Below are positions 1 through 32,000 of a stretch of 32,000 nt of DNA, piece by piece (positions within the stretch are counted from its first letter, which is position 1; each line of letters opens with the position of its first letter). The notes under the pieces are model-generated. The model saw only the letters and a program-made list of their open reading frames with translations. It was not told the origin of the DNA and did no database searches. This stretch comes from Hyphomicrobiales bacterium. Its GTDB lineage: Bacteria > Pseudomonadota > Alphaproteobacteria > Rhizobiales > Methyloligellaceae. The position numbers and the translations under genes were made by a program. The DNA is taken from contig QIGN01000126.1 in assembly GCA_003228955.1 (NCBI GenBank), forward strand, positions 6,873-38,872. The letters run 5' to 3'.

Positions 1-930
1 GTGAGTGTTGGCACCGATATTACGTCGCTGAAAAAGAGCCAGCAGCGGCAATTGAAGAGTGAGGAAGAACTCAAGGCAACCATCACCGATCTTCGCCATT
101 CGCGGCGCGAGCTGGAGCAGCAGAAGCAGCAACTCGTCGATCTGATGGAAAAATATGCGACGGAGAAGAACCGCGCCGAGGCCGCCAACCGTACAAAATC
201 GGAATTCCTGGCCAATGTCAGCCATGAATTGAGAACACCTCTCAACGCGGTCATCGGTTTCTCCGAAATCATGAAAAACGGTTTGTTCGGCCCGGTGGGC
301 AATCCGAAATATGTTGAGTATGCCCGCGACATTCATGAAAGCGGGAAATACCTTCTGGAAGTCATAAATGACGTCCTTGATATGTCCAAGATCGAGGCGG
401 GGCGCATCAGTCTTGACATCAAACCGCTGGACACCGGCGAGATTATAGATGACAGCATCCGCGTTGTCGCACCGGCCGCGGCGGAACGCGCAATCGAGGT
501 CAAGCGCGCCGGGCTAAAGCAACTCAAGATGCGTGCCGACAAGCGCGCCGTGAAGCAAATCCTGCTGAACCTGCTTTCCAATGCGCTGAAGTTCACACCC
601 AGGGACGGAAAAGTAACGGTCAGGCTCACCAGGGCCAAGGGGCACGCAAAGATAACGATTGCCGATACCGGCATTGGTATCCCTGAGTCTGAACTGGGCA
701 AGCTGTGCCAGCCCTTTGAGCAGGTGGAAAACCAATTGACCAAGAGCCACCGGGGCAGCGGCCTCGGTCTGGCAATCTCGCGTTCTCTGGTGGAGATGCA
801 TGGCGGAAAATTCGAGATCAAAAGTACCGAGGCCAAAGGCACGACAGTTATTTGCCATCTACCGCTCAAACCAATTCTGGTTGACGATGCAGAAGGCGCG
901 GAGGGGAATGCCGCGGATGATAATGCCTGA
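1..930 (+). CDS. Sensor histidine kinase, C-terminal part (coiled-coil linker + HisKA + HATPase_c; PleC/DivJ/PdhS-like). The 5' end lies outside the window
   Basis: ORF is open from base 1. H-box FLANVSHELRTPLNAVIGFSE, N-box LLNLLSNALKFT, G1 DTGIGI, G2 GSGLGLAISRSL. KYVEYARDIHESGKYLLEVINDVLDMSKIEAG resembles the cell-cycle kinase family. Confidence 0.85.
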   Translation: MSVGTDITSLKKSQQRQLKSEEELKATITDLRHSRRELEQQKQQLVDLMEKYATEKNRAEAANRTKSEFLANVSHELRTPLNAVIGFSEIMKNGLFGPVGNPKYVEYARDIHESGKYLLEVINDVLDMSKIEAGRISLDIKPLDTGEIIDDSIRVVAPAAAERAIEVKRAGLKQLKMRADKRAVKQILLNLLSNALKFTPRDGKVTVRLTRAKGHAKITIADTGIGIPESELGKLCQPFEQVENQLTKSHRGSGLGLAISRSLVEMHGGKFEIKSTEAKGTTVICHLPLKPILVDDAEGAEGNAADDNA

Positions 931-957
931 TTGGATGCCGAGCGTCTGGGGTGGCCG

Positions 958-1500
958 CTAACGCGCGCCCCTACCCGGCGCGTCCTTCTGGCGGCGCTTG
1001 TGCCCGCGCCGATGTTTGAAACCGGCACGGATATTCTTCACAAGCTCCTGACGCTCCTCAAGCGAGAAATCCTTCATCAATTCCAGCATCGTCATATGCA
1101 GGGACTGGTGCATCCCGCTTCGTATCTCCCGCAAGCGCCGAAGCGCCCCGGACATATTGTCCTCATTATACGGGTCAGCCAGCGCGGCCGCTCTAACCGC
1201 CTTGCGCGCGTCGCTAATCTGCGCCCGCACCGGCCCGGCGGAAATGCGTTGACGCTCCAGTAATTCGCTCGCACGCTGCCGCTTGGCCTGCGGAAAATCT
1301 TTTATCAGTTTCTCGACGGCTCCGATGACTATCTGATTATGCGCCGCCGCATCACCGCCATAACCATGCTTCCACAAACGCCCGGCAACCAGCCCCACAA
1401 ACAGCAGGTTGAGCCCAAGTGAAATGAACAACAGAGGCTTGAGCCAGCGCCGTTTTTTCGGGCCGTTCTGCACTTCACCTTTCTGGTCACGAGTGCTCAC
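958..1500 (-). CDS. Membrane-anchored periplasmic Spy/CpxP/ZraP-like protein (periplasmic heavy-metal-sensor family)
   Basis: 180-aa ORF with a GTG start overlapping the upstream stop (GTGA). N-terminal TM WLKPLLFISLGLNLLFVGLV followed by all-helical Arg/Glu-rich sequence ending LSLEERQELVKNIRAGF. Last gene of the ECF sigma operon. Confidence 0.55.
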   Translation of the reverse strand: MSTRDQKGEVQNGPKKRRWLKPLLFISLGLNLLFVGLVAGRLWKHGYGGDAAAHNQIVIGAVEKLIKDFPQAKRQRASELLERQRISAGPVRAQISDARKAVRAAALADPYNEDNMSGALRRLREIRSGMHQSLHMTMLELMKDFSLEERQELVKNIRAGFKHRRGHKRRQKDAPGRGAR

Positions 1501-2015
1501 AGCGGCCCTTCCTCGTTCACAGCGCCGCCGTCGTCCAGCCAGGAGATGCTGTCTGCGTCAGTGTTTGAAACTCCGGACATTGCTATCTCAAATGCCCCAT
1601 CCACAGCCGCCCCGCCAATATCCGCCGCCCCGAGGTAAAGCCCGAAAGCGAATGACGCGGCCAGCGCCGCCGCTGGCCATATAGCCCCCATGCGGCGCGC
1701 GGATGCCGACTGCGCCGTGCGGGAACGCGCCGCCTTGATCGGAACGACACGGGCATCACGCCCTGCCCCCCTGATCGCAGCGGCGACAATGCGCGACTTC
1801 AGGGCCGCACTTGCCTCTGGTGCTGGCGCGGCATCCATAAGGCGCGCCATCGCGCTTGCCTCCCCGAGCAACCGCCTGGCATCCGCATTCTTCTCAATCA
1901 GTGCTTCCAAGGTTCGCCGTTCGGCGCCCGGCCAACGTCTGGAATCGGCGCCGAACGTATCCAGCACGCCCTCCAGCCGGGTGAGTTTGCGTTGAACGTT
2001 ATTGCCTTTGGTCAT
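1497..2015 (-). CDS. Putative anti-sigma factor (single-pass membrane protein)
   Basis: 172-aa ORF starting 13 nt after the ECF sigma stop. Cytoplasmic helical N-terminus, one TM (IWPAAALAASFAFGLYLGA), short periplasmic tail. The call rests on position only; no zinc-binding HxxxCxxC motif. Confidence 0.5.
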   Translation of the reverse strand: MTKGNNVQRKLTRLEGVLDTFGADSRRWPGAERRTLEALIEKNADARRLLGEASAMARLMDAAPAPEASAALKSRIVAAAIRGAGRDARVVPIKAARSRTAQSASARRMGAIWPAAALAASFAFGLYLGAADIGGAAVDGAFEIAMSGVSNTDADSISWLDDGGAVNEEGPL

Positions 2016-2028
2016 TTCCGGTCACTCA

Positions 2029-2652
2029 TCAATCCAGCACTTCGGGTAAAACCGCTCTCCAGTGCTGATGCAGGTTCTTCTTTAATGTCCGCCGCCCGCG
2101 CGCCAAAAGAGATTCCACAGCCTCCACACTGGAGTCCATCATTTCCGCAACGCTACTCATGGACAAGTTCTCGTAGTGAAACAATACCAATGCCACTCTC
2201 TGGCGTTCAGGAAGGGCTTGAAGCGCGTCGTCCATAAATGCACGCAAATCCCGTTCTTCGAGTGTTTTGAGCTGAGTGGCGCTGCCGCTGATATCGGGCA
2301 ATTCGTCCACTGTTTGCTCTTTGCGGGCACGCAATTTGTCGATGCAGGCATTCACCGTGACCCGATAGAGCCAGGTGGAGACCCGGGCGCGGCCGGCTTC
2401 CCACTGTTCTGCCCGCCGCCAGAGTTTGAGGAATACATCCTGTGCGACGTCTTCGGCTTCCGTGTCGTCGCCAAGGATACGGCGCGCTACGGCGAGCACG
2501 CGGTCGATACCCGCATCCACGAGAAGCTGAAAGGCCTGCGCGTCGCCCCGCGACACCCGTGCCATCAGCGCCTCGTCGGCCTGCCTCGCCTCGTCTTGCG
2601 AATGACCGGACCTCGATTGCGCCGGGTCCGGTTTCGCCTTGTCTGGTGGCAC
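2029..2652 (-). CDS. ECF-family RNA polymerase sigma factor (sigma-70 regions 2 and 4)
   Basis: Region 2 DAEDVAQDVFLKLWRRAEQW and STWLYRVTVNACIDKLR. Region 4 LPERQRVALVLFHYENLSMSSVAEMMDSSVEAVESLLARGRRTLK. GTG start is uncertain. Confidence 0.9.
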   Translation of the reverse strand: MPPDKAKPDPAQSRSGHSQDEARQADEALMARVSRGDAQAFQLLVDAGIDRVLAVARRILGDDTEAEDVAQDVFLKLWRRAEQWEAGRARVSTWLYRVTVNACIDKLRARKEQTVDELPDISGSATQLKTLEERDLRAFMDDALQALPERQRVALVLFHYENLSMSSVAEMMDSSVEAVESLLARGRRTLKKNLHQHWRAVLPEVLD

Positions 2653-2682
2653 GCTTATGCATCTCCGCGGATATGACCGGGT

Positions 2683-3141
2683 CTACCTCCACATAATATG
2701 GCGCATGCGGCGCGGCATTTCATCCCTCGACACTTTTCCATCTTCATTCAGGTCGAGCCAGGAAAAGCGCTCTTCGGCAAATCGGTTGAATTCAGCCCGT
2801 GTGATTGTTCCATCGCGATCCTTGTCGAAGCGCAGCACAATACGTTTGGTCATGCGTTCGACGCGCTCCTTAACCGCCGCTTCCACTTCCCCCTTGCTCA
2901 CGGCGCCATCTCCGTCATGGTCGAACCTGGCGAAGCGTGCATTGCGCATGGATTTGATCTCTTCGACGGTTATTGCCCCATCCTTGTTCGCATCTGTTTT
3001 GGCCATCCAGCCCATTAAACCCTGGTTATTTGAACGCGCCGCGCCGAACTCCATCTGTCCAAATGCGAAAGTTGTGCTGACCACACCCAGCGCCACTGCA
3101 CCCAATGCCAGACCAATAAACTTCAGAGCACTTATCGCCAT
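2683..3141 (-). CDS. Secreted EF-hand calcium-binding protein (four EF-hand loops)
   Basis: Signal peptide MAISALKFIGLALGAVALGVVSTTFAFG. Loops DANKDGAITVEE, DHDGDGAVSKGE, DKDRDGTITRAE, DLNEDGKVSRDE. Strong SD (GAAGGAGGG) upstream of the ATG. Confidence 0.85.
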   Translation of the reverse strand: MAISALKFIGLALGAVALGVVSTTFAFGQMEFGAARSNNQGLMGWMAKTDANKDGAITVEEIKSMRNARFARFDHDGDGAVSKGEVEAAVKERVERMTKRIVLRFDKDRDGTITRAEFNRFAEERFSWLDLNEDGKVSRDEMPRRMRHIMWR

Positions 3142-3275
3142 ATCTACCCTCCTTCATCCATTTGCCGCACTGGCTCCCCTCTCGGGCGGCTTGTGGGTTC
3201 ATACGGATCAGAGCGTACATGTCCGTCGAAAAATAAATTGAGCGGGAGGAAGTCTGGCTGAAAAACGGCGCCAGC

Positions 3276-6248
3276 CTAGCGTATGAGCCTTTCATAGGAC
3301 TCGCGCACGGCGGAAACGGTCGCTGTCAAATGACCCTCCAGCTCTTCGAAGGAGGGTTTGGCAGTTGCCCGGGTCAGCAATCCCTTGAGGCCGGGAGAGG
3401 CGGTTTTGGGGTCGAAAGGCCGATCCAGGCACAGCCGGACCAACTGGGTCAAATCATGATAAAGACCGGCTGCGGGAACAAGAAGTTGTGCGTCGTCTGA
3501 CGCCAGCACGCCGGCCGCAGCGAGATTTTGAAGGGCTTGGGCTGTATTCTGATTCAGCACTTCGGGTTTCTCATTTGCCGTTATGATCTGCAGGTATTGG
3601 GCGATGAATTCCAGATCAACGATTCCACCGCGCACCTGCTTGAGATTCCACGGATCGTCCGTACCTTTTTCTTTATCGATCCGGACCCGCATATCGTCGA
3701 CATCTTGGGTAATCTCTTTGCGTGCGCGCTTGAGTGTGAGCACATCGCGGATGGCAGCTTCGACTTTTTGCCGCAGAGCGTCAGGGCCTGACACCACTCG
3801 CGCACGGGTCAACGCAAGGTGCTCCCATGTCCAGGCCAAGGTTTTCTGATAATCCACAAAACCGTCCAAATGTGTGGCGACAGGGCCTGACTTGCCCGAT
3901 GGTCTGAGCCGCATATCGACTTCATACAGTGTCCCTTCGGCGGTTTGCGCTGAAAGTGCGCTGATGAGCCGCTGGGTGAAACGGGCATAATATTGTCCGC
4001 CCGAGAGCGGGTGATCGCCATCGGAGGGTCCGGCATCCTCGTCAAAATCGTAGACAATAATGAGATCGAGATCGGAGGCCGCGGTCATCTCGCGGCCGCC
4101 GAGCTTGCCCATGGCAATAACAACCGCTTCTCCACCCTTGATGCGGCCGTGGCGATGGATCAGTTCCTTCTCGACCTGTTCGTGCAGCGAACCGATAAGC
4201 GATTGCGCAAGCAGGGCATACGCCCCACCCGCCTGATCGGCACCGATTGTGCCTGAAAGGATACGCACTCCGATGAGGAAAGCCTGCTCCTGACCGGCGA
4301 TCCGCGCACGGTCCAAGCAGTCCTGATAATCCTCCGCACCCGCCAGTTCCTGGGAAACTATTTCCGCAAGCCCATCGCGCGTCGGCAAATCGCCGAAAAA
4401 ACCGGGATCGAGCACGGCGTCGATTATCTGGCTGCGGCGGCTCAGAACCCGCGCCAATCTGGGCGCCGTCCCCATGATATCGGCGATCAGGCGCAACAGG
4501 CTGGGCGTGGAGCGAAGAAGGGAGAAAAGCTGCACACCCGCGGGCAGTTCCTTCAGGAACCGGTCGAATGAGGTGAAAGCCGCGCCCGGATCCGCCGTCG
4601 CGGCTATCGCCTCGAGCAATTCGGGAAGGATTTCGGCAAGACATTCGCGTGAGCGCTGGCTGCGGGTCGCCGCATAGCGGCCCGAGCGCCACCCGCGTAT
4701 GATTTCAGTTACAGCCTCCGGGTCCTGAAATCCGGCCTCCCTGAGCTTGGCCAAAGCTTCCGGCGACTCATCATCGCCGCGAAATACCGGCGTCTGGTCT
4801 TTCTGGCCGAGTTCGGGCAAACGGGCGAACAGAGCGTCATAATGACCCTGGACCCTTGTTAACCGCGCCACAAGCGCATCGGAAAACGCTTCGGCGTTTT
4901 CAAACCCGCTGAAACGGGCGATGCGCTCCAGATCGTCCGGCTCCGATGGCAGTTTGTGAGTCTGCTCATCTGCAATCATTTGCAGGCGGTGCTCTATCAT
5001 GCGCAGAAAGCGATATGCTTCCGTGAGCTCCCTGGCATCCCGCGCCCCGATCCAACCCTTCTGCGCGAGGCCCTCAAGCGTTGCGACGGTTTGCAGGGTT
5101 CGGAGTTCCGCCTGTCTTCCACCCGCGATCAACTGCTGCGTCTGGGTGAAAAATTCGATTTCCCGTATTCCGCCCCGTCCAAGCTTTACGTCATGGCCCG
5201 CAACTGCAATGCGCCCATGGCCTTTGAATTCATGGACCCGGCGCTTCATGGCGTGAATGTCCGCGACGGCCGCGAAATCGAGATATCTGCGCCAGATAAA
5301 GGGAGCGATCTGCTCCAGAAAGAATGTTCCTGCTTCAACGTCCCCGGCAATCACCCGGGCTTTAATGAGGGCGGCCCGCTCCCAGTTCTGCCCAAAACTC
5401 TCATAATAACTCAGCCCGGCATCCGTGGAGAGGGCGAGCTGGGTGGCGCCCGGATCGGGCCTTAGCCGCAAATCCGTCCGCCATACATACCCTTCTGCCG
5501 TGCGATCCTGGAGAAGGCGCACTAGTGAACGTGTCAGGCGGACGTAAAACGGGGCGGGCTCAATACCCTCTTTCAGATTCGAGCGGGCTGGGTCGAAAAA
5601 GATAATAAGATCGATATCGGAGGAATAGTTGAGTTCCCCGGCGCCAAGTTTACCCATTCCGACGACAAAGTAGCCGCACCCTTCCTCCGGCGCCTCCGGG
5701 TTCGAGGGGACCACATCACCAGAGCGGGCGGCGCGCGTCAGCAGAAACCGCACCGCGCAAGCGACCGAACGGTTAGCCGCGTTGCTGAGGGCCTGAGTCA
5801 CTTCATCATTGCCCCAGACCCCGCCGATATCCGCCAGAGCAATAGCAAGTGCGATCCGGCGCTTGAAAATGCGCAGCAAGACCATGGCCTCTTTTTCCGA
5901 GGAAATGCCTTTGAAATCACGGGCTAGCTCTGCCCCCAACTGGTCCAGATATTTATCCGGGTCGCGGGTGAGACACTGAAACAATGTTTGCGGATTTCGC
6001 AGTATCAAACCGGTCAGGTAGGAAGACGCGCCGAAGATCGTTGTCAGAAGGCCGCTGACACCCTTCTCGTCATCGATCATTGACCCGAGTTCGTGCAAGC
6101 CTGCATCAGCATTGATCGCCGCTCTCAGGTCTTCGAGCGACTGCCTGGCCCTGTCCTGGTCATAGACCTGCCGAGGAGCAGAAATACGCTGATAGAGTTT
6201 TCCCACGCCATCCCCCTGCCGCGCCACAAGTGGCACATCGGCCGGCAA
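3276..6248 (-). CDS. glnE: Bifunctional glutamine synthetase adenylyltransferase / adenylyl-removing enzyme
   Basis: 990-aa ORF with two nucleotidyltransferase modules (GMGKLGAGELNYSSDIDLIIFF and AMGKLGGREMTAASDLDLIIVY), each followed by a GlnE-type helical domain. The start (TTG at 6248) is uncertain. Confidence 0.95.
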   Translation of the reverse strand: MPADVPLVARQGDGVGKLYQRISAPRQVYDQDRARQSLEDLRAAINADAGLHELGSMIDDEKGVSGLLTTIFGASSYLTGLILRNPQTLFQCLTRDPDKYLDQLGAELARDFKGISSEKEAMVLLRIFKRRIALAIALADIGGVWGNDEVTQALSNAANRSVACAVRFLLTRAARSGDVVPSNPEAPEEGCGYFVVGMGKLGAGELNYSSDIDLIIFFDPARSNLKEGIEPAPFYVRLTRSLVRLLQDRTAEGYVWRTDLRLRPDPGATQLALSTDAGLSYYESFGQNWERAALIKARVIAGDVEAGTFFLEQIAPFIWRRYLDFAAVADIHAMKRRVHEFKGHGRIAVAGHDVKLGRGGIREIEFFTQTQQLIAGGRQAELRTLQTVATLEGLAQKGWIGARDARELTEAYRFLRMIEHRLQMIADEQTHKLPSEPDDLERIARFSGFENAEAFSDALVARLTRVQGHYDALFARLPELGQKDQTPVFRGDDESPEALAKLREAGFQDPEAVTEIIRGWRSGRYAATRSQRSRECLAEILPELLEAIAATADPGAAFTSFDRFLKELPAGVQLFSLLRSTPSLLRLIADIMGTAPRLARVLSRRSQIIDAVLDPGFFGDLPTRDGLAEIVSQELAGAEDYQDCLDRARIAGQEQAFLIGVRILSGTIGADQAGGAYALLAQSLIGSLHEQVEKELIHRHGRIKGGEAVVIAMGKLGGREMTAASDLDLIIVYDFDEDAGPSDGDHPLSGGQYYARFTQRLISALSAQTAEGTLYEVDMRLRPSGKSGPVATHLDGFVDYQKTLAWTWEHLALTRARVVSGPDALRQKVEAAIRDVLTLKRARKEITQDVDDMRVRIDKEKGTDDPWNLKQVRGGIVDLEFIAQYLQIITANEKPEVLNQNTAQALQNLAAAGVLASDDAQLLVPAAGLYHDLTQLVRLCLDRPFDPKTASPGLKGLLTRATAKPSFEELEGHLTATVSAVRESYERLIR

Positions 6249-6254
6249 GAAAAA

Positions 6255-7661
6255 TTACAGCCTGCCCGCTATGCCATTGTGCTTGGCGTTTCGGGGCAAT
6301 GACAATACCGCACTCAGGCCCGGCTTGTTGCCGTCCAGCCTAACTTCGCCGCCCTGCGAGTGCGCAACAGCCGCAACCAGGGCGAGCCCAAGGCCGCTGC
6401 CCGGACGTGACCGGCTTTCCTCAAGGCGGACAAAGCGCTTGAGAATCCGTTTGCGATCCTTTGCAAGAACCCCAGGACCGCTGTCTGAAACAGTGATTTC
6501 AATCACATCATCGGTCCTGGCCGCCGAAACATGGATCGCTCCACCTACGTCATCGTCACTGCCATATTTGATCGCATTGTCGATCAGGTTTGCCAGAGCC
6601 TGCCCGATAAGCTGCCTGTCCGCGATCAGATATACATTCTTGGGTGCATTCGCCGTCAATGACATGCCTTTGTCTTCCGCCGCGGGTTCATAAAGCTCGA
6701 CAACATCCTGGATCAACGCGCCCACATCGATTTCCTCCTTTGCTTCGCCAGCCGTGCCTGCTTCCAGCCGGGCAATACTCAACAGGCCATTGAAGGTCTT
6801 GATGAGATCGTCCGCCTCCTCGATCGTGCGCTCAAGCGCCTCGCGATAGATCTTCGCGCCACCCTTCTCACGCAGGGCGGCCTCGGCGCGATTGCGCAGG
6901 CGGTTCAGCGGGGTTTTCAGATCATGAGCAATATTGTCGGAAACTTCGCGCATGCCCGCCATCAGCTGCTCGATTCGCTCCAGCATGACGTTCAGGTTTT
7001 GTGACAGCCTGTCGAGCTCGTCCCCCGAGCCAGATACCGGCACCCGTCCCGACAGATCGCCAGTCATGATGGTCCGGCTGGTTTCGGTAACGGCGTCAAT
7101 ACGGGTAAGAAGACTGCGGCTAACAACCCACCCGCCGCCAAGACCGACAAGCGCCATGAAACCAAGCCCGAGAAAAAATGCCGACCCGACAACCCGCTCG
7201 AACACCCGCCGGTCTTCGATGTCACGCCCGACAATGAGACGAAACCCTCCCGTGAGACGAAAAACACTCGCCAGGGCAAGACGGGATTCGCTCCCGTTCT
7301 GCCCCGGCCTGTCATAGACAAATTCGACACGCCCCACACTGTTCCACAAGTCCCGGGAGATCGACGAGAGATTTCCCGTCACGCGCTCGCCGTCGGAATT
7401 GGTAACCAGATAGAGAGAGTTTCCTGGGGTAAGGCTGCGGTTGGCGACGGTCTTGGCCAGATTGAGCATGCCACCGGCCCGGTATTGCTCCGCCAGCCCC
7501 TGGATTTCAGCCTCAATGGTCTGCTCCAGCTGCCGGTTCAGGAGAACGTTGGTCTGCCAGTAGATGTACCCGATGGCGCCAGCCGCGGCGGTGCCAAAAA
7601 GCGCCATCAGGATCAGCGCGAGACGGAACGTCGTGGTGCGAAACAGTTTATGCACGCTCAA
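6255..7661 (-). CDS. Sensor histidine kinase (2 TM, HAMP, HisKA, HATPase_c)
   Basis: H-box VSDNIAHDLKTPLNRLRNRAE, N-box LANLIDNAIKYG, G1 DSGPGV, G2 GSGLGLALVAAV. Overlaps the 3' end of the response regulator gene. Start is TTG 7661 or GTG 7655. Confidence 0.9.
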   Translation of the reverse strand: MSVHKLFRTTTFRLALILMALFGTAAAGAIGYIYWQTNVLLNRQLEQTIEAEIQGLAEQYRAGGMLNLAKTVANRSLTPGNSLYLVTNSDGERVTGNLSSISRDLWNSVGRVEFVYDRPGQNGSESRLALASVFRLTGGFRLIVGRDIEDRRVFERVVGSAFFLGLGFMALVGLGGGWVVSRSLLTRIDAVTETSRTIMTGDLSGRVPVSGSGDELDRLSQNLNVMLERIEQLMAGMREVSDNIAHDLKTPLNRLRNRAEAALREKGGAKIYREALERTIEEADDLIKTFNGLLSIARLEAGTAGEAKEEIDVGALIQDVVELYEPAAEDKGMSLTANAPKNVYLIADRQLIGQALANLIDNAIKYGSDDDVGGAIHVSAARTDDVIEITVSDSGPGVLAKDRKRILKRFVRLEESRSRPGSGLGLALVAAVAHSQGGEVRLDGNKPGLSAVLSLPRNAKHNGIAGRL

Positions 7662-8328
7662 TGCGGATCGAATAGCCGACGCCCCGCACGGTGTGCAGGA
7701 GCGGCGTATCGAACTCCTTGTCGATTTTCGCCCGCAGCCGCGAAATATGTACGTCTATAACGTTGGTCTGGGGATCGAAATGATAATCCCAGACATTTTC
7801 CAGCAGCATGGTCCGTGTGACCACCTGGCCCGCATGTTTCATGAGATATTCAAGCAGACGGAATTCGCGCGGTTGCAGGAGGATCGGCTGCCCGGCACGC
7901 ACCACTTTATTGGTTAAACGGTCAAGTTCCAGATCGCCGACGGTATATTTCGTGATTGCCTCTTCAGGCGAAGTGCGACGCGCCAGAGCCTCGACACGTG
8001 CCAGAAGTTCGCTGAACGCATAGGGCTTGGTCAGGTAATCGTCCCCGCCGGCACGCAGGCCTTTGACCCTGTCATCCACCTCACCAAGAGCGCTCAGGAT
8101 CAGTGCCGGAGTTTGGACGCCATCTGCTCTCAACTGTGAAATGATAGACAATCCATCGCGCTTGGGAAGCATCCTGTCGACGATCAGCACATCATGCACC
8201 TGCGTCTCCGCAAGTGCGAAACCGCTGTCGCCGTCAGCCGCATGATCCGGCGTATGACCGGATTCCTTTAGTGCCTTGACGAGAAAGGCCGCTGTCTCCG
8301 CATCATCTTCTATGAGTAGTACACGCAT
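7648..8328 (-). CDS. OmpR/PhoB-family response regulator
   Basis: Trimmed from ORF 7648..8574 to ATG at 8328 (MRVLLIEDD). Receiver domain (DVLIVDRMLPKRDG, LTKPYAFSELLARV) plus winged-helix (LQPREFRLLEYLMKHAGQVVTRTMLLENVW, TVRGVGYSI). Confidence 0.9.
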   Translation of the reverse strand: MRVLLIEDDAETAAFLVKALKESGHTPDHAADGDSGFALAETQVHDVLIVDRMLPKRDGLSIISQLRADGVQTPALILSALGEVDDRVKGLRAGGDDYLTKPYAFSELLARVEALARRTSPEEAITKYTVGDLELDRLTNKVVRAGQPILLQPREFRLLEYLMKHAGQVVTRTMLLENVWDYHFDPQTNVIDVHISRLRAKIDKEFDTPLLHTVRGVGYSIRIERA

Positions 8329-8458
8329 GGATTTCCATTGTAGCGCGGATTCAGGACTCTCTTGAACTGTTTGCCCGGAAGATGGATGTGGATGAATGCT
8401 CATGATGGAAATGGCGGCACGACACAACCGGGTCACACCGCCACTTGTCCTGGAGTGA

Positions 8459-9985
8459 TCAGATTTTTTTGAGTGGAATGGCGATGAAACGCTGGCGATC
8501 GCCCGAGCGCACCAGCATATCAACCGCCTTGCGCTGTTTCTTCCTGGCCTTGCGAACTCCTTCGGCGACGTCACCCGGTTTATGAACAGTTACGCCCGCC
8601 ACCTTGAGAATAATGTCGCCGGCCTTCAAGCCCTTCTGCGCGGCTTTGCTGTCGGGATCAACTTCAACGATCACGACACCTTCATTGCCGGCGCCACTAA
8701 ATTCCGATGCCGGAGCAAGCGAAAGGCCAAGGCCTTCCATCTCCTCGCCAGCCGGCTTGCCGCTGTTGAGAGCGGCGATCTTTTTCGCTCCCGGAAAATT
8801 ACCAAGCTCAACGCGTATATCGAGCGTTTTGCTGTCGCGCAGCACTGTGACACGCACGCTCTTCTTGGGCTCATAGGCGGCGATCTTGCGGGCAAGGTCG
8901 CGCGAATTATCGATCTTGCTTCCGTCCACACTGACTATCAGGTCACCCACCTGCATGTCAGCTTTGCGGGCCGGACTGCCTTTTGCAAGCTGGGTCACAA
9001 GCGCCCCCTTGGCCTTATCAAGCCCAAGGCTCGCGGCGATATCCTCGTTAATGGTCTGGATTGTCACGCCAAGCCACCCGCGCGCCACCTTGCCCTGATC
9101 CTTGAGTTGAGCAACTACGGACTGGACCAGTTTGGCCGGCACGGCGAAAGCGATGCCCACATTACCGCCCGACGGGCTGAAGATAGCCGTATTCACGCCG
9201 ATCACCTTGCCATCGAGATTGAAGGCCGGGCCGCCGGAATTGCCGCGGTTCACGGCGGCATCGATCTGCAGGAAGTCGTAAGGCCCAGATCCGATATCGC
9301 GCTGCTTCGCAGACACGATACCCGCGGTGACAGTGCCGCCCAGACCGAAGGGATTGCCGACCGCAAGCACCCAGTCGCCAACACGGGCGCTCTTTTCAGA
9401 GAACTCGACAAAGGGAAATTTCTTTTTGGACTTGATCTTGAGCAGCGCCAGATCCGTGCGCTCGTCGGTTCCAATGGTCTCCGCTTCATACTCATCACCA
9501 TTGTCCATGGTGATGGAAATCTCGGTGGCCTCTGCAATCACATGATTGTTGGTCACCAGGTAACCGTCATCGGAGATGATGAAGCCAGAACCCTGCGCAA
9601 GCGAGGGGCGCCTCCGGCGCTCTCCATCAGGGCCGTCTTTGCGGAATCTTTTGAAGAATTCGTTCAGAGGATGGTCATCCGGCAAATCCGGCGCGTTGAA
9701 ATTGGGCGCATTGCGCCTCGGCTTCTGCCGCTTGGATCCATTCTTGACGCGAATGGAAACAACGGCAGGACGCACTTTCTCCGCCAGATCGGCGAAGCTA
9801 GCCGGCGCATTTGCATAAGGCGTCAATGCCGTTGTCTGAGCATTTGCTGTCGGTGTGCTGGGAGCAAGCGCGGCGCCGAGCAGCCCCAGGCCGAGCGCAC
9901 CAGCCAACGCGAAAGCCAGTGGCCTGTTGCCAGTGAAAAATCTTGCTGAACGCATCTTGGTCGGAGTCGTTGCGGGATCGGTCAT
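8459..9985 (-). CDS. degP: Periplasmic serine endoprotease DegP/HtrA (Do family, two PDZ domains)
   Basis: Catalytic motifs TNNHVI, DLALLKI, GNSGGPAFN, followed by two PDZ-like segments. Start set to ATG 9985, which is preceded by AAAGAGGTGG; the track start 10003 is a TTG lying inside that SD. Confidence 0.92.
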   Translation of the reverse strand: MTDPATTPTKMRSARFFTGNRPLAFALAGALGLGLLGAALAPSTPTANAQTTALTPYANAPASFADLAEKVRPAVVSIRVKNGSKRQKPRRNAPNFNAPDLPDDHPLNEFFKRFRKDGPDGERRRRPSLAQGSGFIISDDGYLVTNNHVIAEATEISITMDNGDEYEAETIGTDERTDLALLKIKSKKKFPFVEFSEKSARVGDWVLAVGNPFGLGGTVTAGIVSAKQRDIGSGPYDFLQIDAAVNRGNSGGPAFNLDGKVIGVNTAIFSPSGGNVGIAFAVPAKLVQSVVAQLKDQGKVARGWLGVTIQTINEDIAASLGLDKAKGALVTQLAKGSPARKADMQVGDLIVSVDGSKIDNSRDLARKIAAYEPKKSVRVTVLRDSKTLDIRVELGNFPGAKKIAALNSGKPAGEEMEGLGLSLAPASEFSGAGNEGVVIVEVDPDSKAAQKGLKAGDIILKVAGVTVHKPGDVAEGVRKARKKQRKAVDMLVRSGDRQRFIAIPLKKI

Positions 9986-10155
9986 ACGAACCACCTCTTT
10001 CAAAATTGAATCTGTTGCCTCGATGGCGGAACAAGCCTGTCCGGCACATTCCGCCGATTACGGCCCACGGCCTCATAACTTGAAATATATAGAGGGTCGA
10101 TCCTTACGTGAAACTTTCCGCAGGATTAAACTTTAGTAAGATTCTACTTTGCATT

Positions 10156-11394
10156 TCAAACTTCATCCCGGAGTGTGGTGACCACAACCGAACTCTTCTC
10201 CAGGGTTTTGTGAACAGGACACTTGTCGGCTATCTCGGCAAGACGCGCTCGCACAGGTTCGTCGAGATCACCTTCAAATACAAGTTCTCGCTCGAAACGG
10301 TCAACCCGTCCTTCGCGACCCTCACCGCATTCGGCGCAGTCTTCGGCATGGACCTTTCCATGTCGCACATGAACCGATACGCGATCCAGACCGAGAGACT
10401 TGCGTTCGGCATACATGCGCAATGTCATTGTTGTGCAGGCGCCCAGTGCCGCTGAAAGCAGATCGTAAGGACTGGGGCCGGTATCGGTCCCGCCATAGCT
10501 GACCGGCTCATCCGCCAGCAGCCGGTGCGTATGCGCGACAATTTCCGCCTGGAACTTTCCCTCCCCGGTTTCGGCGACACTCACCTGGCCCTCCGGTCCT
10601 GGATAGGGTAACGAAAGCGTGCTCGCTTCTTCCGAAATATATCGCAAGGCCCAGGCGCTCAGAACATCGGCCACATAAACGGCATCCGAGCGGCGGCTGA
10701 GCAAATGGTCCGCATCGTCGAGTGATATGAAACTTTTGGGATGTTTGGCGGCCTGAAAGATCGCAGCGGCATTTTCGATTCCCACGACCTGATCGCGCGG
10801 TGCATGGAAGACGAGAAGCGCCTTGCCCATTCCGGCCACACGTTTTTCGACCGATTGTGCTTTCAGATCATCCAGAAATTGCTTCTTTATGGTGAAGTCG
10901 CGGCCGGCCAGCTTGACGGTGGCAATGCCGGTTTTCTCGATCTCGTCGAGTTCGGCGCCGAAGTTATGCACCACATGCGCCGCATCCGCCGGCGCGCCAA
11001 TAGTGGCGACCGCCTTCACCTCCGGGATATTCCCGGCGACGGCCAGTACAGCCGCGCCGCCAAGGCTGTGACCGATAAGGATTTCCGGCGCCGCATGGTG
11101 CTGCCGCAAATATTCAGCGGCCTTGATCAGGTCTTCGACATTGGAAGAGAAATTGGTGTTGGCAAACTCACCTTCGCTTGCGCCGAGTCCGGTGAAATCG
11201 AACCGCAAAACGGCGAAGCCGCGGTCCACGAGCGCCTCGGAAATGCGGGCAGCCGCAAAGATATCCTTCGAACAGGTAAAACAATGAGCGAACAGCGCGT
11301 AGGCGCGCGGCGTGCCTGATGGCGTATCGAGGCGCGCCGCAAGCGCTTCGCCGGAACTACCGGAAAAAATGAGTTTTTCGAATGATCGGGACAT
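10156..11394 (-). CDS. Bifunctional alpha/beta hydrolase - OsmC family protein
   Basis: N-terminal hydrolase fold with nucleophile elbow GHSLGG. C-terminal OsmC/Ohr-like domain (GPSPYDLLSAALGACTTMTLRMYAERK). Start trimmed to ATG 11394 (MSRSFEKLIF). Confidence 0.85.
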   Translation of the reverse strand: MSRSFEKLIFSGSSGEALAARLDTPSGTPRAYALFAHCFTCSKDIFAAARISEALVDRGFAVLRFDFTGLGASEGEFANTNFSSNVEDLIKAAEYLRQHHAAPEILIGHSLGGAAVLAVAGNIPEVKAVATIGAPADAAHVVHNFGAELDEIEKTGIATVKLAGRDFTIKKQFLDDLKAQSVEKRVAGMGKALLVFHAPRDQVVGIENAAAIFQAAKHPKSFISLDDADHLLSRRSDAVYVADVLSAWALRYISEEASTLSLPYPGPEGQVSVAETGEGKFQAEIVAHTHRLLADEPVSYGGTDTGPSPYDLLSAALGACTTMTLRMYAERKSLGLDRVSVHVRHGKVHAEDCAECGEGREGRVDRFERELVFEGDLDEPVRARLAEIADKCPVHKTLEKSSVVVTTLRDEV

Positions 11395-11472
11395 GCACCG
11401 GCTCCTTCTGGCGGAAATAGCATTTGCCGGCTTAAGATGGGTCGGGAGGGTTAGCGGAGCAAGGGCGAGCAT

Positions 11473-11940
11473 TCAGCCGCGGCGCAGCAGCTTCTTCAAT
11501 GCGCGCTTTTCTTTTGCGGAAAGGGCTTTCACCGGGGCGGCCGCAACCTCTGCCGAGCGTCGCCTGTGGGCCGTGAAAATCACAAAGATCGAGATAAGAA
11601 ACAGTACCGGCGCGGAAAACCAAAGGATCATCGTATGCGGTGCGAAACGGGGCCGCAGCAGCACGAATTCTCCATATCGTGCAACCAGGAAATCGATCAC
11701 CTGGGCGTCGCTATCGCCCTTGGTCAAACGCTCGCGAACAAGGATACGCAAATCTCGCGCAAGCGGCGCATTGGAATCATCGATCGACTGGTTCTGGCAA
11801 ACAAGACAGCGCAAATCGACTGAAATCTTCCGCGCGCGCGCCTCAAGCACGGGATCTTTCAGAATCTCGTCGGGCTCTACCGCCTTGACCGGAACCGTCA
11901 TCAGCCAAGCCAGCCAGATAATCGCGAAAAAACGAATCAC
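11473..11940 (-). CDS. ccmH: Cytochrome c-type biogenesis protein CcmH (rhizobial CycL)
   Basis: LRCLVCQNQSIDDSNAPLARDLR heme-handling motif, signal/TM at the N-terminus and a second TM. GTG at 11940 lies 5 nt after the ccmF stop; the ATG at 12000 would overlap ccmF by 56 nt. Confidence 0.88.
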   Translation of the reverse strand: MIRFFAIIWLAWLMTVPVKAVEPDEILKDPVLEARARKISVDLRCLVCQNQSIDDSNAPLARDLRILVRERLTKGDSDAQVIDFLVARYGEFVLLRPRFAPHTMILWFSAPVLFLISIFVIFTAHRRRSAEVAAAPVKALSAKEKRALKKLLRRG

Positions 11941-11944
11941 ATCC

Positions 11945-13930
11945 CTACTCCGCCGGCGCCGCAGCTGTTTGCGCGACGCGGGCACGCTTGGGTGCGCCAA
12001 CCCTCAATCTGCGGTCAGAAAGCGACAGAAACCCACCAAAAAACATTATCAGCGTCCCAATCCAGATGAGCCGTACCAGCGGATTGAAATAAAACCGTAT
12101 GGTGTAGGCGCCTTCTTTGAGTTCATCGCCGAGAACCACATACAGGTCACCTGCCCAGGCGGCATAAATACCTGCCTCTGTCGTCGCCGTTTTTGGTGCA
12201 TCGTAAAGACGTTTTGAAGGTTGTAGCCGGGTTATCTCCTCACCCCCGCGTGTTACAATCAGCATTCCAATCTGCTCACGGTAATTCGGCCCCTGGGCCG
12301 GAGCCACACCATCAAATCGCAAATCGTAACCGGAAAAATTCACGATCTCGCCTGGTTTCACCTCGAGGATTTTTTCGTTCTGCCATGTGGTCGTTCCGAC
12401 CACCCCAAGAACCATAACTCCAATTCCCAAATGGGCGAAAGTCGCACCAAAAGCGGAGCGCGGAAGACTACGCAGACGACGGAAGACCTCCTCCCATGAC
12501 GCCCGGAACATCTTTACACGAAAAGCTATTTCGGACAGTGCCCCGAATATGACCCAAATACCCAGGCCAAGTCCCAATGGCGCCATCCAAGGTCCGCGAC
12601 CTGAGATCGAATAAGCTGCGATCACCACCAGCGCGGTAACTACCGCCGCGACTGACAGGCGCTGCGCAACACCGAGAATATCACCTCGCTTCCATGCGAG
12701 AAACGGTCCGAACGGCACGGCGAGGAGCAACGGGACCATCAACGGTCCGAACGTGGCGTTGAAAAATGGTGGCCCAACGGAAATCTTGTCGCCTGTCACT
12801 GCCTCCAGGGCAAGCGGATAAAGCGTGCCGATGAAAACCGCCGCGCAGGCCGTTGTAATAAGGAGATTGTTCAAGACCAATGCTCCTTCCCGGCTCATTG
12901 GCGCGAAAATACCCCCTTGGCGCAGCACTTGAGCGCGGCTCGCAAACAGCGCCAGGGCACCACCACTGAAAATCACCAAAATGCCAAGAATATAAAGGCC
13001 TCGCTCCGGGTCCGTCGCAAATGCATGGACGGATGTGAGTACACCGGAGCGCACCAGGAAGGTCCCCATCAAACTCAGGGAAAACGTTAAAATGGCGAGC
13101 AGGATGGTCCAGATCTTCAAGGCATCGCGCTTTTCCATAACCAGCGCGGAATGCAGCAACGCGGTCCCTGAAAGCCAAGGCATAAAGGAGGCATTCTCCA
13201 CTGGGTCCCAAAACCACCAGCCACCCCAGCCAAGTTCATAATAGGCCCACCATGACCCCATGGCGATGCCGATTGTCAGGGACATCCACGCCATGAGCGT
13301 CCAGGGCCGCACCCAGCGAGCCCAGGCCGGATCAATACGGCCGGTAATGAGCGCGGCAACGGCGAATGAGAACGCAATGGAGAACCCGACATAGCCCCCA
13401 TAGAGGAAGGGGGGATGGAAGGAGAGCGCCGGATCCTGCAGGATCGGGTTGAGGCCGCGGCCCTCGAAAGGCGCGGGATCAAGACGAAGGAAGGGATTTG
13501 ATGTCATGATCATGAATAGCAGAAAGGCTACGGATATAGAGCCCTGAACGCCCAGCACATTGGCCTTCAGGTCGGGGGGAAGATTGCGTCCGAACACCGC
13601 CACGGCGCCGCCAAAGAGTGCCAAAATCAACACCCAAAGGAGCAAGGATCCTTCATGATTCCCCCAAACCCCGCTGATTTTATAAAGCATCGGTTTGGCG
13701 GAATGAGAATTCTGAAAAACATTTAAGAGCGAAAAATCGGAGGTAACATAGGCTACCGTCAACGCAATGAATGCAATCAGAATCAAAACAAACTGAGCTT
13801 GCGCCGCGGAAGTCCCAATGCGCATTAGCGCCAGATTCCCGCACTGTGCCCCCCAGATGGGCAAAATCGTCTGCGCCAGCGCCACACCCAGTCCCAGTAT
13901 CAGGGCGAAATGTCCGATTTCAGAAATCAT
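11945..13930 (-). CDS. ccmF: Heme lyase subunit CcmF (rhizobial CycK)
   Basis: 661-aa polytopic membrane protein with WGGWWFWDPVENASFMPW tryptophan-rich heme-binding motif. Confidence 0.95.
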   Translation of the reverse strand: MISEIGHFALILGLGVALAQTILPIWGAQCGNLALMRIGTSAAQAQFVLILIAFIALTVAYVTSDFSLLNVFQNSHSAKPMLYKISGVWGNHEGSLLLWVLILALFGGAVAVFGRNLPPDLKANVLGVQGSISVAFLLFMIMTSNPFLRLDPAPFEGRGLNPILQDPALSFHPPFLYGGYVGFSIAFSFAVAALITGRIDPAWARWVRPWTLMAWMSLTIGIAMGSWWAYYELGWGGWWFWDPVENASFMPWLSGTALLHSALVMEKRDALKIWTILLAILTFSLSLMGTFLVRSGVLTSVHAFATDPERGLYILGILVIFSGGALALFASRAQVLRQGGIFAPMSREGALVLNNLLITTACAAVFIGTLYPLALEAVTGDKISVGPPFFNATFGPLMVPLLLAVPFGPFLAWKRGDILGVAQRLSVAAVVTALVVIAAYSISGRGPWMAPLGLGLGIWVIFGALSEIAFRVKMFRASWEEVFRRLRSLPRSAFGATFAHLGIGVMVLGVVGTTTWQNEKILEVKPGEIVNFSGYDLRFDGVAPAQGPNYREQIGMLIVTRGGEEITRLQPSKRLYDAPKTATTEAGIYAAWAGDLYVVLGDELKEGAYTIRFYFNPLVRLIWIGTLIMFFGGFLSLSDRRLRVGAPKRARVAQTAAAPAE

Positions 13931-13966
13931 GTTACTTCGGTCCCTCCCGCAACTCGCCCGGCGGCT

Positions 13967-14422
13967 CTAGTATGGCTTGTCCGCCGCTTCATTGCCCTTC
14001 CACGCGCCCTGTTTCTTCAATGCTGCGGCCACTTCGGGTGGCATGTAGTTTTCGTCATGCTTTGCAAGCACATTCTCGGCAATAAAAAAACCATCGCTGT
14101 CAAGCGCGCCTTCGGTGACGACGCCCTGCCCCTCGCTAAACAAATCCGGCAGCACACCTGTATACCTGACTTGAATCGTTTTTGCAGTGTCGGTCACCGA
14201 AAATTGTACGGTCATGCTCTCACCGCGCTTGATACTGCCCTCTTCAATAAGACCCCCGAGCCGAATACGCTCGCCCGGCTGGATGTTCTTCGCCACCAAA
14301 TCGCTGGGGCTGTAGAAGAAAACGATTGAGTCCTCCAGAGAGTAAAGGACCAGCCCGACCGAGAGCCCCAGCACCGTGAGGCACATGCCAATCAATACCG
14401 ATCTTCGCTGCTTGCGTGTCAT
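13967..14422 (-). CDS. ccmE: Heme chaperone CcmE (rhizobial CycJ)
   Basis: MTRKQRRSVLIG N-terminal anchor, OB-fold core, heme-binding LAKHDENYMPPEV motif. ATG 14422 preferred over TTG 14431. Confidence 0.93.
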   Translation of the reverse strand: MTRKQRRSVLIGMCLTVLGLSVGLVLYSLEDSIVFFYSPSDLVAKNIQPGERIRLGGLIEEGSIKRGESMTVQFSVTDTAKTIQVRYTGVLPDLFSEGQGVVTEGALDSDGFFIAENVLAKHDENYMPPEVAAALKKQGAWKGNEAADKPY

Positions 14423-14488
14423 TGTCCGCAACCCTTACCTTGTACCTGTTGACAAAAGTGGTCCTGCCCCCGAGCCGGAAACTGGAAA

Positions 14489-15652
14489 CTACAGTCCCAG
14501 TTGGTCAGCAAGTTTACCCAAAGAAGCCAGCGCGCCGGGGTCCTCCGCAAATGTCTGTCTGGCACTGACAAGAGCCTTGCGTGCCGCCTGCTTGTCTCCG
14601 AGCACTGAGTAACTTCGAACCAGCCGCCGCCATTCCTCTATTTCACCACCGCCGTCCTTGAGCCGCTCTGCGAGCCGGCCAACCATCTGTTTGATCATGG
14701 CGGAACGGTCGGTGGAATTCATCTCTCCCGCCGCCGCAACATCCTCTCCGGTCGGACCTTTTAATACGGTACCTGCGGGACTCGCGGCTACCTCCTCAGC
14801 AGGCGCTATTCCCTCTCGCTGCTCCAGACCGGCAAGCCGCTGCTCTACCATTGGGCGCCATGGAGCTTCAGCACTTCCGCGTTTCAACAGCGCGCGCCAG
14901 TCACTGGCCGCTTCCTTGAAACTTCCATCTTGCTCCTTTGCAACAACAAGCCAGAATTGCGCCTCCATCAGATCAGGATTACCTTTGATAGCGTTTTGCA
15001 GTGCCTTACGCGCGGTCTCGCTCACCACTCCTTCATCCGCGAGCACCGTGGCAATCCCGAAATTGGCGAACCGCTCCGGTGTTTCTCCAAGTAACCTGAG
15101 CGCATTGCTGAAAGCGTCTGCAGCCTCCGCGAAACGCTGTTGCCGCATATAGACCGGAGCAAGAACCTCCCAGCCGCGTCCGTCCGCGGGAAACTGGCGC
15201 AACCGCGCTTCAACCCGGGCCATAAGCGGTCCGACTTTCTGGTCGTCAGTCGACGGGTTCAACCGAGCGGCCAAAGGGTTGTCGGGTAAATTGGGTGAGC
15301 CATAGGTAAGATAGAGAGCGCCACTGATGAGCGGCACGCAAACAAACGCGCAAACCAGAGCCAACGCCGGGGCATGACCTTCGGGCCTGTTGGCGGATAT
15401 GGATTTTGCTCGGTCCCCGGTGCCCGCAACCGCGAGAAGCCGGCGAGAGACTTCCGTTCGGGCCGCCTCGGCCTCAGATGAACTGATAACGCCCCGCGCC
15501 TCCTCGGCATCAACTTCGCTCAATTGATCCTTGAAGACCACGGCGTCATATTCCGCCGCATCGAAATCCTTCTCGCCGGTGCGCAGAATCGGCCACAGCA
15601 CAGCGGTCAGCGCGGCAGCGGTCAATATCGCGAAGATTGCCCAAAGAACCAT
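14489..15652 (-). CDS. ccmI: Cytochrome c-type biogenesis protein CcmI (rhizobial CycH), TPR-containing
   Basis: Two N-terminal TMs (MVLWAIFAILTAAALTAVLWPIL; ALALVCAFVCVPLISGALYL) followed by TPR-like repeats. First gene of the cycHJKL order. Start trimmed to ATG 15652. Confidence 0.85.
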   Translation of the reverse strand: MVLWAIFAILTAAALTAVLWPILRTGEKDFDAAEYDAVVFKDQLSEVDAEEARGVISSSEAEAARTEVSRRLLAVAGTGDRAKSISANRPEGHAPALALVCAFVCVPLISGALYLTYGSPNLPDNPLAARLNPSTDDQKVGPLMARVEARLRQFPADGRGWEVLAPVYMRQQRFAEAADAFSNALRLLGETPERFANFGIATVLADEGVVSETARKALQNAIKGNPDLMEAQFWLVVAKEQDGSFKEAASDWRALLKRGSAEAPWRPMVEQRLAGLEQREGIAPAEEVAASPAGTVLKGPTGEDVAAAGEMNSTDRSAMIKQMVGRLAERLKDGGGEIEEWRRLVRSYSVLGDKQAARKALVSARQTFAEDPGALASLGKLADQLGL

Positions 15653-15820
15653 ACCTGAAGCCTTATCCTTGACTCGGTGGTAACCAGTTAGAAGGGATAA
15701 GCATGGCAAGGGGAAAGGGGCAAGCCTCGTAAGTTGACAAGACCTTGATCAACACGTGGCAAACGGTCGCGTATCGCCGTGGCGAACAAGGTCTCAGAGC
15801 GCCGCCCAACGACCTGTTTC

Positions 15821-16285
15821 CTAGCTGACTTTGCTCCAGGTGCCATCCGGTTTGCGGCAGGCACGCCCATTCATGGTTTCGGGACGGCCATTGATATAGA
15901 TGGTGTGGGTGTAGGTTCGGCAATCTGCTCCGGCAACCTTATAGGGCTTACCAGGAACAACCGTCCCGTAAAGCCCGGAATTCGGATTTCGCCACGGTGT
16001 CGCTATTCCCGCCCGACCGGTCTCAAGTGCGCGGTACTCGGCCTCCATTGCAGCGCGGCGATCAGCCTCGTCCATGCGCCTGCCAATTTCATTGCCAACG
16101 ACGCCGCCGAGAAACGCGCCAACCACAGCACCGGCAATTCGGCCATCGCCACTGCCCACCTGACTGCCGAGCAGGCCGCCGGCTACGGCGCCAAGCACAG
16201 TGCCCGACTGAGCGCTACGGCCCGGCCCGCAGGCGGCAAGCGTTACCGGAATGACAATTGTAGCTAAAATCGCCGCTGCTCGCAT
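15821..16285 (-). CDS. Outer-membrane lipoprotein, 17-kDa surface antigen / glycine-zipper family
   Basis: Lipobox VTLAAC after start MRAAAILATIVIP (ATG 16285). Glycine zipper GAVAGGLLGSQVGSGDGRIAGAVVGAFLGGVVG. C-terminal CRTY...GRACRKPDGTW surface-antigen-like domain. Confidence 0.7.
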   Translation of the reverse strand: MRAAAILATIVIPVTLAACGPGRSAQSGTVLGAVAGGLLGSQVGSGDGRIAGAVVGAFLGGVVGNEIGRRMDEADRRAAMEAEYRALETGRAGIATPWRNPNSGLYGTVVPGKPYKVAGADCRTYTHTIYINGRPETMNGRACRKPDGTWSKVS

Positions 16286-16432
16286 TTTCCCATCCTCGCA
16301 AATGTAAGTATGGCTTGTACAAGCTGGAGGTTTTCCAGCATATCCGTATTCGCCAATCATTCAATATAGCGCGCCCAATTTCTAATGATACGAAGATTCA
16401 GGCAAAAATTCGGCCTCTGATTATTTGCAAGG

Positions 16433-17818
16433 TTAAGGCCCCGGCAAAACCAAGCGTGCGCTCAAGCCGCCATTCTTCGATTTTTCCAAGGAGAGCTTAC
16501 CCTTATACAGGTGTGCAAGCTCGGCCACGATCGACAGCCCCAAGCCTGAACCAGGCTTTGTTTCATCCAGCCGGCGGCCCCTTTTTATCACTGCAAGCCT
16601 TTCTTTTTTGGGTAATCCAGGACCGTCATCATCGACAGAAACTGTAAGAAAGCGCCCGCTTCGGGTATCTGCATCCGTTCCGAGCGATACCGTCAGAGCA
16701 ACATGCGATTTGGCCCATTTGCAGGCGTTATCAAGAAGATTTCCAACCATTTCTTCAAGATCTTGCTTCTCGCCTGCAAACGTGATGCCGTCAGGACATG
16801 AACTGAAAAACGTCAGCCCGCGCCCTTCATAGATGCGCTCCAGCGCTCGCACAACCGCTGCGACAACGGGTTTTACCTCCGTCTGACTTCCAGTAATGGC
16901 GGAACGCGCCGCCATACTGGCCCGGTTCAGATGGTGGTCGATCTGGCCCCGCATAAGTTCGGCCTGATCGCCGACTTTCTTGCCAAAACGCGTTCGGTTT
17001 TGAGCGGCCTCATTCGTAATTACGCTCAATGGTGTTTTCAGCGCGTGAGCCAGATTTCCGACATGAGTGCGAGCCCGCTCGACAATCTCGCGGTTGGACT
17101 GAATCAGGGCGTTGAGTTCACGTTGCAGCGGAACGATTTCAGTTGGAAGTTCGCCCTCCAGTTTCTCCGAGTCACCTGAGCGTATCGCCGAAAGTCCCTT
17201 GCCAATCGCGCGCAACGGCCTCAGGCCGAAACGCACCTGGAAATACGTGGCGAGCACGAGACCAAGCCCAAGAATTGTAAGAGCCACCACCAGCAGGATA
17301 CGGAATTCATCGATCACCATCTCGATCTCCGCGCTATCGCCGGCAACCGCAAAGGAAAACCTTGTCGTGCCCCTATTTGGGTCATTGAGCCTGATCTCTC
17401 GCTCCAGGACACGCAGGCGCTGTTTCTCCGGACCTTCGATATAGGAGCGACGTGTGAGGATGCCATCGGCCAAGGCCTTGATTTCTCTTGGCAAAACAAG
17501 ACGCTGGTCAAGGAGAGAGTCTGACGTTTGCAGGGATTGCACACTGGAACCGAGCGGAGTGATCTGCCAGTACCAGCCAGAAAAGGGGAGTGTGAAGAGC
17601 GGATCGCTCAGGGAGGGAGAGGGCGCTTGCGAACCGGGGCTGGCGGCAGCGAGATTGGCCACCAGATTGGTGAGGTAGACATTCAGACGGGCGTCGAAAC
17701 TGCGCTCGACCGCCCCGCGATAGACCGAGATGAGAACGATGGCGGTGATCGGCAGGGCAACCAATGCCCAGACCGACGCCGCGGCGAACAGACGCAATGC
17801 GAGGGAGTTAAGCCTCAT
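16433..17818 (-). CDS. feuQ: Sensor histidine kinase, FeuQ-like (2 TM, HAMP, HisKA, HATPase_c)
   Basis: H-box HVGNLAHALKTPLSVITNEA, N-box GNLLDNACKWA, G1 DDGPGL, G2 GSGLGLSIVAEL. Overlaps the response regulator stop. ATG 17818 (MRLNSLALRLF) preferred over TTG 17845. The symbol comes from family resemblance and synteny only. Confidence 0.8.
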   Translation of the reverse strand: MRLNSLALRLFAAASVWALVALPITAIVLISVYRGAVERSFDARLNVYLTNLVANLAAASPGSQAPSPSLSDPLFTLPFSGWYWQITPLGSSVQSLQTSDSLLDQRLVLPREIKALADGILTRRSYIEGPEKQRLRVLEREIRLNDPNRGTTRFSFAVAGDSAEIEMVIDEFRILLVVALTILGLGLVLATYFQVRFGLRPLRAIGKGLSAIRSGDSEKLEGELPTEIVPLQRELNALIQSNREIVERARTHVGNLAHALKTPLSVITNEAAQNRTRFGKKVGDQAELMRGQIDHHLNRASMAARSAITGSQTEVKPVVAAVVRALERIYEGRGLTFFSSCPDGITFAGEKQDLEEMVGNLLDNACKWAKSHVALTVSLGTDADTRSGRFLTVSVDDDGPGLPKKERLAVIKRGRRLDETKPGSGLGLSIVAELAHLYKGKLSLEKSKNGGLSARLVLPGP

Positions 17819-18479
17819 CCGGCGAATTTCCGAGGCAATATCCAAGTCCCCGCACCGTCTCTATCAGGTCGGCAGGTATTTTTTTGCGAAGTCGCCCGAC
17901 AAAGACTTCGATCGTATTCGAGTCGCGATCGAAGTCCTGATCGTAAAGATGCTCGACCAGTTCGGTCCGTGACACAACACGGCCCCGATGGTGCATGAGA
18001 TAGGCGAGCAGCCGGTATTCGTGAGAAGTGAGTTTGACTGGCGCGCCGCTGACTGTAACCCGGGAAGTTTTTGTATCCAGCCGCAGGGGGCCGACTTCCA
18101 TTTCGTTTTTCGCATGTCCCGATGAGCGGCGCAGCAGAGCCCTCACCCGCGCCAGAATTTCCTCCATGTGAAACGGCTTCGCGACATAGTCGTCCGCGCC
18201 TGCGTCAATGCCGGCGACCTTGTCGCTCCAGCGGTCCCGCGCGGTCAGGATCAGAACCGGCATTTTCCGGTTGTCCCGGCGCCAATTCTCCAGGACGCTG
18301 ATGCCATCTCTCTGTGGCAAACCAAGATCAAGGATCACCGCGTCATAGGGCTCGGTATCGCCAAGAAAATGCCCCTCCTCACCGTCAAAGGCAGTATCAA
18401 CGGCATATCCGGCATCGGACAACGCCGCAACCAGCTGTCTGTTCAGATCAGGATCGTCTTCGACAATCAATAGCCGCAC
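17808..18479 (-). CDS. feuP: OmpR-family response regulator, FeuP-like
   Basis: MRLLIVEDDPDLNRQL...GEEGHFLGDTEPYDAVILDLGLPQRDG...LTARDRWSDKVAGIDAGADDYVAKPFHMEEILARVRALLRR plus winged helix (LTSHEYRLLAYLMHH, TVRGLGYCL). Closely resembles rhizobial FeuP as I recall it. Confidence 0.85.
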   Translation of the reverse strand: MRLLIVEDDPDLNRQLVAALSDAGYAVDTAFDGEEGHFLGDTEPYDAVILDLGLPQRDGISVLENWRRDNRKMPVLILTARDRWSDKVAGIDAGADDYVAKPFHMEEILARVRALLRRSSGHAKNEMEVGPLRLDTKTSRVTVSGAPVKLTSHEYRLLAYLMHHRGRVVSRTELVEHLYDQDFDRDSNTIEVFVGRLRKKIPADLIETVRGLGYCLGNSPDEA

Positions 18480-18513
18480 AGCCCCTCCTCCTGCACCTGC
18501 TTTAATAGGATCC

Positions 18514-18819
18514 CTAGTTGGCCGGAACCGTAATATTATTTACACTGCCGTTCGGTCTCACCACTGTCAGTTGATAGAACGGACCTGAACCTGACCGGCA
18601 AACCAGAAACGAGACCACTTTCCCGCCCGTGCGCGCTTCGACATTGTTCTTGACCATTGCCGCCGGACGCAAATTAAATCTGGCGAACAGCCCAAGCTTA
18701 CGGGCCTGGCCGAACGTCACGCACTGACGCTGCGCATGCACCGGTTCCACACTGCCGACAAGCAACAGCGGAATGCCCAGGGCCAGAAGGGCCCCGCAAA
18801 TAATGTTTCGACCGCGCAT
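18514..18819 (-). CDS. Small secreted PepSY-like protein, FeuN-like modulator candidate
   Basis: 101 aa with signal peptide ending VHA-QRQ. Lies directly upstream of feuP/feuQ (34-nt gap), as feuN does in Sinorhizobium. C-terminal GGKVVSF...YQLTVVRPNGSVNNITV beta pattern. Confidence 0.6.
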   Translation of the reverse strand: MRGRNIICGALLALGIPLLLVGSVEPVHAQRQCVTFGQARKLGLFARFNLRPAAMVKNNVEARTGGKVVSFLVCRSGSGPFYQLTVVRPNGSVNNITVPAN

Positions 18820-18847
18820 GTAATGCCTCGCAAGTGATCGTCAGCAT

Positions 18848-19252
18848 CTACCATACCGAAGCGCAAATGAACCACACATGAATAAGGTTGCCCTTACTCT
18901 CCCGCACCCAGGCCGCGCCCGCCTTCATCCACCGCAGATAACAGACAGGTTTCAGGCGGAGCCCCAGTTTACGTTTCGCTTCAGCGGCGCTCTCCTGGCA
19001 CTCATTACGGGATGCAAACACGAACTCCGTGATACCGATGAGCTTTTTGTTCCGCATCTCATAAACGACAATGACCCATACAGGACGCAGATCTACAGAA
19101 GGGTTGCTTTTCTGCTGAGTCACACCGGCACGCGGCTCTTCGGGAAGAGCCGCACGTGCTTTGCGCACGGCAATCACACCGCTCCACAGCGCGACGATAA
19201 CAGCCGCCACAAGCGACCATTTCACGGCTTCGCGGATATCATCTCCCGTCAT
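18848..19252 (-). CDS. Hypothetical membrane-anchored protein (last gene of the lysis cassette)
   Basis: Trimmed to ATG 19252, which overlaps the o-spanin stop (ATGA). One N-terminal TM (WSLVAAVIVALWSGVIAV). No recognisable domain. Confidence 0.45.
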   Translation of the reverse strand: MTGDDIREAVKWSLVAAVIVALWSGVIAVRKARAALPEEPRAGVTQQKSNPSVDLRPVWVIVVYEMRNKKLIGITEFVFASRNECQESAAEAKRKLGLRLKPVCYLRWMKAGAAWVRESKGNLIHVWFICASVW

Positions 19253-19485
19253 TTCTGATCCTCGCAGATTGCATCCCAGGCGGCGTTGTGTCCGCGCAAT
19301 TGCGCGATTGTCTCGCGTGTGTCGTTTTGAGCTGAGAAGGTGATGGGGGAAAATGCCACGCATGCGCCGCTAGTGCGCATCGCGGTTGTTCGGATCGTTG
19401 CGCAGCCCGTCAGGATCGTCGCGGACAGAACGGCGAGCGTCAGTGGCCTTACGCAACATTTTATGGTCCTGGGAAAGCTGTTCAT
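19249..19485 (-). CDS. Candidate o-spanin (Rz1-like outer-membrane lipoprotein)
   Basis: MNSFPRTIKCCVRPLTLAVLSATILTGC lipobox (LTGC). Short mature part with two further Cys. The gene begins in another frame inside the i-spanin candidate and extends past its end. Confidence 0.55.
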   Translation of the reverse strand: MNSFPRTIKCCVRPLTLAVLSATILTGCATIRTTAMRTSGACVAFSPITFSAQNDTRETIAQLRGHNAAWDAICEDQK

Positions 19486-19591
19486 TTTCAGCTTCCACCT
19501 GGCCAAGACGCCGTTGCCTGCGGCCGGCGAATAGCCTCATGATTGCCGCGAGAACCTGGATGACGGGGCCAAGAAGTTTCAGCCATGTCAT
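19370..19591 (-). CDS. Candidate i-spanin (Rz-like; N-terminal TM + charged coiled region)
   Basis: 73 aa with TM LKLLGPVIQVLAAIMRLF followed by RRQRRLGQVEAENEQLSQDHKMLRK. ATGA overlap with the preceding holin-like gene. Confidence 0.5.
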   Translation of the reverse strand: MTWLKLLGPVIQVLAAIMRLFAGRRQRRLGQVEAENEQLSQDHKMLRKATDARRSVRDDPDGLRNDPNNRDAH

Positions 19592-19776
19592 TCTTGATCA
19601 CTGGCTGAACCGCCGACTTCAGGCAGGAATATCGCCAGCACGGAAAATGCTCCGGCGACCGCGCCGAAGATGGTCATCCATTCAGCCTCGGTGAAACCCA
19701 TGAAGTGAAGGCTTGCAAGAAAACCTACAATTCCCGCATAGGTGCTTGGCTCCGCCAGTCTTTTCCAAATGTTCAT
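19588..19776 (-). CDS. Holin-like small membrane protein (two TM segments)
   Basis: Trimmed to ATG 19776 (MNIWKRLAEPSTYAG), 1 nt after the endolysin stop. TM segments YAGIVGFLASLHFMGF and WMTIFGAVAGAFSVLAIFL. Confidence 0.55.
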   Translation of the reverse strand: MNIWKRLAEPSTYAGIVGFLASLHFMGFTEAEWMTIFGAVAGAFSVLAIFLPEVGGSASDQE

Positions 19777-19777
19777 T

Positions 19778-20308
19778 TTAGCTTCTCCTTTCCATTTCCA
19801 GGGCATCCGCGAGGACACCGTTCACACGGGCCGTCCAGCCGCGGCCAAATGTCTTCCAGGTCCGCAAACGCTGGAGAAAACTCCTGCGCCTCACGATGAG
19901 ACGCCGGATGATTGTCTTGGGATGATGGCGCGCGACGGCCGCAAGGGTCATGGGACCGACAATGCCGTCAGCCCGGGCCCCGGCAACGCGCTGAAGTGCC
20001 TTCGCAGCACGGGCAACGCCTGAATTCACCGCGAAGTCGAAAACGGCATAATCGACGCCCGAAGGGAGCTTGTCCCCCAGGACGCCATCCCAGTAGCGGG
20101 CGCGATAAATTCGTGCCACTTCACTCCGCTTCAGCGCCCGCACTTCGGATTTCGGTAATCTCCGCCACGGCCTGACACCCCGCCATGCGGCCAGGGTCCT
20201 GCGGGTGATGCCGAGATTTGTGGCACCGCCTGGATCAAGAGGGTGGTCCACATACCCGCCTTCATGTGCGAGCACCAGGGCCAGACCTGCCCTGAAGTTT
20301 TTTTTCAT
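19778..20308 (-). CDS. Endolysin: glycoside hydrolase family 108 domain + PG_binding_3 domain
   Basis: LVLAHEGGYVDHPLDPGGATNLGIT (GH108 signature with catalytic Glu) and C-terminal DYAVFDFAVNSG...LQRVAGARADGIVGPMTLAA. Start is ATG 20308, preceded by GGAGAAAAAGAA. Confidence 0.85.
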   Translation of the reverse strand: MKKNFRAGLALVLAHEGGYVDHPLDPGGATNLGITRRTLAAWRGVRPWRRLPKSEVRALKRSEVARIYRARYWDGVLGDKLPSGVDYAVFDFAVNSGVARAAKALQRVAGARADGIVGPMTLAAVARHHPKTIIRRLIVRRRSFLQRLRTWKTFGRGWTARVNGVLADALEMERRS

Positions 20309-20320
20309 TTCTTTTTCTCC

Positions 20321-20350
20321 AATAAAAAAGCCGCCTCGGCTCGAGGCGGC
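20321..20350 (-). terminator. Rho-independent terminator (minus-strand sense) 13 nt upstream of the endolysin start
   Basis: Perfect 9-bp GC-rich stem GCCGCCTCG / CGAGGCGGC (20330-20338 / 20342-20350) with a 3-nt loop. On the minus strand it is followed by TTTTTTATT (complement of 20321-20329). Confidence 0.7.
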
Positions 20351-20444
20351 GTTCGTCAATGAACCACTAGTTTTCTCAGATCGTCAGGGCTTGGGTCCGG
20401 CCCGCGGTCGTTTCACCAATAGCCAAAGCCGGCCCACGCCCGGT
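20343..20444. repeat. Direct repeat copy R1 (orphan 3' fragment of the small membrane-protein gene plus its downstream sequence)
   Basis: Aligns to 21712-21813 at a constant offset of 1369 nt without indels; 89/102 identical by hand alignment. On the minus strand it still reads GVGRLWLLVKRPRAGPKP-stop. Confidence 0.85.
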
Positions 20445-20537
20445 ATGGCCTCCCTTTCCAGATTCAAACTTTTGAAGTAAACGACAGTCCGGTGCACTGC
20501 TGTTTAGACCTCTCAGATCGCGGGCAATACAATCCGG

Positions 20538-21713
20538 ATGTCTTATTTCATTAAGCGAGCTGCTTATTTCGGATACAGACTTCAGTCCGTTGAAAACCGC
20601 TTATCCGAACTGGAGAAATATAACGCCGCCAGTCTCCCAAGTTCCGGAAATCCTGTTGCTCTTGATCTACCAAAAAAACCTCTTGTCGGGGCCTGGCAAC
20701 GTCTCGACCATTTTGCAAATTACCACCGTGCCAGAGCTCTTCTGAGTCTTGAAAATCTCTATGTCGGCTTTGATGCTGGGCGCCGCGGCAGGGGCTCTCT
20801 TATGCGCTATGATGGCGACTGGCACGAGCTGTTCAGTCGTCAGGGCATAACCGAGATTGTGACCCTCTGCCGCCATAACGGTGAAATCTGGTTTGGCGCA
20901 ACCTCATTACGCGACGGAGCGTCGCTCTGGCGAGGCGATGGCCAGCACTTCGAAATGGCGGGGCAATGGCCCAGGTTTTTCTCCGTTGCCGCTCTTGCCA
21001 GCTTTGACGGAAAACTTTTCTGCTCCCTTGTGCCTTCAACGAAATCCGAAACGGCTGCGCCAGTTCTCATCTTTGACGGGCAATGGAACGATGTATTGAA
21101 CGATCATCCCTACCAATGCATTTATGATCTTCACCCTCACAAGAAACACCTCTGTGGCGGAACCGTCGGCGCCGGATGGTTCGGCGGGCATGTGATCGAT
21201 ATTCTTTCCGGTCGGGTTATCGGTGGCGATGGAAACAACGGGAGCTGGAACCATCAATCTACCATACTTCGCCTTTGCTCACTCGGAGATACCCTTATTG
21301 CAACGGGCAATCGTGAACCCGCAGCAGCAGGAAATCACTCCAACATTTGGTCATATGCCGGCAAAGCGTGGAAACCGGTCCCCCTGCCACCACGGGGGTT
21401 TCAAGGACTTTACAGTTTCAATGCTGTGCATCCTTTCAGGGATCATTTGATAGTCGGCTGTGGCGGGCGTCCAGCTGGGCAAGCTGCGATCTTGTGCTTG
21501 TCGAGGGATGGCTGGACGCAAATCGGTGGAACAGGCCTCAATAACTCATGGAGCCCGAACGTTTATCGCCGCATGAATGCGCCTCTCGCCAACGGCTCGC
21601 AGAGCGATTACGTTTACAATTTCTGCGAACATGACGGCGCTTTGATCGCGGGCTTTGGCGCGTCACCTGGTTGCGGTCAGGTTTGGCGGTTTAAACCGGA
21701 CTCCACGGCGTGA
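20538..21713 (+). CDS. Hypothetical protein with Kelch-like / beta-propeller-like repeats (moron-type insertion). The only plus-strand gene in the phage-like region
   Basis: 391-aa ORF. About seven ~45-aa units with recurring patterns (YDGDWHEL, GEIWFG, SLWRGDGQHF, FDGKLFC, IFDGQWNDV, IWSYAGKAWKPV, LSRDGWTQIGG, GQVWRF). No signal peptide or TM. Visibly lower GC than its surroundings. Confidence 0.65.
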   Translation: MSYFIKRAAYFGYRLQSVENRLSELEKYNAASLPSSGNPVALDLPKKPLVGAWQRLDHFANYHRARALLSLENLYVGFDAGRRGRGSLMRYDGDWHELFSRQGITEIVTLCRHNGEIWFGATSLRDGASLWRGDGQHFEMAGQWPRFFSVAALASFDGKLFCSLVPSTKSETAAPVLIFDGQWNDVLNDHPYQCIYDLHPHKKHLCGGTVGAGWFGGHVIDILSGRVIGGDGNNGSWNHQSTILRLCSLGDTLIATGNREPAAAGNHSNIWSYAGKAWKPVPLPPRGFQGLYSFNAVHPFRDHLIVGCGGRPAGQAAILCLSRDGWTQIGGTGLNNSWSPNVYRRMNAPLANGSQSDYVYNFCEHDGALIAGFGASPGCGQVWRFKPDSTA

Positions 21714-21813
21714 AGCGGCGTTCGTCAATGAGCCGCTAGTTTCCTCAGATCGTCAGGGCTTGGGCCCGGCCCGCAATCGCTTCACGAATAACCAAAGCCG
21801 GCCGAAGCCCAGT
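21712..21813. repeat. Direct repeat copy R2 (3' end of the intact 63-aa ORF plus 41 nt downstream)
   Basis: See R1. The same peptide EAAFVNEPLV.SDRQGLGPAR.RFTN.QSRP appears in two plus-strand shadow ORFs (20205.. and 21655..). Confidence 0.85.
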
Positions 21814-21944
21814 GCAACGCCGCATAAAAGCATTATTGAAGTCAGAAACTGGTTCAGACTGCCAAGCCACGATGCCCACGCCGGAGAGGCAATGAGCGTT
21901 GCGGCAATTGCAGAGTCGATTTTCCCGGTTGTTGTGTGTTCCAT
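21753..21944 (-). CDS. Small membrane protein, class II holin-like (two TM segments, basic C-terminus)
   Basis: 63 aa with IAATLIASPAWASWLGSL and FLTSIMLLCGVALGFGRLWLF, then KRLRAGPKP. Its C-terminal peptide is conserved in the R1 fragment with both synonymous and non-synonymous changes. The SD is weak. Confidence 0.45.
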   Translation of the reverse strand: MEHTTTGKIDSAIAATLIASPAWASWLGSLNQFLTSIMLLCGVALGFGRLWLFVKRLRAGPKP

Positions 21945-21981
21945 AATTTTGAATGGCTATCCATGTTTTCTGTCATTCTGC

Positions 21982-22008
21982 GGTGCCCAAAACCGGGCAC
22001 CATTTTAT
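21982..22008 (+). terminator. Candidate plus-strand intrinsic terminator
   Basis: Stem GGTGCCC / GGGCACC (21982-21988 / 21995-22001) with a 6-nt loop, followed on the plus strand by ATTTTAT. No U-tract in the minus-strand sense. Confidence 0.4.
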
Positions 22009-22095
22009 GCCGCAAGATCGATCCTTTAAGATACCGCCGATGCCAAGCAGCATCTCAAGGGGGATTGTTATCTGTGTCATGGCGCGTTCCCTGCT

Positions 22096-22620
22096 CTAGT
22101 ATTCCACGCCGAACGACGCGCATTCGCGGTTGGTCTTGGCGCTCAGCACATTGCCCGTGCCCGAAACATCGCCGGAGTTGAACCGCTCCCAGATATTGGC
22201 GGCGGAGACGTAATCCATTGTCTGGATGTCGCCGTGATAGAGGGCGGGCAGGAAGTTGCCGCTTGCGGGAATGGTGTAATTCGCGGCGAGGTTGAACAAT
22301 TCCTCGCCGGTCCCGCCGTGATTGATACCGGTCTGCGTGTGCATCACGTCGAAGGAGTTGGCGCCCTGATATTGCAGAATGTGCATCGTGATGCCGGAGC
22401 GGACCTCGTTCATGTTGATGATCCATTTGAACACCGTCGACCCGTTGGTCAGATATCCCGCCGGCGACAGCACATTCGTGGCGGGCACGAAGACGGCGTT
22501 CGCCGCACCGAAGACACCATTGTTATCCGCTGGCGCGGCCATCTTCTGCTGCACGCCGGTGGCCCCGCCGCCGCCCGCCGCCCGCCGCCGCGCGGCGCAA
22601 AGCATCGCGCCCAAACTCAT
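22096..22620 (-). CDS. Hypothetical protein (possible distal fibre or receptor-binding component)
   Basis: Track ORF 22096..23088 trimmed to ATG 22620, which overlaps the upstream stop (ATGA). The 156 upstream codons overlap another, better ORF and are Arg/His-rich junk. No recognisable domain. Confidence 0.55.
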   Translation of the reverse strand: MSLGAMLCAARRRAAGGGGATGVQQKMAAPADNNGVFGAANAVFVPATNVLSPAGYLTNGSTVFKWIINMNEVRSGITMHILQYQGANSFDVMHTQTGINHGGTGEELFNLAANYTIPASGNFLPALYHGDIQTMDYVSAANIWERFNSGDVSGTGNVLSAKTNRECASFGVEY

Positions 22621-23057
22621 TGCAGCGCCCGCACGGTCATGGATTGCTGGCCGCCTATATTGGTGACGCAGACCTCGAATTTGTCGCCATTTGTGGTGGT
22701 GAATTTTGCGGTTTCTGCTTCGTCGAAGCCCGAGGCGGTAATCGCCCCGGCACTTGCGTTGTTGGTGGCGATGCAGATGTAACCGCCTTCCTCGGTCGGC
22801 GCGGCCCATGTGAAGATACCGCCATTGGTCAGTGTCTTGACCGCTCCTGTGGAGGGTTCCGGCGTCGTGGTGCCGGAGGATACGGTGCCGAGGGCCTGCG
22901 GAACCGACTTGCCCGAATTTATGGGCTGCTTTTCTGTCTCCAATTCGTCCAAAGCCGTTTTTGCATTGGTCGCGGATAGCCCGGAGGAGGCATTGTCGTA
23001 GGTAACGCTGGCGGCAGTGGTCCCCGCCAAAGCATCCGATGATACAAATCGAGCCAT
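22617..23057 (-). CDS. Hypothetical tail-fibre-like protein
   Basis: Trimmed to ATG 23057 (TAATG overlap with the upstream stop). The N-terminal VTYDNASSGLSATNAKTALDELE motif resembles fibre or spike N-termini. Ser/Thr/Gly-rich middle region. Confidence 0.55.
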   Translation of the reverse strand: MARFVSSDALAGTTAASVTYDNASSGLSATNAKTALDELETEKQPINSGKSVPQALGTVSSGTTTPEPSTGAVKTLTNGGIFTWAAPTEEGGYICIATNNASAGAITASGFDEAETAKFTTTNGDKFEVCVTNIGGQQSMTVRALQ

Positions 23058-23362
23058 TAGGCTGTCTCCTCTGGTCCATAGACGACAACTGAGACGCCGG
23101 CTGCGCTCGCCCGCGCGTAAAGTTTTTCGCCTGCGGTCATCCATATTTGCGTGCGTTCAAGAACGCCTGCTGCACCGAGAGTGACATCAAATTCAATCCA
23201 GTCCTTCACCGCAGGCAGTGCGCCATCCGTCACCGCCAGCCGCACGTCGGCTGATTGCGTGCGGGCGCAAAAGGCGACATTCACGCTGGCCTTTCTGCCC
23301 GTTGGAACTACATAGAGTTCCGTATCCGTTGCCGCCGCGAGGTCGGCCGCTCCAAGTGGCAT
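23057..23362 (-). CDS. Hypothetical small protein (beta-rich), fibre module
   Basis: AAGGAG lies 8 nt upstream of ATG 23362 (MPLGAADL); the ATG at 23368 is too close to the SD. No recognisable domain. Confidence 0.55.
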   Translation of the reverse strand: MPLGAADLAAATDTELYVVPTGRKASVNVAFCARTQSADVRLAVTDGALPAVKDWIEFDVTLGAAGVLERTQIWMTAGEKLYARASAAGVSVVVYGPEETA

Positions 23363-23380
23363 ATGCATCTCTCCTTAGTT

Positions 23381-24088
23381 TTAGTTGGCTGCCCAAAAAA
23401 GCATGGCGCCAAGTCCTGCGGACCCACCGCCGCTGATGGTTGTATTGGGGAATGTGACGCCGCCCGTGGTCCGGTCGATCACGATGGCTTCGCTCCAGTT
23501 GACGCCGTCGGCGCTTACCTTGAAATGATAGTCGTCATCGCCGGTCAGACCCATCTCGGCTCTCCCGGCGGCCCCGGTTTGGAACAGCAGGCTGGCGGTG
23601 TCTGTGGCAGCACTCTTGTTGATCTTTAACTGATGCCCGGCGCCTTCGTGATTGAGCAGAACAGCCGGACTTGAAACGGCCAGCCTGTTTGTCAGATCGG
23701 GCGTGGAATTGATGCCAAGGGTATCCAGATTGCTGATGGCCCCCATGGCCGCCAGCGCATCCACCCAGGAAGATCCGTCCCAGGTAATAAGTGAATCTTC
23801 GTCGTCGACCCAGCATAGCCACCCGGCTTTAGGTGTATAATATGCCCATGCGCCGTCCTGCCATGCGGCAATGCTAGTATCCTGGCCAAGCCAGACCCCG
23901 CTTGCGGCGCTTGCAACAAGATAGCGATCACCCTCTAAGGGACCCGCTGGCGGAACACTCAGATCACGGTCGATCACGGACAGTTGGACCAGTGTGTCCA
24001 GTCCGCGAAGGGCCTCATTGTGGGTCACATGCTTTTGTGCCTGGGCCGCCTCGATGAATGGCAGGCCGAGATTGGCCGAGTTAGACAT
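23381..24088 (-). CDS. DUF2793 domain protein (GTA/phage fibre-associated)
   Basis: MSNSANLGLPFIEAAQAQKHVTHNEALRGLDTLVQLSV...GDRYLVA...AWQDGAWAYYTPKAGW matches the DUF2793 pattern commonly found after g15. ATG 24088 overlaps the g15 stop. Confidence 0.8.
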   Translation of the reverse strand: MSNSANLGLPFIEAAQAQKHVTHNEALRGLDTLVQLSVIDRDLSVPPAGPLEGDRYLVASAASGVWLGQDTSIAAWQDGAWAYYTPKAGWLCWVDDEDSLITWDGSSWVDALAAMGAISNLDTLGINSTPDLTNRLAVSSPAVLLNHEGAGHQLKINKSAATDTASLLFQTGAAGRAEMGLTGDDDYHFKVSADGVNWSEAIVIDRTTGGVTFPNTTISGGGSAGLGAMLFWAAN

Positions 24089-27000
24089 GAATTTGCGCTT
24101 CCCTGCGTTGTCCGCGCCCATATGCGGCGCTCAGCTGATAGACATTGATGTTGTAAGTGGACTGGGGTGTGCCCCAGTCGGCAATCTGGTCTGCCTCGCT
24201 ATAGGTCACGCTCATCACCTCGCTGGCGAGCGTACGTTTCACTAACGCACCATTCAGAATGTCGACCACATAGCGCTCGGTATCTTCTGCCAGAGGAACT
24301 TCCGACGTTTCCCAGCTGTCTCCGCCAAGCCGCGTGCGGCGCACCCACGAAATCACGACATCGTTGCCGGCGGGCGCGGCCCGGATGTGAACCGGGCTCA
24401 ATGGACGCAAACCAAGGCCGGAGAAGGCGCGAACCTGGTCCTGATAGGAGGCATGGCCGATATCCCGGCTGATGGGCCCGTATTTCCAGTTGAATTCGAG
24501 GGCGATCTCATCGGCCGTCATATCCACCTGGGCAACGGCTGAATCGAGAAACACAAAGCGTGCGCCGGCGGGAACAGGATCAGCCATCGCTTGCTCGGTG
24601 CCGGCCTGTCCGCGCAGCAGGAAGGACAGCTCATATGTTGATGGCGCAACCAGCGTGGCATCGCGAAACTGGAACACCTCCCAGTCGCTAGCCGGATTTT
24701 CGATGGCCGCCGTGTTTGCACCGCCGAGCAGGGCCAGTTCGGTCACCGACTGAAGGTCGCCATTGTCGAGGCGCACCCGGCAGATATTCGCGCGGTCAAA
24801 CCGGCTGGTGGGTCCCGATGAGAAATCCAACTCGCTCACTCCGAGCGTTGCGGGCGCGGTCGCCAGCGCCTTGACGACGAAGCCGGTGCTTTCCGGGGAC
24901 CGGTAGAAGGCAACCGCGCCGGGCCACGGCGACTGGTACGCGGACACATACCCGGCATGGGCTTCTTCATCGCCGCGCAGCAATGGCAGGTCCATGAATG
25001 TCGCCAGGGCCTGGCCGTAGACTGCAGGCGTGGCTTGTGGCGCATTGCGCAGCGGCGTGCGCAGCGCGGTAAAGACTTCCGGTTCGATGGAGCGTGCTTC
25101 GAGTTCCTTGTCTACTCCTTCCCTCATCTCAATGATTCGCAACGGCAAGGTCTGATTTCCAACCTGAAGCGAAACCAGATCCGTCGGCTCCAGCGCCATG
25201 CGGCTTGGCGGCAAGGCAAAACTGGCCCGTTGCCGCGCGGTCCAGGCTTCCTGCAGCCAGGATTCGGCCATGGCCTGGGCCTGGGCCTGGGCCATCACAA
25301 CCGGCACGCTGGCGGTCGATACCCGTTCGGAGCGCACCGCGAGACGGCGCGCCTCGACAGCCGCCTGCCGGTATTGCGTATTGCCGTCGATATAGGTGAG
25401 CTTCGCCGAAAGCGGCAGTTCAGTTTCCTGACCGCGCGTTATTTCAAACAACTCGCGCTCTTTGCCGCGATCAACCAGATCGTCGGCGACAAGTTGCGCG
25501 GCCGTCCCGCCGGCGCCGCGATGCCTGAACTGAATGAGGCCGCCGGACTCGTAGCTGTCGAAAAAGAAGGCCAGCTCAAGGCTCTGCAGCGCCTCGCGGG
25601 CGGACATGATGCGATCAATCACATAGCCGTCGAGATGCCCGGTGAGCTGCGCCGCCGAATGGCGCGCGAAGCCATAATCGTTCAGAATTTGCGCAACGAC
25701 AGCCGGCAGCGGCCCGCCCGCGGCCCGGCCCGTCAGCCAGTGTCCGAACTCCCAGTTGCCCCCGTCCGACCAGACATCGAGCGCCAGGGGAAAGGCCGGA
25801 TAGGGCCGCGCATCCCATGTGTAAACATAGAGGCGGGTAATATCGACCATCTCGCCGCCAAAGATCGACGATGCCGGGTTCGAGCCGGCGACATAATCAA
25901 TATGAGCGGGATCGAAAAAGTCATAGAAAGACTGAATGTAGCGCCGCTGAATGAGATCATCGCGGGTGGTTCTGGAAAAGTAAGGCGTCTGCGACTCCGA
26001 ACTTTTCGGGTCGATAAATACATTCGGCTGATTGGATCCCTTGTCGACCGCCGGGCAGCCAAGCTCGGTGAACCAGATGGGTTTCGATTCCGGCACCCAG
26101 GGCGTCGGCGTACCCGATTCTACACCGCCTGGCCGGTTGAAATGCTGGTTCTGCCACCAGGAACGGATATCCTTGAAGCGGAACACCCACGGCTTGGCGT
26201 GAGCTCCGTCGGTGATTGGGGACCGCGTCTGAGAGGTACGATCCGCATCACTGGCGTAGAACCAGTCATAGCCCTCACCGCCGAAAATATTTCCTTTAAG
26301 ATAATCGAAATCATGGATAGAGGAGGCGCCGGCGAGCCGATCCGAATGAGCCTCGCCGTCGCGCCAGTCGGACAACGGCCAGTAAACGTCAATGGCGATG
26401 GCGTCGATATCCGGCGATGACCATAAGGGGTCCAGATGGAAGGTGACATCGCCTGAGCCATCGCCAGGCTGATGGCCGAAATATTCCGACCAGTCGGCCG
26501 CGTAAGTGACTTTGGCGCCGGGGCCGAGTATGGATTTTACATCGCTGGCGAGCGCGACAAGCGCATCCACGAACGGGTAGCTCACAGCCCCGTCCCTCAC
26601 CTGCGTGAGGCCGCGCAATTCCGAGCCAATGACAAAGGCATCGACACCACCGGCCGCCTGACACAGATGCGCATAGTGCAGCACCATACGGCGCAGACTC
26701 CATTCGGCCGGGCCCGAATAACTCACGCTCTGCCCGGTGACGGCAAAGTCACCCGGCACCGCTGTCCCGACCAGATTTGAGACCTGGACTGCGGCGGCAG
26801 CCGTTTTATCGGGCGAACCGGGCTGACCCGCTGCCGGGTCCACCGTGATACGGCCCCGCCAGGGGTAGACCGGCTGGCTTGCCGCACCGGTATAGGGGTC
26901 GATCAGGGCGTTGCCATCCGGCACATCCATCATCACGAAAGGCGTAAACGTCACCGCAACACCGCGCGTATTCAGGTCCTGTATAGCCGAGACGATGGAG

Positions 27001-28073
27001 TCATCAGAAGGCGTGCCGCCGAAAGCGGGACGCCCCTCATGGGTTGAAATCAGATGGGCGCCCGCACGGCTCGTCCCGCCAACGCTCCAGGTCTTGGGAA
27101 ATGTGACCTTGTTCTGGATTTCCACGCCGGGGCGCAGCTCGCACTGGCCGGCGCGCAAGTCACTGCCGAACCAGCTGACGAAAAGCGACGCCGCGCCAAC
27201 ATTGGGAAAGGCTTCCTGAAGCTGATTGATGGCGACATTCCAGTCGGTCCCGCCTTGTGCGGAATGAACATTCTCGGTGACTGTGGCGCCGCCGCCCGCA
27301 TCGCGGACAATTTCCTCGCTTTCATAGACGAACTCACCCGAGGCCGGGATGATTGTTATGGCCCTGACGGTGTCCTCGAACGTGTCGACGGTGCGGAACA
27401 CTTCAAAATTCAACTGCGGCAGCCGGTTGCCGAAGCGCGCGAGCGCCATGCGCTCAAACACGACATATGCGATCCCGCGATAGGCGGGCGCGTTCCCTGC
27501 CCCCTCCTTGGTTTCCATGAGGCTGTCGGGCTGCTGGGTATCGCTTCCCCGGTAAACCCGGATGGTGAAATCCGATTGATTGAGTTCCTTGCCATCGGCC
27601 CAGATGCGGCCTATCCGGGTCACTTCGCCTTCGCAAATGGCATAGGCGATATTGGCGAAGTAATGATACTCGATCTGCGTGGTCTGCTGTGGCCGGCTGC
27701 CACCGCCTCGACCGCCGCCGCCGAGACCTTTCCCGCCGCCGGATGCGGCCTGTGTCGTGGTCTTGATGACCTCCTCTTCAAAATGTGTTGCCCAGATGAG
27801 CTGCCCCGGCAGGCGAACCCGTCCATAGCTGCGCGCAATATGCCCCCCTTCCGTCGAGGAGGACACCTTCAGGTCGGATAGGCGCGCGCCTTCCTGCTGG
27901 CGCTGCTGGCCCGAGGGAGCGAACAGGGCCTGATCGATTACGCTGCCCGCGATCGAGCCCAGAGCCGTACCGATCGACGCACCTGAAAGGGCCGTGCCCA
28001 GTACGGACAGCCCAGAGGGCAAGGCCGCTCCGCCGACTGCGGCTCCAACCGCGCCAAGCGCCAAAGTTGCCAC
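24081..28073 (-). CDS. RcGTA g15-like host-specificity / baseplate hub protein (GTA TIM-barrel-like domain + phage-tail_3 domain)
   Basis: 1330-aa ORF with a glycine-rich N-terminal segment, a central TIM-barrel-like region (FVIGSELRGLT, WFTELGCPAVDKGSNQPN) and a position after the g14 homologue. GTG start. Confidence 0.92.
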   Translation of the reverse strand: MATLALGAVGAAVGGAALPSGLSVLGTALSGASIGTALGSIAGSVIDQALFAPSGQQRQQEGARLSDLKVSSSTEGGHIARSYGRVRLPGQLIWATHFEEEVIKTTTQAASGGGKGLGGGGRGGGSRPQQTTQIEYHYFANIAYAICEGEVTRIGRIWADGKELNQSDFTIRVYRGSDTQQPDSLMETKEGAGNAPAYRGIAYVVFERMALARFGNRLPQLNFEVFRTVDTFEDTVRAITIIPASGEFVYESEEIVRDAGGGATVTENVHSAQGGTDWNVAINQLQEAFPNVGAASLFVSWFGSDLRAGQCELRPGVEIQNKVTFPKTWSVGGTSRAGAHLISTHEGRPAFGGTPSDDSIVSAIQDLNTRGVAVTFTPFVMMDVPDGNALIDPYTGAASQPVYPWRGRITVDPAAGQPGSPDKTAAAAVQVSNLVGTAVPGDFAVTGQSVSYSGPAEWSLRRMVLHYAHLCQAAGGVDAFVIGSELRGLTQVRDGAVSYPFVDALVALASDVKSILGPGAKVTYAADWSEYFGHQPGDGSGDVTFHLDPLWSSPDIDAIAIDVYWPLSDWRDGEAHSDRLAGASSIHDFDYLKGNIFGGEGYDWFYASDADRTSQTRSPITDGAHAKPWVFRFKDIRSWWQNQHFNRPGGVESGTPTPWVPESKPIWFTELGCPAVDKGSNQPNVFIDPKSSESQTPYFSRTTRDDLIQRRYIQSFYDFFDPAHIDYVAGSNPASSIFGGEMVDITRLYVYTWDARPYPAFPLALDVWSDGGNWEFGHWLTGRAAGGPLPAVVAQILNDYGFARHSAAQLTGHLDGYVIDRIMSAREALQSLELAFFFDSYESGGLIQFRHRGAGGTAAQLVADDLVDRGKERELFEITRGQETELPLSAKLTYIDGNTQYRQAAVEARRLAVRSERVSTASVPVVMAQAQAQAMAESWLQEAWTARQRASFALPPSRMALEPTDLVSLQVGNQTLPLRIIEMREGVDKELEARSIEPEVFTALRTPLRNAPQATPAVYGQALATFMDLPLLRGDEEAHAGYVSAYQSPWPGAVAFYRSPESTGFVVKALATAPATLGVSELDFSSGPTSRFDRANICRVRLDNGDLQSVTELALLGGANTAAIENPASDWEVFQFRDATLVAPSTYELSFLLRGQAGTEQAMADPVPAGARFVFLDSAVAQVDMTADEIALEFNWKYGPISRDIGHASYQDQVRAFSGLGLRPLSPVHIRAAPAGNDVVISWVRRTRLGGDSWETSEVPLAEDTERYVVDILNGALVKRTLASEVMSVTYSEADQIADWGTPQSTYNINVYQLSAAYGRGQRREAQIHV

Positions 28074-28507
28074 TATTCAACTCCTGGAAAAATGAAGGAG
28101 GCCGCGCAATGCCGGCGCCACCAGCTTCCAAAATGGACTTCGCAGGCGGGTCCATGTTCCATGGCGTGGATCATGGTGCCCTTTGTTGCCAGGATTGCCA
28201 TATGCTTGGCCATGGCTGCGCTCCTTAGTCTGAACACCAGAATGTCGCCAGGTTCGGCGGCTTGCGGTTCCCGTTCGTGCAGATGCCGGCGTGCGCCCAG
28301 CAACAGGGTTTCCGCCCCATTCCCTTCCGCCCAATCCGGCGTATAGGGCGGCATTGGCTCGGGCTCCGCGCCGCACAACTCGCGATAGATGCCGCGAACA
28401 AGCCCCAGACAGTCGCAGCCCGCGCCCTTAAGGCTTGCCTGTTGGTGATAGGGCGTGCCGATCCACTCGCGCGCCACCTCGACGACACGCACCCGCGAAA
28501 GACTCAA
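28073..28507 (-). CDS. NlpC/P60-family cell-wall peptidase (RcGTA g14-like)
   Basis: EWIGTPYHQQASLKGAGCDCLGLVRGIYREL (catalytic Cys) and HMAIL...IHA (His). TTG start is uncertain. Confidence 0.88.
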   Translation of the reverse strand: MSLSRVRVVEVAREWIGTPYHQQASLKGAGCDCLGLVRGIYRELCGAEPEPMPPYTPDWAEGNGAETLLLGARRHLHEREPQAAEPGDILVFRLRSAAMAKHMAILATKGTMIHAMEHGPACEVHFGSWWRRHCAASFIFPGVE

Positions 28508-29397
28508 GAAAAGAAGCTCCCGCCATCATTTTGCGGGTCGTCGCTGTTGGGATAGGACACGGCGAAATCATTGCCCGGGATGTGCGGGAAGCCGCGAAAA
28601 TTCACGGCGTTATTGAACTTGTCCCGGCAGGTCGAAAACTGTTTGTCACAACCGGCACTCGCCGCGAAAGCGTCGCCGACGGCAATGGGCTGGCTCATGC
28701 GCTGCCAAAGCTCGATGGTGACCGTTGTGTCGGCCTTTGTGTGGAGCTTGATCTCCATTTTCTGAAGCGCGTTCGCACCGCTGGTCCAGGTGAGAAGACC
28801 GCGCGTGAACCAGTCACTGGTGAAGGCGTCAAGGCCACTCACTGTCACCACGCGTGCGCCATCGATCTGAGCAACGCTGCCCGTACCCTTGAAGGCGGCA
28901 AGTTCGTGATCGACCGTACAGCGCGCATCGCCCAGATCCGCGTCGCAACCAAACTGGTAGAGACGGCCCTTGGGCTGCTGCAACTCATGGGCGAGACCCC
29001 GCACCTCGGCGCGGAATGAATGGCGCCCGCGCGTCACTTCTCCCAGATGCCCGGCGCGGATGAGTAAGCGCTGCCCGGTATCGCCCCAGTTAACCCGGAA
29101 GATTTCGACTTCAGCGCCATCGAACAGACCCGCGGCCAGATCGCCCTCGTTCAGGGTGCCGGAACGCAGCACGCTCTCCACATCGAGATTATCCACACCG
29201 AGGCCGACCGTGCTCTCGACGTCACTCGCCGTGAACCCGCTCGCCGCTTCGAATGTGGTGCCGTCGAAAACGAGATCATAGTCGTGATCGGTAAAGCCAA
29301 GCGTGACGCCATCGGCGCGAATGATACGCCAGCACCAGCACAGGGTCGTCGTGCCGGTATCCAGATGCGCCTGCAACCCGGTGGGTAGCACCCTCAT
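28504..29397 (-). CDS. DUF2163 / BR0599-family tail protein (RcGTA g13-like)
   Basis: LQAHLDTGTTTLCWCWRIIRADGVTLGFTDHD and C-terminal GCDKQFSTCRDKFNNAVNFRGFPHIPG motifs. ATGA overlap with g12. Confidence 0.9.
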   Translation of the reverse strand: MRVLPTGLQAHLDTGTTTLCWCWRIIRADGVTLGFTDHDYDLVFDGTTFEAASGFTASDVESTVGLGVDNLDVESVLRSGTLNEGDLAAGLFDGAEVEIFRVNWGDTGQRLLIRAGHLGEVTRGRHSFRAEVRGLAHELQQPKGRLYQFGCDADLGDARCTVDHELAAFKGTGSVAQIDGARVVTVSGLDAFTSDWFTRGLLTWTSGANALQKMEIKLHTKADTTVTIELWQRMSQPIAVGDAFAASAGCDKQFSTCRDKFNNAVNFRGFPHIPGNDFAVSYPNSDDPQNDGGSFFS

Positions 29398-30032
29398 AGT
29401 CTGATCTCCACTACCGGAATGTTCTGAATTTGCCCGGCCTCGAAGGTCGTGAGGTCGATTTTGAGCTCATCGGTATCAAAACGGACGGGCACATCGAACT
29501 CGAACCCGGCCGTCACCTGCACGCCAACGGCAGGCTCTTTGCCCGGCACGAAGGTGACGATGCCCGTCGTGGGATCGACGATATAATCTGTCGTTTCGGT
29601 TTGCGCAGCACCGTCAAGCGCCATCAGAACCGTGCCGGAGACGGGCTTGGTGATCGCCCGCGCATAGGGCGCGAAGGACCCGCCATAGGTCTTGATCAGC
29701 TGGAACGCCGCCGTCGTACCATCGCCCGCCCCCAGAAGCTGATCGGTAAGGCTTGGAGTATCCTGCGGAGGACCGGATTTATTATCCGTCCGGTCGCTCC
29801 AGCGGAAGCCGTAGAGCCGCCCGCGCCGCTCCTCGAAAAACCCAATGACATCATGGAGATCGTTGCGCGTTTTGACACCGTATCCCGCATTGTAGCTGCG
29901 CCGCGAGTCGGCCCAGCGTGTGTTTCGCTCTTCATGCCCCGAGCCCAGAACAATCACCTCCGTGCGCCGTTCAGGCCCGCCGGAAGACGCAATGGAAATT
30001 CGCGTGGGGAACCGGATTTCGTGGAAATTCAT
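29394..30032 (-). CDS. DUF2460 / TIGR02217 distal tail protein (RcGTA g12-like)
   Basis: MNFHEIRFPTRISIASSGGPERRTEVIVLGSGHEERNTRW and GRLYGFRWSD motifs. Confidence 0.9.
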   Translation of the reverse strand: MNFHEIRFPTRISIASSGGPERRTEVIVLGSGHEERNTRWADSRRSYNAGYGVKTRNDLHDVIGFFEERRGRLYGFRWSDRTDNKSGPPQDTPSLTDQLLGAGDGTTAAFQLIKTYGGSFAPYARAITKPVSGTVLMALDGAAQTETTDYIVDPTTGIVTFVPGKEPAVGVQVTAGFEFDVPVRFDTDELKIDLTTFEAGQIQNIPVVEIRL

Positions 30033-30044
30033 GCGTGTTGCTTT

Positions 30045-30635
30045 CTAAAGATTCCGTCCGCCGCGCGAGACGGCGCGGTTGAGCATGGCCGCCACTTGTG
30101 ACTCTGAGCGCCGGAAGCTCTCGGCATCCGGTGTCGTCACGTTGAAATTGATGGTCACCCCGCCGCGCCCCTCGGATCGCACGCCAAGACGCCCGTCGCT
30201 CCCGCGCGCCAGCGGTAAAATCGCTTCCGGTCCCGCTTCCCCCGCAAGCCCCGTGCGCCCGCCCGCGAGCGGAAACGTGGTCGGCGAGGCGATGACACCG
30301 CCACGCGCGAACGGGACCGGAGTGCCACGGGCCAATACGCCGCCCTTCTGAAACCCGAGCGCGCGCGTCAATGCGCCCGTCAGGCTGCCGCCGATGGCCT
30401 TGCCAAGCGGGTTGATCGCCGCCTTGAATGCGGTGCGCGAGAGCGACAGCGCCAGACTTTTCGCCACGTCGGAGAGCTTCTTGCCCCTCACGGCCGCATC
30501 GGTGAAGGCGCGCGTGAGCGAGGAGCCGAAGCTGCGCCCGGCACGGGCTGCCAGGTCCATTTCCCTGCGGGTCTCGGCGACGCCCTGGCGCAACCGTTCA
30601 AGGTCGCCATTGTCGCGGAACGAAAACTCTTCCAT
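30045..30635 (-). CDS. Short tail tape measure protein (RcGTA g11-like)
   Basis: 196 aa with a helical N-terminal half and a Gly-rich C-terminal half (FARGGVIASPTTFPLAGGRTGLAGEAGPEAILPL). Located between the chaperones and g12. Confidence 0.85.
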   Translation of the reverse strand: MEEFSFRDNGDLERLRQGVAETRREMDLAARAGRSFGSSLTRAFTDAAVRGKKLSDVAKSLALSLSRTAFKAAINPLGKAIGGSLTGALTRALGFQKGGVLARGTPVPFARGGVIASPTTFPLAGGRTGLAGEAGPEAILPLARGSDGRLGVRSEGRGGVTINFNVTTPDAESFRRSESQVAAMLNRAVSRGGRNL

Positions 30636-30820
30636 CAGGTCTCCTGCTCGATTGATTGATCCGGATAACGGCCCATGAGCGCGCCGAATTCATGCTGGGA
30701 TATGGGCGCGGCCGCCCAGGCGGCGCCGGTATGTCCTTCGACTGCGGCATTCAATTCGGACATGCTCATGGACCAGAAATGCGCAGGAGGGAGGCGCAGA
30801 ACGCCAAGGCCGAGCGCCAT
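30635..30820 (-). CDS. rcc01693-family protein (RcGTA g10.1-like). Probably the C-terminal part of a g10-g10.1 frameshift fusion
   Basis: MALGLGVLRLPPAHFWSMSMSELNAA...LMGRYPD. The family-like sequence (DPIDWKRL) continues upstream of the ATG in the same frame, with no start codon there. Confidence 0.75.
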   Translation of the reverse strand: MALGLGVLRLPPAHFWSMSMSELNAAVEGHTGAAWAAAPISQHEFGALMGRYPDQSIEQET

Positions 30821-30843
30821 GAGGCGCTTCCAGTCGATGGGGT

Positions 30844-31257
30844 CTATGTCGCCGTTATGCCCGTCTTGTGCTCCGGCGCTGACACCGGAGTCTGAGGCGG
30901 CTTTCCCACGGGGTCTGACGCCCCCTCCCCGCCAGATGTCTCGATCTGCGCAACACCGAATGTGGCCGTCAGCAATGCCGCAACGATTTCCACGAAGCCC
31001 GCCGCGCCGCCCTCCGCCTTCATGGCGGAGACGGCGTCATCGGTGATGTCATAGCCTGCGCCGCGCAGGCCCGCGCCAAGGATGCGGATGGTATCGCGCG
31101 CGGTGATGCGCCCCGCTTCGAAGCGCTCCACCACGCCCAGCATGTCATCTTCGCCAAAGGCGTGTTCGAGCTCGGCAAGCGCGCCAAGGGTGAGGCAGAG
31201 GCGATAGCGCTTGCCGTCAAGTTCGGCCTCGATTTCCCCGCGATGACTGTTGGCCAT
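30844..31257 (-). CDS. GTA tail assembly chaperone (RcGTA g10-like)
   Basis: Trimmed to ATG 31257: MANSHRGEIEAELDGKRYRLCLTLGALAELEHAFG is the typical g10 N-terminus. Confidence 0.85.
   Translation of the reverse strand: MANSHRGEIEAELDGKRYRLCLTLGALAELEHAFGEDDMLGVVERFEAGRITARDTIRILGAGLRGAGYDITDDAVSAMKAEGGAAGFVEIVAALLTATFGVAQIETSGGEGASDPVGKPPQTPVSAPEHKTGITAT
30871..30907 (-). promoter_or_regulatory. Candidate programmed -1 ribosomal frameshift signal (slippery heptamer + stem-loop)
   Basis: On the minus strand, G GGA AAG at 30907-30901 is in the g10 zero frame (codons 118-119). Ten nt downstream is an 8-bp stem with tetraloop, CTCCGGTG-TCAG-CGCCGGAG (30890-30871). The -1 frame is the g10.1 frame. 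Confidence 0.55.
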
Positions 31258-31285
31258 ATCTGTCCGGCTCAAGCGGCGGTGAAGG

Positions 31286-31654
31286 TCAGAGCGCCGGCGG
31301 ATTCGAGCGCCAGTCATAGGTCACCTCGCCGTCGTGATTTCCGGCGAACTCCAGCGCGGTGATCTGCATCGCGCCCTGAACCGTACCGAAGTCCGGCACA
31401 ATCACCTGCCAGTCGCGGATCGTTCCGTTGAAGAAGAGGCCGCGCACGGTCTCGTCCGACGCGGCGTCTTTAAAGATGCCGCTCCCCGCCACCCGCGCCG
31501 ACTTGATGCCGCCGCCGGTGAGCAGCTCGCGCCACTGCCCGGCACTCTCGGAGTCGGTCACATCGACACTCTCCGTCCCCGCAACAGTCGTGAACGCGCC
31601 AAGCCCGTCGCTGTCGACCTTCAACAGAAGGTCCTTGCCCTTTTGAGCAACCAT
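31286..31654 (-). CDS. Major tail protein, TP901-1 family (RcGTA g9-like), apparently frameshifted near the 3' end
   Basis: MVAQKGKDLLLKVDSDG...VDVTDSESAGQWRELL...GSGIFKD...DWQVIVPDFG...ALEFAGNHDGEVTY. The expected C-terminus LALESAGALTFTAA-stop is encoded in the +1 frame (31313-31269). Good SD (GGAGATAATTGA). Confidence 0.85.
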   Translation of the reverse strand: MVAQKGKDLLLKVDSDGLGAFTTVAGTESVDVTDSESAGQWRELLTGGGIKSARVAGSGIFKDAASDETVRGLFFNGTIRDWQVIVPDFGTVQGAMQITALEFAGNHDGEVTYDWRSNPPAL

Positions 31655-31694
31655 TCAATTATCTCCGTGATGTTTGGGTGGGTGCCGCATGGGC

Positions 31695-31725
31695 AACAAA
31701 AAAGCGCCCCGGGATGGGGGCGCTT
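31695..31725 (-). terminator. Rho-independent terminator (minus-strand sense) between g8 and g9
   Basis: Stem GCGCCCC / GGGGCGC (31704-31710 / 31717-31723), extendable by two A-T pairs. On the minus strand it is followed by TTTTTTGTT. Sits in an unusual ~105-nt gap in an otherwise overlapping gene array. Confidence 0.6.
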
Positions 31726-31760
31726 GGGGTGTTCTTTAAGTTAAAGAAACTGTCTGGACC

Positions 31761-32000
31761 CTAAGCCGCCAGCGGCTCCGTAACCGCCCGGTACCGCACG
31801 ATCCCATGATACGTCTCGCCGTCCGGGTCTTGCCTCGCTTCGGAAAATTCATGGCGCAGATTTACCAGCGCATGATCATTTACCGTAACGGCTGCATCAT
31901 GCAGCGCCTGGCGGATCGCCTCAATGATTTCGTGGGTTTCTTTTTTGCCGCCGGCGCGGGACCAGACATGCAGGGTCAGAATATGCTCAAGCCCGTCCTC
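31761..32000 (-). CDS. DUF3168 tail-terminator/head-tail joining protein (RcGTA g8-like), C-terminal 79 codons. The start lies outside the window
   Basis: My manual translation of the reverse strand gives EDGLEHILTLHVWSRAGGKKETHEIIEAIRQALHDAAVTVNDHALVNLRHEFSEARQDPDGETYHGIVRYRAVTEPLAA-stop. This ORF is not in the supplied track because it has no in-window start. Confidence 0.8.
   Translation of the reverse strand, partial: EDGLEHILTLHVWSRAGGKKETHEIIEAIRQALHDAAVTVNDHALVNLRHEFSEARQDPDGETYHGIVRYRAVTEPLAA

Follow-up and report, generated by a model that had tools for sequence, protein, structure and literature searches.

An opposite-strand propeller gene joined into the lysis cassette of a putative RcGTA-like cluster, probably by illegitimate recombination

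About 1.26 kb of foreign DNA (20445 to ~21702) is joined into the lysis cassette in the lineage of the window, the 32-kb stretch of DNA analysed here. The join site lies exactly between the terminator hairpin of a 63-aa gene and codon 44 of the same gene, and the insert is bracketed by two copies of that gene's 3' region, R1 and R2. R2 completes a working holin-like gene, and R1 is a decaying 3' stub that supplies the terminator and the ribosome-binding-site context of the endolysin gene. We put at roughly 60% the probability that this DNA, with its opposite-strand propeller gene (hereafter the cargo gene), entered the apparently RcGTA-like lysis cassette via illegitimate recombination, in a version slightly favoured to have been anchored by homology. 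The features of the region, with coordinates in the window, are as follows.

19778-20308, minus strand: GH108 endolysin with a PG_binding_3 domain, 176 aa (PF05838, 8e-29; PF09374; PHROG 315 endolysin, 3e-51).
20324-20350, minus strand: intrinsic terminator from the terminator scan, with a GC-rich stem of 9 bp (hairpin at 20330-20350) and a T-run after it; fold -20.9 kcal/mol, z -4.2.
20334-20444, no strand assigned: R1, the orphan copy, with 19 codons plus stop, a 35-nt spacer and most of the hairpin, delimited by three-way alignment with R2 and the related locus L083.
20445-20537, plus strand: unique stretch of 93 nt preceding the cargo gene and richer in AT (GC 0.50).
20538-21713, plus strand: cargo gene, 391 aa, predicted N-terminal helix followed by a seven-bladed beta-propeller.
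21703-21813, no strand assigned: R2, the copy completing the intact 63-aa gene, together with the spacer and, beneath the cargo stop codon, a hairpin that has decayed; fold -10.4 kcal/mol, z -0.2.
21753-21944, minus strand: 63-aa holin-like membrane protein, so called from its hydropathy and its position upstream of terminator and endolysin in every relative.
21982-22001, plus strand: candidate cargo terminator from the terminator scan, a hairpin followed by AUUUUAU; fold -15.5 kcal/mol, z -3.3.
22096-22641, minus strand: last gene of the fibre module (tail-tip slot), ~181 aa, a different gene in each relative.

Self-BLASTN of the 32-kb window gave a single non-trivial match, so that R1/R2 is its only internal repeat. 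The match aligned 20334-20444 with 21703-21813 over 111 nt with no gaps (95 identical positions and 16 mismatches, 85.6%; E 1.2e-30), and a repeat finder extended the direct repeat to 20323-20444 and 21692-21813 (122 nt, 83%, spacing 1369). The self-alignment thus recovered the repeat that an earlier note on this DNA had described, including its 102-nt core (20343-20444 and 21712-21813, offset 1369) with 89/102 identical positions. The description of R2 as the last 19 codons plus stop of the 63-aa ORF, with 41 nt downstream, was likewise correct, as was that of R1 as an orphan copy whose reading frame ends in GVGRLWLLVKRPRAGPKP and a stop. In R1 this frame (20384-20443, minus strand) is preceded by stop codons, and the only ORF there is a mechanical one of 37 aa starting at GTG. 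The edge of the repeat, on the other hand, had been placed inside the right arm of the hairpin; homology in fact spans nearly the whole hairpin, to about 20334/21703, and R2 matches the hairpins of R1 and L083 at ~10-11 of 16 further positions. Only R1 kept a working terminator, as had been proposed, with the folding energies listed above. Both junctions can be read to within a few bases: J1 lies at about 21699-21703 and J2 between 20444 and 20445.

A discrete insert flanked by a direct repeat is also what a transposon or insertion sequence would leave, the repeat then being its target-site duplication. Target-site duplications of such elements are short (2-14 bp) and perfect. The present repeat measures 111 nt and is just 86% identical, the insert ends carry no terminal inverted repeats, and the sole gene encodes a beta-propeller with no transposase domain. 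The lack of inverted repeats and of a transposase effectively refutes this reading, to which we attach virtually no probability, and the earlier note was right to set it aside.

Related loci were compared at the same site. The 63-aa protein alone as query matched only itself, and the relatives were reached by a three-sequence profile. All eight related loci found (L083/L168, L167, L169, L163, L164, L165, L166 and L170), which carry five distinct holin alleles, were without the cargo and contained the repeat sequence once; the 63-aa gene is followed there by a ~35-nt spacer, the terminator and the GH108 endolysin. This is the empty-site arrangement that had been predicted (63-aa gene, ~35-40 nt, terminator, endolysin), and two copies without the intervening gene, which would have spoken against an insertion, were seen in 0/8. 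The hairpin and T-run stand at the same place in L083, L163, L164, L165 and L166. Because the 391-aa gene and the second copy are both absent from 8/8 relatives, the window contains a lineage-specific insertion of ~1.26 kb, in line with the claim of the earlier note. The site had been placed between the fibre and lysis modules; it in fact falls within the lysis module, with the holin-like gene on one side and the endolysin gene as its downstream neighbour.

Searches of mobile-element collections were negative. BLASTN of 19200-22700 against annotated phages and plasmids gave no useful match, and the exact 21-mer of the repeat had 0 matches in IMG/VR or metagenome contigs, from both of which the source contig is itself absent. 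Endolysin relatives in IMG/VR comprised 80 loci at no more than 61% identity, none with the 63-aa gene or the cargo, and IMG/VR scans with the holin alignment, the cargo alignment and the tip protein returned no relatives.

The insertion is known from one assembly, the source of the window being a single metagenome contig, and exact protein matches were limited to P0001 and P0007, both on one 38.9-kb JGI contig. The longest identical run between R1 and R2 (20375-20395) is 21 nt, a typical minimum k-mer length, and a mis-join of two co-occurring strains at shared k-mers might have produced a false duplication. Such a mis-join yields one hybrid copy, however, not two copies homologous on both sides together with two novel junctions. 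The cargo ORF also runs in frame across J1 to its stop, and the contig outside the insertion is colinear with L083. The chance of an assembly artefact therefore seems very slight.

The cargo is the one real gene between the copies, as had been noted; other ORFs of at least 20 aa there are mechanical, and the gene lies on the strand opposite to its neighbours. Its product aligned over its full length with five homologues (36-50% identity), its AF2 model had a pTM of 0.82 and a pLDDT of 80, and a fold search returned generic propellers only (WD40, Kelch, EPTP). It had no match in Pfam, PHROG, NCBIfam or PADLOC, and distant homologues gave only sub-threshold Rax2 propeller matches in Pfam. A look-up of JGI's 303-aa call of the cargo gave no record. 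Six close homologues were found among 5.8 billion proteins; the family has about 2,400 detectable relatives, none found in IMG/VR, and no family model. The nearest homologue with usable context (49% identical) lies among chromosomal housekeeping genes. The GC content of the cargo gene is 0.537 and its GC3 0.536, compared with a GC3 of 0.61-0.82 in neighbouring genes (endolysin 0.66, g15 0.71, tip gene 0.82). The low GC3, the rarity of the family and its absence from IMG/VR, and the homologue among housekeeping genes all agree with the foreign look ascribed to the cargo. The invariant residues F385 and P387 end at 21698, and the final residues DSTA with the stop (four codons plus stop) are encoded by the former terminator hairpin. 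Since the cargo ORF is conserved up to P387 and then continues into hairpin sequence, its native 3' end was cut off.

These features bear on whether the insert could be the remnant of an integrative element, that is, an integrase-bearing element that entered the 3' end of the holin gene with a substitute 3' end, so that R1 would be attR and R2 attL, and later deletions left the propeller gene. The topology fits, with the target kept intact through an element-borne 3' copy and the native 3' end displaced as an imperfect repeat, and the 21-nt identical run could conceivably have served as a crossover core. Homology nevertheless continues on both sides of that run, the 1.26 kb consists of the cargo gene and 93 nt with no integrase, excisionase or further ORF, the cargo ORF is fused straight to the hairpin, and the cargo homologues occur in non-mobile contexts. 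An att-site origin was rejected on the ground that no integrase or other recombinase lies between the copies, and the broader remnant scenario is very unlikely.

The 63-aa protein has two hydrophobic segments (~10-27 and 31-54, one weak and one strong) and a basic tail, KRLRAGPKP; it had no match in Pfam, PHROG, NCBIfam or PADLOC. Its orthologues in L083 and L163-L166 share 60-68% amino acid identity with it. It is small, has membrane segment(s) and a charged C-terminus, and is adjacent to the endolysin in all relatives; its size, hydropathy and position suggest that it is a holin. A second small two-segment membrane protein, of 62 aa, is encoded after the endolysin in the window and could be the true holin instead. 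Compared with L083, the 63-aa gene has a dN/dS of 0.17 and a dS of 1.25, against a dS of 0.24-0.53 in neighbouring genes.

The intrinsic terminator occupies the interval between the 3' end of the holin-like gene and the ribosome-binding site of the endolysin gene. After the insertion, the holin-like gene would thus be without a terminator of its own, and the holin-like and cargo transcripts are probably now convergent and overlapping. A promoter-like sequence, TAGACC-17-TACAAT, is found at 20505-20533, but the two such sequences of the region are no excess over shuffles (mean 1.5). This candidate ends 5 nt before the cargo ATG, and in the absence of a Shine-Dalgarno sequence the cargo mRNA may be leaderless. 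The cargo ORF itself ends in the non-folding decayed hairpin, and the nearest plus-strand hairpin to it is the one beyond the holin-like gene (21982-22001), 37 nt beyond the holin start codon and 270 nt downstream of the ORF; to reach it, a cargo transcript would cross the holin-like gene antisense. This hairpin has no alignable counterpart in the intergenic regions of the relatives, and Rfam gave no match over 19500-22700 at E<=1. The cargo promoter and the plus-strand terminator are candidates by consensus match, to be taken as leads.

The host element appears, from its sequence, to be a vertically inherited RcGTA-like tail cluster to which fibre and lysis genes are joined. Its tail genes stand in conserved order (Phage_tail_2, GTA-gp10, DUF2460, Gp84_N+BR0599, NlpC/P60, GTA_TIM+Phage-tail_3+Rcc01698_C), and the GTA assignment is made from these genes, the window ending inside the tail module before the head and regulatory parts. 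On the flank that was captured, L083 and L164-L169 share the host genes of the window (response regulator, histidine kinase, ccm), and dS values against L083 are alike for host and element genes (0.45, 0.50, 0.40). The shared flank and similar dS indicate vertical inheritance at a fixed chromosomal site. The endolysin gene is 89.6% identical to that of L083 over its first 386 nt, and the two are sisters with 97.8% bootstrap. Decay is visible in some relatives: L083 has lost its fibre genes by deletion, and L166 has a truncated g15.

The larger mosaic feature of the locus is the tail-tip gene slot together with the divergent holin allele just downstream of it. The window at 21969-22616 has no DNA homology to L165 or L166, and the tip-slot proteins of the three are mutually unrelated; the slot holds a LamG-domain gene in L170 and yet another gene in L163. 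The tip protein of the window had no match in Pfam, PHROG, NCBIfam or PADLOC. Because this adjoining upstream gene differs in every relative, the locus is taken as an exchange hot spot. The holin branch is long (25:6 and 26:4, p<=0.0006), and the endolysin is clock-like.

The relationship of R1 and R2 bears on how the duplication arose. They are each other's closest relatives with 99.8% bootstrap, share the long branch and evolve at equal relative rates, and they differ by 12-14% overall (JC 0.135 in the core, 0.08 in the spacer). R1 is thus ruled out as an L083-like resident copy beside a foreign R2, since it lies on the same long branch as R2. A crossover or conversion tract inside the repeat was also considered; the differences (8/40 in the initial part, 4/57 thereafter) are insufficient for it and not significantly different (Fisher p=0.067). 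Polarisation of the alignment against five outgroups assigned two Leu-to-Pro and one Phe-to-Leu change to R1, the former as expected because an unconstrained fragment should decay. The earlier note had proposed recombination with a related element that brought its own holin fragment. Recombination fits, but the phylogeny that it had called for made R1 and R2 exclusive sisters with equal rates and gave no support for a two-parent origin, and no donor was found.

The same sisterhood and equal rates are predicted by a single event in situ, in which a break or stalled replication at the hairpin led to the capture of a linear piece of foreign DNA, and repair by a staggered break with fill-in, or by template switching, duplicated 111 nt of the target; the copies would have been identical at first and have since diverged by 12-14%. 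Set against the neutral divergence between the window and L083 (dS 0.40-0.50), that of the copies amounts to roughly one quarter to one third, which is consistent with an L083 without insert. A stall or break would be plausible at one of the junctions, situated at the foot of a strong hairpin, and an unseen donor becomes unnecessary. In Acinetobacter transformation, however, homology-anchored integration outnumbers the unanchored double illegitimate kind by orders of magnitude, and a perfect 111-bp direct repeat around a neutral insert would invite RecA-mediated deletion. In addition, R2, which is 60% coding and under selection, has about 6-7 derived changes in the polarised alignment and the unconstrained R1 has 3-4, the opposite of expectation, although this difference is not significant. 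We regard duplication in situ as possible, if somewhat doubtful.

Illegitimate recombination, rather than transposition or site-specific integration, is accordingly the probable cause. Both an anchored exchange with a close relative and a duplication in situ would fit, the anchored exchange being slightly favoured. It would combine one-sided homologous with one-sided illegitimate exchange, that is, homology-facilitated illegitimate recombination. A linear fragment would have come from a closely related element and carried tip gene, holin, spacer and hairpin, the hairpin being already fused to a 3'-truncated chromosomal gene. Its left side would have recombined homologously with the resident cluster, and its right end would have been joined by an illegitimate event within the resident holin gene, whose 3' end was thereby moved downstream, so that 111 nt of target (19 codons, stop, spacer and hairpin) came to flank the insert as a direct repeat. 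The observed order is that expected of a displacement, with the intact gene, the imported DNA and a start-less orphan of the same 3' end. Against the anchored exchange, no donor element is known, and duplication in situ equally predicts the sisterhood of R1 and R2.

An unlikely but more far-reaching variant is that the GTA imported host DNA into its own cluster. A packaged fragment of ~4 kb, in which the decaying cluster of a close relative was fused to the propeller gene, would have recombined by one-sided homology at the tip/holin hot spot, and the cargo would then act as an antisense brake on the lysis gene by transcription from the leaderless promoter to the hairpin at 21982-22001. If so, antisense cargo transcription would give the host extra control over GTA release.

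The insertion is ordinary, documented phage mosaic evolution and not a new type of element; the process is well documented and current understanding is unchanged. It offers a clean case of gene gain by illegitimate recombination with eight empty-site relatives as controls, and its cargo belongs to a protein family without a family model. GTA-like clusters are usually regarded as conservative. For their evolution, the locus suggests that the endolysin and the tail core keep pace with the host but that recombination drives turnover at the tail-tip slot and in the holin-like gene, and the convergence of the cargo gene with a terminator-less holin-like gene may affect lysis timing.

Among known systems, prophages 21 and e14 occupy icd, with att sites in which the 3' end of this protein gene is duplicated. 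As there, an imperfect repeat of a gene 3' end brackets the insert and the target gene is intact; unlike there, no integrase is present, and a 1.26-kb insert with one unrelated gene is joined at a random fusion junction within an ORF. The moron concept comes from the temperate phages HK97 and HK022 (PMC3594210), and the earlier note had suggested a moron-type acquisition. This holds in part: one genome has the extra gene and eight related loci lack it at the corresponding position, and the gene differs from its neighbours in base composition and stands on the opposite strand within a late-gene region. It departs from a moron in having no terminator of its own, with its truncated 3' end fused to the host terminator hairpin, from which the last codons derive, and in having a promoter that is a candidate by consensus match. 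The host, moreover, appears to be a GTA-like cluster passed on vertically rather than a free temperate phage, and the 111-nt flanking duplication is outside the definition of a moron.

Closer in structure are Rhs, CDI and T6SS effector-immunity loci, where displacement has left orphaned 3' ends that have been attributed to homology-facilitated illegitimate recombination (PMC5361080; PMC3240628). Here too, an intact gene with a putatively new 3' end is followed by imported DNA and the start-less earlier 3' end, a conserved 5' region is available as a possible homologous anchor, and cassettes have been exchanged repeatedly at the locus. In contrast to those systems, the orphan consists of 19 codons and non-coding DNA instead of a toxin tip with an immunity gene, it is single and not part of an array, and where those loci have different toxin types, the two 3' ends here are nearly identical alleles. 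The element itself is best compared with the RcGTA-type clusters of Alphaproteobacteria (PMC5026251; PMC10883770), with which it shares a tail module of the g9-g15 type, including a GTA_TIM/Rcc01698_C protein, a DUF2793 fibre protein, and a fixed chromosomal position with divergence alongside the host. It differs in that the DUF2793 fibre genes and the endolysin/spanin cassette are contiguous with the cluster, whereas in R. capsulatus they lie at separate loci (PMC5026251).

Aligned with itself by BLASTN, the whole 32-kb window gave one non-trivial match, between an orphan copy at 20334-20444 (R1) and a second copy at 21703-21813 (R2), which is ungapped over 111 nt with 85.6% identity (E 1.2e-30) and reproduces the repeat that the earlier note had aligned by hand. 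A repeat search of 19000-23000 found a single long direct-repeat family, 20323-20444 against 21692-21813 (spacing 1369, 122 nt, 83%). Within the 102 nt originally compared, 89 positions are identical (89/102), and R2 there contains the final 19 codons and stop of a 63-aa ORF (21753-21944, minus strand) and 41 nt downstream, as had been read. The longest identical run between the copies is 21 nt (20375-20395). R1 reads ...GVGRLWLLVKRPRAGPKP followed by a stop, and in-frame stops precede its frame. Nearly all features in this part of the window lie on the minus strand:

~31654 down to 24081, RcGTA-like tail module (Phage_tail_2, GTA-gp10, DUF2460, Gp84_N/BR0599, NlpC/P60, 1330-aa GTA_TIM/Phage-tail_3/Rcc01698_C protein)
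24121 down to 22096, DUF2793 fibre gene and three more fibre-module genes
21753-21944, minus strand, 63-aa holin-like gene
20445 to ~21702, insert, with a 391-aa ORF on the plus strand (20538-21713)
20324-20444, R1 and terminator
19778-20308, GH108 endolysin
19249-19818, second small membrane protein, i-spanin-like protein and Rz-like lipoprotein (PHROG 1275)
16433-18479, host two-component system

The second small membrane protein (19588-19818, minus strand; 58-62 aa as called in relatives) directly follows the endolysin and has two hydrophobic segments; the true holin could be this protein or the 63-aa one. The RcGTA-like tail genes continue without a break into DUF2793 fibre genes and a complete lysis cassette (endolysin, small membrane proteins, spanin-like pair) at 18514-24121, a stretch that borders on host genes, whereas in Rhodobacter capsulatus the fibre and lysis genes are scattered, with the DUF2793 gene and the endolysin-holin pair at separate loci (PMC5026251).

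The insert is absent from relatives. Scanning genomes with the endolysin brought up L083 (Bacterium BMS3Bbin10), whose nucleotide sequence matches that of the window at 85-87% identity across more than 11 kb, host genes included, and a profile of the holin-like protein found L163, L164, L165, L166, L167, L169 and L170; eight related loci were counted, with five distinct holin alleles (L168 is on the same contig as L083). All eight have the 63-aa gene, a spacer of ~35 nt, a hairpin with T-run, a ribosome-binding site and the endolysin, which is the empty site predicted in the earlier note; each has a single repeat copy, and neither the 391-aa gene nor a second copy was found in any of them. The host genes after the lysis cassette are identical in type wherever the relatives' contigs extend far enough, and dS between the window and L083 is alike for the host's response-regulator gene (0.45) and element genes (g15, 0.50; endolysin, 0.40). 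The element thus passes vertically along with its host, as GTA clusters do.

Some members of this cluster family have lost genes. The whole fibre module is gone from the closest relative (L083 2338-2511; also L167 5832-5996; window equivalent ~21990-24015), where the DUF2793 5' end survives as a 54-57-aa stub, joined 21 nt ahead of the holin-like gene's upstream region; this cluster is probably decaying or yields particles without fibres. In L166 (2448-3854), the g15-like gene encodes only 468 aa (Rcc01698_C only) directly after the tail assembly chaperone genes, and the tape-measure and g12-g14 equivalents are seemingly missing, a further sign of degeneration.

The R1-side junction is sharp (20444|20445), inside codon 44 of the holin frame, and the R2-side junction lies at ~21699-21703. 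F385 and P387 of the 391-aa protein are invariant across its family, and this conserved part ends at 21698; the residual DSTA and stop are read from the former hairpin. The imported fragment thus lacked the native stop codon and terminator of the gene, which marks the join as arbitrary and illegitimate, not a packaged cassette. The insert showed no inverted repeats and no gene for a transposase or an integrase; transposon insertion was rejected for lack of the first two and a pair of att sites for lack of the third.

Five homologues (36-50% identity) align with the 391-aa ORF over its full length, so it is a real gene and begins at 20538 rather than at the later position of the JGI call. Its AlphaFold model comprises an N-terminal helix and a 7-bladed beta-propeller (pTM 0.82), for which a fold search gave only generic matches (WD40, Kelch and EPTP propellers). 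It matched no Pfam, PHROG, NCBIfam or PADLOC model; a profile search retrieved ~2,400 relatives, giant multi-repeat proteins among them, and none in IMG/VR. The family, which no Pfam or NCBIfam model covers, includes proteins of 2,800-5,700 aa in which as many as 20 stretches match (P0013, P0018, P0023, P0024 and others), some fused to TPR or bacterial Ig/cadherin domains. The sole homologue with long context lies among pantothenate, SIS-domain and helicase genes, and a second shares its 3.4-kb contig with a single uncharacterised gene. GC3 of the gene is 0.54 against 0.61-0.82 in neighbouring genes. We read it as a cellular gene captured by the element. GC is 0.49-0.56 over 20445-22095 (this gene and the holin-like gene, with the intergenic stretch that precedes the latter) and 0.59-0.62 in the flanks; holin-like genes are lower in GC than endolysins in all relatives too.

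The repeat copies were placed in a neighbour-joining tree of seven sequences (97-nt core). R1 and R2 were sisters with 99.8% bootstrap, 87.6% identical to each other and 63-75% to the others, and relative-rate tests showed no difference between them (5:5, 4:7, 4:5, 6:5). This exclusive sisterhood with equal rates favours an in-situ event, in which one insertion duplicated its target and the copies diverged afterwards. Such an event fits, requires no unseen donor, and agrees with an insert-free L083, since R1-R2 divergence (JC 0.135) is about 1/4 to 1/3 of the neutral window-L083 distance. Polarised against five outgroups, the R1-specific changes in the 97-nt alignment include two Leu-to-Pro substitutions, and R1 is therefore decaying under either duplication model. 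A mechanically called 37-aa GTG ORF (20384-20497, minus strand) fuses 18 novel residues to 19 holin-derived R1 residues; because it has no complete transmembrane segment and carries these two changes, a functional peptide is probably not expressed from it. R1-R2 differences number 8 in the first 40 nt and 4 in the other 57, which is not significant (p=0.067).

Both copies are long-branched relative to L083 (e.g. 17:3 and 19:5, outgroup L163), and the remainder of the window holin gene is on the same long branch (25:6 and 26:4, p<=0.0006; dS 1.25), whereas the endolysin is clock-like and sister to that of L083 (97.8% bootstrap, 89.6% identity). Identity to L083 is ~66% over R1 and steps to 87-92% from the terminator onward. 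The last fibre-module gene, directly upstream of the holin-like gene, is unrelated among the window (22096-22641), L165 (1201-1785) and L166 (5322-5897); the slot holds a LamG-domain gene in L170 (215-922) and yet another gene in L163 (1-297). The position has the look of an interchangeable slot for receptor-binding tip proteins within a cluster that is otherwise inherited vertically. From the unrelated tip genes and the contrast between holin and endolysin, the insertion lies at the right-hand margin of a slot in which tail-tip cassettes, together with holin alleles, are exchanged repeatedly. The slot proteins of the window and L165 have only a short N-terminal motif in common, LG.(M/L)LCAARRR.

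The insertion is lineage-specific, with two illegitimate junctions and a 111-nt target duplication. For the origin of the duplication two models fit, and we lean slightly to anchored exchange over the in-situ event. A linear fragment from a close relative, in which the truncated propeller gene had already been joined to holin, spacer and hairpin, would have recombined homologously on the left and joined illegitimately on the right within the resident holin, displacing the resident 3' end. The exchange evident at the locus speaks for this, and in transformation anchored integration far outnumbers the unanchored kind. Repeats diverged from the outset, with so short a longest identical run, would also resist deletion. 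The mosaic recombination proposed in the earlier note is in essence this exchange; it fits the locus, but in-situ duplication fits too, R1 and R2 being sisters.

The hairpin of R1 folds strongly (-20.9 kcal/mol, z -4.2) and that of R2 is decayed, without a fold (-10.4 kcal/mol, z -0.2). That only R1 keeps a working terminator had been noted correctly; one detail is corrected here, in that the homology spans nearly the whole hairpin and does not end in its right arm. The motif GTTCATTGAC, which holds a -35-like TTGAC, lies just upstream of the hairpin (20354-20364, 21723-21733, L083 ~2726-2736); R1, R2, L083, L163 and L165 each keep it with no more than one mismatch, whereas it is not conserved in L164 or L166. 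We infer that the holin-like gene now lacks a terminator of its own and that its sense transcription must cross the propeller gene antisense for 1.3 kb before the R1 terminator. The ATG of the propeller gene lacks a Shine-Dalgarno sequence and stands 5 nt after the end of a promoter-like site. A plus-strand hairpin at 21982-22001 (GGUGCCC...GGGCACC, U-rich tail; -15.5 kcal/mol, z -3.3), 37 nt past the holin start codon and with no alignable counterpart in relatives, could terminate the propeller gene's transcript. Neither signal is statistically distinct from shuffled sequence; if both are real, this transcript would be antisense over the whole holin-like gene, which we offer as a lead only.

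The locus represents a known process, well resolved, and is mildly interesting for GTA and phage evolution rather than surprising. It resembles a moron in its presence/absence, deviating composition and opposite strand (PMC3594210), but the propeller gene has no terminator of its own and the host element is a GTA-like cluster. Displacement of a resident 3' end has been proposed for the orphaned 3' ends found at Rhs and T6SS loci (PMC5361080; PMC3240628), and the topology of the window locus matches it.

Follow-up and report, generated by a model that had tools for sequence, protein, structure and literature searches.

A single gene that reads against its neighbours inside the lysis region of a phage-derived element raises three questions: whether it is a gene at all, how it came to lie there and what it could do for its carrier. 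In the 32-kb stretch of DNA analysed here (the window), the first-pass annotation had singled out a 391-aa ORF as the only convincing one on the plus strand of the phage-like part, and the ORF is present as described (Table 1). The claim is right in substance, in that the other plus-strand ORFs of at least 120 aa between 18.8 and 32 kb are antisense ORFs within minus-strand genes with strong Pfam matches (e.g., 24957..26420, 487 aa).

Homology settles the first question. The protein has full-length homologues at 37 to 49% identity with 75 invariant columns, the best of them at E = 1e-126 over the full length, and it keeps 24/24 residues that are invariant among 10 other close family members. 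Gene callers differ on the start, which JGI places at M89 (303 aa) and NCBI at the first codon of the 391-aa form; the full-length start is supported because the homologues align from the N-terminal helix onward. The ORF is a genuine, undamaged gene on which the constraint of its family still acts.

Table 1. Features of the propeller gene, its flanks and the host element (positions in the window).
Feature	Position	Strand	Description
Propeller gene	20538..21713	+	ATG start, 391 aa; heptad helix, linker, seven-bladed Kelch-type beta-propeller
Amphipathic heptad helix	20541..20630	+	Codons 2-31; motif Y.FYR...LENRL.ELE, conserved across homologues
Seven-bladed propeller	20688..21698	+	Codons 51-387; AlphaFold model, Foldseek, profile versus PDB; blades at residues 64-100, 106-144, 147-187, 192-230, 242-280, 293-330 and 357-387 (last closed by strand 51-55)
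Direct repeat copy 1	20323..20444		On the minus strand, truncated TM63 3'-end remnant, then hairpin and endolysin RBS
TM63 remnant ending in GVGRLWLLVKRPRAGPKP and a stop	about 20384-20440	-	Inside direct repeat copy 1
Direct repeat copy 2	21692..21813		83% identical to copy 1
Unique upstream leader of insert	20445..20537	+	93 nt, GC 0.495
Promoter-like site TAGACC-17-TACAAT	20505-20533	+	Ends 4 nt before ATG; weak consensus match
Terminator-like hairpin	21982..22001	+	Consensus match only; 270 nt downstream of the propeller gene's stop, beyond TM63
TM63, 63-aa two-TM holin-like membrane protein, charged C-terminus	21753..21944	-	Orphan ORF
GC-rich hairpin and T-run, terminator-like	20330..20350	-	9 pairs, 8 G-C; immediately upstream of endolysin RBS
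GH108 endolysin with PG_binding_3 domain	19778..20308	-	Pfam, PHROG
Rest of lysis cassette	19249..19818	-	Three small ORFs
76-aa two-TM holin-like ORF	19588-19818	-	Assigned from sequence
73-aa TM and coiled-coil i-spanin-like ORF	19370-19591	-	Assigned from sequence
85-aa Rz-like ORF with lipobox	19249-19506	-	Lysis cassette
Host element, fibre-like genes and RcGTA-type g15-g9 cluster	22617..32000	-	Pfam, PHROG
DUF2793 tail-fibre gene	23381-24121	-	Pfam
g15	24081-28073	-	RcGTA-type cluster

The base composition of the gene is foreign to its surroundings. The short GC samples of the first-pass annotation were exact (0.442 at 20538-20657, 0.450 at 21061-21120 and 0.583 at 21421-21480, with 0.633 at 26041-26100), but they overstate the effect, as GC over the whole gene is 0.537. 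Even so, composition does differ: this value falls in the lowest 1.6% of 1176-nt windows across the 32 kb (z = -2.1 versus the phage-like part), and GC3 is 0.536 versus 0.67 +/- 0.055 (range, 0.60 to 0.80) in the 14 other genes. The two closest homologues come from genomes of about 44 to 45% GC. A chimeric origin, an idea drawn from the rise in GC from 5' to 3', was rejected, as the trend is weak (r = 0.087, permutation p = 0.04) and mostly due to the AT-rich first 147 nt.

The flanking DNA speaks to how the gene arrived. A 122-nt direct repeat brackets it and duplicates the junction between TM63 and the GH108 endolysin; the longest exact word common to the two copies is 21 nt, versus a maximum of 13 in shuffles. 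The truncated remnant in copy 1 matches the end of intact TM63 (GFGRLWLFVKRLRAGPKP and a stop), and copy 2 spans the last five sense codons and stop of the propeller gene, a 41-nt spacer and the last 20 codons of intact TM63. The copies have 3 synonymous and 3 non-synonymous codon changes between them, too few to separate duplication in place from recombination between diverged elements. Their divergence of 12 to 17% suggests that the arrangement is not very recent, a dating that is weaker if the diverged copy came with the insert. The repeat by itself suggests an empty site in which TM63 adjoined the endolysin, and the foreign gene would have been inserted at that junction. An invertible segment was considered and rejected, as the region has only a weak 25-nt inverted repeat (72%) and no invertase. 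The opposite orientation, the outlying composition and the repeat, a scar that the first-pass annotation had not seen, uphold its proposal of a horizontally acquired accessory gene and support a secondary insertion from a lower-GC source, placed backwards between lysis genes.

A related element lacking the insert was not found among phage, plasmid, viral-contig and metagenome collections, which yielded no comparator of the same lineage. None of 160 loci with related endolysins (at most 61% identity) had the propeller gene or TM63, a Shinella locus had DUF2793 alone in common with this element, and blastn searches of phages and plasmids with the 18.8-24.2 kb region returned DUF2793 fragments only. 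The 21-mer core of the repeat was absent from viral and metagenome contigs, no tRNA gene usable as an att site was found, and an Rfam scan of 18.5-24.5 kb gave nothing relevant. Opposite-strand genes lie upstream of related endolysins at 22 of 125 loci, a count inflated by spurious high-GC antisense ORFs and therefore not used as a background frequency.

The element that received the gene is apparently a gene-transfer-agent-like, RcGTA-type phage-derived element. Next to g15 lie g14 (NlpC/P60), g13, g12, a 196-aa tape measure, g10 and g9, so that the g9-g15 synteny and very short tape measure of the RcGTA type are both present; the window ends at g9, with head and terminase genes beyond it, and the element adjoins ordinary chromosome. 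Gene order and Pfam families of g9, g10, g12, g13, g14 and g15 are shared with RcGTA, in which g11 has 216 aa and g14 has 150 aa (PMC7296036), versus 196 aa for the tape-measure ORF and 144 aa for g14 here. DUF2793 is a domain of the RcGTA tail fibre Rcc00171, and the accessory loci of RcGTA are dispersed (PMC5026251), whereas in the present element g15 is followed directly downstream by the DUF2793 fibre gene and a complete lysis cassette. The propeller gene is without counterpart in RcGTA (Rhodobacter capsulatus). The endolysin matches PF05838 (1e-28), PF09374 (1.5e-8) and PHROG 315, endolysin (3e-52); its probable start is ATG 20308, preceded by GGAG at 20319-20316, and the frame is open to a TTG at 20359. 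In the rest of the cassette, a PHROG 1275 Rz-like spanin match (1.9e-9) was obtained, and the remaining assignments come from sequence. TM63 is a putative holin, judging from its size, hydrophobic segments and position; it matches neither Pfam nor PHROG and, among 5.8 billion proteins, only its own sequence.

The fold of the protein is predicted with high confidence. The AlphaFold model (pLDDT 93.7, pTM 0.90) arranges 28 strands into seven four-stranded antiparallel blades of about 48 aa, closed into a propeller by an N-terminal strand, which agrees with the seven or so Kelch-like units of about 45 aa noticed at first pass, as do weak Kelch profile matches. The N-terminal helix noticed then also appears in the model (DSSP, residues 2-31), with hydrophobic residues at 3-4 spacing (F4-A8-F11-L15-V18-L22-L25). 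Likewise, no signal peptide or TM helix is evident; over 19-residue segments, Kyte-Doolittle hydropathy peaks at 0.11 within the first 110 residues. Because there is no hydrophobic segment and the protein has 9 Cys (2.3%; TM-bearing relatives have a median of 0.66%), it is probably cytoplasmic. The Foldseek search that the first-pass annotation had proposed returned propellers, namely, the LGI1 EPTP domain (seven-bladed; TM 0.56 to 0.60), Sec12, the Keap1 Kelch domain and BamB, none of them above 16% identity; for the Kelch domains of Keap1 and KLHL the probability was 1.0. The best structural matches, LGI1 EPTP and Sec12, share the seven-bladed topology at a TM-score of 0.5 to 0.6, but they are eukaryotic, functionally unrelated and 8 to 11% identical, a likeness at fold level only.

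The nearest described group is that of Kelch propellers (Pfam Kelch_1-6; Keap1, NanM/YjhT), with which the protein has in common four-stranded blades of about 48 aa and the pattern 'hhhhGG ... hxxYDGxxWxxh'; in the model, the units also keep within the repeat length of about 44 to 56 aa. It differs by having seven blades instead of the usual six, by its family-specific N-terminal heptad helix and by GG.G.NGSW loop insertions. In a search of the family profile against the PDB, the Kelch chains KBTBD10 (E = 1.2e-4) and Keap1 (about 5e-3) matched, each over two to three blades only. The protein itself matched no Pfam family even at E <= 1 and did not reach the Kelch gathering score, whereas sub-threshold matches to Kelch_1, Kelch_3 and Kelch_6 occur in several family members (Kelch_6 in 6/39 and Kelch_1 in 3/39, with whole-protein E no better than about 6e-6). 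The sialic-acid mutarotase NanM/YjhT is six-bladed and periplasmic and has a signal peptide, in contrast to the seven blades, absent signal peptide and lack of a NANM Pfam match here; the only link to NanM is the presence of NeuB genes near two relatives. The blade C-strand motif 'LWRGDG' resembles ELWxxDGT, but matches to ELWxxDGT and Rax2 in relatives are weak and far below curated thresholds, and the giant surface proteins of that type are secreted and multi-domain, unlike this single cytoplasmic propeller.

Searches of Pfam, PHROGs, NCBIfam, PADLOC, PDB sequences and phages (tblastn) returned nothing for the protein, and its family is uncurated, comprising some 10 close clusters and, at 50% clustering, 2,422 distant relatives. 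The first-pass description of the gene as the best candidate for something undescribed stands only insofar as no curated family covers it; the protein is a divergent Kelch-type propeller with many detectable relatives. Many distant relatives are TM-anchored, with the heptad helix following an N-terminal TM helix, or are giant multi-propeller proteins; the family profile matches multi-repeat proteins as long as 5,722 aa in up to 20 stretches, some of which carry Big_9 or cadherin domains. About eight independent homologue contexts were recovered, all chromosomal, with housekeeping (pheST/lepA, secE-nusG-rplK, panBC/gcv) or glycan genes nearby. Close relatives stand alone in core regions of the chromosome, have native GC and are syntenic within lineages. 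The first-pass annotation had held that homologues in ordinary, non-mobile surroundings would speak against its proposal, and this is in part what we found, as the recovered contexts are non-mobile. Since the relatives elsewhere are ordinary chromosomal genes, the copy examined here is typical phage cargo and not a new kind of system.

These results are best explained, with a probability of roughly 0.6, by functional, horizontally acquired, moron-type cargo in an RcGTA-type element, encoding a cytoplasmic and possibly sugar-binding Kelch propeller. The observations beneath this reading are a compositionally foreign gene, a duplicated junction of about 100 to 122 nt with a truncated remnant, and relatives that are chromosomal and not of phage origin. 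Morons are single extra genes between two otherwise adjacent phage genes, as the propeller gene would be here. Lambda bor is an opposite-strand moron beside the lysis cassette, and those of HK97 type were reportedly described by Hendrix and colleagues; like them, the propeller gene stands by lysis genes on the opposite strand, differs in base composition (its GC3 lies below that of all 14 comparison genes) and may have its own promoter. Unlike morons, the insertion bears an unusually long, diverged duplication of the junction and has no terminator directly past the stop codon, and its host is GTA-like instead of a typical temperate phage. Transcription of the gene would start at its own promoter and run convergent to the late/lysis operon, without depending on it. 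The promoter-like site agrees with a sigma-70-like consensus at 9/12 positions, with 2 such sites in the region versus 1.1 expected by chance, and no Shine-Dalgarno sequence is evident before the ATG. The nearest plus-strand terminator-like site is the hairpin beyond TM63 (Table 1); a transcript ending there would be antisense to TM63.

As to function, neither a curated family nor a solved structure nor a characterised relative points to a specific activity, and the literature searched on phage-borne Kelch or propeller morons and on Kelch proteins in capsule loci held nothing pertinent. The predicted 'top' face, conserved and elaborated, bears polar residues where the inner strands begin (R64/R66, Y192/C194/Y196, R245, S293/N295, Y358/Y360), together with the family-specific GG.G.NGSW loops. 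The protein may be a ligand-binding module acting through this face, with the heptad helix probably serving self-association or docking, although the conserved central residues could be structural instead. Surface-polysaccharide genes repeatedly adjoin members of the family, which would make a sugar, nucleotide-sugar or glycan intermediate the most likely class of ligand. Relative P0013 is flanked by Wzy_C and NeuB, and near P0010 lie NeuB, a sugar formyltransferase, MarR_EPS, RfaH/UpxY and a UDP-sugar dehydrogenase; a GmhA-like isomerase adjoins P0002 and P0003, APS kinase, sulfurylase and a methyltransferase are upstream of P0008, and LamG, a sulfatase and a NanM-like Kelch protein surround P0154 and P0155. 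This association was drawn post hoc from about five contexts, some of them several kilobases off with housekeeping genes between, and it is strongest in distant TM-bearing relatives (23 to 29% identity), whose place of action may be a different compartment. The propeller gene's own neighbours in the window are not glycan genes. RcGTA fibres bind capsular polysaccharide (PMC10218006). Speculatively, the propeller could, in its GTA or phage context, alter a surface glycan that serves particles as receptor.

The moron-type reading has to be weighed against others. One is that the gene has no role here and is a silent passenger, brought into a decaying element by an accident of recombination in which the lysis operon was split as well. 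The weak promoter match, the unclear ribosome-binding site and the disagreement over the start fit this account, as do the 1.37 kb of antisense sequence that now part TM63 from the endolysin and a frameshift in the single homologue from the genome collection (MAG locus L005). Against it, the 391-codon frame is intact with its family-invariant residues, and the ORF has not decayed while the repeat copies diverged, an argument that again weakens if the diverged copy came with the insert. We consider a silent passenger unlikely.

Less likely still is a gene for anti-phage defence, superinfection exclusion or GTA exclusion, with the propeller as a putative sensor or blocker of incoming phage components. 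Roles in host interaction, exclusion or defence had been put forward at first pass, and the position on the opposite strand by the lysis cassette and near the end of the element is classic for accessory genes, with foreign composition to match; furthermore, beta-propellers are sensor domains in some immune proteins. No support emerged for these roles: PADLOC-DB v2 gave 0 families at E <= 1 for the protein, four relatives and two neighbours, none of the recovered homologue contexts is a defence island or mobile element, the gene has no effector domain or partner gene, and neither the 50,697 phage records nor the 2.9 million viral contigs searched contain a copy. Similarly doubtful is a stronger form of the sugar reading, in which the family would be an undescribed class acting on or binding glycans or nonulosonic acids and the GTA copy would remodel surface polysaccharide, the class of receptor used by RcGTA fibres, to control particle receipt or re-adsorption.

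A structural or receptor-binding part of the particle, with a coiled-coil stem and a propeller head, is very improbable. The tail-fibre genes are near, the helix-plus-propeller layout recalls some phage receptor-binding proteins, and BFVD returned phage propellers named 'tail fiber', 'hemagglutinin' and 'outer capsid'. These matches are generic (at most 14% identity, TM about 0.5 to 0.6), however, and the gene opposes all structural genes, is compositionally foreign, lacks homologues in the 50,697 phage genomes and 2.9 million viral contigs searched as well as an invertible-segment signature, and has only chromosomal stand-alone relatives. Finally, although long spurious ORFs such as the 487-aa one inside g15 are frequent in this GC-rich DNA, a chance ORF is already refuted by the full-length homologues, their alignment and the very confident model, in a stretch where no gene competes on the other strand.

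GTA-type elements are usually viewed as vertically inherited and conservative. If the moron-type reading is true, this locus would be a clean, datable case of a phage-derived element gaining a host-type gene by recombination at a lysis junction. The locus further draws attention to a sizeable family of Kelch-type propellers, TM-anchored or soluble and still uncurated, whose genes recur by surface-glycan loci. Neither the gene capture nor the propeller family overturns current understanding; their practical value lies in a well-folded, experimentally tractable orphan with a testable link to receptor glycans. Should the glycan-remodelling reading be true, a GTA would be carrying a conversion-like function.

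The first 18.5 kb of the window is ordinary chromosome, coding for GlnE, two two-component systems, DegP, CcmF and CcmH; minus-strand phage-like genes take over from about 18.8 kb. Their g15 to g9 series, a tail-fibre gene with DUF2793, a domain of the RcGTA tail fibre Rcc00171 (PMC5026251), and a short tape measure (196 aa, against 216 residues for RcGTA g11; PMC7296036) point to an RcGTA-like element by gene content, with the propeller ORF inside its lysis cassette near the chromosomal boundary. The 196-aa ORF matches only the C-terminal end of tape-measure families of about 1,000 aa. Across 18848-32000, the g9-g15 tail cluster leads straight into the DUF2793 gene, more fibre-like genes and then a complete lysis cassette that abuts ordinary chromosome, whereas in R. 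capsulatus the accessory loci are dispersed (PMC5026251). The layout suggests a consolidated GTA or else a small phage whose tail is GTA-like. The two overlapping ORFs are probably real adjacent genes, one fibre-like and starting MARFVSSDALAG..., the other of about 180 aa and ending at 22096; neither has a match in Pfam or PHROGs, and searches of Pfam, PHROGs and PADLOC assign the ORF at the element's edge to no family.

Features of the element and of the insertion (coordinates within the window)
Feature	Coordinates	Strand	Description
Propeller ORF	20538-21713	+	ATG start, 391 codons
Promoter-like site	20505-20533		weak; ends 4 nt ahead of the propeller ATG
Repeat copy 1	20323-20444		
Repeat copy 2	21692-21813		
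Insert proper	about 20445-21691		
TM63	21753-21944	-	intact 63-aa, two-TM, holin-like gene
Post-TGA frame of TM63	20311-20384 and 21692-21755	-	
Overlapping ORFs	22096-23144	-	330 aa and 175 aa, different frames
Edge ORF	18848-19363	-	171 aa; between spanins and chromosomal response regulator
Lysis cassette		-	Rz-like spanin, i-spanin-like ORF, holin-like ORF, GH108 endolysin
Fibre region		-	fibre-like genes and DUF2793 tail-fibre gene
g15 to g9 series		-	GTA_TIM/Rcc01698_C, NlpC/P60, Gp84_N/BR0599, DUF2460, GTA-gp10, tail tube

The propeller ORF is real and, as the first-pass annotation had proposed, the sole credible plus-strand gene between 18.8 and 32 kb, because the remaining long plus-strand ORFs there are antisense shadows within minus-strand genes with strong family support. 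Public gene calls differ in its start (a 303-aa product from M89 at 20802 in JGI, 391 aa from 20538 in NCBI, where the exact protein is already recorded, unnamed), and the homologue alignment supports the long form over the M89 start. Four GC samples counted by hand in that annotation were recomputed to the digit (0.442, 0.450, 0.583 and 0.633) but exaggerate the contrast, since whole-gene GC is 0.537. This value lies in the lowest 1.6% among 1176-nt windows of the 32-kb sequence (z = -2.1 versus the phage-like part), and a GC3 of 0.536 places the gene under all 14 others measured (0.60-0.80; mean 0.67, sd 0.055).

The strongest evidence of insertion, absent from the earlier reading, is a 122-nt direct repeat that flanks the ORF at 83% identity (about 88% over a core of ~100 nt); the longest exact word common to both copies is 21 nt, and shuffles reach a maximum of 13. 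Copy 2 holds the last 20 codons and the 3' spacer of TM63, while copy 1 holds a truncated remnant of this coding end (...GVGRLWLLVKRPRAGPKP* versus ...GFGRLWLFVKRLRAGPKP*), followed by a GC-rich hairpin with a T-run, a GGAG ribosome-binding site and the GH108 endolysin. The two copies remain homologous across the hairpin and into the final five codons of the propeller ORF, so that its present stop codon lies within duplicated junction sequence. Since the TM63 end is duplicated and its remnant stands ahead of the hairpin and endolysin, the ancestral order would have been holin-like gene, hairpin, endolysin. A cassette formed by a 93-nt leader and the ORF probably recombined into the holin-like/endolysin junction, duplicating it. 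Between the copies 3 codons differ synonymously and 3 non-synonymously, too small a number to separate two origins of the diverged copy: formation in place, or arrival together with the insert from a related element. The ORF's surroundings contain no transposase, integrase or tRNA gene, and no meaningful inverted repeat. Together, the repeat with its TM63 remnant and the low GC and GC3 support the horizontal acquisition initially proposed.

TM63 itself is a complete orphan, with only its own sequence recovered among 5.8 billion proteins. Its post-TGA frame continues into the endolysin's long ORF, and of the 8 codons that differ from the stop to the end of the inter-copy homology, 6 change synonymously when read in this frame; an upstream endolysin start, stop read-through or chance could each account for this.

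The AlphaFold model, built from a 39-sequence alignment (pLDDT 93.7, pTM 0.90), opens with a helix (residues 2-31) and a linker (32-50), after which 28 strands build seven four-stranded blades of about 48 residues each, with the N-terminal strand 51-55 closing blade 7. The helix shows a clean 3-4 hydrophobic spacing (F4, A8, F11, L15, V18, L22, L25), and its motif Y.FYR...LENRL.ELE is conserved in all close homologues. Foldseek against PDB and BFVD returned only generic propellers (<=16% identity, TM <=0.62), among them various phage propellers as well as LGI1 EPTP, Sec12, Keap1 Kelch and BamB. Kelch domains of known structure are matched weakly by the family profile (E = 1.2e-4 to 5e-3), Kelch_1, Kelch_3 and Kelch_6 weakly match a few members, and a Kelch-like pattern, 'hhhhGG ... 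hxxYDGxxWxxh', is present in the blades. The helical N-terminus and roughly seven Kelch-like units read from the sequence are thus borne out, as is the lack of a signal or TM segment: no hydrophobic segment was found, the maximum 19-residue hydropathy being 0.11. The protein has nine cysteines (2.3%) and keeps all 24 residues invariant among ten other close members. The analysis as a whole shows an intact, constrained, foreign gene for a soluble helix-plus-propeller protein.

A word-seeded search of 5.8 billion proteins yielded only six clusters, one being the ORF itself called from M89. Among 185,579 species-representative genomes there was a single homologue locus (L005 10001-11231, MAG Alphaproteobacteria OFTM349), frameshifted after about 75 codons, as a pseudogene or through an assembly error; searches of 2.9 million viral contigs and of 50,697 phage genomes gave no homologue. 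With an exhaustive profile search, 2,422 relatives reached E <= 1e-3 and 83 of them E <= 1e-30. They run from single-propeller proteins (400-460 aa) to giant multi-repeat proteins that attain 5,722 aa and contain as many as 20 matched stretches, in some cases alongside Big_9 or cadherin domains. Five of the giants (P0007, P0012, P0017, P0018 and P0023; 2,844-5,722 aa) hold 8-20 such stretches, so this blade type also serves huge multi-propeller proteins, presumably surface proteins. In about half of the single-propeller relatives (42/80) an N-terminal TM helix precedes the conserved helix and cysteines are few (median 0.66%), while TM-less relatives, including the close subfamily, are cysteine-richer (median 1.39%), which fits exported versus cytoplasmic versions. 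The family is uncurated, and the ORF belongs to known kinds (a Kelch-type propeller and, probably, a moron-type cargo gene).

Close relatives, on marine metagenome contigs, stand alone among core chromosomal genes and share the GC of their own contigs; the two closest sit in ~44-45% GC genomes. The contexts of P0002 and P0003/P0159 are syntenic (DEAD helicase, gene, GmhA-like SIS isomerase-panC-panB-gcvPH). P0010 lies between infC-rpmI-rplT-pheST-aldo-keto reductase and lepA, with a NeuB, sugar formyltransferase, MarR_EPS, RfaH-UpxY and UDP-sugar dehydrogenase locus 2.6-7 kb away, and P0008 between Asn synthase-APS kinase-ATP sulfurylase-...-methyltransferase and secE-nusG-rplKAJL. Of the distant TM-bearing relatives, some are flanked by a Wzy-type gene on one side and a NeuB/aminotransferase/acetyltransferase/dehydrogenase cluster on the other; others belong to a conserved FCD regulator-LamG-hydrolase-gene-LamG arrangement. 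On two Planctomycete-like contigs (L006 2790-10890, L007 2382-10623) these five genes encode an FCD-family regulator, a ~1,240-aa LamG_3 protein, an alpha/beta hydrolase, the propeller and a second LamG_3 protein, and L006 also has a sulfatase and a NanM-like Kelch gene nearby. The recovered neighbourhoods held no phage-like or defence-like contexts, and PADLOC gave no matches. The non-mobile contexts of the homologues are, in part, what the first-pass annotation had named as grounds against its own interpretation; horizontal acquisition of this ORF is supported, and the defence or exclusion role suggested in that annotation is unsupported.

The ORF is convergent to the late/lysis transcription unit and may be transcribed from its own promoter-like site, whose position, with no Shine-Dalgarno sequence upstream, may point to a leaderless mRNA. 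Self-association or docking is the probable role of the helix. Conserved residues at inner-strand starts (R64/R66, Y192/C194/Y196, R245, S293/N295, Y358/Y360), in B-C loops (N258-R259-x-P261, GGRPAG, GASxGCGQ) and in two long GG.G.NGSW loops occupy what we take, by standard propeller topology, to be one same face, which probably binds a ligand. A sugar or glycan intermediate would be the likeliest class because of the relatives' neighbourhoods, where the recurrence of glycan genes, a post hoc association, offers a lead rather than proof. A glycan-modifying role is speculation; since RcGTA fibres bind capsular polysaccharide (PMC10218006), such a cargo gene would be biologically sensible in an RcGTA-like element.
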